From Balanoglossus misakiensis (taxonomy: Eukaryota; Animalia; Hemichordata): a stretch of 64,000 bases of DNA. Made by a program: the position numbers and the translations under genes. Below are positions 1 to 64,000 of the stretch, in pieces. The stretch is from positions 1,870,925 through 1,934,924 of the forward strand of contig CM082583.2 of NCBI GenBank assembly GCA_040954595.2. The letters are read 5' to 3'. Each line of letters begins with the position of its first letter. Positions within the stretch are counted from its first letter, which is position 1. A model generated the notes under the pieces. It was not told the origin of the DNA. It was given only the letters and a program-made list of their open reading frames with translations, and made no database searches.

Positions 1-465
1 ATCTCAAAATGGAGACTTGGGGTAGTTGAAGATGCATGCACAAGTCATTTACTCTAACGCTTATAACACATGCATCACACAGCTACCAAAGATATCAAAA
101 AGCAGGTTTTACAGATTTCACACATTGCAACTATATGGAAATAAAAAACTGAGCAGTACACTGTAGACTTTCATTAATTGTCAGAATCAACACCTATTTA
201 ACACCCACGAGGTCCCAATGACATTTAAACATAAAACCAACGGTGAAAACTGACACTATCCAAATTACTTGTTGGATAAGAAACTGTGGATTTGAAATAT
301 GATCTGTGACGAAGAAATGTTCTTATCAAAGAGAATTATTGCCTGAATAAATGGTTTACGGGTCCTCGTGACAGGAGATCATTTGCCCTCCTGCGTTGGG
401 CAAATGTCCCCTTGCACTCGGGTCCATAACCCATGTAGTCCATGCAATAGTGTATAAATACTCAC

Positions 466-3400
466 TTTATACCAAATCGATACCATCCGATTGGTAGTGC
501 ATATAATGCCGGAGGTTCACCACGTTCGTAATACTGGTCATCGCCATGGCACACATGACAGTAACACTTGTCGAACTTGGCATTAAAGAGTTTATCTGCA
601 GTAGAGGGCATTCAACAAGCGTTTAACAAAATTGGGCAATTGTAGTGTTGAAGAGACGAACGCATATATGAAGTTACTTTAACCATTCTTCTTCAAAACG
701 GGTTGCATAATTTTGGAAAAAATAAAAATGCTGTTTTCGATACAGTGACATGGAGCCACAACTACATGCAACATGTGTACATGGGACAAGCAATCCAAAC
801 AATTTCCATTCTATCTACTTTAAAGTTCAACGGTGCCCCTGATTTTTGAATAACAGCACGTTTTTTCCTGTGTATGTAATAAATAGATTATCCGATTAAT
901 GCCACCAATTGCAATAAAGTGTATATTTTAAGAAATATTTATACATGTAGTTAAATATGCATCCTAATCATGCATCCCAAATTCAAATACTAGGTCATCT
1001 TACAGAGTATTTTCGGCGAACCCATTTGAACCATTAATTTCGTGAGAGACTTTAGCATGTGTTATAATCTGAATGTGTTAATTAAATATCTACACAAATT
1101 TGATAGAAAGAAAACGTCATATAGTTTGCAAACATAACAATAAACAAATCACCCACTAATACAATGTATTTTAGCTATGACTAAATCTCTTCATTGCCCA
1201 CCTGGCATGTTCAGTTCCCTCTTCAATTTTTCGGCAATGCCTTTGCACTCACACGATTGTTCTTCGCTGTTAGAGATACCTGCATGGATTAAATAGCACA
1301 ATAAACCACGGTATGCATTATCAGTGCTCTACATAAAACTGAATTAGCCTCATACTTTGATAACATTAAACCGTTACATTCTGCAAGTAGCACTGGTCCA
1401 TAGAAGAGCAATGACGTATGCACTATATGTAAACATTATTGTAACATCGAGCGATTGGCGAGTCAGATCACCAGATAGCCATCACTGATATGGAAACCAG
1501 GCAAGGGTCCATGAAAACATAACGGATATTACTAGAAATAATTCAATTTGACTAAAAGCTGCAAATAATGGCATACAAACAGCGGGGAGAGGAAAATGAA
1601 ATAAAGTGCGATTGTATTTAAGACGTGTTATGTCACGATAAATTGACAATGTGAATACATTTATAATATTTTGTAACGAGGGAAAAATTGTACCTGTTTT
1701 ACGTTTGGTAGTCGCCTTTTCTTCTTGAGGTTTTATGTCAGACAACGCTTTCTGTGCCGTGTAGATATATGTAGGACAGGTATCTACATCTTTTCGCCGC
1801 ACTATTTTCTTCAGTTGTTTATAGTAGTCTCCCATGGCCAGTTCAGCACTGCATTCTGATTTGTTTCGAACGAGCACAAGCAAGGTAGTGGCTGCACAAT
1901 CCTTTTCCGCTTGCTTTCCCGTTTTGATCAGCGATAGCAACAATTTAACTGTACCTTTTCTGACAATGTTGGCGGTGTTGTACTTGTTAGATGCAAGTAC
2001 ACCGAGGCCTCTAACAATTTCGACACTAACTGTATCACTTGCATAAGGATTTTTACCGCTGTCAGCATTTTTCAACAAAGTGTGCAGGCAATCTGTAACT
2101 TCCTTCGGAACACAGAAATCCTGTTGCTCATCCTTTGGCATGACATTGGTCAGCGTAAGAGTCAACAATGCCGACCATCCTGAATTGCTGTGGTTCACCG
2201 ATTTCTTCAGCGTTTGGAAGGCTTCGATGCCGAGAAATACCGATCTGTTCTCCTTGTACTTTGAGCAATGATACAGAATAAGTAGCATTCCCTCGCGAAG
2301 GTCGTCCTAAAATCAACAAGTGACAACATGAGCCTGATGTAGAACTGAACTTGTGACAGAACTCAATGACCTCTGCTTGCAATTCGCACAGAAAGTATTT
2401 TCACGAGTGATGCGGTGTATTCTGTGGCACTACATTCACGAGCGTAACGACACAGATCGCGCAAAGAAGCCATGGAGTTCTGTCATAGTAATAGTCTGGA
2501 ATCCCGACTGGCGTGGTTGAGGCTAGGGGGAACATAGGTCAGTCGGGTTTACAGACTATCATGATAATAGCACATGCGCAATAGTCGGTATCAGCCTTAA
2601 CCATCATGTAGAGAAGGTTGAGTGTACAATACTCACGCTTCTTGAAATGCCATCAATTAGTTTGTCGACCAGGAATCCAAACAGGTCAGTCTGTCCGAAA
2701 CGATTGCTAAGCTTACGACTGACTCTTGCGTAAACATGGCACGTTTCAATTACTTTTTTTCGTAGCAATCTGGAGATCTTGCAAGTATTCGCTGTCGCTT
2801 GTATTTTCATCTTCCTTTTCAATAAGATGAAAGAAATCGTCGCTAAATCAGTTGCAGCGCCCAATTTTGCCAGGTGGTCACCTATTTGTCTGAGGGCGTC
2901 GTCTTTGAAATGCTTGTGCGGTTTCAGTATGAACGTTTCGATAATTTTAGGGGTCTTCAAAGGATAGTCTTTCACGTCATTCTTGCACTGTTTCAAAGCA
3001 ATGACAACCTTTCTCACTTGTGTCATCACAGATCGAACCTCCTTCTCTTTATAGTCTTTGTCAACAGGAAATGGGTTCTTCGCCTTGAAGTATCCATCGT
3101 ATTTCTCTTTATAAGAGTTCTCTGTAAAGTGAATTTATATGATATTATTTACCCGAGGGATTATTCATTTCATGACAAGAAACCAATTATAAAAAACTTG
3201 TGTAGTTTGAACAGCTTAAATTTAGCCCTGCTAACCGACCAATAGAATATTTTTGCCACACCAGTTCTGCGTGATTGTTATAATTTACCTCACATTATTT
3301 TCTTTTAGTGAAAGGAAATGACAATAAAACGTACAAACCTCTCGAGTGTGATGTCCCAAGTTCGCCAGCCTGCCAAATTGGACATGTCACTTTTGCAAAC

Positions 3401-6244
3401 GTAAACACCACACTTTCGTGAAATTCCAATACATTAAAATCGAACTTATTCAAACTTAGCCTAAAGATTACGAAGGTGGATTAGAAAATTTCATTTTGTG
3501 TCCTGTTATTCTAGATCAACGAACTTCAGGCAAACTCGAATCAACCCCAGCTTCGACCACTTTCTATTACACCAATGTATCAAACTACATTGACTTGCTC
3601 GATGTTGAACAGTTATTTGTTTGCTGCTATAAATGTGATTAATGCAAGGTACCCGGGCTCGAGAACAAATCATTTCTAGTTTCTCTGACTATGGTTTGTG
3701 ATCCTTCACTGAAATCTGAAGTTGTTTTCCAGTTGTCTTGGGAAGAATAGAAACGCAATACCATGCAAAGGCAGATAATTAATATTGACTTAATGTTACA
3801 AGCAAAGTAATGTTCAGCTGCATTGCCGATTTGAACACCTTATCATGACTTGGAATGGTTAAATAAACAAACCCATGAGTCGAACAAATTCTTAGTCACA
3901 TTTTTCATCCAAAACACCGAGCTACGATAATTTCTTCTGTATATAAGGAATACAGTATTGTTTGTACAACTTGTTCGTATTTAGCATGTGTGATTTTACA
4001 TAACTTACCAGCACATATAGATACACAGGTACCTCTACCAAACATATCAACCACACCATAGAGTTCTTGGTTTCCCCAACCGCGGTCCCTTAAAGCGATC
4101 CGATCCACTTTCTTGTCATTGACATAGAGTATTAAATCATTTACAGTTTTCTCGACTCCAATTGTATCCCCAACCTTTTTAAAAATAAGATATTGTCAAT
4201 TAGTTCACTATGGCTGCCTTCATAAGTCATAAAACAAACGTCAAATATGGATAGTATACAGAAAATGGCATCAGTTTGAAATATAATTAATCATTGTATC
4301 AAGTCTGCCACCACCTGATGGTGCTGTCATTGCGTATAATGGCTTTAGAAATAAACAAAATTCGCCTGCATTTTTGGCATTTTATGCAAATGAGTAAGCA
4401 AGTGGGACTACGATCTGTTTGTAAACATCGAACGTCAAGAACGCTGGAACTAGGTTATGATCTCCGATACGTGGGGATATTTCAACATTTTGGCATGTCT
4501 ATCCTTTAAAGTATTGTCAGAATAACAAAACATTTAGATGTCTTACGAAAATCTCTCGTTATCGCTGAGCTAAACCACCGATGAAATGACCCGATATGAC
4601 CCTACTTTGCATAACAAAGGTTACGTCATTTTGTCCAATGAACGGCCTTTTCTGGGTTGCATCGCCACTGGCGCACCACTGTATTGAAAATCAATACGCC
4701 GCCATCGAAACTTCGATTTTTGCCAAATCTAAGAAAACATATGCAATAATAACAGAACTACGTTACCTCTGCGCGCGATTAGAGCCGTTCAGAAGTTATT
4801 TTCACTTGTGATGCGGAGTATTCTGCCGTATTTACACTCGCTACGCCCGTGAAAGTACTGCAGAATAAGCCGCATCACTCATGAAAATAAGTTCTGACAC
4901 ATCAAGTACAGAACACTAAACATTAATCTTATACTTACCGTACACTCTTGCAGGTCCATTTCAATATTCCGTAGAAATTTTCCTCCTACATAAACGTTTT
5001 TGTCAGACCAAATAATATTCACATCGTCTTTAAAGTCCAGCATATTTGATGGGTACTCAATAGACAGTGGTGACTTCGATGTTGCACCAATAGTAATATT
5101 TCGTCCGCGATCATCTTCATTTGGCTCTATTTGGATTTTGAACATAACACCAACTTTCAAAGGTTTGTCTGTCATGACCATTCCGTCACCAACGGTCTTG
5201 GCTTTCCTAATGGCAGCAATGGAATGTAAAAATATCAATAAAATTATGTACTGCCACCTCTACCTCTGTATAAACCAAGATCTATTTCACGGAATCAGAA
5301 TGTGGCCAAACGTGCCAAATCAGTTATCAAGCAAATCCACACATCCGCACACAAAACAACCAAGGTAATATAATCTTACTTCGATCTTTTGGCCCCTGTG
5401 ACTGCTTTGCCCACTTTGACGAGTTTGACATTTTTGCCGCTCCGTGAGTGAACATTGTATTGTCCCATGGTACTAAATTCATCGTGGCTAACATCCTGCT
5501 TTTGTTCCTCACCGACCGCATGATTGCGTCTTGGCGTACCCATGTCGTCTTCACTACCACCGGTCCCTTTGCTTGTATCTGTGCATTCTGACTGACGGTC
5601 TACTGCATCATCGCTTGTGCATTTGCCGTCAGCTTCCACGATTATGCTGTTTTGACGAGCCTTTGAATGTTTGTCTCCGTCCTCGAATTCATCGCTGTTA
5701 CATTCCCTGTCACAACTGCTATTGGATTCGGTGTCCGATATTGCGATGTCACCACTGATCATGTCTGCTTTGGTGGTTTGTCGAGGACCAATCGTATGTT
5801 TATTGGGCAATGTCTTTTTCGCGCAATCGGTATGATCAACCGAAACCTTCTTGGTATCGCTAAGACTACTACTTCCACTGTCAGGCAGTAGATGCTCGCT
5901 GTGTTCGTCTGGTTGTTCATCTGGTATGGTATGCTGAAAATGGATGGCTATGTTTGGCTTTTCGTCTTGGCTCGCCGAGCTGCATCTCACATCACTAGGC
6001 CTACGCGTACATACGCCTTCTTCCATCAAGACGTCATCTATCTGGATGCCGCCGTCTTCTAATACTGTGTTGTTTTGCAGGAAATCGTCGTTGGAGTTGT
6101 TACCAGTCAGTACCAATTTTTTTGAACTAGAAACCTCCATGTTGGATTTGTATTCACGCCTTGAACAATCGTCACAGTCCTGTACCACCGTATTCCTGCG
6201 TAACAAGTCTTGAAATAAAGTTTGAATATCTCTAGCCCCGTCTC
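466..6244 (-). CDS. Neuralized/NEURL4-like multidomain protein (acidic region - NHR - armadillo-type region - start of NEURL4-type ART/PARP-like domain); partial at both ends
   Basis: Phase-consistent GT-AG exons: 6244-5380, 5206-4939, 4174-4009, 3121-2637, 2306-1694, 1279-1202, 595-466, continuing below position 1. The NHR signature spans three exons (HSRSGKNVKL.. / GMVMTDKPLKVGVMFKIQI..ITIGATSKSP / VGDTIGV..LYVND..LYGVVDMFGRG). Exon 2306-1694 is helical and ARM-like (EIVRGLGVLASN..IVRKGTVKLLLSL). The last two exons give C..MPDKLF..CYCHVC..RGEPPALYALPIGWYRFG, matching my recollection of the NEURL4 C-terminal region. The start codon was not resolved. Confidence 0.82.
2492..2558. mobile_element. 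Mini-MITE with TAG termini in an intron
   Basis: TIRs tagtctggaatcccgactg / cagtcgggtttacagacta; imperfect 9-bp flanking duplication tcatagtaa (2483-2491) / tcatgataa (2559-2567). Confidence 0.6.
4793..4893. repeat. Imperfect palindrome (foldback element)
   Basis: Arms ttattttcacttgtgatgcggagtattctgc / gcagaataagccgcatcactcatgaaaataa around a ctcgctacgcccg centre. Confidence 0.6.
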
Positions 6245-6417
6245 CTGTAATAAAAAAACACTCAAGGTCATGTTATACGACAAATATGATTTTAATCGAA
6301 TACCGCGGGCTATTAGTTTAGTGATCCATTCTTCATGTTGATATACGTTGAGCTACATGTATGCATGTGATAATCATATTACCTCCCAACGGATGTACGC
6401 CATTAGAGAAACATAAT

Positions 6418-6761
6418 TTAAAGGGACAAAGTCTCTCTCACATGCCTTTTTCCATTAATCATGTTTGATACAAGACACCGATCATGTTATTCTACATGTG
6501 GATATATAGAGAATCAACACTCGACCACACACAACTTCCATCCCATTTGTAGGATGTGAGAGTAAAAAATCCCACCAAAATGAATAAATGGTAAACACCG
6601 ATTATTCATTTCGGCGAGTTTTTCACTCTCGTGGCGACAAGAGAGTGCGTGGTTGAACGTTGATTCACTATAAATCCACATGTAGAGTAATATAAACGGT
6701 GTCTTGTATCAAATATAATTAATGGAAAAGGGGCAGTGAGAGAGAAACTTTGTCCATTTAA
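6418..6761. mobile_element. Foldback MITE with TTAA ends (Kolobok-like)
   Basis: Starts TTAAagggacaaagt and ends actttgtccatTTAA; the two halves are diverged inverted copies; related half-copies at 21455-21648 and 43612-43826. Confidence 0.72.
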
Positions 6762-8456
6762 GATCGTTTGTCTTTGATACTTGACATTGAAAAAAACTAT
6801 ATGCGATATTCACATTTGCTTTGTTAAAACAGTTACTTGGGAAATATCAGTACGCTTGCTGACTAACCAAAACATGAAATGCCCAGTGACAATGTTAATC
6901 TAAATGTTATATTATATTATACCAGTATATTGATGGTGTAAATCACGTTATTTGATTGGTCGAGACACGACACGTGACCGTGATATATTAGCCATATATC
7001 AGTCATATATCATAGTCAAAGAAAATGCCTTTTTAAAATGTTTTATGCAAAGTTTCAATATACTGGCATAATATAATAGCAATAAAACACCCCCAGCCAT
7101 GGTATACCACGAGATTTTGACATTGGTCATTTTAAATGTGTGTCTAAGTTGCAAAGCATGACCTAAAGTGGAGTTCATTTAATATAAAATCCATGACACA
7201 TTGTTTTGGTCTTTTGGAATTAGGGGTCCATATATCTTTCTTTCGCGGACTTTACTTGGTTTTGAGACGGACGTGTCCATTGTTAATATTTCTGGGCGAA
7301 AAGACGTCATTTTTGAAATTTCCCTGACTTCATGAATTACCGTGACTGGCCGAATTAAAGCAAGATTTCTAATTGAGTCTAATCCTAGTCGAAGTGAGTT
7401 TACTAACAATTCTCAATGTAATCCTACTCTCACTCCCGACAAATGTGTACATGCAACAACACAACTGTTCTGCTTTTTCATTTTCAAATAACCAAGATCA
7501 TATTTGGGCACAGCTTACACTTTGTTTTCAAATTCGAACTCAATGAAGCATATCATATGTCTGTCAGTAAGTAATCAATCTTGCTCGACCTCTGGGAAGA
7601 ACATCAGTCCTCAACCATTCCCCTGATGGTCCCAGTTGGTTTAATAAAAGCAGTGGGTGGTGACAGTCATTTGAATGTAATTTTCATGCGGCACTGAAAC
7701 AAAACGTGCTTGCAATGGGCTTGGCACTGTCTAGGATGGCCGTGAGCACCATCCTGCTGATAGCGAAGTGTAATTTATTTTCGAACAGACAGATTATTAC
7801 ATTAATAAGTTAGTGTTTCGTATTTTTGCTGAGATATCGAACGTAAATTGCGCGTTCCGATAACGTGCCCGGTGACTGCATGACCCTATTTTTACCGGTT
7901 ACTTGAACTTTAGAGTCGAACAAACAAATAAGGAAAAGGCAACCGTGATAAACACATGAAAAAACTGTCAATTAATGTCAGAGTGTGCCATTTGACTTGT
8001 TGGATCATGTAGCGTCAGGATCCTCGGCATCTCTATTTATACAGTAGACTATTTACTAAGTATTCCAGGAATCTTAAATGAGGTCAGGGGATGGCCTTGA
8101 AACGTTTTGGGATGGGGGAGGCTTAAAATTATTGGGGTGTCGGGGATGTGTGATATTACTTGTTTGGTGATTTTATAGATGAACGCAAAATAATTTCATG
8201 TATCCCGTTTAGAAGATGATTCAAAGATAATTGCTTCCCTCATCTATAAGTATTCACAACTATTAACAGCATACAAGAACCGCATCATACTTGGTCGGGA
8301 TACAAAACAAACATTGCATCACGACTAAACTAGATTTAATATATAGGGTTAATATATGCTACTGGAATGCTGATAAACAAGCGCCACTCTAACATAAAAT
8401 GGTTTCATGTTTTATAGGTACTCCATTATATGAGCATACTTCGGCCTGTAGAAACT

Positions 8457-8580
8457 CAATCTGATTAAAATCAGATGTAGGGAACGGCGACGTGTTTTTT
8501 ATGCTGTCGCCCACACTACTAGTGTAGGCGACAGCATAAAAACACGTCGCCGTTCCCTACATCTGATTTTAATCAGATTG
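8457..8580. mobile_element. Near-perfect hairpin MITE with 8-bp target duplication
   Basis: About 60-bp inverted arms caatctgattaaaatcagatgtagggaacggcgacg.. / ..cgtcgccgttccctacatctgattttaatcagattg; gtagaaac at 8448-8455 and 8581-8588. Confidence 0.85.
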
Positions 8581-8987
8581 GTAGAAACCCTGCTTTGCTC
8601 GAACAGATATACAAAACTAGGTTACTCAGACCGCAAACTCTATTGACCGTAAACGGGATGGGAACCCAATTTTAACCTGCCCCCCCCCCCCTTTGGTGAA
8701 AACATTATCAGTTGCCATCATCTTTAAAATAGGCTGTCTATTATCGAGCATAAGGCTGACATGTGGCCATCCTGCTGGTGCAAATTAGTAAGTTTAGGCT
8801 TAGTTTAGTCGTTCAGATATATGGTAGATATTTTTTTTTGTAAGCGCATCAATCATTTTCCGAACTCGAAGAGACGCGGCGGTGCAAAAGTATTCCCGTA
8901 GGCCGGCCTATATGTGCTGGCTCGCTTGGGACGGGGCTCGCTAGCTGCAAGTACACGTCAGCGATCGTTCCACCTTTCTCATTAAGC

Positions 8988-9125
8988 AATAATCCCCGCC
9001 GCAGGCGGGTATACACGAGATTTTGGTACAATTCGAGACATATAGCACGAGCCGTCAGGCGAGTGCTATATGGAGCGAATTGTACCCAAATCGAGTGTAT
9101 ACCCAACTGAGGCGGGGGTTATGGC
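8988..9125. repeat. Imperfect palindromic repeat, followed by (attct)n
   Basis: Arms ccccgcc..gggtatacacgagattt..gtacaattcg..atatagcac / gtgctatat..cgaattgtac..aaatcgagtgtataccc..ggcgggg; a related arm fragment lies near 7075-7120. Confidence 0.65.
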
Positions 9126-9781
9126 TATTATATTCTATTCTATTCTATTCTATTCTATGGCTATTATATTATATCAACAATTGATTTTGTGGCATACCAG
9201 TGTCATTTTCTTAATGAAACAACGTCAGAAAAAGAAGTTACGATCGTGAATCAACATGACGACGATAAATGTAACTACGAGCGGCCCGGGATCGAGCATT
9301 AAACATGAAGCACAGGACAAAAAGTGACAAAAGTGCAAAATATTCAGAGCAGAGCAGTTCCAAAATAAAAATTCTGTAAATTCAAGTGTTATTATGTTAT
9401 TTATTTGGTTTAATACGGTGGTTTTACCGCACATTTTCCGTGCTGTGCTGCATGCTAGTTCAGGGGCCCGTTTTGCCATTGCCAGCAGTGGTAAAACTGT
9501 ATTTTACCATCGCTCTCGTCCAATCAAAATCGCGGACGGTAGCATGATATAATATAATATTGATTTTACCAAGCGATATACTTTTGGAACCGTCATTTTT
9601 ATTTCGTTTTTTACTGAACACTGGTACACGCACTTGTAATTCTGTTTTACAAGAAAGTAACAGCGATATTGGCGAATCAGTGGAAATAGTTCAGGTTGAT
9701 GTGGCAATACGGGCCAGTTTATTTGATAATTTTTAAACAAACACTGCACCTGTTCTAGTTTCATACAAAGCTTATTACCCT

Positions 9782-10280
9782 AGGAGATAGGTGCCGTTAA
9801 TCAGAAAAAATTAAAACACATGGCATTTTTGTATTGATTGAGGTCAAAAAAACTGCTTTACTTTTTAAAGTCACCACTTTTAACATAGAATTGACTTTCC
9901 ATATCTCACCAGATAAATCATTATGAAGAAAACCATGTGTTTTAATTTTTTTCTAAAAATGACGTTTTTGGGGCAAAAAATGGTCAAAAAGGCACTTTTG
10001 TGTTGTTTTGGGTCAATCTGACTGCTTTTTTCGTATTATTCACCAAATTTTACAGAGAATAAACATATTATATGTCATCAAAACTCAGAGTGTGACGAAA
10101 ACAGTGTGTTTTTAGTGTTTTCTAAAAATGACCCTTTTTGGGTTAAAAATGGCCAAAATGGCAATTTCGTCTTGAGTGGGGTCAATAAGACTGACTTTTT
10201 TGGAATCAGCACCATTTTTACATAGAATGGACTTCTCAAACCTTCCTTACCAAAATTCTGATTAACGGCACCTATCTCCT
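9782..10280. mobile_element. Non-autonomous TIR element with internal tandem subrepeats
   Basis: Perfect 25-bp TIR aggagataggtgccgttaatcagaa / ttctgattaacggcacctatctcct; internal diverged repeats (tttttctaaaaatgac..tttttgggg..aaaaatgg). Confidence 0.75.
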
Positions 10281-13192
10281 GGACTATATTCTTGGCTACC
10301 AAGCCCTTGCTATATCACGGTAATTAACCAAGTCTTCGCGCGTCACCTCGTAATGAGCGGAAAATCATCTATTTGGCTTTGAGCAAAAATAGTTTTTCAC
10401 CGATACTGATGAAGTACTACACCCAAAAACACGAAATATATGCTAAATCAATAAGTTCATCCGCATACAAGCCAACATGTCTCTAATAACTGGACGTTAT
10501 ACAGGACGAATATTTTAACTTTCTACACCATTTTTATCTTATACCTTGAACATGATTTATGAGTTGAATGGTCAACATAGGCTTTAAAACGACAAAGCAA
10601 GAATCAACTTACCTTAAATCAACCGGGCAGCAATAAAGAGAACGCAGAGAACGTGTTGGTGATGTTGATGGTGAGGATAACACGGATAAAATGATTCTGA
10701 GACACAGTGCCATGTAGGCTTAACCAATTTAAGATAAACGTGATGAGCGTCACCTCATCATTCTTTCTGACAGCAAACGGCAAATGAACCAATCGGGTGA
10801 GGAGTCTTCACAACAATTCGCCCCATGGTGATATCTCAGAATCAGGGTTCCATCGTGGTCGCTGAAAAGTTAAATAAACAGCTGACGTCCACGCTTACTT
10901 ATTATTTTATTAACATCTGGTCAGGGATGGGTCTGTACATGTAATTAGCACAAACATCCAGTCAGATCAAGCCACATATATTTGCCTTGGTATTCTGAAA
11001 CTGAGACCCATAGTCGACATAGAACTGGCCTTTAGATGAAAACTTTGCGTCACCCAAACTTGCAAGTAGATGATTAACGATTCGTCAATGGCAAACTTTT
11101 AGAACTGGACTGATGGAAATGGTGGCCCGAACTGGCCTTTAGATGAAAACTGTGTGCGCATGCTCCATTGATATGTTCTCTGGTGAAAACATTTCTACGT
11201 CATGCAATACTTTCTTGTATATGATTATGATTTTCGACAATCGTAAACTTCAGAATTTGAAAAATGTAGTATACTGCTGGAAATGTAATTTCCTGGCCGT
11301 GCATGGGTTCTGAGGTTAAGTTTTTTCTCCTATATCTCACTTTTGAAGTATACCATGGAGATATTACTACGTGGACGCATTGTGTCCATGCATGTCAGAA
11401 AGTTTTTCGAATTTTGGGGGAAGATTAATGCCTGGCCTATTCTTTATTGCCATAAGTGTTTCCCTAACACAGATGAAATGTGCAGAGAACACTAGTGGGT
11501 AAAAGATATATCTGTTTATAAATGATTTAGAATTGACAAGAGCGCGAAAAGCAGAAATAAAATGGGGAGTACATGTACTCTAGCTCTTGGGGGAAAATAG
11601 ATGGCTTGAAAGAAACAGCAAAGAAGTCGGTCAGTTTTCGTCTCTTCTTTGTAGCATTCATAATAAAAATGCACACTCTTGCGGAGGAGACAGCAAAATC
11701 AACAACATTATCAATTGCCGCCATCTTTAGTTATCAACCCTCATTTAACATTTAAACTACCGTATATTGGACATTTTGACATTGAGTTTTGATGCTGCCA
11801 ACTACATATATTCAAGAGTTAATTTTCATTAAAACCACCGGTCTACTGCTACTCCGGGACGTTTTACTGATGTGCCGACACAGCGGGACCATTTTATTCT
11901 AGTCGTTTATTGTTTAAGTTAGTAGGATATTCGATTTTATCTTAAAACAAGCATCCGGACTGGGGTATCGAGTCGGACGTAGTAGTTTGCGAGTGTGGAG
12001 TGATGCCTGAACAGAGTTCAATGGGAACTTTATCAGACTGAGTATCATGACATAAGGCTTGATGATCGCCGCCGTGTCGAAAATAAATCTATCAATCTGA
12101 CGAGGGGGAGTGGCTTAACTGAGATTGACGTTTACAATTATTTCAAGTTCATACCAGTTCGCTGTTAGTCATTTGCAAGTCATGTTTGACTCAACTACAG
12201 GTTCTTTCCTCTAAACATGTTGGTAGACTGTGATGACAATTTAACATATTATGTAAACACAGCCATGTTATTGATTTATCAGTGCTATAAGTGTCGAACT
12301 ACAACTGACAGTGTATTATCCGCCTGACTACAGATTGTGCTTTTCATACTTACACTGAACTTTGTTGACAAGTGAATACTTGGCACCTGGATGTGGTTTA
12401 TACTCAGTGTAATAGGCAATTAAAATAAAGCTATAAAAAATTAGGATTGTACGCAATCACATTCCAGTATTATAGGTGCGAAAAGAGGGTGATGAAATAA
12501 GATAGATATGTGAAGTAGGCCTATTCTTGTGTGGAAAACAGGCAGTCATGGAGAAACTGTCGGCAAATAAGCCATTTTTGCCAGCTTTCTTGTGTTATCC
12601 ACACCATTCATAACGACCTGTACATACTTTGAGGAGCAAACGTCACCTCGGTGTCACTGCCCCACGATTAGTGATAACCGACCAACAGAATTATCAATTG
12701 CCGCCACCAAACCTCATTGATCAAGTTATCTCGGACGCTCTGTCACATTGCGGCCTGACGTTGTTAACTCTTGAATTATAAAGAGGTTTTTTTATCCCCG
12801 CGACCGACCTACTTCTGGTCCAGGCATGTCCCTGATGGACTAAGTCGGTCGGCAAACTGAAGATTGGCGACGCCAGCACGCTTCTCGGAATTTCAGGTTC
12901 CATTACGTTTGCTTAAGGTGGGGTGATTATCGGGCTTACCTTGAATAAACCGGGCTGACGATATCGACGTCGAAGTCTGCACGTCTGAAGTGGTGCCCGG
13001 AGCAGATGGATGTTATTCAGTTGCGAGCCACCTATCGACCATCAGTTTGGCTTTAAGCCTAATCATAGCACTGACATGTGGATTTTTATTCGGAAAAAGA
13101 TTCTCAGTTATCACAGAAGTCGTAACACGCCTGTGTTTGTCACTTTCATGGATGTGTCGAAGGCCTTTGATTATGCTCGCTTTGATATTTTG

Positions 13193-14134
13193 GTGTAATG
13201 CTAACAAACCTACTATTAACGTCAACAAAACTAATTTCATGGTTATAAAATCACCTCAAAAGAAAATTGACTTACATGGCAATATATTTCTTTCTCATCA
13301 TATGATCGAGGAAGTTACATCGGCAAGTTATCTTGGTATTTCCATTGACCCATCACTTACTTGGACTTCACACGTGTAAAATGATATTTTGAAAATCAGC
13401 CCCAAAATTGGTGTCCTTTCTCGCATCAGACATTTTGTACCAAGGTCAATTCTTATCATGAACTATAACACATTTAACTTACTGCATCTAACGTATTGTC
13501 TAGAAATATGGGGTAATACTTACACTACATTATTAAATCCCATTCTCCGCCTACAGAAAAAAGCTGTTCGTCTTATTACGTTTTCTGACATCACTGTACA
13601 CTCCGAACCTTTATTCCGCCAACTAAATATATTAACTCTTCCGAAACTCATTAAATACTCTTCCTGTTTATTTATCTTTGATTCATTTAATAATATTTTC
13701 CCAACAAACATTTCCAACTATTTTGAAATCTTTACCCATACCTATTCTACTCGATCGCCTGGTTGTGGCAATCTTCGAATACCGAATGCTAGACTTAGTA
13801 TTACTCAACATAACATTGTCTTTTCTGCAGTCAAACAGTGGAATTCACTACCGTATCATCTCAAACATATAAAATCGAGATGTAATTTTCAAGGAGCTTT
13901 AAAATTATATTTATTAAATTTGTAAAAACTTTTCTGTTATGTCTTATAGGTTTCCTTTTTCACAACACTGTGTGATTATTTTGTAATTTTATTACTGTAA
14001 TTCCTGGGCCGTGGACTCGATTAGTCCATTTGGACTATTTCCATGGTCCTAACCAGATATAGACTCTTTTGTCTTACTTTTTTCGACGAATTGTAATTGT
14101 GTAACACTTAGCTTAAATGTATGTTCAACTCTAT

Positions 14135-14201
<67 letters not shown>

Positions 14202-14205
14202 TTTC

Positions 14206-14241
<36 letters not shown>

Positions 14242-14262
14242 TATCTGGTTGAATAAAGATTC
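13193..14262 (+). mobile_element. 5'-truncated CR1/L2-group LINE (LINE B) inserted in LINE A
   Basis: ORF2 C-terminus WCNANK..INVNKTNFM..YLGISID..LTW..ISPKIGVLSRIRHF..YCLEIWG..LQKKAVRLI..WNSLP with one in-frame stop; (TTTA)n and AATAAA in the 3' UTR; atattttg duplicated at 13185-13192 and 14263-14270. Confidence 0.8.
14112..14241. repeat. (TTTA)n microsatellite
   Basis: About 30 nearly perfect TTTA units. Confidence 0.95.
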
Positions 14263-14662
14263 ATATTTTGTTTGAAATAATATTATTGAGAAGTGTAAAG
14301 CCGTATCTCATTAGATTATTGTCATATTTATATACATATCAAGACTTCGATATCAAAATGGAAATGGATGCTTCTCGGGGGCGTTTCATTCAACGAATAG
14401 AGTCAAACAGGGAGGCATAACATCGCCAATTCTTTTAACAGTTTATTTAGATAATCTTAGCAGGTCTCTCTCTAGACTCTCTCACAGCCCCTCAGGCCGT
14501 CCATGCAGGCTTATGGTAATGAATGCTTAATGCTTTTTAATGACAGGAAAACAGTATGTATGTTAATACAGCCTAATGTAAGGAAGCTGCGACAGGTTCC
14601 TATTTATCTCAATAATAGAATGCTCACTTACGTTAATGAATATAACTATCTGGGGCACTTAA

Positions 14663-15442
14663 GATGGGTCCCCCGGATCTTTTTGCCCGTTGCTATAGGC
14701 CTTTATAGGACACTACACTCACTACTTTACTACTTTTGATCGCAACCGTTATGAACGTCCGACAAGGGGCTTGTAACTAGTTAAAAATACGCACGATTGT
14801 GTGCACATCCCCTGTCCGAGTATGTTTACGGCAGCTACCGCCCGGTCATAGGCCGCCACGCTAATACGGCAAAGCAGCGGTCAGTGATAGCGTGCGCGTC
14901 CTGTAACCACAGTAACTGGATCGAACGCTAAAAATCCAATGTTTTGTACACAGAGATTTTGTACCGTTCACGAAAATCCCTAAGGCTTTTTTCACAGGCG
15001 ACGTAGGCCAGCCAAATTTGACCTGTTTGTTGAGAACGCACTTCCGCACAGTGTGACGGATCGTTTTTTCGGTTTTCGTCGTGCTAAGAAGCGATACCGG
15101 TGGAAGAGTGCGTCCAAAAACACCCAAAATCGATGACTTTTTCAGGTGTGGTACGGGTATACTGAAATCGTAGGATACAACGACAATATTCGAAAACAAA
15201 ATCCGTCACGATCTTCCCTGGTTCAAGCAACTAATGAATACGTATCAAGTTCGTTTTTGAGGTCACGGAATAAAAAGCCTTAGGCTTTTGAAATTTGAAG
15301 TAGCTAATTTGCATATCAATGGCGTCAGGGGGCGCGCGCTCACAATCGTGCAGATTTTCAGTTACCAGCCCCTTGGTAGACTCGGGGTGTAATGTCCTAC
15401 AAAGGCCCATAGCAACGGGCAAACAGATCCGGGGGACCCATC
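14663..15442 (-). mobile_element. Non-autonomous TTAA-targeting DNA transposon (Kolobok-like), copy 1
   Basis: TIRs gatgggtcccccggatc..tttgcccgttgctat..gccttt; TTAA on both sides; near-identical inverted copy at 31454-32249. Confidence 0.88.
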
Positions 15443-17120
15443 TTAATTACGTCGGACCTTAAGGACAATGAAGCTATTTTGGCTTAGACACGCCTTTTTT
15501 ATGCGAGATGAAATACTATTATTAGAGACTTTAAATTTGCGTCACTTTCCGTTAAAACTAATTTCTTCTCGTCTTTTTGTGATGTCCCGTACTGCTCCTA
15601 TCTTTGGTCAAACTTTTCTGTGTATATGTTTAATACAACGAAAAAGGCTTTTTATCAGGTTTATCGTAAATTGTCAGGTATTAGTCAGTTCTTTTGTACA
15701 AAGTAATCCTCCTTCTGTTTGTGAATTCACCCCCTTTAACATTTGACAAAATTTTAAGAAAAACATGATGGGTTTTATCAGCAGATTGCCACTTGTAACG
15801 ACAGTTTTAAATATTTCAATTTCTTCACAAAGCAAATTATGGAAATGTCGGTGTAAATGGACTTTTTAACCACTGTTACTGTTATTGTTGTTTTTCCTTT
15901 TTATTATATGGATTTTATATCTGCAATAAACAATTTGAAGAATCAGGAATGATTGTACAGAAAATACACCTGTGTTTATTAAATTGATAAATTGTTTATA
16001 TAATTCTTTAATCCCCTTAACTGGTAATACTAATTAAATAATGAATTATATCAAAATAATAATTTTAATAATAATAGATCCGATTTACACGAAAATTCAC
16101 CATAGGGGTATCTTGGTTCAAAAAGAACAAAACTGATATCCATTTTGTGATGACATGTTTCTATGGCAACCATTATGGGGCTGAAACTAAAAATTGTTGT
16201 ACAAAATTCCATTAAAGCCTCAGTATTTCTCGTAGGGGCAAAATTGTGTTTGAAACGGCATCTATAATTTCTAAAAGTAGATGATAATTGATACTGAATC
16301 GAACAGTCATCATCCCCAGCTCTGCTGATAAACTCATACAATTTACAATATAACGAGTGAAGAATGAGTTTCTGTCCGGACAGAAAGTCACGTGAGTCAG
16401 GCTCCTGTTGACACACGGAATGCAACGTAATTACACTACTGCGCATGCGTACTCAAATGTACACAAGTATCAGCAAACAGCAACGGCGCGGCGTCCACGT
16501 CCGAGTCCATAGAGACTACGCGGAAGGGGTTTGGTCGCCCCAAATCTAGCGACTTAGCGAAGAAACGCGCAATTAGGGACGAGGTCATTTTCAAATAGGC
16601 GATACCACGCGAGGTTACCCCCCCCCCCTCGCCCTACCCTGGCAGTACAGATGGGAAAGCGATCAGCAGCGTTTAATGAGTTCGCATGCGTAATGTATCC
16701 CACTGAGATACCACACTGATTAGCACCTCGTTAGTGTACTGTTGTTTTATGTTGAAGGCTTTCTGATTTTGCTGACAGTCTTCTGCATGTACTCTTATGG
16801 GTGACAGGAGAGAGAAAATTGTGCAAGGTTATCAATACATGTAATGTCTGTTTTGAACTTTCATGTCTGTTTTGGACTGAGAGCTGTTGAATGAGGGAGA
16901 GATCTCGCAGGAACGATCACGAGGTCGCGCAGACGAAATCCTTTCATTGCGTGAAGCAACGATCTCACAATAAAATTGCAACATGAGCTGAGTAGGCCTA
17001 AGCGTCCTTTCCCGCCTACGCATGCCACAAGTGAATTTGAGAAAACTTGTTCCCCATGTATAAAATCTATATTCAACTGTTGTCTGGCTAGGGGTCCCAT
17101 CTTGAACGCCACCTTATGAG

Positions 17121-17170
17121 TAGTCTAGAATCTATCCGTTCGCGACTACGAACGGATACATTCTAGACTA
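17121..17170. mobile_element. 50-bp hairpin mini-MITE with perfect 9-bp TSD
   Basis: tagtctagaatctatccgttcg / cgaacggatacattctagacta, flanked by ccttatgag at 17112-17120 and 17171-17179. Confidence 0.85.
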
Positions 17171-20100
17171 CCTTATGAGTGACCCTCTGACCTAAAGCAT
17201 GTTGTACAGGGAATAATGTCAACTCTGTCTTTTTAGTCTTATACAAGAAATTTGCAGTTGAAACTATATTAAAAGTTCAATTGGAGGGTTTTCAACAATA
17301 CTGAGAATTCTGGTACAGAGGTATTGGTTGGTTTCAGAAGCAATTGGAGTCATGGAAGTTCACTGCCTGCGCACCCGAGTCCGGTACAATATAGGCGTGA
17401 TATCACAGTGTAACTTATACTTCCCAAGAGCGTGACTGCTTGTATGTACTGTATCAAATTCAACGATAAACCAAGTTTGCTACAAGTGTGCTATAGGTCG
17501 TAAGGTCATAAACTGTGAACATTGATTATCTTGTACGCGTACACCCAAGCCGGCGAAAATGAAACGATTTTACCAAAAAAAAAAAAAAACAGGCCAGCGA
17601 TTTTCCTCTGTTTACAGGCGGAAATTTTTCGCTATACAGCCGGCTATTTTTCCGGCTTCCGACTATTTTCTACATCCCTGCTTTTAGCGAGGGCATGACC
17701 TTCTGTGGTCAGTATGGGATACTTGAGTGCGCGATTGCCTGCTTCTATAAATAACTAACATGATCTCTTACTCGGTCGCGCAAAAGGGGAAAAATAAGAC
17801 CATATTCTCGTGATTTTTTCTCTCTCAATTATTGGAGCCGTTCAGGCCATTTGCTACCGCAGGGTTACTGTTGGACTACAGGGCTGTTTAGACAATATAA
17901 TGGCACTAGTTCAAGGTGTGAACGACCCTGGTAATTAGTTGCTCATGAATATTCACGTCATATAACATGAGAGGAGGTATACATGTACTATGCGAATGCG
18001 AGGTCTGGGGAACCGCGCGCGGTACTGCCTACTTGAAAATTACACCTTCCCTAATTCGGCGAAATTCCGGGAAGATAAATATATAGGATGAAATCAGTTG
18101 ATGGAACCAGATCAAATCCGAAAATGGTCTGACATCAAATGTCGAAATGGCACGTTTGCTGATCGACCGTAAGAAAGTGACCAGAGCCCTGCGAGGTCCG
18201 TATTGTTTTGATCACGCGTAATCCCAAACATCTCGCGAGATTGATGCGTCATCGCTATAAGCGTTCTCGGTCACATGTACACCATTTCCAATGTAAACAA
18301 ACCCGCGCATCATATCAAGTGTTACGGCAATATTTTCGGCTTGCATGTAGCTACAATTGCCCAAACCTTTCTTACATCTTCATTATGTAGTATTCCATGA
18401 TGAATGTACGGGAAAAACGGGCTTTTTTCGATGATGAAAATGGATACACACGAGAAATACTAGGGCTTTAATAAGTAGTCATATCACTCCGAAATTTCGC
18501 CAAATATGTACCTAAGGTCAAAAACAAATAAATATGATTTTTGTTTTGATAACGCACATTTTGATTTCACTCGTTTAGGGGCTAAAATTATACATTTTTC
18601 CTAAATCCTAAAAACAGTCCATTGCAATGACAATTGTGCTAATAGAGGGTATCACAATAACATATGTTAGATTTGAACAAAAAAATCACACGCAGTATTT
18701 TTGGTCACAAAGAATACATTTGGGCTTTATTTTCCGAATGCACATTTATAAGTTGGTGAAATTTGACTTTTCGCTCAAGAAAGAGGAACTGCGCATGTGA
18801 AGAACACCTGGCAATGCAGACTGCCGATTCTCACAGTTTCACCACAAAAATCACAAGATATTTATAGTATCGCTGGGGAATCCAATCAATCGATTGTTCA
18901 TGCATACTTCCCTACTGTCGACCAGTTTTAAAACATCAGTCTATTGCATAAACGTTTACCGTATAGTTGTATGGTTATCGAAGGATGGCAGTTACAGAGG
19001 ACACACTCGTAGTCGTACACTGTTTGAGCATTGCCGGCGAGTCTGTGTTAAAGCTGCACAGTTGATGGCAAATACCATTTTGGGTATATTTGTATTTTGT
19101 GAAATAAACATCGATATACAAACCTTTAACATGAAAATAATTGCCCTACCCATGGACTCGGGTCAAATTTACTCATATAACGATATAAGCTTCACAGAAA
19201 AAGTCCGATGGTAAACAACATGTTTACATGAACCGCCGATACTACACGGAAACTGTGACGTCACAATCACGAGACCAGGCGCGATCTAGCGTGAATTGGA
19301 GACGTTCCTTCCGATGGGTTCTTGCCGATTGCCGCACGCCGGCGGGTATGAAAGTGTAGGCTAAGACGTCGATCCACCGGCCGGCAGCACCGCTCCAAAC
19401 ATGACCAGCTCCACGCCACTTTGAGCTGCACCGCGGTCGGATATCCCACCCCGGCTGCCGGACAGCATATGAAGGTGTCTGAGGCCTTTTCTAGTCAAAG
19501 TGTACACGTTTAAAACTTTGGGGTTTTCGGAATGGAAATAGCGGAACAAGAACATGGATTTATACTAATCATGAACGCCAAACAAACGTTGAAAAAGCCA
19601 GATCTGAAAAAAAAATCCGCTGGGCGCGATGACGCGCCGACGTTATTTTTCAAACAATGTAACCTGTCACGCTGAGTTCATATATTTTGCTGCCACAAAC
19701 AAGTTCATGCGTAGGTCGAGAAAGTTCTCAAGCGGCCGGGTGATCGCTGCAAGGTTAGCGGCGGCCTCGCACGCCCGAATTTGCCACAAAACTATCAGTC
19801 CATACAGCGATGCGGTTCAAACTCTTCCGTTGTATTTCATTTCAACAACACAAATACAGAATACAACACGGCAGTTTGGTACGTCGTCTCTATATCCTAC
19901 ACCGCTAATTCTCATCTCAATCGTCTCTCTTCGCAATACGTCGATTCTCTAAAAGAAAGTTCAACAGACGGGATACACTGCAACCCGCGGAACTAGCAAT
20001 TCACGTCTCTGCTTCAGAGGAATATACCAACCTGAAGTGGGGGAACCCAGTCCGTTCAAGCGTAAATGTCCCGGTCAGAAGGTAACTACGAGCTTCGTAG

Positions 20101-21454
20101 AGCAGCATTCGACACGCTAAACAACTCTCGTCGTTTGCAACACGCCATTTTTTTCCAAGTCCACGTTTTGTCGGACAAACGATTTCTGACGGTTCGACAG
20201 ACGGTGGGTATAGACACGTCTGCTTGCGAAAATTCCGCCAATTTTTGTTGAATTTCTTCGTATGAAATCGAAGGAGTTTGTCGTTTTAAATACTCGATAT
20301 ATTGTTCTTCATCATTAGGAAGTTTTCTTGGTTGTCAGTGCAAAACATCCTCATACAAGGTTCAGAGTAGACTACAGACAATCTCACAGTGGGATTACGA
20401 ACGTTTGAAACGGTTACTTTGTTGCAAAATAAACAAAGTGCGGTATTCAGTTTCACGAACTTATCATCTAAAAATTTACTGCGCAAGTGCACAAGTGACG
20501 TCACATTGTATGACGTAACGTTTACGTCGCAATATTTGTGTGTTTATAAAAATATATGGGTACGTACCCATAAAATTTATTTTTATTAGTTTTTTACATT
20601 CTGAACCATGGCAACTGACCAAATCACTCGTGAGTTATTTTATTTCGGCAAGTAAAGTATTATACAAACAAAAGTTAAGAGTTTTATGCTACCAAAGTAA
20701 ATTGTCATTATCATCAACTGTGCAGCTTTAAATTTTGGCAGTTCCGCGTGTCATTAACACTAAATAGACAACTAGCAGAAAAGTCTACAAACCTCTTAAT
20801 TTCTGGAAATGTTTTATTTGGTATGGTTATGAAATAATTTTCGTTTATGAAGAATCAAATCTCAGCGACGCACGATAGCTTCTGATGAATGCGTAGACCC
20901 GTCAGCTGACACGCAAATAAAGTCACAATAGAAATATCAACATTGAAAACGGAACCGCGAGATGCCTCGTGTGTGTGTCCTGTCAGCTCATCTGAGAAAA
21001 TAATAAAATTCCCGGGAAATAATAACACGAAATCCAAAGTAACGTGATAACAATTCTTCATTCCTCCGATTCTATTTGACTGCCGTGTATGTAATATCGT
21101 GTCTGTTTGGACCGACACAAACTAGCATAACTCAGAGGTAAATATTTCGATTAAAAACAATGATTTTAACACTAACCTTCCTGTTCCACGAAATCTGCGG
21201 ATTTTATGGCACTGAAATCTCACGATATGTGCAATTCTAAAGCCAACTGGGGTATTATTCCTGTCGTTTTAGCCACGAAAACTGAGCAGACGACACGACG
21301 CGAAACAGCTCGTTCAAACTCAGTTGACATCGCGTGATTTCAGAGCGCGCGCATACATACGAAAATTTGCTACAATGTTGTACGTAAATAAACTCGGTCT
21401 CCAACTCGCGTTGGGTTTCGAGCGAAGTTTTGTACCTCAGATCTGTCGTAATAT

Positions 21455-21648
21455 ACACCATTTATTTATCTCTACCATTTATTGATTTTGGCGAGATTTT
21501 TACTCTCATATCATACAAACAGCTGTGTGTGGTCGAACGTTGATTAACTACATATCCACATGTAGAATAACACTAACCGGTGTCTTGTATCAAACATAAT
21601 TAATGGGAAGGGGGCAGCGAGACTTGAAGAGAGACTTTGTCCCTTTAA
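21455..21648. mobile_element. Half copy of the 6418-6761 TTAA MITE family
   Basis: ttttggcgagattttactctc..atccacatgtagaataa..gtgtcttgtatcaaacataattaatgg..ctttgtccctttaa. Confidence 0.65.
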
Positions 21649-23189
21649 GCCTCTTACCGAAACCCGGGCAATATATTTGTTGTATTTGAGCAGACAGTCG
21701 GCTCGCATTTTTTTTCACATTTTATCATATTTTAAGGTGACTTCGCCTGTAAAGTGGGTAAACTGATCTACAGGTTGAGGGCGCTGGGCGACGTTCTCAT
21801 CTTGTCTCATAGGGACAGATATTCAGAAAAAAAGACAAACGTCCAAACCTTTCAAGTTTTTGCTATTGTGAAGTGTGCAGGGTGTCCGTTTGATAACTAC
21901 TTTAATATTTCTTCTTAGAGTTACCACAGAATGACGGCCATTTTGTATTTTAAATTTACGACAATTTTGTCCTTAAGTTAAACTTTTGCACACTGACCCA
22001 TTGTTATCCTCCATTTTAAGCGAGAGAATGATCTAAAGTTGTCCTCAGAGAGAAGAAAAACATAAAATATAAAAAGTTCGCAAAGGCATTATTTTGTGAT
22101 AAAGTGTAAAAAGGGGATCGCGCCGAGGTCATAACACGCACCCCAGTTAAATAGGACAGGCATAACAACTTTCATATCACAAATGAGAACTGTTTACTTT
22201 GCGTAATCCGGCTTGAAACTGAAAATGCACGCAACTGAAAGAAATTCGTTAAATGTAATGCAACAGCGTTTTCTTATTACAATATGATGAATAAGTTCTT
22301 GTCTTATGATAAACAAACCGCCCTCGTCTGTCCCAGCTGCGTTTTGTATGTGCTGGGGTATACATATATATAGACTTGCCCCAAGTAAATAAGTAAAATA
22401 CATTCCAGAAATTTTGTTCCGAGTCTCTATGGGTGTGTGGAGTTAACGCGTAAGTGGGTGGCAATTACCGAAACTGGCAGCTCTCATACCGAAACTCGCA
22501 CAAAGCAATCAAACACACGAAAGGTAATGAGTAAAAATCTTCAGGAAAACAGTTAAGTAAGCTAGTCTAGGGTATATAATGCCCCCTGACATGCAAGTAT
22601 AAAACCGTTTTCTTATTACAATGCATGTATGATGAATAAAATTATTCTTAAAAGCGAACCGCCGTCTGTCCCATCTGCGTTCTGTATGTGTTGGTGTATA
22701 TAGAGCCCCCTCAAGCGGTGAGCTGACATGTGCATATGTTTTATAGGTGTATGGCTGGGACCTCTGTATACTCGTTACATGTGTTGAAGTGAAGGTCAAC
22801 ATACATGTATGAAAGATTGCAAATGTGCCGCCTGAGGGCGTATTTTATGCCAAAAAATTACTGTACACGTGGGTCTATGTTATTAACAACAACGCAAGCA
22901 CATGTAATAAACACACCACGTCACGTGAGTAGCATCCGGGACATGACCTCAGACTGAACCCAGAGTGCTTTTGCTTTTCATAAACAGGGTATGTTTATTT
23001 GCATACGTGTTCTCGTTTGGCGCCAGGTGTCAATGACCGCCGCTCCTGACAGCGCTTTTCAAAACACACTTATGAAACTCAGCCCAGGCGTGATACAAGG
23101 GAAGACGATAGCAGTATACCGAGCATGGGGTCTGAGTACGAGCACACTTGACGCTTGGGTTAAAACGAACAGGGCGAAACCACGTCATT

Positions 23190-23857
23190 GAGCGCCTTTC
23201 ATTAAAAGAGAAAAATTGCATAATTGTTGGAGATTTCAACATTAATGCGTTTCCCACTTCATTGCTCTCTCCGAAACACAGTAAATATTGCACTTATATG
23301 TTTATGTATGTTTTTTTTAAAAATAGCAATCTTCCCCATAAAACTGAAGACTACTTCACAATTTCAAACGACTCCTACTCAACACGTCTGACACAGGCTG
23401 AGAATTGTTGTATACCAAGCTCAAACTTGACAATTTCACAACAATATTTTAGGTATGCAGCTACAAAACACTGGAATTTCCTACCTGGCTATCTCAATTT
23501 TTTTATCAAACAGACAAGCTTTTAAGTCTTCACTGAAATATTATTTCCTGAATTTACATTAATACGTTGCATGCTCCCATCCTCCATCACACTCAAGTCT
23601 TTTCTGGAAAATCACTAATGTGTTCAGCGCCGACTCTAGTCGCATTCGACTATTTTCATGGTCCCCACGAGATCGTACATGTACACTTGGCAATATTGTT
23701 CCCATCCTGTTTTCTTATTTGACTTTGTACAACTTCAGCAATACCCTTTCTTTAATTTGTCACTGTGAAGCATCTGGTGAAATAAAGTGTTCATTCATTC
23801 ATTCATTCATTCATTCATTCATTCATTCATTCATTCATTCATTCATTCATTCATTCT
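23190..23857 (+). mobile_element. Internally deleted L2/CR1-group LINE remnant with (CATT)n tail
   Basis: Endonuclease motif CIIVGDFNIN joined within about 100 bp to an ORF2 3' end (YSTR..FRYAATKHWNFLP) similar to LINE B; AATAAA then (ATTC)n at 23790-23856. Confidence 0.7.
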
Positions 23858-24971
23858 TTCAAGGGAAAGGATATTTTCAACGCAAAAATCCCGGGTTTTC
23901 CCCTTTTCCCCACCGCCGTGTTTATATGATCAGTGCATCGCAATCAAGCAATGACGTAAACACGTCACAGCAGTTACGATACTTTCTATCCTCAAGGACA
24001 CTTCTGATCGCCCGAACGACAACTGCCCGGTAAAAGTGTATCCGGGATCTGTCCTTAGAATGACCCCAACCGACAGTTCACAACGTGACCTTCGCTATAT
24101 ACATCAGCATAGCATTTATACATGTACATGTATGCTATGACACGTTAACATACTGTACGCATTCAGCAGTATTCATGCAGACATACCGATACTTGATAAG
24201 GTGGGGGGGGGGGGGGTAACAAGACGTCGGGTACATATGATAAATGCACATAACATGATAAATTTTCAGACATTGGTCACCATTATTTCGTCAGCTGGCA
24301 CTACGAGATGAATGCTCAGAGAAAGAAATTAAAAGGGGAATTCCCCGCATATGAACTCTGAATAACCCCAGTGAATCAGAGGCTGTTGACTACTAACGAT
24401 TGACAGCTAAAACACGGCTTAGTGTTATTCCGAGGGTAAGTTCACTGAGATGCAAAATTGTAATAAAGACGAATGCGCAAAATATTTCCGTATTTGCCTA
24501 CAAGGCAGTTGTGTGTTTTTAATTTTTTTCCGCAAATAATGATTGCATTATTATTTGGACCCAGTGGCGAGTTCGCACACCATTTAATTTCAGTTACCGT
24601 GATATTGTTGAATTAGATATATTTCTTACTTTATTAAAATGTAACAAAACTGATACCCATCAACATATTACATGTTTGCTAATAAGGATATTCGTATTTT
24701 TAAAAAATGAACAAATTCGCCACTAACATCGAAAGACATCTTTGGGTAGATTGAATGATGAATAAGGTATTTATAGTTGTACTGCGATGAAAACAATACT
24801 CTTGTTTTTCATTCCTTTTAGTTACACACATCACCACGCTGAGTTTGCGCGGTGAGGTTTTATGAGTCACGCGAAGCCTCGGCAGAAAACAGAACACGGA
24901 ACGCGCGCACACCCGCACAAAGACGCGACTGCGGCAGCGTACTATAGTCTATGCAATCAACCGGGTGTGAC

Positions 24972-27900
24972 ATGGCGCTATATGAAATCGTCGAGCGGGT
25001 CTTGAGCGGCGCGTTTAAAAAGTATGGACGGTTCCTCTCGCGTTGTCCGTGGCTAGTCTTGTTCGTTGCATTTTTCTTGACCGGAGTGTTGGGTTTGGGG
25101 CTTTTGTTTACGGAGTCGGAAACCAACCTCGAGTACCTGTACACGCCGGAGAACAGCCGGGCCGTGCAAGACCGACGCCGGGTGGCGGCTTTGTTTCCCG
25201 ATGCAAGCGGCTCTGACTTCTACCCTCATCAATCAGCGTCTCTCGGTGTGTACGGAGATGTGATTTTTCTTGGTCGAAGAAGAGGGCAGAACGTTTTAAC
25301 CAGCGAAGTACTCAGTCAATCTCTGGTGGTTGACGAGTACGTAGCTAACATATCGCTCATAGTAGACAATACAGAATACAGTTATTACAACGTCTGTGCC
25401 AGGCGATCCGGTTCGTGCTACGTAAGCGGTATACATAGCCTACTCAACGGTACCGATGTGAGCACTTTCCTACAAAAGCAACTCACTTACCCCGTTGTTG
25501 AAATTGGTGCCGAGTCGGTATACCTACCAGCTATTTTGGGCGGCGTAACAGTCAGCGGAAAGTCAACTGTACAGTCTGCCGAAGCGTTCCGTGTGCGTTA
25601 CTATCTCCGAACTGATGGAGAATACAAAGACATCAGTCTGTTGTGGGAGAAGGAATTTCTGGCGAGGTTGTCTGAATGGAACGGCACGTCCATCCAGATC
25701 GCGTACTCCACCTCCGAGAGTTTGAGCAGCGAGCTGAATTCGGGACTGTCGGGCGACATCGTCCGGTTTTCCATCACGTTCGCTCTGATGATCACCTACG
25801 CAACGCTGGTGTGTGGCACAGGGAACTGCATCACCACCAGGAGTTGGCTGGCTTGCACGGGAGTCATCGCCGCTGCTTTTGCGATCCTGGCGTCCTACGG
25901 GTTCTGTTCCTACATTGGCGTGAAGAAGGTCAGCGTGGTCGATATCATGCCATTCCTTATCGTAGGTAGGTTTCCCGATATTATTGTAAAATGATTAGGC
26001 AAACCCTGCATTCTTTCTTGTAGTTTCGATATCAAACATTTGCATAATCCACCTTTAACACATACAGTTCACATGTGACTGAAATTTCCTCCTTTCACGT
26101 CATAAGACAACGTATCACGGCTTCATAGTATATTTGGTCAGAATTATTGGTAATATGTCACAAAACACAACGAGCATATTAATGTTAAAATCCTGCGAAG
26201 AAGAAATGAACGAGTGCGTGTTTAGTTCACAGAACAACCCAGCCATCAGAGAGGTCGCTAAGGTTCCCGGATGTTTGGGTCCGATCTTACACGCAGAATC
26301 AGAAAGGCTGGTTTTAGTGAAAAGGGAAAGTAATGATAACATGTTGTAATAACATTCACAATTCATAAATATTTGTAACAGAAATGAAAACAATACTTGT
26401 ATCGTAGTGTCAAAAGCTTATATAAATAGTTGTAGACGCAGCACCCTTTTTAGACTGCAATATACATCTATACCATCCGTATGAGTGTTTGGGTTTCAAC
26501 GTTCTGTACAATATATTATAACCATGGAATTGAAAAAGATTTCTCCATGCCTACTACGTACTTGCTCCTTGCGAGGAATATAGTTTTATCAGCGCCCTTC
26601 CTCCCCCCCTCTCCCCCTCCCCCTCCCTTCTTTGGTTGATTGCTTCCTTCCTTCCCTTGTTATTTTATGTATTTTTGCGGCGTGGAAAATTGAATCCTAC
26701 TTTCTTCTCACTCTTCCATTTTTCTCTCTCCATGCTAATGATTACAGGAATCGGAATTGATGACATGTTTCTGTTAATGTCTGGATGGCTTGAAACCAAA
26801 CCCTCGGACAAAGTTGCGGACAGAGTCAGCACTGCTTTGAGCATCTCTGCTGTCTCAATCACAATCACGTCGTTGACCGACCTTCTGGCGTTCACGATTG
26901 GAGCGACCAATGTTTTCCCGGCTGTCCGCAATTTCTGCATATACACTGGTAGGTGGCGTATTTGTTAAGGTAGCACGCGCCTCGGGGACAGATTTTCAGT
27001 AAAAAAATTATAGTCCTTCAAAGCGTTTAAGGACTGGTCAGTTTCTTCGGCTGGGGGCGGTGTATTCTATTTTGTGGATATCAAAAAGTGAATGAGCCCC
27101 CCACCTCATTGAACATGGGAAAAGTGAGTGATCCCCCATCACCCAATTCCAAAACAGAGTGCCCTCCCTATGTATTAACCCCCAGACCGAGGAAACTGAC
27201 AAATCCATTTTCATTGCTGTAATAACGTGTGTGAAGGTCTTCACCGTTTTGTTTTCACACATAAATTAATACACTATTCCCCCCTAGAATTAACACAGGT
27301 ATTGGCCACCATTTTGAATTTCTCAATGTCGCTTTCTCAAACGCAAGTTTGCATCGTGGCCCCTGCATGTACATGTACATGTATACTAACTGAGAGGTGC
27401 GTGCATGCGTGGATGAAATATTGTACCTTTAGTCCTAAGTCTGGAAAGTACTGGTATAGACTGGATATGATGACGTACATTTAGGCTAACCCAACAATTA
27501 ATGATTTTAGCAGCAAAACATGCAGAGCGCGGGCTTTCATCAGTTTTTTTCTTGTCTGCTATTTTCAGGCTTCGCAGTGATATGGTGTTATTTAATGCAG
27601 CTGACGGTCTTTGGGAGTTTCATGGTGTTCCACACGAGACGGGTGAAGGATGAGAAACACTGCTTCACGGGCGCAAAGATACCGGACGAGGAATCGTGCA
27701 AAGCACGCGGCAAAGTTTGGTACTGTAACTGGATTGTCTGGTGCCGGGGAATAGAATCAAAGAGTATAGAAAAAGACGAAGAAGACAGAAGCATTTTCGA
27801 GCGGTTTTCGGGGCCATTTGCATCATTCGTGAAACGTTGGCCTGTTAAAATAGCAGTTTTAGTTGTGTTTGCAGGATACTTGGGCGTTTCTATATGGGGT

Positions 27901-28992
27901 GCCAGTCAGTTACAGCAAGGTCTTTTGTTAAATAATCTTGTCCCACCAAGCTCCTATCTCCATTCCTACCTTATTCTCGACAATGACTATTTCGACACTA
28001 ATGGTCCTACTATTTCAGTCGTAATGGACGGCCCCCTAAGTTACTGGGATGAAGGCGTACAGGGAAAGATCAACAACTTACTCACGGAGATTCAGAGTGA
28101 CAATGACATAGTCCAAGACTCCAGCATATCCTGGCTCGACAGTTTCTCAAGTTTCCATAACAGATCGCCTCCCAGTGACTTGTCTACTTTCATTTACTCC
28201 CTTCAATTTGAATTCCTCCCGGCTTTTCCTGTCTTTGACAATGACGTGAAGATTTCTGATGATGGACAGGTGATAGCAGCGCGATTCTATGTCCGTTCCG
28301 TTGGACTGACCAGTTCAACCGACCAAGGCCAGATGATGCTACGAGTTCGGAAAATAACCGACAGCAGTGATTTGCCTGCATTCGCCTACACAGGCGCGTT
28401 CATTTTTTACGAGCAGTACGTTCAAGTACTACCGAGCACATTGCTAACTGTCGGCTGCGCTGTGGCGGCCATGTTTGTCGTCTGCATTTTCTTCATCCCC
28501 CACCCCCTCTGTGTTATTTACGTCACCATAACCATGGTGATGATTCTTGTCGGTCTGTTTGGTTTCATGCATTTCTGGGGTCTTTCTTTGAGCTCCATCA
28601 CTATGATACACATAGTCATTAGCATAGGTTTCAGCGTCGACTTTTGTGCGCATGTCAGTCATGCTTTCATGAAGGCTGATGGGAAAGATCGCAACGAGCG
28701 AGTCACGGTGGCCCTGTCTCGTGTTGCAGTACCCATCTTGAATGGTGGAATCTCCACCCTCCTCGGTGTAATCATGCTTGTAGACGCCAGTTCTTACGTA
28801 TTTCAGTCATTCTTCAGGATAATGGTTCTCACTATCCTCTTTGGGGTCGCGCATGCGCTTCTTTTCCTCCCTGTCTTGTTGTCGCTGATTGGTCCTTCCA
28901 AATCAGAGAAGAAAGAAATTTCATCTGGAAAAACAAAGGTACATCTCGAGCCAATTGGAAATGATAATTTAGCGATAGAGATTAAAGAGTGA
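24972..28992 (+). CDS. PTCHD3: Patched domain-containing protein 3-like (sterol-sensing domain, RND-family multipass transporter), about 872 aa
   Basis: Exons 24972-25965, 26748-26948 and 27569-28992, with two phase-1 GT-AG introns, 2619 nt in total (alternative ATG at 24951). Motifs: EYLYTPENSRA, LLWEKEFL, MPFLIVGIGIDDMF (TM4 GxxxDD), SITITSLTD..F.IG, FIFYEQY, ISIGFSVDFCAH, HALLFLPVLLSL. The symbol indicates family; orthology is untested. Confidence 0.93.
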
Positions 28993-30265
28993 CGTCACCT
29001 TGATGTAACAAAGCACGGCGCCCCAGAATTCTGTAAAATGCACACAGTCACTTAACCTATGAAAATTTAGCCACTGTTTCATGAAAAGTTGAAATCTGAC
29101 AGTGCGTTGTAAAGCCAAATCTCTCTGCCTTCAAATAACTAACAAATTAGTCAGGCTATCAATCAAAAGAAGAAAGTTTTAGTTGTGAAACTGTTTGCTA
29201 CAATATCGCATCACTCTGTGAAAACATGCAAATAAATGGTGCACTTTACAAAGACCCAAAAAGTATATTTGTTTCAAAGTGTGTTTTGATATTTGAAAAA
29301 GGCTGAAAGCAATTTGAATATACCGAAGCTGTACTTAAGCTGCACATTATTTTATACATGTATTTTGACATACATATTGTAAATACATTTATACGTGTTT
29401 AGCTGTTTTGTGTGTACAGAAAAACTGCGTTTGAATTGTCATTGTTTTTACCAATTTCAATAATACAATGTATATATTCCCATGGTTTATTTTTCAAATT
29501 AGATGATGATCGATAATAATACCTATGGTCTTACAAAATGCATTCTGACCCAAACCAATAGCTGAAAAGTGTATTTCAAAATAAAGTATTTGGCTGAAAA
29601 CAAAAGAAAGAAAATTATATTAATTGATGTAAATAAGACAATTTTAGTACTTGATTTTTTTTCACTTGCATTTGTATTTCATGTATTTCAAGTGTTTTTA
29701 AGATAAGTTTGATGTGTGGAGTGAGAATTTTTATTCTGATATTTAGTACGTTAATCATAATTATATGGAAAAATACAAGTTCATTATTTACACTTATTAC
29801 AATAGATTTATTAATCGCTGACAGTAGATTTAAGGGGGGAAAAGGTGTGTACAGTGTACTACTCAAACAAGTATCACCACAAACGCCAAACTAGCCTAGT
29901 CCAGTTTTAGTGTGAACGTCAATGTAATAATTAGTATTCGTATTCTTCGCTGTTTTACAATAAAATTGCCATCCAATATGAATTCGAGACTTGATCGCTT
30001 TTTCTAATACCTGAAATGTGTCCGATTGTATGTTGCATAGCCCTAAGCCTATGGACCGTGGTTCTATCTGATATTTATTAGCTCTCGTACTGAAGCATCA
30101 TGGAATGCAAGTCGTCAAAGTAATATTACTAACATGTCTGTGCAGGGCAATTATGGCAGCCCATAGTGAGAAAGCTGTAATAGAGCTAGCAGTCCCATCG
30201 CATAGCCCTACCCTGGCACTGTGCCCGTGTTCCATTTGCACAATCGTTGACATGTGTTAGCATTG

Positions 30266-30420
<155 letters not shown>

Positions 30421-31047
30421 TTTCCTCTGGTAATACAAGCAATACTGATTCAACATATGGTAATTCTTGGCGTTGCTTTATTCAACTATGTTAAACTCGC
30501 ATCAATCTACACTCAAGTGAATTTTTTCATTGACGCAAAACATATTTAGTTCGTTTGTGTCAAAACTTTTCACATAACGATGTACCATAGAACTGCATCG
30601 TGTTTCACACATATCAGAACTAAACATACGTCAACATAACCCGGTAGGCAATAAGGGATAAATGATGATTATGTAATGAAAATTTGTAACACTTTTTTTC
30701 ATGAAATATTAAAATACAAAATTGATCTAAAACCGTCCCAAGCACTCCCCGTAATAAAATATTCAGACATATGTCTCTCGGCTGTTTCAAGTGTATTAGG
30801 AAGACAATACCTTGTTTCAGTTTTCAAATGGCAAATTATTTCACTTTGGAGATCATTGTTGGTTATGTTGGTTGAATGTTGCTGAAATGAGAACATAATC
30901 TGTAAAATTACTAAACGGTTACTATGTCATCAGACAAGAACATTTTCAAATGGTGCTGTTTACCTCTTCAGTATAACACAATAAAAGAAGCCATGTATTT
31001 GATAAATCAATCAAGTCCATAGACTTCACTAAGGTTACATTGTATTA

Positions 31048-31329
31048 TAGCCTAGTACCTCGCCATATTTTGTCCGCTTTGCTTCCAATACTAACAAACA
31101 TGCGTGTAATTAAGGATGGGTAACATTTTAAATTCAAATTAGCCCTGCCTTCACTATAACCTTACACCCAATCACCATTGATCAGTTTATGTGAGTGACT
31201 TCTGAGGGACGCTAGTAACATCACAATTCCCAGCAAGGGGTATGGGGTTTTATTGGGCCAGTGGCATGAGTGATGCTAGGCGTTCGTTTTGGAAGCAAAG
31301 CGGACAAAATACGGCGAGGTACTAGGCTA
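31048..31329. mobile_element. MITE with TAG termini and about 45-bp TIRs
   Basis: tagcctagtacctcgccatattttgtccgctttgcttccaa / ttggaagcaaagcggacaaaatacggcgaggtactaggcta; flanks attgtatta / tttgtattg (7 of 9 match). Confidence 0.8.
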
Positions 31330-31453
31330 TTTGTATTGCTAATAAAACTTATATTTAAAATCTTTTCTTTCAAATGAAAAGTAGCAGGTTAGAAAAGAAT
31401 TGGTTAATCGATAAAGCTGATGTGCATAGTAATATAATATGTGACCTGATTAA

Positions 31454-32249
31454 GATGGGTCCCCCGGATCTTTTTGCCCGTTGCTATGGGCCTTTGTAGG
31501 ACATTACACCCCGATTTGGACTAAGCCGTTTTCAGAGTCTACCAAGGGGCTGGTAACTAGTTGAAAATCTGCACGATTGTGAGCGCGCGCCCCCTGACGC
31601 CATTGATATGCAAATTAGCTAGGTCAAATTTCAAAAGCCTAAGGCTTTTTATTCCGTGACCTCAAAAACGAACTTGATACGTATTCATTAGTTGCTTGAA
31701 CCAGGGAAGATCGTGACGGATTTTGTTTTCGAATATTATCGTTGTATCCTACGATTTCAGCATACCCGTACCACACCTGAAAAAATCATCGATTTTGGGT
31801 GTTTTTGGACGCACTCTTCCATCGGTATCGCTTCTTAGCACGACGAAAACCGAAAAAAACGATCCGTCACACTGTGCGGAAGTGCGTTCTCAACAAGCAG
31901 GTCAAATTTGGCTGGCCTACGTCGCCTGTGAAAAAAGCCTTAGGGATTTTCGTGAATGGTACAAAATCTCTGTGTACAAAACATTGGATTTTTAGCGTTC
32001 GATCCAGTTACTGTGGTTACAGGACGCGCACGCTATCACTGACCGCTGCTTTGCCGCATTAGCGTGGCGGCCTATGGCCGGGCGGTAGCTGCCGTAACCA
32101 TACTCGGACAGGGGGTGTGCACACAATCGTGCGTATTTTTAACTAGTTTCAAGCCCCTTGTCGGACGTTCATAACGGTTGCGATCAAAATTGAGTGTAGT
32201 GTCCTATAAAGGCCTATAGCAACGGGCAAAAAGATCCGGGGGACCCATC
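31454..32249 (+). mobile_element. Non-autonomous TTAA-targeting DNA transposon (Kolobok-like), copy 2
   Basis: Reverse-complement copy of 14663-15442; TTAA at 31450-31453 and 32250-32253. Confidence 0.88.
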
Positions 32250-33598
32250 TTAATTAATCTGTAATGAGAAAAACAGCAACTAGCTTCAATTCCGTAATAA
32301 GTCTAAATCTGAAAAGTTCTTAGGAAGCACTTGTTTAAATATTTCAATTGATATTTTGTTCAAGAAAATCATCTTACTTAACATTTTATCTTGATTAAAT
32401 GAACCCTACGTCATACACGATGACGTTTCAAAGTGTGAAACCATAACTAAAACATGAAAAATTATGTGTCACAAACAAAGTATTCAAAATTAATACAGTG
32501 TACAACTATACTATATTGAAAACTTAGTAAAGAAAGAAATTCTGTTTGTCAATACTATAGATAACTTCTACATTAAATGTACATGTACAAAGATCAGTTG
32601 AAATACGCTTTTCCTGTCAATCTTACGTGTTCTAGTAATGACACATATATATGCGTCATGGTACAGAAATGTGAATGATTAAATACATCATTTTACATAT
32701 TTTTAATCAAACTATTACGGACAAATCTAAATTGCTAGAGTTGAAAATAGAAAGAAGACTTTGAATATACAGTGTTCTCCCCAGAGCAATTTACGCATAT
32801 TGGCCTCTACTCTTTAATGTTGATAAGACAATGGAACGTAATTGACATAACAATTATTTATATAGTTATGCAAATTAGCCGCTACTCTATCAGAAATGTT
32901 TGGAGAACACTGATGTATAACATATTTCCTCTAGATCTTTTGCTCAAACAATTAACTTCGCTGGGCATGGAACCGGTACAAATATGTACATGTGAGTTTC
33001 CCAATGTCTGTAAACATAAGCCTTGGTATTCTATACAAAATTTTGGTACAGTATTGAGGAAGTTTAACAGTGGCCACGTTATCATAAACCATGTGTATAC
33101 TGATAACCATGAGCGAAACTAATCCTGCAATATAGGATCAACACAGATGCTAATCTAGTCCAGTCTATAAAGTGTAAAGTACTATAGTCACAACACAGTA
33201 TACAGGGGAGCATACAGAATCTCAAATAATTAGAGTTGCTGTGCCATGCCAAATAGAACTTGGAAAAAGAATATATATATGCAAATTTAATTGCTGAATA
33301 CAAAGTGTGTAAGTACAATTGCCATGAAAACAAAGTGAAGGCTGGTTGGCTTTATAAAAAGTTTTCTTTTCTGAAGACTTTGATGTTGATTATGGGCAGG
33401 CACAAGTGAGGCAAATATCGCATGGTCAAAACTAGGTCATAATTTGTCAAAAACTATAGTTACTAAAACACAGCAACGTGTTAGAGTCTGTATATGGTGC
33501 AACAAAATCACTTTCCTGATAATATATACGAATATACTCAACACAAATATTTAGCATATGTTCCTTTCTTTCTGTCGGGAAGATGAGTCGAAAACATC

Positions 33599-34264
33599 TC
33601 ATTGCAACCTCTTTTTCAGTTCCATTGCCCAGGTCAGCAACTTGTCATGGTCGACACTCTCAAAGGTCAATGTTCTCTGCTTTGTCTTGATCTCGAAAAC
33701 GCAACAACCTGAAATATAATACAAACAAACAACATCCAATATTTCACGTCTTGACGGAAGACTGCTTTAAATTGAATTTTTTGTCAAGAACATTAAATGT
33801 AAATCAATTTAAACCTGTCACTATCATAGTTCAGTCATAGTCCGTAAAACTCAATTGTGGGAAGATGCGAACTAGCTTGTCCCTATAGTTTGTGAGATAT
33901 AACTGTCGGAACTACAATTTGACTGTATAAACAATAGCCCACAGCCAAATAAACCAAACTTTACACTACACTTAACCAAGCTACACTGCAGCTTAGAATT
34001 TCGCAAATTAGTGCCTGCATGTACACTACCGCTTTGTTGTAAATTGTTGTTTGCTGATGTATGTCACCATACTTTTTGCAGCAGTTGTTTACTGACCTGT
34101 GAAGTTGTACATGTTGATGACAGCCACATTTTGGAGAGCTATTCTTCTGTGCCTGCCATTTGATTGCCAAGTCAAATACTTCTTGCCACTAATCGGACAT
34201 CTTTGGATACACAGTTGTGTTTTATACTTGTATCCCTTGGACGTTCTCTTTGTCAGCCTCACGC
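33599..34264 (-). CDS. Two terminal PKS exons encoding a PH-like domain
   Basis: Exon 34264-34097 (GVRLTKRTSKGYKYKTQLCI..KYLTWQS..RRIALQNVAVI) and exon 33708-33599 (CVFEIKTKQRTLTFESVDHDKLLTWAMELKKRLQ*); pyrimidine-rich acceptors; both introns are phase 1, matching the donor at 34685. Confidence 0.72.
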
Positions 34265-37200
34265 CTACGAAAAGAGAATCAAAGTGGGAAGAATGGTTAT
34301 TGGTGTTCTTAGTCTTTGGTGTGATGATGTGATATCGACTGCATTGGGCGAATTTAAGTACCCTGTTTATTTGAACCATTTTCTATCAGTAACTCCGTAC
34401 CCAAACCCTAACCACCAAACAATTGATCAATCGAGCGATCGATCGACCGATCAATCTATCGTATATCTATCAAAAGAGAAAAAGATGCAACTTAAGCCAG
34501 CTATCAACCAACCAAGAAATACAATTATTAGTCAGTCAGTCAGTCATGCAGTATTCGGTCGGTCAGTAAGTTAGTCATCCAGTCACCTAGTCAATAAGTC
34601 AGACAATCATGCATAATTAACAAAATTTATGTCTGATGACCTGACATATATCAATGTTCTAACTTTAGCGAAATGGTCAAATTACCTTCTTCCAATTCTG
34701 GCCAAGAATGCTGTTTTTCCCCCACCAATTTGGACATATTGAGGTGTTCCTGCTCCCCGATGAGTAAATCTATGTTTCCATCATGAGCCAGGTCACCGTT
34801 CATAACAACGTGGTCGGTATATTCTTTACAGTTAGGTTTCCCAACATCCTGCCTGCCATTAAGGAGAGCAGAATCCAAACTTCCTTGTACTGTGCCCTTC
34901 TGCGCATGTGTCCTATATTTTGTGGTGACGTCATTGAGACTTCGATAACTCTCACTTACACACGTCGCCATGAGGTCTCTGTAATCACTGAAAAACTGTT
35001 GACCCTCTTGGTGGCTGATGCATGAAGTGTTGAACCCACACCGGAGCGAAAGCGTGCCTCGGTTTGCATTTCTAACAACTTCAATTCTCGTAATTTTACT
35101 TAAACCGACGAGACCTCCTTCGACATGCTCGACACCATCAACCACGTCTGCATCTCGTACCTCTTGAAATGCTGTGTGTTCCTCCCATGTAATAACGTGC
35201 TGATTGAGGGATTTGGGTTGGTCATCACCAGTCACCTTGACACACTCACAGATTTTGGACGTTGGGTAAAGACTGTGATGGACTCCAGATTTCACCCGGT
35301 CTCCTATTTCTTTAAGGAAATCAATAATTGGCATTTCCTTGTTCCCGAAGGTAACTCGCAAGAGGACATTGTTGATAAAGAAACCAACGACTTCAGAGCT
35401 GACGGGGACATGCATACGCATATTGACTGGGTAAGTGACCAATATGTCATTGGACTGAGAGTAGATGTTTAGAAGCATGGCGTATACAGCAATCATCAAT
35501 TGGAATGGGGTAATTCCTATTTTCTGTGCAAACCGTTTCAGGTTTGCCGCGGCTGTTGAATTGATCTCCAAGACAACATGGCCTACATCTACAGACACAG
35601 GATCTTGCATCATCAATGAGAACCTCCCAGGGGTGACATCAACAGGAGTGGCAAATATGTCCTCCCAGAATTGTCTCAGATACGTCGCCTGGGAATGAAG
35701 GAGCTGGCTTCGCTGTGCTAAATACTCGCCGAACTCGAATGATCTCCTCTGCTCGAATGAGTTATGCAACATCACTGCAATCAGGGCACGCCTGAAATCT
35801 CTCATAAGCGTTGTCAGGGAGAAGAAATCACAGGATATGTTGTGAACAACAATTCCAACGTGGGTTATCTGCTTCTCAATTTCTGCGAGAAAGACTCTGA
35901 TGGGGAAGTCATTCTGCAAGTCGAAAGGTAGCTTGCTTGCATGTCGTATTGAAGATACAGCCTCATCGTCATTAGATAGGCCAACAAGATGTCGAACGTC
36001 AGGATTAAAGTCTGAATGGATGTGGTACATAACATCAAAGACGTCATTATTGGATTTGCCTTGTTGGTATTTGGCTCTAAGCATAGCATGCTGCTGCATC
36101 AGTAGCTGTAGTACATCATGCCATTCCTTCTCAGTTGTGTCGAAGCCATGGATCCGAAATATGGCATACATGTTATTTGTGATGTCTGGGGGTGTTGCCT
36201 GTGTTTTATGGAATCTAAGAGCTTGATCCTCAACAACACTGCCAGTAACAATATCTGATGCACTATGAAACAACTTAGATGCATTTTCTCCATTCATGAC
36301 ACTGCCAATGTTATCCTGGATGTACAGGGAGATTTGAGATAACGTTGCTGTTTCTGCCAGCAGGAGCGCTATTGGAATGTTGACACCACATTTCTTCTTA
36401 AGATGAGTCTGCATTGTCATTGCTTGCATGGAATCTAATCCCAATGCAACAAGGGAGACATCTTCAAGGATTTCTTCTGTTTCCATTGCGAGCACATTGG
36501 CAACATCTGCCTTAACAAGGTCGTGCAGAAATGATGGTTGCTGACTCAAACTGTTGAAAGGTATGTTCCCGCGGTTTGTACTTTCTACCACGGCATCACT
36601 CTTTCTCCTTGTGTCGATGAAATTCTCAAAGCGCCTGCTGATGTGTGCAAGTTCAGATCTGTGCAGATCTTGTGATATACGACTCCAATTAAACTCCCCA
36701 AATAATACCTGAGAAGGATTGTACTTCAAGGTATATTCGAAGCACTTAATGATGTCAGCCACTGGTAATGGTAAGTATCCCATTGTAGTCAGCATTTTCT
36801 TGACATCTTTAACACTGTCTATGATGCCAATGTTAAGAGCGCTCCAGTTGATGGTTTGACCAGGGAGACCATTGCTTCTTCTGTACTGTGCAAGCTGGTC
36901 TAGAAATGCATTTCCAGCACCATAATTTGCCTGCCCTCTATTGCCAAAAACTGCAACAGTAGACGAATGCATCACAAAGTAATCCAGAGGATCATCCCTG
37001 GTTAGCTGATGGAGATTCCATGCACCAAGAATCTTTGGACGAGTTGCAGTGATGAATTCCTCATCTGACATATTTATCAACAGACGGTCTGCCAACACTA
37101 CTGCTCCATGGAATACTCCTTTGATGGGAATGGCACCCAACTGTTTTCTAAGGTTCTGCAAAACCTTTTCCAAGGCCTGGACATCACTAACATCTGCCTG

Positions 37201-40200
37201 AAGAAACCATAATCGTGTGCCTCCCATTTCTATCTCACTAAGTTCAGCTGACTTGCTTGTATCTGGGTGACTTCTGGACACTATTGCAAGGTGCCCTGCG
37301 CCTCGTTCAGCCATGTATTTACATGTCTCTAACCCCAGGCCCTTTGTACCCCCAACAACCAGGTAGCAGGCATTCTTGTGAAAGAGTCGATCTACATCTG
37401 CATGAACCAAGCCTCTAGAACGCATATTAAGTATAGGTATTGATTCATTGTCAATGGGTGGGACCACAGTACTGCACTCAGACTGATCGAAGTTGAATTC
37501 CTTTATGTTGAGTAGTTCTACATCACTTGTCTGTGACATTTTCTTCGACCACTTTACAACTTTTGGAATGATTTTATCCAGATGCTTTGCCTGGAGTACT
37601 TGCTTGGTGCTTACTGTAATAAACTTCATGTCTGGTCTTAACGTACCAAGGTAATCCGTTTGTGAGTCGTCTCCTCTTTCCACATTTACTACTACTGAAC
37701 CAATTCGAAGGTTGCTCAGAATCCATTGGTTCGATTTGTGTGACAGTTTTCCAAGATGGAGAAACACCACCTGTTGAAGCCCATTGGTTTTAGGTTCATC
37801 AGCATGACTGAAATGGTTACTAGATATTTCTTTGAAACCACACCTCCTGGCATATGACGAGAACAGACTAGTGAGACAGTTGTATTTCTTGGTGCTTTGT
37901 ATGATCAGCTGTCTTACAGTAGGGTATTGATGCAAGTTAACCACTAGCACTTCCCACAAGAGAACCATCAGGGACAGGCATGGTATTCCCCTCATCCACT
38001 CTGGGAGTACACTTGACTTCACAATCAGTGATTCTGGCACATTAGCTATTGATGTAAGCTTCATCGGATAGCAAATGTGTACTTTTGTACCTTGTGCAAA
38101 ACTACTATCAGAAGACAATATTTCGCCGAGGCAGTCAATCCCAATGACTGCGTGTCTGTCATTGCTGTCTTCTGACCATGGCAATGATCCTTTCAGTGAC
38201 AGCCCAGTCATAGTCACTTGAAATAACTCAGGGTCATGTAACCTGGCCTTTTGTATACTAGCACACACAAACTTCCCAGATGGGGTAGTGATGGCATCTT
38301 CCACTGCATAGTGTAGCTCAAGATTTAGAACACTCTCAGGAAGTGTTGACATCACTTCTGTTGGAAGATCTGGCTGGACTCCTATTACACGCTTCTTGAA
38401 ATAGGCATCATTTGGCTTGACCCTCTTCAGCTTATTGGCATAGACTGTAGAACCATGTATGACATACTCTGAATGCTGGTTTACTTGGCTTTCAAAAGAT
38501 ATCTGGGCCATTGTTGCAACTTCTACCTCAGAACCCTCACTCAGATCAATTAGTGTTGTCTTGTCATAGGTACCTTCACGGAGCAAACATCGAACCATTC
38601 CCCAAACAGGAGCACCGATCAACTGAATATGATTTGACTTTGGCATCGTAGATCTGAGTGCTGACCTTTCTGTTGTTTCAAGCTTGCCTTGGACACCACG
38701 GGTTACTACAGTCAATGGACACATTGCACCATTTGTGGCAAGAAACTTCACAATATGTTTAAGTGCCATGCATGTGGAATTAATGTAGTCGCACAGGAAT
38801 CCCTCGATGTTTTCCTCACCATCACGGATGCTCCAGAAGTAAAATATGTGTTGAAAAGTGTTGATGTCTCTCTGTACGTTTTGTAGTATTAGACCAATAT
38901 CTGTGTGTATATCAGAATACTCTACTATGTACGAATCACTGCTTATGAACTTCTCCAAAGAAGACACTATGCCCATGCTATCGGCAAACACAATGCAATT
39001 TGGAGGCAGGCCCTTCTCAGTACCATCTGTTTTGCTTGTTGTAACTGTGAGATTCGGGATACCATGTCTGAGCCACTCCATTTCATAAGCAAGTTGACCA
39101 ATTACTCTGCCATCGTTTTCATCCAGTACCTTTGCCATGATGTCTGTGCATTCTGCAACAACTTCACCTGACTCGTTCATGATGACTGCATTAAAACTAG
39201 CCAAGTAGTCTGACCTGCGCATCAGCCTGATGTAAACAAGGACACAAGGGTCAGGTTTCCCAAACACTAACACATTCCCAATCGAAATGGGGAAGCATGG
39301 TTTAGAATTCTTGTTGCCTTGGTGGTTTGGATCATATGTAGGCACAGCCGTAGCTTGGAGGACACCATCGAATATGACAGGATGAATAACTGTGTTACGC
39401 AGTTGGTCTAAAAGTTCTTCTGGTAATGACAGCATCACAACAGCTTCTTCTCCATTCCTCCAGCACTGTGAAATAGGTCGCATGGTTGGCCCATATGAAA
39501 AGCCAAAGCTTTCCAGAAAGTCATAAACTTGCTCCACATCTATCTCATCACCACAACGTGACCTGATTTCAGAAATATTGAAGCGGCTGGTTGGAGTTTG
39601 TTTCTTCGAGCTCACCCCGATGACACCATCAGCAGTTTTTATGTCACCGCAACAAACTTTGAAGGAATGGCTTTTTAAACCGTCACTTTGGTCCTCAAAT
39701 TGAACGTAGACATCCTTTTCTTCCTCTGTCAGCATCAGTGGTTTCAGAAACTCAATGGACAATCCGCAGCATTTTTGCCGTGTGTTTGGCAACAACGACA
39801 AGCAAGCTTCAAGGGCCAATTCACCATAGACTACACCAGGAACCACCACAGAACCACCAACAATGTGATCATACACAAATGGGAAGTCTCCTCTATTGAT
39901 TGTACATTTGTATGCCACATCATCAGCGGAGACCCTGGTCACAAATTGGCAATCAGTCCCACTGTCTTTCTTTATTCCCATTCTATACAGCTTCGAGGCT
40001 TCTGGTTCGTACCAGTGTTTGGCTTTGTTGAACTGATAAACCGGAAGATCTGCTGGAATTCGTTGACTGTGTTTGTGATATGAACCCCAGTCTATCTGGA
40101 TGCCTGTCTGGTAAAGCTGACAAAGGGTATCCAAGAGAGTAACGTGGCCCCTTTTCTCTTTCATAGATGGAAGAACTCTACCACTACATTTAGACACAAT

Positions 40201-43200
40201 TTCACTAATATTCCTCTGTAATGCAGGTTTGGGACCAACTTCTATTGTGATGTTTTCTGCATCTTCCAGGATGGCTGCCTCCATTGCCTTCGAGAATTGA
40301 ACTGCTTCTCGTACATTTCGTTTCCAATAGTGAGCATTTGTAAAGTCACCATCCACAGCAAGCCTACCTGTGACAGTGGAGTAAATCTCTGCCAGCTCTC
40401 CATTATCTGTAGTTTCCAGAGGATTTATCGAGTTTAGGAAGTCATTGCATATTGGCTGCACGTGGTGTGAGTGAAATGCTGTGGATACGTTGAGTCGACG
40501 GAAAAATATGTCCATACCCTCCTGTTGGTTTTCGATTGCAATCAGATTTTCGATTACAGTGATGGCGTCTTCATCTCCGGATAGTGTGAAAGACGTAGGT
40601 GAGTTAGTGGCAGCAATTTCCACCCGTCTGTCCACAGCTTGGCAATATTCATCAACTTTCTCGGCAGATGTGTTGCCCACAGCAGCCATTCCTCCTCCTG
40701 ACACTTTCTGCAGAAACTGACTCCTGTAGAATATTATCTTGACTGCGGTTTGGAGGTCTAGCTTCCCTGCTGCATATGCTGCCGCAACCTCACCAACTGA
40801 GTGACCGATTATCGCATCTGGTTTGATACCCCATGATACCCACAGGTGGTGAAGAGCCACTTCGATAGCAAATATCGCTACCTGTTTCATAGAGCCAGAG
40901 GCCAACTCTCCATGTCCGACAATATCAACAAGAGAATGGTCGGTGTATTTTGACAGTAGGCCAGCAATTTCTTCTATCGCCTCTCTAAAGGTGGATTCTT
41001 CAGCGAACAAATCACTTCCCATTCCTTTCCAGTCTGTACCCATTCCAGGAAAGACAAAAATAATTCTCTTTCGTCTGACAGTATTCGATGGATTTTGGTG
41101 ATATATCGCCTCTTCCGCCTTTTCCAAAATCTGGCATAAGCCGTCACTGTTAGTGGCGTGAATTGCAAATCGGTGGTTGTTGTAGTGTGAGCGCCGAGTA
41201 GTTGATGTATACGCCAAGTCGTCAATGAAATCGCTTGACTTGTTCTTTAATACATTTTTCAGGTACTGCATGGTCAACTTCATTGACCGCTTCGACTTTG
41301 CTGACAGGGTGATGATTGGGTGAACCACTGGTTTACTTTTTCGTAGGTCAACGTATTCTCTGACGATAGCATGTGAATTCGAACCACCAAAACCAAACGA
41401 ATTCACACAGGCTAATCGACCACGACCATCCTCTGTCTCCCATGCCGTTACCCTCGTTGGGATTTGTAACTGGAGGTCTTCCAAGTCTATTCGGCTGTTT
41501 GGCTTGTCGAAATGAATGGTCGGCGCGATCGTTCGGTTCTTGATCATCAGAAGCACTTTGATCAACCCAGCGACACCAGCTGCAGACTCCAGGTGAGCAA
41601 TGTTGCTTTTCACCGATCCCATGTAGCAGGGTGAAGCCCCGGGCTTTCGAGCTTTGCCTATGAAGTTGCCCAGGGACGATGCCTCAATGGGGTCCCCTAC
41701 AGGTGTGCCAGTACCATGTGCCTCGATGTAAGTCACGTCACAAGGGTCAACGTTATATTTAGTGTAAACTTTGTGTAGAAGCTGTTCCTGTTGTTTGGAA
41801 GAAGGGGCCGTTATGGGTGTAGCAAAGTGACCATCCTGGTTGCAGCCAGTTCCAACGATTCCCCAAATTCTGTCACCATCGCTTATGGCCTAATTTTCAA
41901 ATTAAAGTAAGTGTTAGTTTCAAAGACACAACCAATTTCTTAACCATCTTCTTACGTTTCTAGAGGAATGTGGTTGGAAATTCCAACTCATGATAGGTGG
42001 GTACGACGATATACCTATTACAGACTGCAAGTCACTAAATAGGTGCAAACAATAGGCAATTCATTAGTCTGTGTGAGTTTGCATACGAGACCAAACCTTC
42101 TCTTGCTGGTGGGGAAATATCACAAAATGCCTGTTATTTTTTTACCTTCTGCAGAGACTTCAAAATAACAACGCCACAGCCTTCTCCTCTTGTGTAACCA
42201 TCTGCCTTGTCAGAAAACGGCTGACACAGACCTGTCGATGATAACATGTTTGCTCTGCACAAGGTAACAAATACTTTTGGATCCAGAATAATGTTGACGC
42301 CACCACACACAGCTATTTCACAGTCTCCTAAAATGCAAATAATAATGTGTTGGTGACGTTGATGTTGGTTCAGAACGGCCTTAGTGTAACTATATACCCT
42401 GGGGAAAGAGAACAAACGACTGTGGAAAAGATCTGAGATTGTGCTGGATAATACCTTTGTTTTCACGCATTATGTCCATACATTCGACGGTTCGACGTTA
42501 AACAAACGCACCTGCACGTATACCTTGACATCCAAGATGGATGCCTATCAGGGAGGACGAACAGGCTGTATCCACACAAATGGATGGCCCCGTCAAGTTC
42601 AGGGCAAACGACAGGCGGTTTGCTACGATAGACGTTGCAGCGCCAGTCACTGTGTAATTGTCCCGCTCGCTCACGTCTGAACCAATCAAATTCCCGTAGT
42701 CATTGGCCATCACACCTAAGCAATATTAAGGGAAATTTCTGGTCTGCTTGTATGTGCTATCGCATAAAAAATATTGTAGTTATAGTTATACTCGAGCAAG
42801 ACCTTCCATCAGTAGCACTGGCAAACCTGTACATAATTATGGGTATCATTATAAAAATCCTCAAATCAGCATTACCTCAGAAGTATGTGAGGACTGCATG
42901 TACTATGCTTTTTGAGGAAATCACCACCGACACTATTGTTAACTGAAGTAAAGTCTACCGAGCCAAATAACGAGAATATATTGGCTGCCTTCGGAAGTAA
43001 TTTCTAAATTTCACGTATACTGCGATTTGCCATTTCAGGACGTATCTTTGACGAAATTAGTCCAAGTCTTACCGATGTAGCAACCGACTTCCATCCCTGA
43101 TAGTTTGTCCATGGGAAACCCGCCGTTTTCCAAAGCCCGATATGTACATTCCAGCAACACATATTGTTGTGGATCCATTCGGGCTGCCTCATCGTCGTTG

Positions 43201-43569
43201 ATTTGAAAGAATCGATTGTCCCATTCAGTCAGCCTAGTGATATAATGGAAGGACCATCAAAGCCCCAGTAACTCTTACTTTTCGTCAGATTTTAGTATTT
43301 TTTTCTGACTCGTCCATTAATTAAATTATCATTTATCATCCAAAAACACAATACCTCTCGATAAATGCCGCATGCCTGGCATAAGATTTGCCTTTGGCAC
43401 TTCTGTCGCTGCTGTAGAAAGCGTCGACGTTCCATCTGTCCTTGGGTATTTCAGTCACATGGTTTTCCCCGTTCACCAAGACTCGCCAGAACTCATCTAT
43501 GTCGTTCGCACCAGGGAACTTGCAGGCCAACCCCACGACTGCAATGGCGTCTTCCGAGTCTGGATCCAT
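33599..43569 (-). CDS. pks: Animal type I (iterative) polyketide synthase, KS-AT-DH-pseudoER-KR-ACP-condensation-like-PH-like, about 2747 aa
   Basis: Phase-consistent GT-AG exons: 43569-43355, 43233-43073, 42715-42512, 42327-42146, 41889-34686, 34264-34097, 33708-33599 (8244 nt). KS: DTACSSS, EAHGTGT, KSNIAHLE. AT: GHSVG, AFHS. DH: HIVGGSVVVP, DGVLQ. KR: GGTKGLG, GQANYGAGN. ACP: GLDSM. C-like: HAMLR, PFDLQNDFPIR, HNISCD, VGFFINNVLLR. Confidence 0.93.
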
Positions 43570-43611
43570 GGTCTGTACTTAGGTCTATGAAAATATTGCG
43601 AAATGTTGCGC

Positions 43612-43826
43612 TGTGAAAATCTCGCCAAAATGAATAATCAGTCTCTACCGTTTATTCATTTTGGCGAGATGTTATACTCTCATATCCTACAAACGTGGTG
43701 GAAGTTATGTGTAGTCGAACGTTGATTCACTATATATATCCACATGTAGAATAACATTAACAGCATCTTGTATCAAACTTAATTATTGGATAAGAGCAGC
43801 GAGAGAGACAGACATTGTACCTTTAA
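43612..43826. mobile_element. Partial copy of the 6418-6761 TTAA MITE family, just upstream of the PKS start codon
   Basis: Central hairpin atctcgccaaaatgaataa / ttattcattttggcgagat, then the right arm ending cattgtacctttaa. Confidence 0.7.
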
Positions 43827-44073
43827 GTAAATGTGAACTGTTTGATTGTTATCTGAGAGGGCTTCAGTTGTAGAAAACTACATGTTGTCTTTCTTTCAAA
43901 CATTTCCCGGATGTGCCCCCGGTTCCGCCGGACACAAAGTTCAACAAGCGAATACAGAACTTTTAAACTTGTTTAGTCAAACAGGCATTTGTTGTATTAC
44001 ACATTTTCCACGTGACCATCTTCTTTGTCCCGCGAGAATGCTGATCAAAGCATCGGTTGCTTATACTCCGAAG

Positions 44074-47000
44074 GCCATATTGGATTTTCTGAAAAAATTC
44101 AAATCTCAGATCTCAGAAACTACAAGTCAGATCGACTTCAAATTTGGTATACAGGTAGACTACCTTCTGCCCATCATTTTTGTAATTGGAAATTTTGCTA
44201 CAATGTTGCAGTTTTTTTGCTACAATTTTTTTTCTGAAATCTGGCTTAAATTTCAAAAATCTTCTTCTCCAGAACCGGTGATAACCGAGTCACGCGGTTT
44301 GGGGTATGTGGTCACCTAACTGATGTCTATCAAGTTTGCGAAGATCATTGTGATTGGTCGAAGATTATGGCGGCCATATTGGATTTTAGAAAAACCATAG
44401 TTAAACTCCAAAAATCTTCTTCTCCAGAACGGGCGATGACTGAGTCGCAAGATTCGGGGAGTATGGTCACTACACTGATGTCTATCAAGTTTGCAAAGAG
44501 CATTGTGATTGGTCGAAGATTATGGCGGCCATATTGGATTTTGTAAAAAGCAGTGAAAAATTGAAATTCCTTTTTCTAGTCTAAAAATTGATAGCATACA
44601 AATTCTTTTTATGGATATCAATCGTCATGTGACTAAAATATGTTACAATTTTTTGGCGATTTTTCACATGACCTTTGACCTACTTATCATGCGTTATTAT
44701 TTCTGCATATCTAATTCCAGGCTAACCTATAGGGCTAGACGTTTGGTTTTTGATGAATGTGGATTAGTGTGTGATCAAAATATTTTGCTACTTTTCATGA
44801 CCCCTTTGACCTCTGCTGACCTCATTAATTATGTGCATAGCTAATTACAGGCGAACCAATAGAGCTAGAGGTTTGGTTTTTGTTGGACACAGACCAGTAT
44901 GGGATCAAAATTTTTTGCCCAAATGTTGCGTGACCTCTGGTGACCTTTGACCTACTTTCGCATATCTCAGCATCCAGAGCAGATACAGCCATGGCATTTG
45001 GTAGGATGGGACCAAAATGTAAAGCCACATTTTTGAGTCACCTGTGACACCTGCTGACCTCATTAAATATGCACATACCTAATTACAGGCGAACCTATAG
45101 AGTTAGAGTTTTGTTTTTTGTTGGACATGGACCAGTATGGGTAAAAAAAAAATTGCCCAAATGTTGGGTGACCTCAGGTGACTTTTGACCTACTTCACCC
45201 TATTTCAGCAGCAAAAATACACACCTCCTTGTTATGTCATGAGATAATACATCGGATAGAAAATTCTGTTTCTTCTCATTCACACTGTGCATATATAATT
45301 CAAGATCAGCGCTTGGGCCCGACAATGCTGCTTGCAGCTTTAATTAGGGCCCAAGCGCAAGCAAGCGCTTGGGCCCTATTGGTTTCGTTGGGGTTTTTAG
45401 GGCCCAAGCGCAAGCCAGCGCTTGGGCCCTATTGGTTTCGTTGGGGTTTTTCTTTCTTCTTTCTTTATTCTTGTGTCAATTCTTTGTCGCTCTAGATCTC
45501 AGACACCACTGCAGGTACACTTCTGAAACTTGCTACAGTGGTCAAGGTCAATGAGTAGTTGTGCATTGAACCCATGAATTTTTAATTAGTCACATGACCT
45601 GGCGGCCATCTTGGATTTTCTGAAAAAATGCAAATCTCAGATCTCAGAAACTACAAGTCAGATCGACTTCAAATTTGGCGTGCAGGTAGACTACCTTCTG
45701 TCAAACATTTTTGTAATTGGAAATTATGCTGTCAATGTTGCAGTCTTTTTGCTACAATTTTTTTTCTGAAATCTGGCTTAAATTTCAAAAATCTTCTTCT
45801 CCAGAACCGGTGATAACCGAGACATGGGGTTTGGGGTATGTGGTCACCTAACTGATGTCTATCAAGTTTGCGAAGATCATTGTGATTAGTCGAAGATTAT
45901 GGCGGCCATATTGGATTTTCGAAAAACCCTAGTAAAATTTCAAAAATCTTCTTCTCGAGAACCGGCGATAACCGAGTCACAAGATTTTGTGTGTGTGGTC
46001 ATTCAACAGATGTCTATCAAGTTTGCGAAGAGGAATGTGATTGGTCGAAGATTATGGCGGCCATATTGGATTTTGTGAAAAACAATTAAAAAGTAAAAAT
46101 TCCCTTTCTAGCCTAAAAATTGATAGCACAGAAATTCTTTTTATGGATATGAATCATCATATAACAAGAATAAGCTATAAATATTTTGGTAATTTTGGCA
46201 ATGACCTTTGACCTACTTTTGACGCATCAATTTTCTGCATATCTAATTCCAGGCTAACCAATAGGGCTATAAGTTTGGTTTTTGATGTATGTGGATTTGT
46301 ATGTGATCAAAAAATTTTGGTACTTTTCATGACCCCTTTGACCTCTGCTGACCTCATTAAATATGCGCATACCTAATTACAGATGAACCAATAGACCTAG
46401 AGGTTTTGTTTTTGTTGGACAGGACAAGTATAGGGTCAAAATTTTTTACCCAAATTTTGGGTGACCTCTGGTGACCTTTGACCTAATTTCGCAAATCTCA
46501 GCATCCACAGCAGATACAGCCTTGGCGTTTGGAGGTATGGGGCCATAATGAAAAGCCAAAGTTTTGGGTCACCTGTGACACCTGCTTAACTCATTATTTA
46601 TGTGCATACCTAATTCCGGGCTAACCAAAAGGGTTAGAGGTCTGGTTTTTGTTGGACATGGACCACTATGGGTCAAAATTTTCTGCCCAAACTGTGGGTG
46701 ACCTCTGACCTACTTAACACTATATCAGCACTAAACATAGATATAATCTTGATATTTCATGGGATAAAACACAGCATTATGTTTCTACTCATTAATTATG
46801 TGCATATCTAATAATCAGATCAGATAATAGAGCTTGGGCCCGGACAATGCTGCTTGCAGCTTTAATTCTGTCTTTCTTTCTTCTTTCTTTACGGGCCCAA
46901 GCCAAGCCAGGCTTGGGCCCGTATTGGTTTCGTTGGGGTTTTTTAGGGCCCAAGCCAAGCCAGGCTTGGGCCCTATTGGTTTCGTTGGTATTTTTCAGTC

Positions 47001-50000
47001 TTTCTTTCTTTCTTTCTTTATTCTTATGTCAATTCTTTGTCGCTCTAGATCTCAGACACCACTGCAGGTACAGTTTTCAAACTTGCTACAGTGGTCAAGG
47101 TCAATGAGTAGTCGTGCATTGAACCCATGAATTTTTAATTAGTCACGTGACCTGGCGGCCATATTGGATTTTCTGAAAAAATGCAAATCTCAGATCTCAG
47201 AAACTACAAGTCAGATCGACTTCAAATTTGGCGTGCAGGTAGACTACCTTCTGTCAATCATTTTTGTAATTGGAAATTATGCTGACAAAGTTGCAGTTTT
47301 TTTGCTACAATTTTTTTTCTGAAATCTGGCTTAAATTTCAAAAATCTTCTTCTCCAGAACCGGTGATAACCGAGACACGGGGTTTAGGGTATGTGGTCAC
47401 CTAACTGATGTCTATCAAGTTTGCGAAGATCATTGTGATTGGTCGAAGATTACGGCGGCCATATTGGATTTTCGAAAAACCCTAGTAAAATTTCAAAAAT
47501 CTTCTTCTCAAGAATCGGCGATAACCGAGTCACAAGATTTGGTGTGTGTGGTCATTAAACAGATGTCTAACAAGTTTGCGAAGGGGAATGTGATTGGTCG
47601 AAGATTATGGTGGCCATATTGGATTTTGTGAAAAACGATTAAAAAGAAAAAATTCCCTTTCTAGCCTAAAAATTGATAGCACAGAAATTCTTTTTATGGA
47701 TATGAATCATCATATGCCAAGAATAAGCTATAAATATTTTGGTAATTTTGGCAATGACCTTTGACCTACTTTTGACGCATCATTTTTCTGCATATCTAAT
47801 TCCAGGCTAACCAATAGGGTTATAAGTTTGGTTTTTGATGTATGTGGATTTGTATGTGATCAAAAAATGTTGCTACTTTTCATGACCCCTTTGACCTCTG
47901 CTGACCTCATTAAATATGCACATACCTAATTACAGGTGAACCAATAGACCTAGAGGTTTTGTTTTTGTTATACATGGACCAGTATGGGGTGAAACTATTT
48001 TGCCCAAATGTTGGGTGACCTCGGGTGACCTTTGACCTACTTTTGCATATCTTGACATCCACAGCAGATACAGCCTTGGCGTTTGGAGGTATGGGGCCAT
48101 AATGAAAAGCCAAAGTTTTGGGTCACCTGTGACACCTGCTTACTCATTATTTATGTGTATACCTAATTCTGGGCTAACCAAAAGGGCTAGATATCTGGTT
48201 TTTGTTGGACATGGACTACTATGGGTCACAATTTTCTGCCCAAATTGTGGGTGACCTCTGGGTGACCTTTGACCTACTTAACACTTTATCAACACCAAGC
48301 ATAGATATAACCTTGATATTTTATGGGGTAAAACACAGCATTATGTTTCTACTCTTTAATTATGTGCATATCTAATAATCAGATCAGATAATAGAGCTTG
48401 GGCCCGGACAATGCTGCTTGCAGCTTTAATCTTTCTTTATTCTTGGTTCACTTCTTTGTCGCTCTAGATCTCAGACACCACTGCAGGTACAGTTCTCAAA
48501 CTTGCTACAGTGGTCAAGGTCAATGAGTAGTAGTGCATTGAACCCATGAATTTTTAATTAGTCACATGACCTGGCGGCCATCTTGGATTTTCTGAAAAAA
48601 TGCAAATCTCAGATCTCAGAAACTACAAGTCAGATCGACTTCAAATTTGGCGTGCAGGTAGACTACCTTCTGGCAATCATTTTTGTAATTGGAAATTATG
48701 CTGTCAATGTTGCAGTTTTTTTGCTACAATTTTTTTTCTGAAATCTGGCTTAAATTTCAAAAATCTTCTTCTCCAGAACCGGTGATAACCGAGACACGGG
48801 GTTTGGTGTATGTGGTCACCTAACTGATGTCTATCAAGTTTGCGAAGATCATTGTGATTGGTCGTAGATTATGGCGGCCATATTGGATTTTCGAAAAACC
48901 ATAGTAAAACTCAAAAAATCTTCTTCTCCAGAACGGGCGATAACTGAGTCGCAAGATTCGGGGAGTTTGGTCACTTCACTGATGTCTATCAAGTTTGCAA
49001 AGAGCATTGTGATTGGTCGAAGATTATGGCGGCCATATTGGATTTTGTTAAAAGCAGTGAAAAATTGAAATTCCTTTTCCTAGTCTAAAAATTGATAGCA
49101 TACAAACTCTTTTTATGGATATCAATCGTCATGTGACTAAATTATGTTACAATTTTTTGGCGATTTTTCACATGACCTTTGACCTACTTTTCACACGTTA
49201 TTATTTCTGCATATCTATTTCCAGGCTAACCTATAGGGCTAGACGTTTGGTTTTTGATGCATGTGGATTAGTGTGTGATCAAAATATTTTGCTACTTTTC
49301 ATGACCCCTTTGACCTCTGCTGACCTCATTAATTATGCACATAGCTAATTACAGGCGAACCAATAGAGCTAGAGGTTTGGTTTTTGTTGGACATGGACCA
49401 CTATGGGAACAAAATTTTTTGCCCAAATGTTGGGTGACCTCTGGTGACCTTTGACCTACTTTCGCATATCTCAGCATCCAGAGCAGATAGAGCCTTGGCA
49501 TTTGGCAGGATGGGGCCAAAATGTACAGCCACATTTTTGGGTCACCTGTGACACCTGCTGACCTCATTAAATATGCACATACCTAATTACAGGCGAACCT
49601 ATAGAGTTAGAGTTTTGTTTTTTGTTGGACATGGACCAGTATGGGTAAAAAAAAAATTGCCCAAATGTTGGGTGACCTCAGGTGACTTTTGACCTAGCAA
49701 GCGCTTGGGCCCTATTGGTTTCGTTGGGGTTTTTAGGGCCCAAGCGCAAGCCAGCGCTTGGGCCCTATTGGTTTCGTTGGGGTTTTTCTTTCTTTACGGG
49801 CCCAAGCCAAGCCAGGCTTGGGCCCGTATTGGTTTCGTTGGGGTTTTTCTTTCTTTCTTTCTTTCTTTCTTTATTCTTGGTTCACTTCTTTCGCGCTCTT
49901 GATCTCAGACACCGCTGCAGGTACAGTTCTCAAACTTGCTACAGTGGTCAAGGTCAATGAGTAGATGTGCAGTGACTTGTGAATACTTAATTAGTCACGT

Positions 50001-53000
50001 GACATGGCGGCCATATTGGATTTTCTGAAAAAATGCAAATCTCAGATCTCAGAAACTACAAGTCAGATCGAGTTCAGATTTGGCGTGCTGGTAGTATACC
50101 CTCTGCCCATCATTTTTGTAATTGGATATTTTGCTGTCAATGTTGCAGTTTTTTTGCTACAGTTGTTTTTCTGAAATCTGGTCAAAATTTCAAAAATCTT
50201 CTTCTCCAGAACCGGCGATAACCGAGTCACGCCGTTTGGGGTATGTGGTCACCTAACTGATGTCTATCAAGTTTGCAAAGATCATTGTGATTGGTCGAAG
50301 ATTATGGCGGCCATATTGGATTTTCGAAAAACCATAGTAAAACTTCAAAAATCTTCTTCTCCAGAACGGGCGATAACCGAGTCACAAGATTTGGTGTGTG
50401 TGGTCATTAAACAGATGTCTATCAAGTTTGCGAAGGGGAATGTGATTGGTCGAAGATTATGGCGGCCATATTGGATTTTGTGAAAAACGATTAAAAAGTA
50501 AAAATTCCTTTTCTAGCCTGAGAATTGATAGCACAGAAATTCTTTTTATGGATATGAATCATCATATGACAAGAATAAGCTATAAATATTTTGGTAATTT
50601 TGGCAATGACCTTTGACCTACTTTTGACGAATCATTTTTCTGCATATCTAATTCCAGGCTAACCAATAGGGCTATAAGTTTGGGTTTTGATGTATGTGGA
50701 TTTGTATGTGATCAAAACATTTTGCTACTTTTCATGACCCCTTTGACCTCTGGTGACCTCATTAAAAATGCGCATACCTAATTAATGATGAACCAATAGA
50801 CCTACAGGATTTGGTTTTGTTATACATGGACCAGTATGGGGTCAAAATATTTTGCCCAAATGTTGGGTGACCTCGGGTGACCTTTGACCTACTTAACACT
50901 ATATTAGCATCAGATCAGATAATAGAGCTTGGGCCCGGACAATGCTGCTTGCAGCTTTAATCTTTCTTTATTCTTGTGTCAATTCTTTGTCGCTCTAGAT
51001 CTCAGACACCACTGCAGGTACACTTCTGAAACTTGCTACAGTGGTCAAGGTCAATGAGTAGTTGTGCATTGAACCCATGAATTTTTAATTAGTCACATGA
51101 CCTGGCGGCCATCTTGGATTTTCTGAAAAAATGCAAATCTCAGATCTCAGAAACTACAAGTCAGATCGACTTCAAATTTGGCGTGCAGGTAGACTACCTT
51201 CTGTCAAACATTTTTGTAATTGGAAATTATGCTGTCAATGTTGCAGTTTTTTTGCTACAATTTTTTTTCTGAAATCTGGCTTAAATTTCAAAAATCTTCT
51301 TCTCCAGAACCGGTGATAACCGAGACATGGGGTTTGGGGTATGTGGTCACCTAACTGATGTCTATCAAGTTTGCGAAGATCATTGTGATTAGTCGAAGAT
51401 TATGGCGGCCATATTGGATTTTCGAAAAACCCTAGTAAAATTTCAAAAATCTTCTTCTCGAGAACCGGCGATAACCGAGTCACAAGATTTTGTGTGTGTG
51501 GTCATTCAACAGATGTCTATCAAGTTTGCGAAGAGGAATGTGATTGGTCGAAGATTATGGCGGCCATATTGGATTTTGTGAAAAACAATTAAAAAGTAAA
51601 AATTCCCTTTCTAGCCTAAAAATTGATAGCACAGAAATTCTTTTTATGGATATGAATCATCATATAACAAGAATAAGCTATAAATATTTTGGTAATTTTG
51701 GCAATGACCTTTGACCTACTTTTGACGCATCAATTTTCTGCATATCTAATTCCAGGCTAACCAATAGGGCTATAAGTTTGGTTTTTGATGTATGTGGATT
51801 TGTATGTGATCAAAAAATTTTGGTACTTTTCATGACCCCTTTGACCTCTGCTGACCTCATTAAATATGCGCATACCTAATTACAGATGAACCAATAGACC
51901 TAGAGGTTTTGTTTTTGTTGGACAGGACAAGTATAGGGTCAAAATTTTTTACCCAAATTTTGGGTGACCTCTGGTGACCTTTGACCTAATTTCGCAAATC
52001 TCAGCATCCACAGCAGATACAGCCTTGGCGTTTGGAGGTATGGGGCCATAATGAAAAGCCAAAGTTTTGGGTCACCTGTGACACCTGCTTAACTCATTAT
52101 TTATGTGCATACCTAATTCCGGGCTAACCAAAAGGGTTAGAGGTCTGGTTTTTGTTGGACATGGACCACTATGGGTCAAAATTTTCTGCCCAAACTGTGG
52201 GTGACCTCTGACCTACTTAACACTATATCAGCACTAAACATAGATATAATCTTGATATTTCATGGGATAAAACACAGCATTATGTTTCTACTCATTAATT
52301 ATGTGCATATCTAATAATCAGATCAGATAATAGAGCTTGGGCCCGGACAATGCTGCTTGCAGCTTTAATTCTGTCTTTCTTTCTTCTTTCTTTCTTTCTT
52401 TATTCTTGTGTCAATTCTTTGTCGCTCTAGATCTCAGAGACCACTGCAGGTACACTTCTGAAACTTGCTACAGTGGTCAAGGTCAATGAGTAGTCGTGCA
52501 TTGAACCCTTGAATTTTTAATTAGTCACATGACCTGGCGGCCATCTTGGATTTTCTGAAAAAATGCAAATCTCAGATCTCAGAAACTACAAGTCAGATCG
52601 ACTTCAAATTTGGCGTGCAGGTAGACTACCTTCTGCCCATCATTTTTGTAATTGGAAATTATGCTGTCAATGTTGCAGTTTTTTTGCTACAATTTTTTTT
52701 CTGAAATCTGGTCAAAATTTCAAAAATCTTCTTCTCCAGAACCGGTGACAACCGAGACACGGGGTTTGGTGTATGTGGTCACCTAACTGATGTCTATCAA
52801 GTTTGCGAAGATCATTGTGATTGGTCGTAGATTATGGCGGCCATATTGGATTTTCGAAAAACCATAGTAAAACTCAAAAAATCTTCTTCTCCAGAACGGG
52901 CGATAACTGAGTCGCAAGATTCGGGGAGTTTGGTCACTTCACTGATGTCTATCAAGTTTGCAAAGAGCATTGTGATTGGTCGAAGATTATGGCGGCCATA

Positions 53001-56000
53001 TTGGATTTTGTTAAAAGCAGTGAAAAATTGAAATTCCTTTTCCTAGTCTAAAAATTGATAGCATACAAACTCTTTTTATGGATATCAATCGTCATGTGAC
53101 TAAATTATGTTACAATTTTTTGGCGATTTTTCACATGACCTTTGACCTACTTTTCACACGTTATTATTTCTGCATATCTATTTCCAGGCTAACCTATAGG
53201 GCTAGACGTTTGGTTTTTGATGCATGTGGATTAGTGTGTGATCAAAATATTTTGCTACTTTTCATGACCCCTTTGACCTCTGCTGACCTCATTAATTATG
53301 CACATAGCTAATTACAGGCGAACCAATAGAGCTAGAGGTTTGGTTTTTGTTGGACATGGACCACTATGGGAACAAAATTTTTTGCCCAAATGTTGGGTGA
53401 CCTCTGGTGACCTTTGACCTACTTTCGCATATCTCAGCATCCAGAGCAGATAGAGCCTTGGCATTTGGCAGGATGGGGCCAAAATGTACAGCCACATTTT
53501 TGGGTCACCTGTGACACCTGCTGACCTCATTAAATATGCACATACCTAATTACAGGCGAACCAATAGAGCTAGAGTTTTAGTTTTTGTTTGACATGGACC
53601 AGTATGGGTCAAAAAATTTTGCCCAAATGTTTGGTGACCTCAGGTGACCTTTGACCCACTTTCGCATATCTCAGCATCCAGAGCAGATACAGCCTTGGCA
53701 TTTGGCAGGATGGGGCAAAAATGTACAGCCACATTTTTGGGTCACCTGTGACACCTGCTGACCTCATTAAATATGCACATATCTAATTACAGGCGAACCA
53801 ATAGAGCTAGAGTTTTGGTTTTTGTTGGACATGGACCAGTATGGGTAAAAAAAAATTGCCCAAATGTTGGGTGACCTCAGGTGACCTTTGACCTACTTCA
53901 CCCTATTTCAGCAGCAATAATACACGCATCCTTGTTATGTCATGCGATAATACATCCGATAGAAAATTCTGTTTCTTCTCATTCATACTGTGCATATATA
54001 ATTCAAGATCAGCGCTTGGGCCCGACAATGCTGCTCGCAGCTTTAATTCTGTCTTTCTTTCTTCTTTCTTTCTTTATTCTTGTGTCAATTCTTTGTCGCT
54101 CTAGATCTCAGAGACCACTGCAGGTACACTTCTGAAACTTGCTACAGTGGTCAAGGTCAATGAGTAGTCGTGCATTGAACCCTTGAATTTTTAATTAGTC
54201 ACATGACCTGGCGGCCATCTTGGATTTTCTGAAAAAATGCAAATCTCAGATCTCAGAAACTACAAGTCAGATCGACTTCAAATTTGGCGTGCAGGTAGAC
54301 TACCTTCTGCCCATCATTTTTGTAATTGGAAATTATGCTGTCAATGTTGCAGTTTTTTTGCCACAATTTTTTTTCTTAAATCTGGTCAAAATTTCAAAAA
54401 TCTTCTTCTCCAGAACCGGTGATAACCGAGACACGGGGTTTGGTGTATGTGGTCACCTAACTGATGTCTATCAAGTTTGCGAAGATCATTGTGATTGGTC
54501 GAAGATTATGGCGGCCATATTGGATTTTCGAAAAACCATAGTAAAACTCAAAAAATCTTCTTCTCCAGAACGGGCGATAACTGAGTTGCAAGATTCGGGG
54601 AGTTTGGTCACTTCACTGATGTCTATCAAGTTTGCAAAGAGCATTGTGATTGGTCGAAGATTATGGCGGCCATATTGGATTATGTAAAAAGCAGTGAAAA
54701 ATTGAAATTCCTTTTCCTAGTGTAAAAATTGATAGCATACAAACTCTTTTTATGGATATCAATCGTCATGTGACTAAATTATGTTACAATTTTTTGGCGA
54801 TTTTTCACATGACCTTTGACCTACTTTTCACACGTTATTATTTCTGCATATCTATTTCCAGGCTAACCTATAGGGCTAGACGTTTGGTTTTTGATGCATG
54901 TGGATTAGTGTGTGATCAAAATATTTTGCTACTTTTCATGACCCCTTTGACCTCTGCTGACCTCATTAATTATGCACATAGCTAATTACAGGCGAACCAA
55001 TAGAGCTAGAGATTTGGTTTTTGTTGGACATGGACCACTATGGGAACAAAATTTTTTGCCCAAATGTTGGGTGACCTCTGGTCACCTTTGACCTACTTTC
55101 GCATATCTCAGCATCCAGCGCAGATACAGCCTTGGCATTTGGCAGGATGGGGCCAAAATGTACAGCCACATTTTTGGGTCACCTGTGACACCTGCTGACC
55201 TCATTAAATATGCACATACCTAATTACAGGCGAACCAATAGAGCTAGAGTTTTAGTTTTTGTTTGACATGGACCAGTATGGGTCAAAAAATTTTGCCCAA
55301 ATGTTTGGTGACCTCAGGTGACCTTAGACCCACTTTCGCATATCTCAGCATCCAGAGCAGATACAGCCTTGGCATTTGGCAGGATGGGGCAAAAATGTAC
55401 AGCCACATTTTTGGGTCACCTGTGACACCTGCTGACCTCATTAAATATGCACATACCTAATTACAGGCGAACCAATAGAGCTAGAGTTTTAGTTTTTGTT
55501 TGACATGGACCAGTATGGGTCAAAAAATTTTGCCCAAATGTTTGGTGACCTCAGGTGACCTTTGACCTACTTTACTCTATTTCAGTAGGAAAAATACACA
55601 CGTCCTTGTTATGTCATGAGATAAAACACCCGATAGAGCATTCTGTTTCTTCTCATTCATACTGTGCATATATAATACCGGATCAGCGCTTGGGCCCGAC
55701 AATGCTGCTTGCAGCTTTAATTCTTTCTTTCTTTCTTTCTTTCTTTTTTCTTGTGTCAATTCTTCGGCCAACTAAATCTCTGAAACTACTGCAGGTACAC
55801 TGCTCAAACTTGCTACAGTGGTCAAGGTCTATGAGTAGATGTGCAGTGACTTGTGAATACTTAATTAGTCATGTGACCTGGCGGCCATCTTGGATTTTCT
55901 GAAAAAAATCAAATCTCAGATCTCAGAAACTACAAGTCAGATCGACTTCAAATTTGGCATGCAGGTAGACTACCTTCTACCCATCATTTTTGTAATTAGA

Positions 56001-59000
56001 AATTTTGCTGTCAATGTTGCAGTTTTTTTGCTACAATTTTTTTTCTGAAATCTGGCTTAAATTTCAAAAATCTTCTACTCCAGAACCGGTGATAACCGAG
56101 ACACGGGGTTTGGGGTATGTGGTCACCTAACTGATGTCTATCAAGTTTGCGAAGATCATTGTGATTGGTCGAAGATTATGGCGGCCATATTTGATTTTCG
56201 AAAAACCATAGTTAAACTCCAAAAATCTTCTTCTCCAGAGCGGGCGATAACTGAGTTGCAAGATTCGGGGAGTATGGTCACTACACGGATGTCTATCAAG
56301 TTTGCAAAGAGCATTGTGATTGGTCGAAGATTATGGCGGCCATATTGGATTTTGTAAAAAGCAGTGAAAATTTGAAATTCCTTTTTCTAGTCTAAAAATT
56401 GATAGCATACAAATTCTTTTTATGGATATCAATCGTCATGTGACTAAAATAGGTTACAATTTTTTGGCGATTTTTCACATGACCTTTGACCTACTTATCA
56501 CGCGGTATTATTTCTGCATATCTAATTCCAGGCTAACCTATATGGCTAGACGTTTGGTTTTTGATGAATGTGGATTAGTGTGTGATCAAAATATTTTGCT
56601 ACTTTTCATGACCCCTTTGACCTCAGCTGACCTCATTAATTATGTACATAGCTAATTACAGGCGAACCAATAGAGCTAGAGGTTTTGTTTTTGTTGGACA
56701 TGGACCAGTATGGGATCAACATTTTTTGCCCAAATTATTGGTGACCTCTGGTGACCTTTGACCTACTTTCGCATATCTCAGCATCCAGAGCAGATACAGC
56801 CATGGCATTTGGTAGGATGGGACCAAAATGTAAAGCCAAATTTTTGGGTCACCTGTGACACCTGTTGACCTCATTAAATATGCACATACCTAATTACAGG
56901 TGAACCAATAGAGCTAGAGTTTTGGTTTTTGTTGGACATGGACCAGTATGGGTAAAAAAAAATTGCCCAAATGTTGGGTGACCTCAGGTGACCTTTGACC
57001 TACTTCACCCTATTTAAGCAGCAAAAATACACACATCCTTGTTATGTCAAGATATAATACATCCGATAGAAAATTCTGTTTCTTCTCATTCATACTGTGC
57101 ATATATAATTCAAGATCAGCGCTTGGGCCCGACAATGCTGCTCGCAGCTTTAATTACGGGCCCAAGCCAAGCCAGGCTCCGGCCCGTATTGGTTTCGCTG
57201 GGGTTTTTCTGTCTTTCTTTCTTTCTTTATTCTTGGTTCCATTCTTTATCGCTCTAGATCTCAAACACCGCTGCAGGTACAGTTCTCAAACTTGCTACAG
57301 TGGTCAAGGTCAATGAGTAGATGTGCAGTGACTTGTGAATACTTAATTAGTCACGTGACATGGCGGCCATCTTGGATTTTCTGAAAAAATGCAAATCTCA
57401 GATCTCAGAAACTGCAAGTCAGATCGACTTCAAATTTGGCATGCTGGTAGACTACCTTCTGCCCATCATTTTTGTAATTGGAAATTATGCTGACAAAGTA
57501 GCAGTTTTTTTGCTACAATTTTTTTTCTGAAATCTGGCTTAAATTTCAAAAATCTTCTTCTCCAGAACCGGTGATAACCGAGACACGGGGTTTGGGGTAT
57601 GTGGTCACCTAACTGATGTCTATCAAGTTTGCGAAGATCATAGTGATTGGTCCAAGATTATGGCGGCCATATTGGATTTTCGAAAAACCCTAGTAAAACT
57701 TCAAAAATCTTCTTCTCAAGAACCAGCGATAACCGAGTCACAAGATTTGGTGTGTGTGGTCATTAAACAGATGTCTATCAAGTTTGCGAAAAGGAATGTG
57801 ATTGGTCGAAGATTATGGCGGCCATGTTGGATTTTGTGAAAAACGATTAAAAAGTAAAAATTCCTTTTCTAGCCTAAAAATTGATAGCACAGAAATTCTT
57901 TTTATGGATATGAATCATCATATAACAAGAATAAGCTATAAATATTTTGGTAATTTTGGCAATGACCTTTGACCTACTTTTGACACATCATTTTTCTTCA
58001 TATCTAATTCCAGGCTAACCAATAGGGCTATAAGTTTGGTGTTTGATGTATGTGGATTTGTATGTGATCAAAAAATTTTGCTACTTTTCATGACCCCTTT
58101 GACCTCTGGTGACCTCATTAAATATGCATATACCTAATTACAGATGAACCAATAGACCTAGAGGTTTTGCTTTTGTTATACATGGACCAGTATGGGGTCA
58201 AAATATTTTGCCCAAATGTTGGGTGACCTCGGGTGACTTTTGACCTACTTAACACTATATTAGCATCAGATCAGATAATAGAGCTTGGGCCCGGACAATG
58301 CTGCTTGCAGCTTTAATCTTTCTTTCTTTTTTCTTGTGTCAAATTCTTCGGCCAACGAGATCTCTGAAACTACTGCAGGTACACTTCTCAAACTTGCTAC
58401 AGTGGTCAAGGTCAATGAGTAGATGTGCAGTGACTTGTGAATAATTAATTAGTCACGTGACCTGGCGGCCATATTGGATTTTCTGAAAAAATTCAAATCT
58501 CAGATCTCAGAAACTACAAGTCAGATCGACTTCAAATTTGGCATACAGGTACACTACCTTCTACCCATCATTTTTGTAATTGGATATTTTGCTGTAAATG
58601 TTGCAGTTTTTTTGCTACAATTTTTTTTCTGAAATCTGGCTTAAATTTCAAAAATCTTCTTCTCCAGAACCGGTGATAACCGAGACACGGGGTTTGGGGT
58701 ATGTGTTCATCTGACTGATGTCTATCAAGTTTGCGAAGATCATTGTGATTGGTCGAAGATTATGGCGGCCATATTGGATTTTCGAAAAACCATAGCTAAA
58801 CTCAAAAAATCTACTTCTCCAGAACGGGCGATGACTGAGTCGCAAGATTCGGGGAGTATGGTCACTACACTGATGTCTATCAAGTTTGCAAAGAGCATTG
58901 TGATTGGTCGAAGATTATGGCGGCCATATTGGATTTTGAAAAAAGCAGTAAAAAATTGAAATTCCTTTTTCTAGTCTAAAAATTGATAGCATACAAATTC

Positions 59001-59738
59001 TTTTTATGGATATCAATCGTCATGTGACTAAAATATGTTACAATTTTTTGGCGATTTTTCACATGACCTTTGACCTACTTATCACGCGTTATTATTTCTG
59101 CATATCTAATTCCAGGCTAACCTATAGGGCTAGACGTTTGTTTTTTGATGAATGTGGATTAGTGTGTGATCAAAATATTTTGCTACTTTTCATGACCCCT
59201 TTGACCTCTGCTGACCTCATTAATTATGTGCATAGCTAATTACAGGCGAACCAATAGACCTAGAGGTTTGGTTTTTGTTGGACATGGACCAGTATGGGAT
59301 CAAAATTTTTTGCCCAAATGTTGGGTGACCTCTGGCGACCTTTGACCTACTTTCGCATATCTCAGCATCCAGAGCAGATACAGCCATGGCATTTGGTACG
59401 ATGGGACCAAAATGTAAAGCCACATTTTTGGGTCACCTGTGACACCTGCTGACCTCATTAAATATGTACATACCTAATTACAGGCGAACCGATAGAGCTA
59501 TAGTTTTGGTTTTTGTTGGACATGGACCAGTATGGGTCAAAAAAATTTGCCCAAATGTTAGGTGACCTCAGGTGACCTTTGACCTACTTCACCCTATTTC
59601 AGCAGCAAAAATACACACGTCCTTGTTTTGTCATGAGATAATACATCCGATAGAAAATTCTGTTTCTTCTCATTCATACTGTGCATATATAATTCGAGAT
59701 CAGCGCTTGGGCCCGACAATGCTGCTCGCAGCTTTAAT
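44074..59738 (+). mobile_element. Tandem array of 11 non-autonomous Helentron-associated (DINE-1/HINE-like) elements
   Basis: Units of 1.2-1.7 kb end at about 45344, 46865, 48430, 49695 (truncated), 50961, 52369, 54047, 55721, 57154, 58317 and 59738. Headers carry a gggcccaagc..gcttgggccc palindrome (in some units) and (tctt)n. Bodies carry about 120-bp subrepeats. Tails carry a subterminal gcttgggccc, a gctgc-tt-gcagc stem-loop and tttaat. Confidence 0.8.
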
Positions 59739-60513
59739 TATTATCTGCTGTGGTGGGATTCCTGCCTTCGTCTGTGTTTGAACGGTTGTCTTCCGTACAG
59801 AGTGATTTGTTTTTCGCCCACCAAACTTCATTGCAGCTGCAGCTCGTGGCATAAATGAGGCGATTTTATTTTTCCCCATCGGTCGATCGAAATACCACAC
59901 GAGTGAGTTGATGTCGACTGCGGGTATCGGTTGCAGATAGAATGGGCTGTCCAGGGTACATTTTTCGATCGGGCGGTGTTGAACGTGCTCGCGATAAATT
60001 CTGATAGGGTTTCTGGTAGAATCGGCAACAGAGAAAATGCGAGGTGGTACGGCACGACGATCTCCATATGTTCCATCGCGTGTTTTGGTATCGCGTTCCC
60101 GGAACTCTAAAAAATCGAGGCCAGAGCTATCCCTTTGGATAGTGATGTCTCCGAAGCACAGTTTTCTGTGCTCGTCCCGACCGCGTAGACCGAAGTGCTT
60201 CGTGAATAAATACCACAGAGTGAAATTCAAGGTGTCACCGTCAGCGCTGCCAAGTTTGCCTTCTTTCCACATTGCCTCCTCTTCTTCTGGAGATATAGCT
60301 TCACTAGCATAACTGCCAGAGCCCATGCCAGACTTCTCGCTCAGTCGTACGAACCGTGCTCGGTTTTCTTTGCGATTTGATGAAATCGTTCACACTTGCC
60401 AAATCATCTTCACCAACTGTTGCCTCGCTTTCTCCTTCGAGTCCGAAAAGTAAAACATCTAATTCGTCTTTTGGAATTTCTTCCATCCACCGGATAATAT
60501 CGTCCGCAGCCAT
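59739..60513 (-). pseudogene. Crypton-type DUF3504 tyrosine recombinase remnant (ZMYM/QRICH1/KCTD1-like), internally deleted and 3'-truncated
   Basis: AISPEEEEAMWKEGKLG..TLWYLFTKHFGLRGRDEHRKL..TKTRDG..DSPFYL..WY..PMGKNKI..TNHSVRKT; the N-terminal piece FIKSQRKPSTVRTT is in another frame; the ORF runs into the array at a TTAA. Confidence 0.8.
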
Positions 60514-60935
60514 AATTTATCGTACTCAGCGCAGTGAAGTGGAGCAGACGACAACTTTCGAATCTCGCGCAATAAAAACAAAAGTAGATCCGGATATTGA
60601 ACGCGTCTTCCAAATATGGTCACCGGGCCGGGGCGTATTATGCAGCACAAAGGTCAAAAGGTAACTTCGAGATTTCACATCTTCAGTGATTCATAAGTGA
60701 CGTTAATCTTAGGTTGTATTTCAAGGTCAGTGTGAATTATTCTTATGGCGTCACAATGTCGTAGTGTGTTTGCGTCCAAGAGATGGAGGAGAATGAGCTG
60801 AGGGGAACCAGAGAGAGGGGGAGACAGGCAGACAGAATTAGCCGCACACAGGTTTGAAGTTGCCATGTTATTTCAATTTAGAAAAGGGTTGTCAGCTACT
60901 TTGTGCATGAGAACACTTTTCATTTCTCCTTGCAG

Positions 60936-61161
60936 AGGCAGAAAATAAGAAACAGGCAGAAAGTAAGAAAAAGGAAAACAAAAATGTTACTTTCAGTGAA
61001 AATAGAACGGTCTACGTTTTGTATGAGGAGCTCAAGAAATCTTCTGGTTATGAACTGGTAAGTGGCGCAATTCGTTGTTGTAATCATTAAATGATTTTAG
61101 ATTCCATTCCCATAGCTTGTATTACATTTTTTCTATATTTTAACACGTCAGTCACACACGC

Positions 61162-61192
<31 letters not shown>

Positions 61193-61596
61193 CATACACA
61201 CAGACAGACAGATAGACAGACAGACGCTCAGACAGACAGACGTACATGCATAGTTAGCTGGATATGTTTAGCAATCAAATTTGTGAATACATGCACAGGA
61301 ATTAACCTTGTTTCATGTCCAATCTAAATGTAGGAGTCTGCGAACATGAATACGGAAGGCACTGGAGTTCAATCGGGTTAGTGCATTTTGTATTAATTTT
61401 AACATTGTTTAGGATATATTGTGTGTTTTCCACCATTATATACAGTTTAGTGGTAAGTTTACTGACGTTTCATTTTTCGATTGTGTAATTCCAGGAAATC
61501 AAACCATTGAATGATTTACCACCCCCAAAGCACACATGGGTACAACAGGCACATGGTCCAGGGCCGATCGACAGGAGAACCGCCACAATGAAATAA
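60936..61596 (+). CDS. Possible orphan pair of 3' exons of an unknown gene
   Basis: Exon 60936-61057 (acceptor tttctccttgcag, donor gtaagt) and exon 61495-61596 (branch-like actgac, acceptor ttccag, TAA, AATAAA at 61607) join in frame as AENKKQAESKKKENKNVTFSENRTVYVLYEELKKSSGYEL-EIKPLNDLPPPKHTW..MK*. Confidence 0.4.
61152..61241. repeat. Compound (CG)n(CA)n(CAGA)n microsatellite
   Basis: Seen directly in the sequence. Confidence 0.9.
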
Positions 61597-63592
61597 CATT
61601 CCACTAAATAAAATATCACACTCCGTATATACAAGCTCTCCATTCATTAAATAAGTCTTCGATAGTTTTAGTGTCGCCTGATGAAATTATGCCCACGTCA
61701 CGACTCTGGGGACCAGTGCTAATAAATTCGACATTGTAGCTGAGATAGCGTTGGTGGGCATGGTCAACATATCCGATACCATAGTGGGCAATGAGGGTAG
61801 AAATAACCAAGTTAATCGCGATTTCGTTCAATTTAGGCCTACTACGATAACTATATACATTGTATGTACTGTGAATTTAGAACAGTTAAAACGGTTTCCC
61901 TTGGTTACAGGATGTTTGCTTTCATGTGACCGACGCCCTCTCAAAAAGATAAGGTTCTCTTGTAACGGACTTTGATAGTATTGATTAAAATGTCGGATTG
62001 GTGGGAAATGGAAAAATCCATATATTGAGTATTCTCTTACTTAATTCGGTCTATAACCTTGTCTTATAGCATTAATCACGATATAAATACATGCAATTCG
62101 ATGCAAGTCGCACAGTTTTATTGTATAGAGTTGTGAGGTGGGACGGTAAGGAAGAGCCGGCCACCATAGCGTGTCTATACCATGGGCTTCGTAGATGCCC
62201 TATCCTGATATCAGCGAAGAGCACTGTACCCGATTTGCACGCACGGGGGACTTTTGGTGATAACACCAAACTCTGCATGAACTTTACACCAATGAAAAAA
62301 GATCGCCATTTCCAAGAGAGTACATGGCACGGCCGGAGATTATTACGCTGTTCACTGCCATGGGGAAAATAGTCAATTTGGATATAAAAAAGGCACAGAC
62401 TTGGCACTGTTAAAGCGCGTAGCTCATCTCACAGGCATATTCCAGCTGTAGCCGCTGGTTACAGGCGTTTAGTGAACAGTCAATCCCATGAGGCTGCTCT
62501 GTCCTAACGACAGAGAAGATGGCGGCGCCCATAATCTGTGTCGGAGATCGTGAAAAGACACCAGCTTGGGTGAAAAGGAGGGACAAAACCAGAATCTATA
62601 CTTATACGGTGCGCATGAAAAATGGAAGGAAGCGAAGGCAATCCACTATTTGAATGCATCGAACGGAAAATTGGCTGGGAAGTTACGCGCATGCGCGTGA
62701 GACAAGACACACAACACAGACAATCCCCCAAATTTAAATCCCCGGGGACACAACAGAGGTACAGGTACAAGATGCTGACTTATTTGTACAAAATCGATGC
62801 AAACGTTAATTACATGATAAAATTCCACCTTGGGGATTCTGATACATTTCAACGAAACACCTTTCCAACGTTAATCAGAATAAAACATTTAAAGTGACAT
62901 TCCATTGATTATACCTTAATGACGTCATGAGAAATCTATTGACTTTTCCATAGCAACAATATCTCCACCCCCGCCTGCCTTGTAACATGCGATAGGTTAT
63001 ATCTTTGGTATTTATTTATTCATTGCTTATTTATCTTTCTCGTAACACTTGATTGATCGACATACATTGTAAGTTGTACACCTTGCTGTATCTGTACATT
63101 CCAGCCATATTTTTCACTACAGGTTGTAAATTTAAATTTATCAAAACAGTCTTCTGGTGTTTTTGTGAGCCGAATGAGAAGCTGACTACGCATGCGCCAC
63201 GATGTTTTTTGAAATGTTATCACATACATTAGAATCATATTCATTCACTCGTTTGTGAAATGTGAAAGGCCATGCATTCCGAATGCCTTTTCACTATCTG
63301 ACATTTTGTTTAATATCTCTCCTAGAATCACCCCCCCCCCCCCCAAAAAAAAATCTCTTTAGACTTAAATGATGAAAACATACTGGTCTGAATGCTGCAC
63401 ATGCGCGATGAACGGCAGTGTGGCGTTTGGATTAACACTGAATAATTTACTAACATAATTTTGACCCGTAGCGATTACAGTCCACACCACGTGGAAGCAG
63501 GGTATATGATAAAAAGGGCACAACACCCTGGTTTTTATAAAGGGTCAAAGTCCTGAAATATTGTCCTTGTTCACATTCGTTACTATGATTAG

Positions 63593-63639
63593 GTAGTAGT
63601 AGTAGAAGTAGTAGTTGTTGTTGTTGATGATGATGATGA

Positions 63640-63670
<31 letters not shown>
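63593..63670. repeat. Compound (GTA)n(GTT)n(GAT)n(GTT)n microsatellite
   Basis: Seen directly in the sequence. Confidence 0.92.
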
Positions 63671-63672
<2 letters not shown>

Positions 63673-64000
63673 CAATTAATTACAAAACAGCTGCAGCATG
63701 AATCGCTATGAAATTGATGAGTCGCGTATGCCCATGGCTGTTAGTATAAATAATTAAAACAAAATGTCGAATCGTTAAATTTATTGTGGTACTAAATGGA
63801 TTTGCATGACATGCCAATTTTGTAAATGTTCATGATGGAACTCGTATGTGTTCTTGGTCAAATTCGCGACGCACAATTCTCTGGAGGTTTATTTTTACAC
63901 AGAAGAAATGAACAACACCACGTGTAGAGGGCGCCATGTGTTGGAGAAGCAGTGACTAGTGCGTTCTAGTCAGTTGTTGCCGTGTTACCGCATGGGGTGT

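What the first reader, a model, noticed from the sequence alone, without database searches (positions are those of the whole stretch)
24972..43569. Candidate animal biosynthetic cluster: PKS-condensation-PH megasynthase convergent with a PTCHD3-like RND lipid transporter
Seen: two intact genes lie tail-to-tail with stop codons 4.6 kb apart and only repeats evident between them. Established: Patched-domain proteins belong to the RND superfamily, and in mycobacteria PKS genes cluster with condensation-fold acyltransferases (PapA) and RND exporters (MmpL). Inference: this pair may be an animal equivalent, in which the PKS makes and offloads a lipid and PTCHD3 exports it. From memory, unverified, the bird/fish PKS locus also lies near PTCHD3/RAB18. 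If true, the linkage would be ancient and would suggest a substrate for the poorly characterised PTCHD3.
Basis: partly seen in the sequence, partly recalled or inferred. Interest (0 to 1): 0.9.

Follow-up and report, generated by a model that had tools for sequence, protein, structure and literature searches.

The report
Ancient polyketide synthase–Patched transporter partnership
An intact gene for a lipid-building enzyme and an intact gene for a Patched-family membrane protein of unknown cargo lie tail to tail in what is likely an acorn-worm genome; related genes are neighbours in many other animals and are joined into one predicted protein in some, so the membrane protein probably moves the enzyme's product across a membrane, which is still untested.

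Summary
Observation confirmed. A 3-exon, 872-aa, 12-TM PTCHD3-like gene and a 7-exon, 2,747-aa PKS converge, with stops 4.6 kb apart. The PKS reads KS-AT-DH-(pseudo-ER)-KR-ACP-C plus a tail; the Glandiceps tail folds as a PH domain (Z 12.1). Closest relatives are hemichordate.

The linkage is old. It is noted in passing for clams and vertebrates (PMC9894158), lizards (co-duplicated, PMC10990284) and a seastar. Found here: six Patched–KS–AT fusion proteins whose KS is sister to this PKS lineage (100/99), matching a preprint remark on cnidarian PKSs; a Mytilus model merging both genes; and published co-upregulation in mussel mantle.

The C domain is NRPS-derived, not PapA-like, and lacks the catalytic His (HNISCD; 771 of 780 aligned motifs keep it). 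The transporter belongs to the NPC1/Patched branch, not MmpL.

Best model (0.6): the PTCHD protein translocates the PKS lipid. No transport, expression or product was tested for this locus. Ten literature searches found no such proposal; two earlier AI notes of this scan made it for fish.

The parts
24972..25965 (+). PTCHD3-like gene exon 1 (TM1, first luminal domain, start of sterol-sensing domain); an alternative in-frame ATG lies at 24951
   Evidence: 57% to Glandiceps PTCHD3-like P0393
26748..26948 (+). PTCHD3-like exon 2, with the TM4 GIGIDD acidic motif
   Evidence: (Patched SSD E 1e-19)
27569..28992 (+). PTCHD3-like exon 3 (TM6-TM12, TM10 GFSVD motif, stop)
42146..43569 (-). PKS exons 1-4 (N-terminal KS with catalytic Cys in DTACSS)
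34686..41889 (-). PKS exon 5, 7.2 kb: rest of KS, AT (~41061-40108), DH (~39930-39118), structural KR plus degenerate ER-fold region (39114-37372), KR (~37371-36835), ACP (~36519-36319), C domain (~36174-34924)
35827..35844 (-). C-domain active-site motif HNISCD; the second (catalytic) His of HHxxxDG is Asn
34097..34264 (-). PKS exon 6, first half of the PH-like tail
33599..33708 (-). PKS exon 7, second half of the PH-like tail and stop
28993..33598 (.). 4.6-kb gap between the stops: microsatellite 30268-30420, inverted repeat 31047-31330, MITE-like element 31443-32253

Best explanation
The window holds an intact polyketide synthase gene next to an intact PTCHD3-like RND-family membrane-protein gene, and the two likely form an old animal make-and-move unit in which the enzyme is predicted to build an unsaturated lipid chain that the membrane protein probably carries across a membrane. 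SHOWN: both genes are intact; KS, AT, DH, KR and ACP keep their catalytic residues; the ER-fold region is degenerate; the transporter keeps the TM4/TM10 acidic motifs; the pairing recurs as neighbours and as fusion proteins. INFERRED: (1) iterative chain building from malonyl-CoA without enoyl reduction, giving a polyene or hydroxy-acyl product; (2) the basic PH-like tail (19 K/R against 6 D/E) holds the synthase at a membrane, doing the job that the covalent tether does in the Patched-PKS fusions; (3) the His-less C domain is probably not a standard acyltransferase, so release may need another enzyme, or the domain binds the chain or a partner; (4) the PTCHD protein moves the product to the outside or into the secretory lumen.
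For: Fusion: six ENA proteins, 94-98% alike, carry a full Patched domain directly followed by KS-AT(-DH), with the same junction in 6 of 6. Their KS is sister to the bilaterian PKS clade that holds the window KS (100/99). A preprint reports a patched domain in most cnidarian PKSs, and 3 of 3 Acropora PKSs carry an unnamed N-terminal 'other' domain. Neighbourhood: PTCHD3 neighbours 'almost all' homologues of a clam PKS. Wall lizards have five full-length Pks and five full-length Ptchd3 copies in one interval, and Pks/Ptchd accessions interleave or abut in Varanus, Gekko and Zootoca. PKS1 and PTCHD3 share a 56-kb window in Acanthaster. A Mytilus RefSeq model merges a PKS and a PTCHD3. The Glandiceps PKS and the top PTCHD3 hit share a scaffold length. 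Expression: pks15 and patched3-like both rise in coloured mussel mantle. Need for export: the medaka PKS is apical and its lipophilic product acts non-cell-autonomously. Family: PTCHD/PTR proteins are RND-related pumps for hydrophobic cargo. Human PTCHD3 nulls are healthy, in a lineage with no PKS listed.
Against: No transport, product or expression data exist for this locus (one search gave no reads). The fused Patched domain is a long branch outside the bilaterian PTCHD3-like clade: nesting was rejected (p 0.0003) and a sister position only not rejected (p 0.125), so orthology is unproven. The fusion DNA was not seen, and the models differ in their ends and gaps. Four of six Glandiceps PTCHD3-like proteins lie on other scaffolds than the PKS found, and accession gaps do not show adjacency even on the shared scaffold. 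Placental mammals keep and express PTCHD3 without a PKS. Tagged human PTCHD3 sat in the ER of COS-7 cells. Medaka PKS made active product in a fungus. Orientation here is tail-to-tail, so no shared promoter explains co-regulation. None of 80 metagenome Patched loci held a KS, but all were 12.2 kb or shorter.
Confidence: 0.6

Rival explanations
1. Same pathway, different step. The PTCHD protein supplies or senses a lipid (a sterol, a starter acyl chain or an acceptor), or anchors the synthase at the ER, rather than exporting the product.
For: It has a sterol-sensing domain, and its nearest profiles are NPC1 and Patched. Family members move cargo in either direction. Human PTCHD3 localised to the ER. 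Fusion and linkage fit any shared step.
Against: The medaka product is secreted and the enzyme is apical. Medaka PKS works in a fungus without the animal partner, so the partner is not needed for synthesis.
Confidence: 0.2
2. Regulatory or historical linkage only. The genes share enhancers or tissue of expression, or descend from a split ancestral fusion, and no longer share a metabolite.
For: PTCHD3 persists without PKS in placental mammals. Several hemichordate paralogues lie on other scaffolds. Vertebrate synteny blocks are conserved for many unrelated genes (RAB18, YME1L1).
Against: Flanking genes differ among phyla while this pair persists (gene list; in the window the other neighbours are unrelated). 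Arrangement varies: tail-to-tail here, same strand in the Mytilus model, fused in P0454. Both genes expanded in the same lizard interval.
Confidence: 0.17
3. Chance adjacency of two multigene families, with the fusions being gene-prediction artefacts.
For: The Mytilus model is clearly a mis-merge: both halves are truncated, and a free-standing 911-aa PTCHD3 exists in the same cluster. The fusion DNA was not seen.
Against: The pairing recurs in molluscs, echinoderms, hemichordates and reptiles. The fusion junction is co-linear in 6 of 6 proteins and is reported independently. Even mis-merges require the genes to be adjacent.
Confidence: 0.03

Closest known systems
Animal iterative type I PKS clade (medaka OlPKS, budgerigar PKS, sea-urchin pks2, clam MpES)
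   Same: KS-AT-DH-KR-ACP core with no active ER; the KS groups with fish, mussel and hemichordate PKSs (97/94); linked to PTCHD3.
   Different: Has a C-terminal C domain with HN in place of HH, and a PH-like tail. The fish PKSs listed end at ACP.
Hemichordate, amphioxus and mollusc PKS-C(-A) hybrids (Saccoglossus LOC100373061, Branchiostoma ACP-C-AMP, mollusc PKS with C)
   Same: C domain after the ACP, already tabulated in print. The PH-like tail is shared with the Saccoglossus and Glandiceps proteins.
   Different: The A domain is absent here. The catalytic His is Asn here and in Ptychodera, but kept in Glandiceps and Saccoglossus. The PH tail was not listed in the tables I read.
Cnidarian Patched-PKS fusion proteins (bioRxiv 10.64898/2026.04.08.717340; P0454-type architecture)
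   Same: The same two components; KS is sister to the bilaterian PKS clade.
   Different: One polypeptide, reported to end in TE. Its Patched domain is not shown to be orthologous to the window's.
Mycobacterial PKS-PapA-MmpL lipid clusters (recalled, not fetched)
   Same: Logic: a lipid megasynthase encoded beside an RND-superfamily transporter.
   Different: The transporter is NPC1/Patched-type (MMPL Pfam below cut-off). The C domain is NRPS-type and fused, not a free PapA. Export is shown for MmpL, not here.
PTCHD3 / PTR orphan transporters (human PTCHD3, C. elegans PTR-4)
   Same: 12 TM, sterol-sensing domain, acidic TM4/TM10 motifs; best hits are named PTCHD3-like.
   Different: No vertebrate PTCHD3 sequence was in my trees, so one-to-one orthology to human PTCHD3 is untested.

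Membership tests
Animal iterative type I PKS | KS-AT-DH-KR-ACP on one chain with catalytic residues (KS Cys/His/His, AT Ser, DH His/Asp, KR Lys/Ser/Tyr, ACP Ser) | tested here: met
   Pfam; motifs aligned with three hemichordate and one fish PKS; motif definitions recalled
Animal iterative type I PKS | KS groups with animal PKSs apart from bacterial KSs | tested here: met
   25-row careful tree, 97/94 for 7 bilaterian rows; no animal FAS outgroup was available
Animal iterative type I PKS | Makes a polyketide or lipid product | not testable with these tools
   Needs expression and LC-MS
Fully reducing PKS/FAS | Active enoyl reductase with a Gly-rich NADPH motif | tested here: not met
   No ER/ADH Pfam or PDB sequence hit. 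A low-confidence model (pLDDT 52) matches KR-ER regions. The expected glycine-rich motif (recalled) is not seen in the sequence.
NRPS-type condensation domain | Condensation-family sequence | tested here: met
   PF00668 E 7e-31; TycC C domain E 1.6e-12; Atlas score 0.99
NRPS-type condensation domain | Catalytic second His of HHxxxDG | tested here: not met
   HNISCDF; 771 of 780 aligned motifs keep His, 3 have Asn
PapA-type polyketide acyltransferase | Similarity to PapA and an intact HxxxD | tested here: not met
   No PapA Pfam at E<=0.1; no PapA among 21 PDB hits; His replaced
PH-domain superfamily | Seven-strand sandwich with a C-terminal helix | tested here: met
   Tested on the Glandiceps tail (38% to the window's): pLDDT 84, seven strands plus helix; Z 12.1, rmsd 2.3, 90 aligned to SHARPIN PH. 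Foldseek E only >=2e-3.
PH-domain superfamily | Phosphoinositide or membrane binding | not testable with these tools
   Only net basic charge was counted
Eukaryotic SSD/RND (Patched, NPC1, PTCHD) | 12 TM, sterol-sensing domain, two luminal domains, acidic TM4/TM10 motifs | tested here: met
   (GIGIDD, GFSVD)
PTCHD3 (orthologue of the vertebrate gene) | Clade membership with vertebrate PTCHD3 | tested here: inconclusive
   Groups with invertebrate proteins named PTCHD3-like (99*); no vertebrate PTCHD3 was returned
MmpL | MMPL family profile above cut-off | tested here: not met
   PF03176 17.7 bits against cut-off 20.5 on exon 3; NPC1 and Patched models score far higher
Biosynthetic gene cluster with dedicated exporter | Conserved linkage across distant genomes | tested here: met
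   Window; mostly from papers and protein models, not from genome DNA
Biosynthetic gene cluster with dedicated exporter | Co-expression | tested here: inconclusive
   One bulk mussel-mantle study; none for this locus
Biosynthetic gene cluster with dedicated exporter | The transporter moves the product | not testable with these tools
   Needs knockout or transport assay

The most novel reading that the evidence does not exclude
Animals have carried a bacterial-style make-and-export module since before the cnidarian-bilaterian split. An ancestral Patched-PKS unit survives fused in cnidarians and as linked genes in bilaterians, where some lineages use a PH-like tail to hold the synthase at the membrane. 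PTCHD3 is the missing exporter of animal polyketide lipids, including the secreted factor that starts otolith mineralisation, and human PTCHD3 is dispensable because placental mammals lost the synthase.
Probability: 0.4. Interest if true: 0.9.

Novelty: new variant of a known kind. Interest (0 to 1): 0.72.

Why it matters
PTCHD3's function is described as elusive. How animal PKS products reach the ear fluid, shell or skin is also not explained in the papers read. The pair names a candidate cargo for the orphan transporter and a candidate exporter for the enzyme, and one knockout in medaka or zebrafish (ptchd3, scored for otoliths) tests both. It would be a rare, very old biosynthetic gene pair in animals, and it would give a way to mine animal genomes for secreted polyketides. 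The PKS with a His-less C domain and a PH-like tail is a further untested architecture.

Tried and rejected
No whole genome is held for this window, so paralogue counts and the wider neighbourhood could not be measured. No sequencing runs were obtained, so splicing of exons 6-7 and expression are unverified.

Metagenome scan with the Patched half of P0454: 95 pattern matches, none confirmed. Scan with a 34-row PTCHD alignment: 80 loci kept of 185, and 0 of 80 held a PKS hit; this says little, because all loci were 12.2 kb or shorter. The search of 50%-cluster representatives with the C domain listed, among its best 150, only Glandiceps P0182 at high identity (41%); the rest were 20-27%. The two PKS homologue searches were swamped by bacterial proteins.

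Whether the PH-like tail binds the transporter was not modelled and stays open. The sequence search of the tail against PDB gave only weak hits: five PH-type chains at E 0.3-0.96 and a ribosomal protein at 0.09. The first PTCHD tree did not finish its careful search, so the quick tree is quoted. The C-domain fragment I suspected in the Mytilus model is not significant (E 0.013). Cooke et al. 2017 was not held. The mussel supplement does not name Hcu_1142.t14. The clam supplement has no PTCHD3 text.

Rejected: PapA identity of the C domain, MmpL membership, an active ER, a shared promoter at this locus, and reading the Mytilus model as a true fusion.
Full report
1. What is in the sequence. Two spliced genes converge. 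On the + strand, three exons (24972-25965, 26748-26948, 27569-28992) give an 872-aa protein with 12 hydrophobic segments. On the - strand, seven exons from 43569 to 33599 give a 2,747-aa protein. All introns are GT-AG and each model has one terminal stop. The long ORF of exon 5 runs on to a stop at 34651, but a GT donor at 34685 and two further exons extend the protein by a 93-aa tail. That tail is matched at the C-termini of Glandiceps P0182 (E 7e-15) and Saccoglossus P0232 (E 2e-7), which is why I accept those exons without RNA reads. The stops are 4,606 bp apart, and the gap holds repeats only, as far as tested. The nearest KS domains are from Ptychodera flava (75-78%), so the window is likely an acorn worm; this is inference.

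2. The synthase. Pfam finds KS, AT, DH, KR, ACP and Condensation. Catalytic motifs (definitions recalled) are intact: DTACSS, HGTGT, AHLES, GHSVG, DH His and DGVLQ, KR Lys/Ser/Tyr, LGLDS. The 581 aa between DH and KR have no Pfam or PDB sequence match. A low-confidence model (pLDDT 52) matches KR-ER regions of MAS-like and modular PKSs (E 1e-10, poor TM-scores), so I read it as a structural KR half plus a degenerate ER. From general PKS chemistry, KR and DH without ER give polyene or hydroxy-acyl chains; this is inference.

The C domain is closest to NRPS C domains (21 PDB hits, none PapA). Its motif is HNISCDF here and in Ptychodera, NHTACDF in Glandiceps and HHIACDL in Saccoglossus. Of 780 aligned motifs among fetched proteins, 771 keep His at the second position and 3 have Asn. 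Saccoglossus has C followed by an AMP-binding domain, so the domain probably comes from a PKS-NRPS hybrid that lost its A domain. Such hybrids are already tabulated for acorn worm, amphioxus and molluscs (PMC4604110; PMC10764717). The Glandiceps tail, folded on a four-row alignment that included the window's two exons, gives seven strands and a C-terminal helix (pLDDT 84). It matches PH/PTB/FERM-type domains throughout the list (top Z 12.1, rmsd 2.3, 90 of 97 aligned; Foldseek E no better than 2e-3). The window tail has 19 K/R and 6 D/E.

3. The transporter. It carries Patched and sterol-sensing Pfam domains. Its best PDB matches are Patched-1 and NPC1 (E 1e-33 to 1e-37), with bacterial RND pumps at E 1e-6 to 6e-4. 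MMPL is below its cut-off, and NCBIfam ranks NPC1 > Patched > HAE3. The TM4 and TM10 acidic motifs GIGIDD and GFSVD are present. It groups with three Glandiceps proteins (100*) inside a clade of invertebrate proteins named PTCHD3-like (99*) (quick tree). No vertebrate PTCHD3 was among the 75 hits, so orthology to the human gene is untested.

4. Is the linkage old? Yes, and it is partly in print. PMC9894158 (section 6 read; figure not seen) says PTCHD3 is the neighbouring gene of almost all homologues of a clam PKS, and uses this only to argue animal origin. PMC10990284 (passages, section 10, supplement part 3 of 6) finds five full-length Pks and five full-length Ptchd3 copies between Rab18 and Acbd5 in wall lizards. 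Its tables show accessions that interleave or abut: Varanus Ptchd ...949, 952-954 and Pks ...951, 955, 956; Gekko Pks ...365 and Ptchd ...366; Zootoca Pks ...643-645 and Ptchd ...647. In Lacerta, Python and Sphaerodactylus the numbers are not adjacent, and accession order is only a hint. PMC12330192 (one passage) lists PKS1 and PTCHD3 in one 56-kb Acanthaster window. PMC8616904 (passages) confirms PKS-RAB18 synteny in birds, without mention of PTCHD3. In Glandiceps, the PKS and the two PTCHD3-like proteins closest to the window's share a scaffold length of 15,961,026, while four other paralogues lie on other scaffolds.

5. Evidence found here for a functional tie.
(a) One of 75 hits to the transporter, P0454, is a 1,901-aa protein with a full Patched domain followed by KS-AT-DH. 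Its cluster has six members, 94-98% alike, with a co-linear junction in all six. The models differ in their ends, two lack some motifs, and their DNA was not seen. The KS is sister to the seven bilaterian PKS rows (100/99; 17 bacterial or unnamed rows as background, no FAS). A preprint (10.64898/2026.04.08.717340, section 12 read, supplement closed) states in one sentence that most cnidarian PKSs contain a patched domain, and PMC4604110 lists all three Acropora PKSs with an unnamed N-terminal domain. The fused Patched domain is a long branch: nesting among bilaterian PTCHD3-like rows was rejected (p 0.0003), and a sister position was not (p 0.125). The fusion may therefore be ancestral or independent.
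(b) Among the clusters of 30 proteins looked up, one other member joins the two genes: Mytilus californianus XP_052069056.1, KS-AT-KR followed by a PTCHD3 half 93% identical to a free-standing 911-aa protein. I read it as a mis-merge of neighbours on one strand.
(c) PMC12652611 (passages and four supplement searches) reports pks15 and patched3-like both up in purple and gold mantle. The PKSs are Hcu_1142.t12 and t13. Hcu_1142.t14 is up in both comparisons and carries GO:0018996, a term I recall for nematode ptr genes; the paper does not name that gene.
(d) In medaka the PKS is apical and its lipophilic product rescues otoliths non-cell-autonomously (PMC4604110 section 18), so an export step is needed.
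(e) Human PTCHD3 nulls are healthy (PMC3072306 abstract and passages), and no PKS is listed for five placental mammals.

6. Evidence against. Nothing here tests transport. PTCHD3 persists and is expressed in mammals without a PKS, and tagged human PTCHD3 sat in the ER. Family members move cargo in either direction (bioRxiv 10.1101/2021.03.30.437696, passages). The medaka enzyme made active product in a fungus. The tail-to-tail layout here cannot share a promoter. None of 80 metagenome Patched loci held a KS, though all were short.

7. Mechanism. Most likely (0.6): the synthase builds an unsaturated lipid at a membrane, held there by its PH-like tail in this lineage or by fusion in cnidarians, and the PTCHD protein moves the product across. 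Rivals: same pathway but supply, sensing or anchoring (0.2); linkage without a shared metabolite (0.17); chance (0.03).

8. Novelty. The adjacency, the cnidarian fusion and PKS-C hybrids are each mentioned in print without a shared-pathway reading in the passages I saw. Ten full-text searches found no paper proposing PTCHD3 as a polyketide transporter; 'polyketide + patched + MmpL + animal' gave 0 papers. The library lacks most subscription papers, including Cooke et al. 2017, and bioRxiv supplements were closed, so a prior proposal cannot be excluded. PMC10531068, PMC10951248 and PMC11413580 were seen as passages only and added nothing on the pair. Two earlier AI notes of this scan reached the same idea for fish; they are leads, not support. 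New in this report are the fusion with its KS placement, the merged Mytilus model, the His-less C domain and the structural support for the PH-like tail. Verdict: a real, old gene partnership with a testable but unproven export function; interest 0.72.

Noticed in passing
window 44073-59742: A 15.7-kb tandem array starts 500 bp upstream of the PKS start codon: 11 units of 1.1-1.7 kb, 91-96% alike at the anchor, with internal 155-bp and 237-bp sub-repeats.
   Followed up: partly
window 59703-60389, - strand: A 229-aa open frame with DUF3504 (E 8e-23) abuts the end of the array. I recall this domain from Crypton-type transposons, so the array may have grown inside a mobile element.
   Followed up: no
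window 14659-15453 and 31443-32253: Two 93%-identical copies of an ~810-bp element with ~144-bp terminal inverted repeats, MITE-like.
   Followed up: partly
window 1485-6272, - strand: Exons of another gene or genes with a Neuralized domain (E 1e-8) and an ARM-like region (E 2e-4); the nearest coding neighbour on the transporter's side, about 18 kb away.
   Followed up: no
window 13380-13922, + strand: A 181-aa open frame that reads by eye like the end of a LINE reverse transcriptase; no Pfam hit.
   Followed up: no
P0232 (Saccoglossus, XP_006815698.1): The model lacks the KS segment with the catalytic Cys, probably a missed exon; it has C, a divergent AMP-binding domain and the PH-like tail.
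   Followed up: partly
P0004 (Ptychodera, XP_070553984.1): The model ends right after the C domain. The PH-like tail exons may have been missed there, since the window's exon 5 also has an in-frame stop just past the splice donor.
   Followed up: no
PMC12652611 supplement: Hcu_1142.t34 and Hcu_1582.t186/t188/t190 share the GO term of Hcu_1142.t14 and are also upregulated; possibly further Patched-related copies.
   Followed up: no

Follow-up and report, generated by a model that had tools for sequence, protein, structure and literature searches.

Animal polyketide synthases (PKSs) are tied to pigments, to otolith and spicule mineralisation, and to defence. Those of molluscs, as set out in the main text of Lin et al. 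(2024; PMC10764717), are single-module type I enzymes with or without a condensation (C) domain, and their genes concentrate introns at the N-terminal end and carry one large exon (for general background on PKSs, see the sections of the review PMC7036892). Table 2 of Hojo et al. (2015; PMC4604110) gives Saccoglossus LOC100373061 as KS*-AT-DH-KR-ACP-C-AMP, and passages of the same paper place medaka OlPKS at the apical surface, with a secreted lipophilic product and a role in otolith biomineralisation, and present it as a protein of 2051 aa that ends at ACP, without a C domain or a pleckstrin homology (PH) domain. The hemichordate gene considered here shares the catalytic core KS-AT-DH-KR-ACP with OlPKS, its intron arrangement with the mollusc genes, and its family with LOC100373061 (P0251) and the amphioxus PKS-C-AMP hybrids, from which it differs in lacking an AMP-binding (A) domain. 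In addition, its last two exons are predicted to encode a divergent PH domain.

The gene occupies the minus strand of a 64,000-nucleotide stretch of Balanoglossus misakiensis DNA, referred to below as the window, in which the following features were placed.

43355..43569, minus strand: PKS exon 1, KS N-terminus, ATG at 43569 (tblastn with the Ptychodera protein P0001, fitted splice sites)
43073..43233, minus strand: PKS exon 2, KS (tblastn with P0001, fitted splice sites)
42512..42715, minus strand: PKS exon 3, KS with the catalytic Cys motif TACSSS (fitted splice sites)
42146..42327, minus strand: PKS exon 4, KS (fitted splice sites)
34686..41889, minus strand: PKS exon 5, 7204 nt (Pfam, catalytic motifs); by Pfam it opens with the KS C-terminus, followed by AT at about 41061-40108, DH at about 39930-39118, a region without a Pfam match, KR at 37371-36835, ACP at 36519-36319, C at 36174-34924 and then a linker
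34924..36174, minus strand: NRPS-type condensation (C) domain (PF00668, E 6.9e-31)
34687..34923, minus strand: unconserved linker of about 79 aa between C and the predicted PH domain (alignment to relatives)
34265..34685, minus strand: intron 5, 421 nt, GT-AG, phase 1 (sequence)
34097..34264, minus strand: exon 6, 56 codons (168 nt), predicted PH strands 1-5 (strands from the homolog model)
33709..34096, minus strand: intron 6, 388 nt, GT-AG, phase 1 (sequence)
33599..33708, minus strand: exon 7, predicted PH strands 6-7, Trp-containing helix and stop (homolog model)
24948..28992, plus strand: Patched/NPC1-type RND gene with a sterol-sensing domain, convergent with the PKS gene (Pfam; best E 3e-37 to PTCH1)

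The long PKS open reading frame (41889-34651, minus strand) runs for 2412 codons and holds, by Pfam, the KS C-terminus, AT, DH, KR, ACP and C, while the complete seven-exon model comprises 8244 nt and encodes 2747 aa, its sole stop being the terminal one. Intact PKS motifs include TACSSS, EAHGTG, NIAH, GHSVG, AFHS, the DH His/Asp, the KR Tyr and GLDS, and the gene is a single-module animal type I PKS of the order KS-AT-DH-KR-ACP-C. In a quick KS tree, built with no animal FAS row and carrying long-branch warnings, the window KS is sister to that of Ptychodera (SH-aLRT 96), then to that of Glandiceps (99), inside an animal clade (100) that stands apart from bacterial KSs. The search with the C region returned one animal match among 83, and the representative search mainly bacterial multi-module PKSs. 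The canonical active-site motif of NRPS condensation domains is HHxxxDG; in both the window and Ptychodera the corresponding residues are HNISCDF (HNxxxD, with Asn for the second His), and most relatives depart from the canonical motif too, such that many animal PKS C domains may not catalyse condensation in the usual manner. Pfam finds no A domain in the long open reading frame, and the gap from C to the PH domain spans only some 79 aa. Two further observations concern the C region of relatives: the residues preceding xxxD are highly variable (SH, NH, HK, HA, NS and others), and two tandem C-like regions stand ahead of the PH tail in P0246 (Argopecten) and P0270 (Patella).

The original prediction held that a donor at 34685 leads from the long exon into two phase-1 exons, and every coordinate of that chain matches: both introns are GT-AG and the frame stays open to the stop. 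Specifically, the exon 5 donor reads GAAG/GTAATT with the intron starting at 34685, the pyrimidine-rich acceptor of exon 6 ends in CGTAG ahead of 34264, the exon 6 donor reads ACAG/GTCAGT, and the likewise pyrimidine-rich acceptor of exon 7 ends in TTTCAG ahead of 33708, with the TGA at 33601-33599. In this model exons 6 and 7 contribute 93 residues to the PKS C-terminus. That they are part of the PKS, as had been proposed, is supported by Glandiceps talaboti XP_078000620.1 (P0084), the best match of the representative search, in which the equivalent tail is uninterrupted; the spliced window tail aligns with it over 91 residues, with no gap at either junction (46.6 bits, E 4e-14), and the two tails are 37% identical over 93 columns.

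A profile seeded from the Glandiceps tail and iterated over 360 proteins gathered 48 proteins, all with the match near the C-terminus; the E-values of these members are inflated, the profile having been built from them, and a first round with P0084 alone found 15. The window tail was kept out of the profile and reaches 47 bits against it. When the 2126 six-frame peptides of the window are scanned, exons 6 and 7 are the sole significant matches (iE 1.6e-5 and 4e-5; next 0.42), and the best reversed-protein control reaches E 3.8. Of the phase-compatible two-exon chains in the 2 kb past the donor, 1399 in all, the predicted one scores highest (50.1 bits, next 42.1). Furthermore, four Logan proteins (P0249, P0265, P0266, P0334) run from KS to the tail as a single open reading frame on contigs of 6.8-9.2 kb that scarcely exceed the coding length and are probably assembled transcripts. 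Several mollusc gene models diverge from the family sequence at, or within one residue of, the junction columns, often as Gly-Lys (P0248 against P0215 and P0254 against P0249 at junction 1; P0261 against P0259 and P0281 at junction 2). Since Gly-Lys is what read-through into a phase-1 GTAAG donor would be expected to give, these departures suggest, at the level of protein sequence, that the intron positions are common to the window and mollusc PKSs. Scans of metagenomes for relatives' DNA (intron positions, neighbours) found none. Taken together, the alignments indicate that the last two exons are probably spliced onto the long exon.

Searched singly, exon 6 finds no match in the word-indexed protein search, the Atlas, PDB sequences or Pfam, being too short and divergent, and the best PDB sequence match of exon 7 is 2dhk (TBC1D2) at E 0.28. 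Beyond the exon 5 donor the reading frame runs for 11 codons to a stop at 34653-34651, inside intron 5. An AATAAA also lies in intron 5, at 34371 on the minus strand, 280 nt past that stop; it could mark a short isoform without the PH domain, or be chance.

The fold of the tail was predicted for the Glandiceps homolog, to which the joined window peptide is related by sequence alignment. AlphaFold2, given a 37-row alignment with Glandiceps as first row and window exons 6 and 7 as separate rows, returned seven strands and a C-terminal helix (E8-13, 19-28, 35-41, 44-49, 53-61, 64-71, 75-80, H83-97) at pLDDT 92.5 and pTM 0.81. Compared with 48,161 chains by VIA-align, the model is closest to ISP1 (Z 12.7, rmsd 1.8, 94 aligned), followed by MTMR6, DAPP1 (rmsd 2.1, 90 aligned) and ARAP3 (rmsd 2.4, 87 aligned) at Z 12.2 and by PLC-beta2, SIN1 and USP37 at 12.0; across these top seven rows Z ranges from 12.7 to 12.0, with 85-94 of 98 residues aligned at rmsd 1.8-2.5 A. 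Most of the 50 VIA-align rows are titled PH, PTB or FERM or presumably carry such a fold. The top Foldseek rows are PH domains at probability 1.00 (best E 1.0e-3, no row falling below 0.001), the first Atlas match of the tail is a PH cluster (0.90), and a 38-row tail profile finds the PH domains of GRK2 (E 1.2e-4) and ARAP2/3 among PDB sequences, in a range of E 1e-4 to 2e-3. The C-terminal helix of the window tail has the conserved Trp; across 42 tails that residue is Trp in 27 and Phe in six. The three structural approaches thus bear out, on the Glandiceps tail, the hidden PH-like domain first read from the window, and the tail is predicted to be a divergent domain with a PH fold. Against solved PH domains (Toxoplasma ISP1 and ISP3, DAPP1, ARAP3, TAPP1, PLC-beta2, GRK2) it shares the fold, at Z 11.8-12.7 and rmsd 1.8-2.7 A, with only 9-16% identity. 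Sequence matches of single tails to BRAP2 and ARL3 were weak and found no backing in the fold searches. The tail as a subdomain of C was ruled out as well, the tail also occurring without C.

Conventional domain scans largely pass over this tail. The Pfam PH model matches 8 of 37 tail rows at E<=0.01 (best 1.4e-5), and the Glandiceps tail scores 15 bits against PF00169, for which the curated cut-off is 25.1 bits. PF00169 matches neither window exon singly, no Pfam PH match at E<=1 appears in full-length scans of seven PKS proteins, and PF00169 occurs in none of 120 precomputed Pfam lists of related PKSs. Full-length Pfam scans thus miss the tail, and the domain has been overlooked. LOC100373061 ends in a PH tail (residues 2952-3048, E 9e-17), which the table of Hojo et al. 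(2015) leaves out. Similarly, many of the bivalve enzymes of the kind treated by Lin et al. (2024) end in the tail, yet the word pleckstrin occurs neither in the main text of that paper nor in 11 of its 18 supplement files. In the full-text literature searched, a body distinct from subscription papers and from InterPro and CDD, where a PH-like superfamily match may already be flagged, no description of a PKS with a PH tail was found, in agreement with the first reading of the locus, which had known of no PKS ending in such a domain.

The tail is found far beyond the window gene and proves to be a family-wide feature, so that the finding is larger than originally supposed. In a sample consisting of the best 120 of 7964 matches, the 92 single-module animal-type PKSs include 47 with the tail, and the 28 multi-module PKSs (bacterial where named) include none. 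Named carriers include Glandiceps, Saccoglossus, Branchiostoma, many bivalves and Patella, and the chiton Liolophura gives two matches, one partial (P0215) and the other weaker (P0282, E 4e-5). Four further Patella tails (P0301, P0303, P0310, P0318; E 0.004-1.4, against a best reversed control of 0.076) resemble divergent members by eye and were left out of the 47. The other 45 of the 92 gave no strong tail match; Ptychodera, Lingula, most gastropods and the sole fish protein are among them. The gene model of the closest KS relative, Ptychodera P0001, stops after C. Some of these tail-less relatives are probably truncated gene models and others true losses. The domain ahead of the tail varies: it may be C, C with a degenerate A (Saccoglossus P0251), A (amphioxus P0320 and P0322) or ACP directly (P0288, P0329, P0334), such that the tail is independent of C.

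Carriers are spread over most clades of a 92-row KS tree, with 17 state changes when the weak Patella tails are scored as present; this tree left out P0251, P0196 and P0354 (short KS) as well as P0285 and N-truncated rows. In the tree of the tails the three hemichordates fall together (SH-aLRT 95), and its branching follows that of the KS tree (Mantel rho 0.58, 0 of 999 permutations; nearest neighbours agree in 33 of 39), so that the fusion is probably ancient; both trees carry long-branch warnings. As these trees stand, the simplest reading is a single old fusion followed by repeated loss, and we infer that the fusion is older than the split between molluscs and deuterostomes.

Across 42 full tails a signature of the family's own is conserved, F-x-K-[QE]-T-x-x-G-W-x-H-x-V (F in 37, K in 38, T in 36, G in 38, W in 31, H in 37, V in 32), together with a strand-3 Trp that is invariant (42 of 42) and a strand-7 Arg in 33; the signature and the invariant Trp set the tail apart from the solved PH domains. 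The window tail has Tyr at the position of the signature His and keeps the core Trp, Arg and Phe. Its net charge of +12 is the second highest of the 42, for which the median is +5, and six tails are at or below zero. Sections of PMC4975593 present KXn(K/R)XR in the strand 1-2 region as a motif of phosphoinositide-binding PH domains; in its strict form it occurs in none of the 42 tails, a further difference from the solved PH domains, and in a relaxed form with Lys as last residue it occurs in two, the window tail and P0322. Among human PH proteins, according to the relevant sections of PMC8282632, 36 of 67 bound phosphoinositides and the motif failed to separate binders from non-binders. With about half of human PH proteins non-binding and the motif uninformative, a PH fold and charge would predict little; in VIA-align, moreover, protein-binding PH-like folds (FERM F3, PTB, TFIIH p62, SSRP1) lie within about 1 Z unit of lipid binders. 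The original prediction that a basic PH domain could dock the synthase on phosphoinositide membranes therefore stands only in part: the window tail is indeed strongly basic, but several tails are neutral and the strict motif is missing throughout.

The same prediction had placed the synthase next to its exporter. The Patched/NPC1-type RND gene is compact, with apparently three coding exons, and lies 4.6 kb from the PKS gene; its role as exporter of the PKS product is conjecture. Elsewhere in the window, a tandem array of units of about 1.4-1.7 kb, 85-99% alike and with 11 copies of a marker 14-mer, extends over 44000-59700 and begins roughly 0.5 kb upstream of the start codon of the PKS gene. 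The array is abutted by a DUF3504 open reading frame (59700-60389, minus strand, E 8e-23), a domain we take to be tyrosine-recombinase-like and typical of Crypton-type elements. A multi-exon gene at 400-6300 on the minus strand includes an ARM-like open reading frame (1482-2306) with a weak ARMC5 match and others resembling neuralized-homology repeats by eye, and fragments at 12945-13925 on the plus strand resemble, again by eye, the remains of a non-LTR reverse transcriptase, with no Pfam match over 13380-13922.

What the tail does for the synthase can be approached through the reading that, on the whole, we hold to be somewhat probable, namely that it serves as an address tag that targets the PKS to a membrane with low lipid specificity. 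The KS-AT-DH-KR-ACP core would act iteratively and would yield a partly reduced, lipophilic polyketide, which the non-canonical C domain may offload, unless that domain is structural. The PH domain, held on a flexible linker, would attach, with low specificity, to anionic lipid headgroups by means of a site peculiar to the family and made up of the Lys-x-Thr of strand 1, the His of strand 2 and the Arg of strand 7. It would anchor the enzyme probably jointly with a membrane protein, and the polyketide would thereby be made beside the membrane that it enters or crosses. By analogy, the apical location of OlPKS makes membrane placement of a PKS plausible; that enzyme, having no PH domain, also indicates that such a domain is unnecessary for apical location. 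More tentatively, and with appreciably less assurance, it may be proposed that an ancestral bilaterian PKS took a PH domain from the signalling toolkit as a targeting or switching device for a specific membrane, possibly under signal control and beside an RND-type exporter.

Next in order comes the view, which we consider rather doubtful, that the PH tail is no lipid binder and instead a protein-binding adaptor acting through its K-x-T-x-x-G-W-x-H surface, with a small GTPase, G-beta-gamma, a scaffold, a transporter tail or a tailoring enzyme as candidate partner. The residues conserved on that surface are Thr, Gly, Trp and His, with no basic cluster, the strict lipid motif is absent, folds of the PTB, FERM and SIN1 kind stand near the top of VIA-align, and among PDB sequences the tail profile fits best the PH domain of GRK2, which binds G-beta-gamma. 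Weighing against it are the strongly basic window tail and the retention of the strand-1 Lys and strand-7 Arg, positions that, in domains of the DAPP1 type, probably border the canonical phosphate pocket. An adaptor role is nonetheless compatible with targeting to lipid, and the two need not exclude each other.

Less probable again, and in our estimate improbable, is a role within the synthase itself, in which the tail would bind phosphopantetheinyl-ACP or acyl-CoA, or pack on the last catalytic domain, and so affect release or regulation. The C domain of the window and Ptychodera, lacking the canonical second His, leaves the release chemistry open, and the tail has descended together with KS and keeps its Lys/His/Arg site; the occurrence of three different last domains, with unconserved linkers of varied length, argues against fixed packing, however, and no tail was detected in many close paralogues. 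Finally, it is very improbable that exons 6 and 7 are vestigial or confined to a minor isoform, the main transcript stopping at 34651 and being polyadenylated in intron 5, or that they form a separate gene: the read-through stop, the AATAAA at 34371, the long PH branch of the window (1.07), its Tyr for His and the Ptychodera model ending after C would fit such a view, but the exons are open, in phase, gap-free against Glandiceps and intact in their core residues, a lone AATAAA is no surprise in an AT-rich intron of 421 nt (the estimated odds of a chance occurrence are about 1 in 3), and a separate gene would have to fit its promoter and first exon into 421 nt. Membrane targeting accordingly heads the order of readings, followed by the protein adaptor, the intramolecular role and the vestige or minor isoform.

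The PKS-PH arrangement joins a known fold to a known enzyme family in an architecture that is real, conserved and, apparently, undescribed, with a signature of its own. A conserved, separately foldable domain of 95 residues in about half of the invertebrate members examined offers a handle on where these PKSs are placed. Published PKS domain lists, such as that of Saccoglossus LOC100373061, can be corrected, and PKS gene models or expression constructs that end after the big exon are possibly truncated. More broadly, the finding suggests how an assembly line of microbial type may have come to suit animal cells, through the gain of a module of the signalling kind; if true, the PH tail would be a eukaryote-specific localisation module within a megasynthase.

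Follow-up and report, generated by a model that had tools for sequence, protein, structure and literature searches.

We analysed a window of 64,000 nucleotides from Balanoglossus misakiensis and found an acorn-worm-type PKS gene in which the acyl carrier domain (ACP) is followed by a condensation (C) domain with the core HNISCDF, where asparagine stands in place of the catalytic histidine. The altered core is real and common to orthologues, and for its mechanism we propose, with moderate confidence, that the folded His-less domain is a likely non-amide-forming helper of an iterative PKS and a likely survivor of a PKS-NRPS hybrid, that it is not the release enzyme, and that the chain would be released in trans. 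This reading combines sequence comparison, structure models and analogy with known systems.

The window represents animal DNA with introns, and a minus-strand open frame at 34651-41889 comprises 2412 codons. Based on homology and splice sites, we predicted a seven-exon PKS model of 2747 residues, in which all six introns are GT-AG and no internal stops occur. The features of this gene and its neighbour are as follows:

43355..43569, minus strand: PKS exon 1 with the ATG and KS start (tblastn to Ptychodera P0001; GT donor; in-frame model)
43073..43233, minus strand: PKS exon 2, KS (tblastn to P0001; AG/GT ends; in-frame model)
42512..42715, minus strand: PKS exon 3, KS active-site Cys in DTACSSS (tblastn to P0001; in-frame model)
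42146..42327, minus strand: PKS exon 4, KS (tblastn to P0001; in-frame model)
34686..41889, minus strand: PKS exon 5, 7204 nt, with KS end, AT, DH, pseudo-domain region, KR, ACP, C domain and linker (Pfam)
36319..36519, minus strand: ACP, GLDSM motif with Ser (PF00550, E 5.7e-10)
34924..36174, minus strand: condensation domain, LCL-like fold, Asn for the catalytic His (PF00668; AlphaFold; Foldseek)
35824..35844, minus strand: HNISCDF core, H2270, N2271, D2275 and F2276 in the 2747-aa model (alignment; identical in Ptychodera P0001)
34685, minus strand: exon 5 donor GTAATT (splice-site reading)
34097..34264, minus strand: predicted exon 6, first half of the PH-like domain (tblastn, HMM, AG/GT, phase 1 at both ends)
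33599..33708, minus strand: predicted exon 7, end of the PH-like domain, including a helix that carries a Trp, and the TGA stop (tblastn, HMM, AG acceptor, in phase)
24948..28992, plus strand: transporter gene of the Patched family (RND / sterol-sensing) in at least three coding blocks, facing the PKS tail-to-tail (Pfam and PDB matches)

The active-site motifs of the PKS core, whose meanings are established, are intact in the sequence model (KS Cys and His, AT Ser, DH His and Asp, KR Tyr, ACP Ser), and no Pfam match to an ER or MT domain was found in the 536-residue DH-KR interval. The closest protein is the PKS of Ptychodera flava with 54% identity over the big exon, followed by those of Glandiceps talaboti and Saccoglossus kowalevskii; from these nearest proteins, we classified the gene as an acorn-worm-type PKS. 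Among the 150 matches listed of 30521 in a HMMER search, one, from Glandiceps, was close, while the 120 listed of 3504 homologues of the KS region were dominated by multi-module bacterial PKSs and included no named animal row. In a quick LG+G4 tree of KS-AT and KR columns with long branches (24 rows including 9 bacterial outgroups), all 15 animal proteins form one group (support 100), and the window PKS falls with frog, fish and mollusc PKSs against the bacterial outgroups (support 100). At the KR start (37042-37409), both DNA runs contain a second, diverged contig, which suggests another allele or a paralogous PKS.

Pfam placed a PP-binding domain at 36519-36319 and a Condensation domain (PF00668) at 36174-34924 (E 6.7e-31, 107.9 bits, and 113 bits in a second scan, against a cut-off of 30.6). 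Together with the codon reading (H, CAC 35844-42; N, AAC 35841-39; I; S; C; D, 35829-27; F, 35826-24), this bears out the initial annotation of an HNISCDF core in a C domain behind the ACP; its span of 35821-35844 contained one extra Phe codon, the motif itself occupying 35824-35844. In a HMMER alignment, HNISCDF lies on HHSISDG of TycC (2jgp), which puts Asn at the second, catalytic His, as originally claimed, and the retained His at the first position, so that the objection that this residue might be the catalytic one does not apply. The Phe in place of Gly after the Asp is not unique, being found in AB3403 (4zxh; HHALMDF) and in 6/902 non-animal C domains.

AlphaFold modelled the window domain as a complete C fold (pLDDT 90.8, pTM 0.89; 34-row alignment). 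Of 500 Foldseek matches counted, 323 reached E<=0.001; TM scores to NRPS C domains were 0.73-0.81, and the matches listed comprised NRPS C domains, the MokA CON domain, X domains and one Cy domain with similar scores throughout. By sequence and model, the domain thus belongs to the NRPS condensation-domain superfamily PF00668; an ESM Atlas search gave generic bacterial C clusters. Identity to Ptychodera amounts to 51% for the C domain, 50% for DH and 44% for the pseudo region. At H351 (window ~35199), 9/11 animal rows and 0/23 bacterial alignment rows have His, making this a candidate animal-specific functional residue. A relation to WS/DGAT or PapA-type acyltransferases, raised initially, found no support, nor did BAHD membership: at E<=10 only PF00668 and a weak DUF5347 match appeared, the Foldseek matches listed were NRPS-type C domains, and Asn, not the His of a catalytic HxxxD, stands four residues before the Asp.

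We also rejected a sequencing error or private allele as the source of the motif, which the initial annotation had named as a danger to its claim, because the motif is the same in the Ptychodera orthologue and positions 35821-35844 are unchanged in contigs from 2/3 DNA runs that differ elsewhere (one sample, possibly the window's own source). The further claim that no A, T or TE domain follows was confirmed: tblastn with three NRPS proteins matched the window only at the ACP and C region, and no second carrier domain was found in the window. No Pfam match to AMP-binding or thioesterase domains occurred in 122/191 window stop-to-stop frames of at least 70 aa, the remaining 69/191 all lying inside or upstream of the PKS, and tblastn with the A-domain remnant of Saccoglossus (see below) gave no match in the window. 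The domain therefore has neither the second His of a canonical amide-forming C domain nor, within the window, a downstream A-T module to supply the acceptor.

Across animals, the second-His position turned out to be variable. The window and Ptychodera share HNISCDF, Glandiceps has NHTACDF and Saccoglossus HHIACDL; the other copies read HPICFDL (P0301), HRMAVDL (P0302), SHTAFDL (P0305), NSIGFDM (Gigantopelta and P0308) and HAVVLDL (P0021 and P0179). In these 11 animal C domains, two pairs of which are near-copies, the second His is present in 3 (Glandiceps, Saccoglossus, P0305) and absent from 8, where its place is taken by at least five different residues. A mollusc transcript that ends after the C domain reads SCVVFDF by eye (PMC10764717, Supplementary Data 11). 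For comparison, we used 902 non-animal C domains (912 full-length of 994 domain hits, minus 10 animal), a set gathered by likeness to the query and leaning to ordinary NRPS domains: 898/902 have the second His and 0/902 an Asn, with Gly after the Asp in 767 and Phe in 6. The core Asp is kept in 11/11 animal and 902/902 non-animal domains. The His>Asn change is thus shared with Ptychodera and not conserved family-wide; His loss is common and repeated in the animal PKS-C family, with Asn as one outcome. Since at least five different residues occur, no special chemistry seems tied to the Asn. We found no paper on the animal C-domain motif in the open-access literature (subscription papers lie outside the search), and the accessible parts of PMC11414698, PMC10531068 and PMC10951248 contain nothing on it.

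In a C-domain tree of 47 rows (11 animal and 36 non-animal, the latter being 14 best-scoring and 22 random; unrooted, quick LG+G4, long branches), the 11 animal domains lie on one side of a branch with an SH-aLRT of 99. C-bearing and C-less animal members are interleaved in the PKS tree, where 3 changes are needed and 43/500 shuffles match this number, so that clustering by C label is not beyond shuffles. From the one-sided C branch and the interleaved PKSs, we consider the C domain to be probably old and repeatedly lost, namely in vertebrates, Mytilus and Batillaria.

The initial annotation took the C domain to be terminal, which was not borne out: two further in-phase predicted GT-AG exons encode a PH-like domain. 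The Glandiceps and Saccoglossus proteins share a C-terminal region of ~100 residues, and tblastn with the Glandiceps tail matched the window at exon 6 (E 2.5e-06) and exon 7 (E 9.8e-06). With an HMM of the two orthologues, these exons ranked first and second of 1650 six-frame segments (E 1.4e-08 and 8.3e-08; next 0.23). The predicted splices run from donor 34686 to acceptor 34264 and from donor 34097 to acceptor 33708, both in phase 1, with a TGA at 33599; without this splicing, the read-through frame stops at 34651. The predicted product of 96 aa is 36% identical to Glandiceps and 31% to Saccoglossus, and its homology scores of 108 and 159 compare with shuffle maxima of 53 and 55 in 2000.

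The fold was modelled on the Saccoglossus copy and assigned to the window copy by homology. Seven strands followed by a helix at the C-terminus make up the model (pLDDT 80.3); the Foldseek rows listed are PH-fold chains (GRK2, PLC-beta, ASAP1 and TAPP1; E 0.003-0.04), and VIA-align to the PH-fold chains listed gave Z scores of 10.1-11.4 and an rmsd of 2.2-3.7 over 85-107 residues. Pfam and PDB sequence searches did not detect a PH domain (TAPP1 PH only, E 0.72), and an ESM Atlas search with exon 6 gave no usable match. From the homology and the model, we predict that the PKS ends in a PH-fold domain. Its basic charge (19 K/R and 8 D/E in 96 aa) is only suggestive of membrane binding; many PH folds bind proteins. 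The Ptychodera RefSeq protein ends directly after the C domain, as does one mollusc transcript, so in these cases the PH domain may either be dispensable or have escaped annotation; the proteins that group with molluscs come from single-exon gene calls, and their ends are uninformative for its presence. In the open-access literature searched (subscription papers lie outside it), no paper on a PKS-fused PH domain was found.

Saccoglossus (HHIACDL) carries a remnant of an adenylation (A) domain between its C domain and its PH-like end. The remnant aligns weakly to bacterial NRPS A domains, and compared with these it has other residues in place of the P-loop, A5 and A7 motifs and lacks the small subdomain; an Ebony-like origin of the remnant is conceivable. 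As Saccoglossus keeps both His residues together with this decayed A domain, we regard the C domain as a likely leftover of an ancestral PKS-NRPS hybrid. The animal layouts form a series of PKS-C(HH)-decayed A-PH, PKS-C(NH or HN)-PH, PKS-C, and PKS alone, which we infer is best read as stepwise loss from such a hybrid. The Saccoglossus gene model (P0300, residues 100-135) lacks the KS exon carrying the active-site Cys; the exon was probably missed in gene prediction, and this would account for the KS* label given in PMC4604110.

The neighbouring transporter matches the Pfam families Patched, Sterol-sensing, NPC1_MLD and MMPL and, by PDB sequence, PTCH1 (E 3e-37) and NPC1 (E 3e-33). We assigned it to the Patched family; PTCHD3-type is a designation by synteny only. 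It keeps GIGIDD and GFSVD, which we take to be the GxxxDD and GxxxD motifs of RND transport, and looks transport-competent from its sequence. The arrangement in the window resembles the published PKS-PTCHD3 synteny, which the available texts describe from molluscs to vertebrates (PMC9894158), in wall lizards with co-duplication (PMC10990284) and in the crown-of-thorns starfish (PMC12330192). An export role for the neighbour would be our own addition, as these three papers, in their available text, note the synteny and propose none.

Other elements lie around the two genes. An 820-bp inverted repeat pair (14659-15453 and 31443-32253, 93%) flanks the Patched-family gene region, and a weak reverse-transcriptase fragment was found at 14315-14527 (plus strand). 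Weak ARM (ARMC5-like, E 2e-4) and Neuralized (E 1e-8) matches at 1485-6272 (minus strand) are probably exons of one neighbouring gene. Self-blastn revealed ~16 kb of degenerate ~1.5 kb repeats, 85-99% alike, at 44073-59740, starting ~500 bp upstream of the PKS start codon. At the end of this array, a minus-strand frame (59700-60389) matches DUF3504 (E 8e-23), a domain that is often part of tyrosine-recombinase transposons.

According to the mechanism that we favour, the PKS would condense malonyl units, and KR and DH without a working ER would yield an unsaturated, polyene-type acyl chain, as in the bird relative MuPKS, which makes polyenes with an inactive ER (PMC6334511, accessible text). 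The C domain would dock the ACP-bound chain and hold or shape it, a task that might need the fold and the Asp and not the His, comparable to fungal LovB-type domains. The chain would then be released by a trans partner or spontaneously, as may be the case in C-less animal PKSs, while the basic PH-fold C-terminus could tether the PKS to a membrane or to a protein partner and the Patched-family neighbour may export the lipid at the membrane. The missing TE, correctly observed at the outset, is normal here, since C-less relatives also have none: in the text available, the TE-less and C-less medaka PKS ends at its ACP and rescues otoliths (PMC4604110), and a trans partner was proposed for an animal PKS group without release domain (PMC6334511). 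Between the two options first considered, non-canonical release and a scaffold with a partner in trans, the second is favoured over dedicated Asn chemistry, because the second-His position varies and only the Asp is invariant. The Asp is, however, also invariant in ordinary C domains (902/902), so its retention shows fold, not function. The PH-like exons, the decayed A domain of Saccoglossus and the Patched-family neighbour had escaped the initial annotation.

A C domain that itself acts as a non-canonical catalyst, releasing or cyclising the chain (to an amine or alcohol, or pericyclically) through positioning, the Asp or other residues, appears possible and rather unlikely. Its place directly behind the ACP with no TE, its good conservation and fold, and the His at H351 in 9/11 animal rows and none of the 23 bacterial ones would fit such a role, and Glandiceps and Saccoglossus keep the catalytic His, so that close relatives may still be catalytic. 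The C domain of ClaE is essential, and its authors, in the accessible text, attribute the need for the Asp to a distinct role in catalysis and not to scaffolding (PMC13492342). However, the second-His position varies freely across animals, C-less orthologues function without any release domain, and no WS/DGAT, PapA or BAHD family match was obtained at E<=10. Improbable in our view is a functionless, slowly decaying relic of a lost NRPS module, kept by its position between ACP and PH or pending deletion. The decayed Saccoglossus A domain, the repeated C losses and the very long branches of the mollusc-grouping copies (13-21% identity) point that way, but the C domain is as conserved to Ptychodera as the active DH, despite the absence of a PH domain behind it in the Ptychodera model, and this speaks against plain decay; moreover, all 11 copies are full-length with the core residues W195, P202 and D141. 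Least probable, and very much so, is that one His suffices, the first being catalytic in HN and the second in NH copies, and that amides or esters are still formed. Hemichordates do always retain one His (HH in Saccoglossus, NH in Glandiceps, HN in the window and Ptychodera), yet neither is left in Gigantopelta and P0308 (NS) or the mollusc transcript (SC), both losses are easy, since His>Asn is a single-base change, and the first His of canonical C domains is structural and faces away from the tunnel.

The locus bears on the release step and the products of PTCHD3-linked animal PKSs, a family that is needed for fish otoliths and is the source of parrot pigment. Beyond the helper role of the C domain, the locus suggests that this family likely began as a PKS-NRPS hybrid, and the PH-fold domain on the PKS points to membrane-coupled synthesis and export. 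More speculatively, and with little confidence, animals might carry an ancient two-gene module for making and exporting lipids, composed of an RND transporter of the PTCHD3 type and a PKS derived from a PKS-NRPS hybrid. In acorn worms, a fused PH domain would recruit the synthase to the membrane, and the His-less C domain would hand a polyene to an acceptor or exporter; the module would be a eukaryotic counterpart of bacterial PKS-acyltransferase-MmpL systems, and the series HH with A, NH and HN would represent peptide-module loss in progress. The new elements are the family-wide pattern of His loss, the decayed A domain, which hints at the origin, and the predicted PH-fold domain fused to the PKS. 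Moreover, nature provides a series (HH with a decayed A domain, NH, HN, neither His, no C domain) that is suited for probing how a His-less C domain functions, in parallel to the LovB domain in fungi.

Several known systems resemble the window gene in part. Lone C domains behind a PKS also occur in the TwmB type, where amide formation relies on the canonical HHxxxDG; the window domain differs in lacking the catalytic His. Hai and Tang reportedly described these fungal PKS-C amide synthases in 2018 as a PKS with a lone C domain, a truncated PKS-NRPS. The glycopeptide X domain (4tx2, 4tx3) shares a C fold without the catalytic His (Foldseek E 6e-26, TM 0.79), but it belongs to bacterial NRPSs, where it is a docking platform recruiting P450s, and the Foldseek score does not single it out for the window domain.

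Within animals, medaka OlPKS, budgerigar MuPKS, duck ApPKS, clam MpES and wall-lizard Pks share the order KS-AT-DH-pseudo region-KR-ACP, the lack of a TE and a Patched-family neighbour; the vertebrate PTCHD3-linked PKSs end at the ACP, whereas the window gene adds a C and a PH-like domain. The same PKS-C layout and C-domain clade are found in Saccoglossus LOC100373061 and the mollusc PKS-C proteins (PMC10764717). LOC100373061 was described as KS-AT-DH-KR-ACP-C-AMP (PMC4604110) and mollusc PKSs as occurring with and without C (PMC10764717), the accessible text of both discussing neither the motif nor a PH domain. Saccoglossus shares the PH-like end with the window (31% identity) and differs by its HH core and its decayed A domain; the window gene has HN, and no A remnant is present.

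The LovB, MokA (6ad3) and ClaE group resembles the window gene in layout, as these are iterative reducing PKSs ending in ACP-C, with the second His replaced, the Asp kept and no TE in cis. In the accessible text on ClaE, the C domain is essential and works in trans, R>A and R>H are tolerated, the Asp is needed, and a separate TE belongs to the minimal set (PMC13492342). By structure, the MokA CON domain ranks sixth in Foldseek (E 5e-26, TM 0.77), without outscoring X domains or ordinary C domains of NRPSs. In contrast to the fungal type, the window gene is an animal gene with introns and an animal PKS core, not a fungal HR-PKS; it has HNxxxDF, not HRxxxDG, with Asn for Arg, F for G and a replacement that is not fixed family-wide (the animal relative P0302 reads HRxxxDL); no MT match was found, no trans-ER or TE gene was seen in the window, and a PH-like domain follows. 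By analogy, the window C domain may nevertheless work like a LovB-type C domain, a likeness by layout, as fungal CON sequences are absent from both trees: it, too, stands behind the ACP of an iterative PKS with a conserved Asp and no TE in cis.
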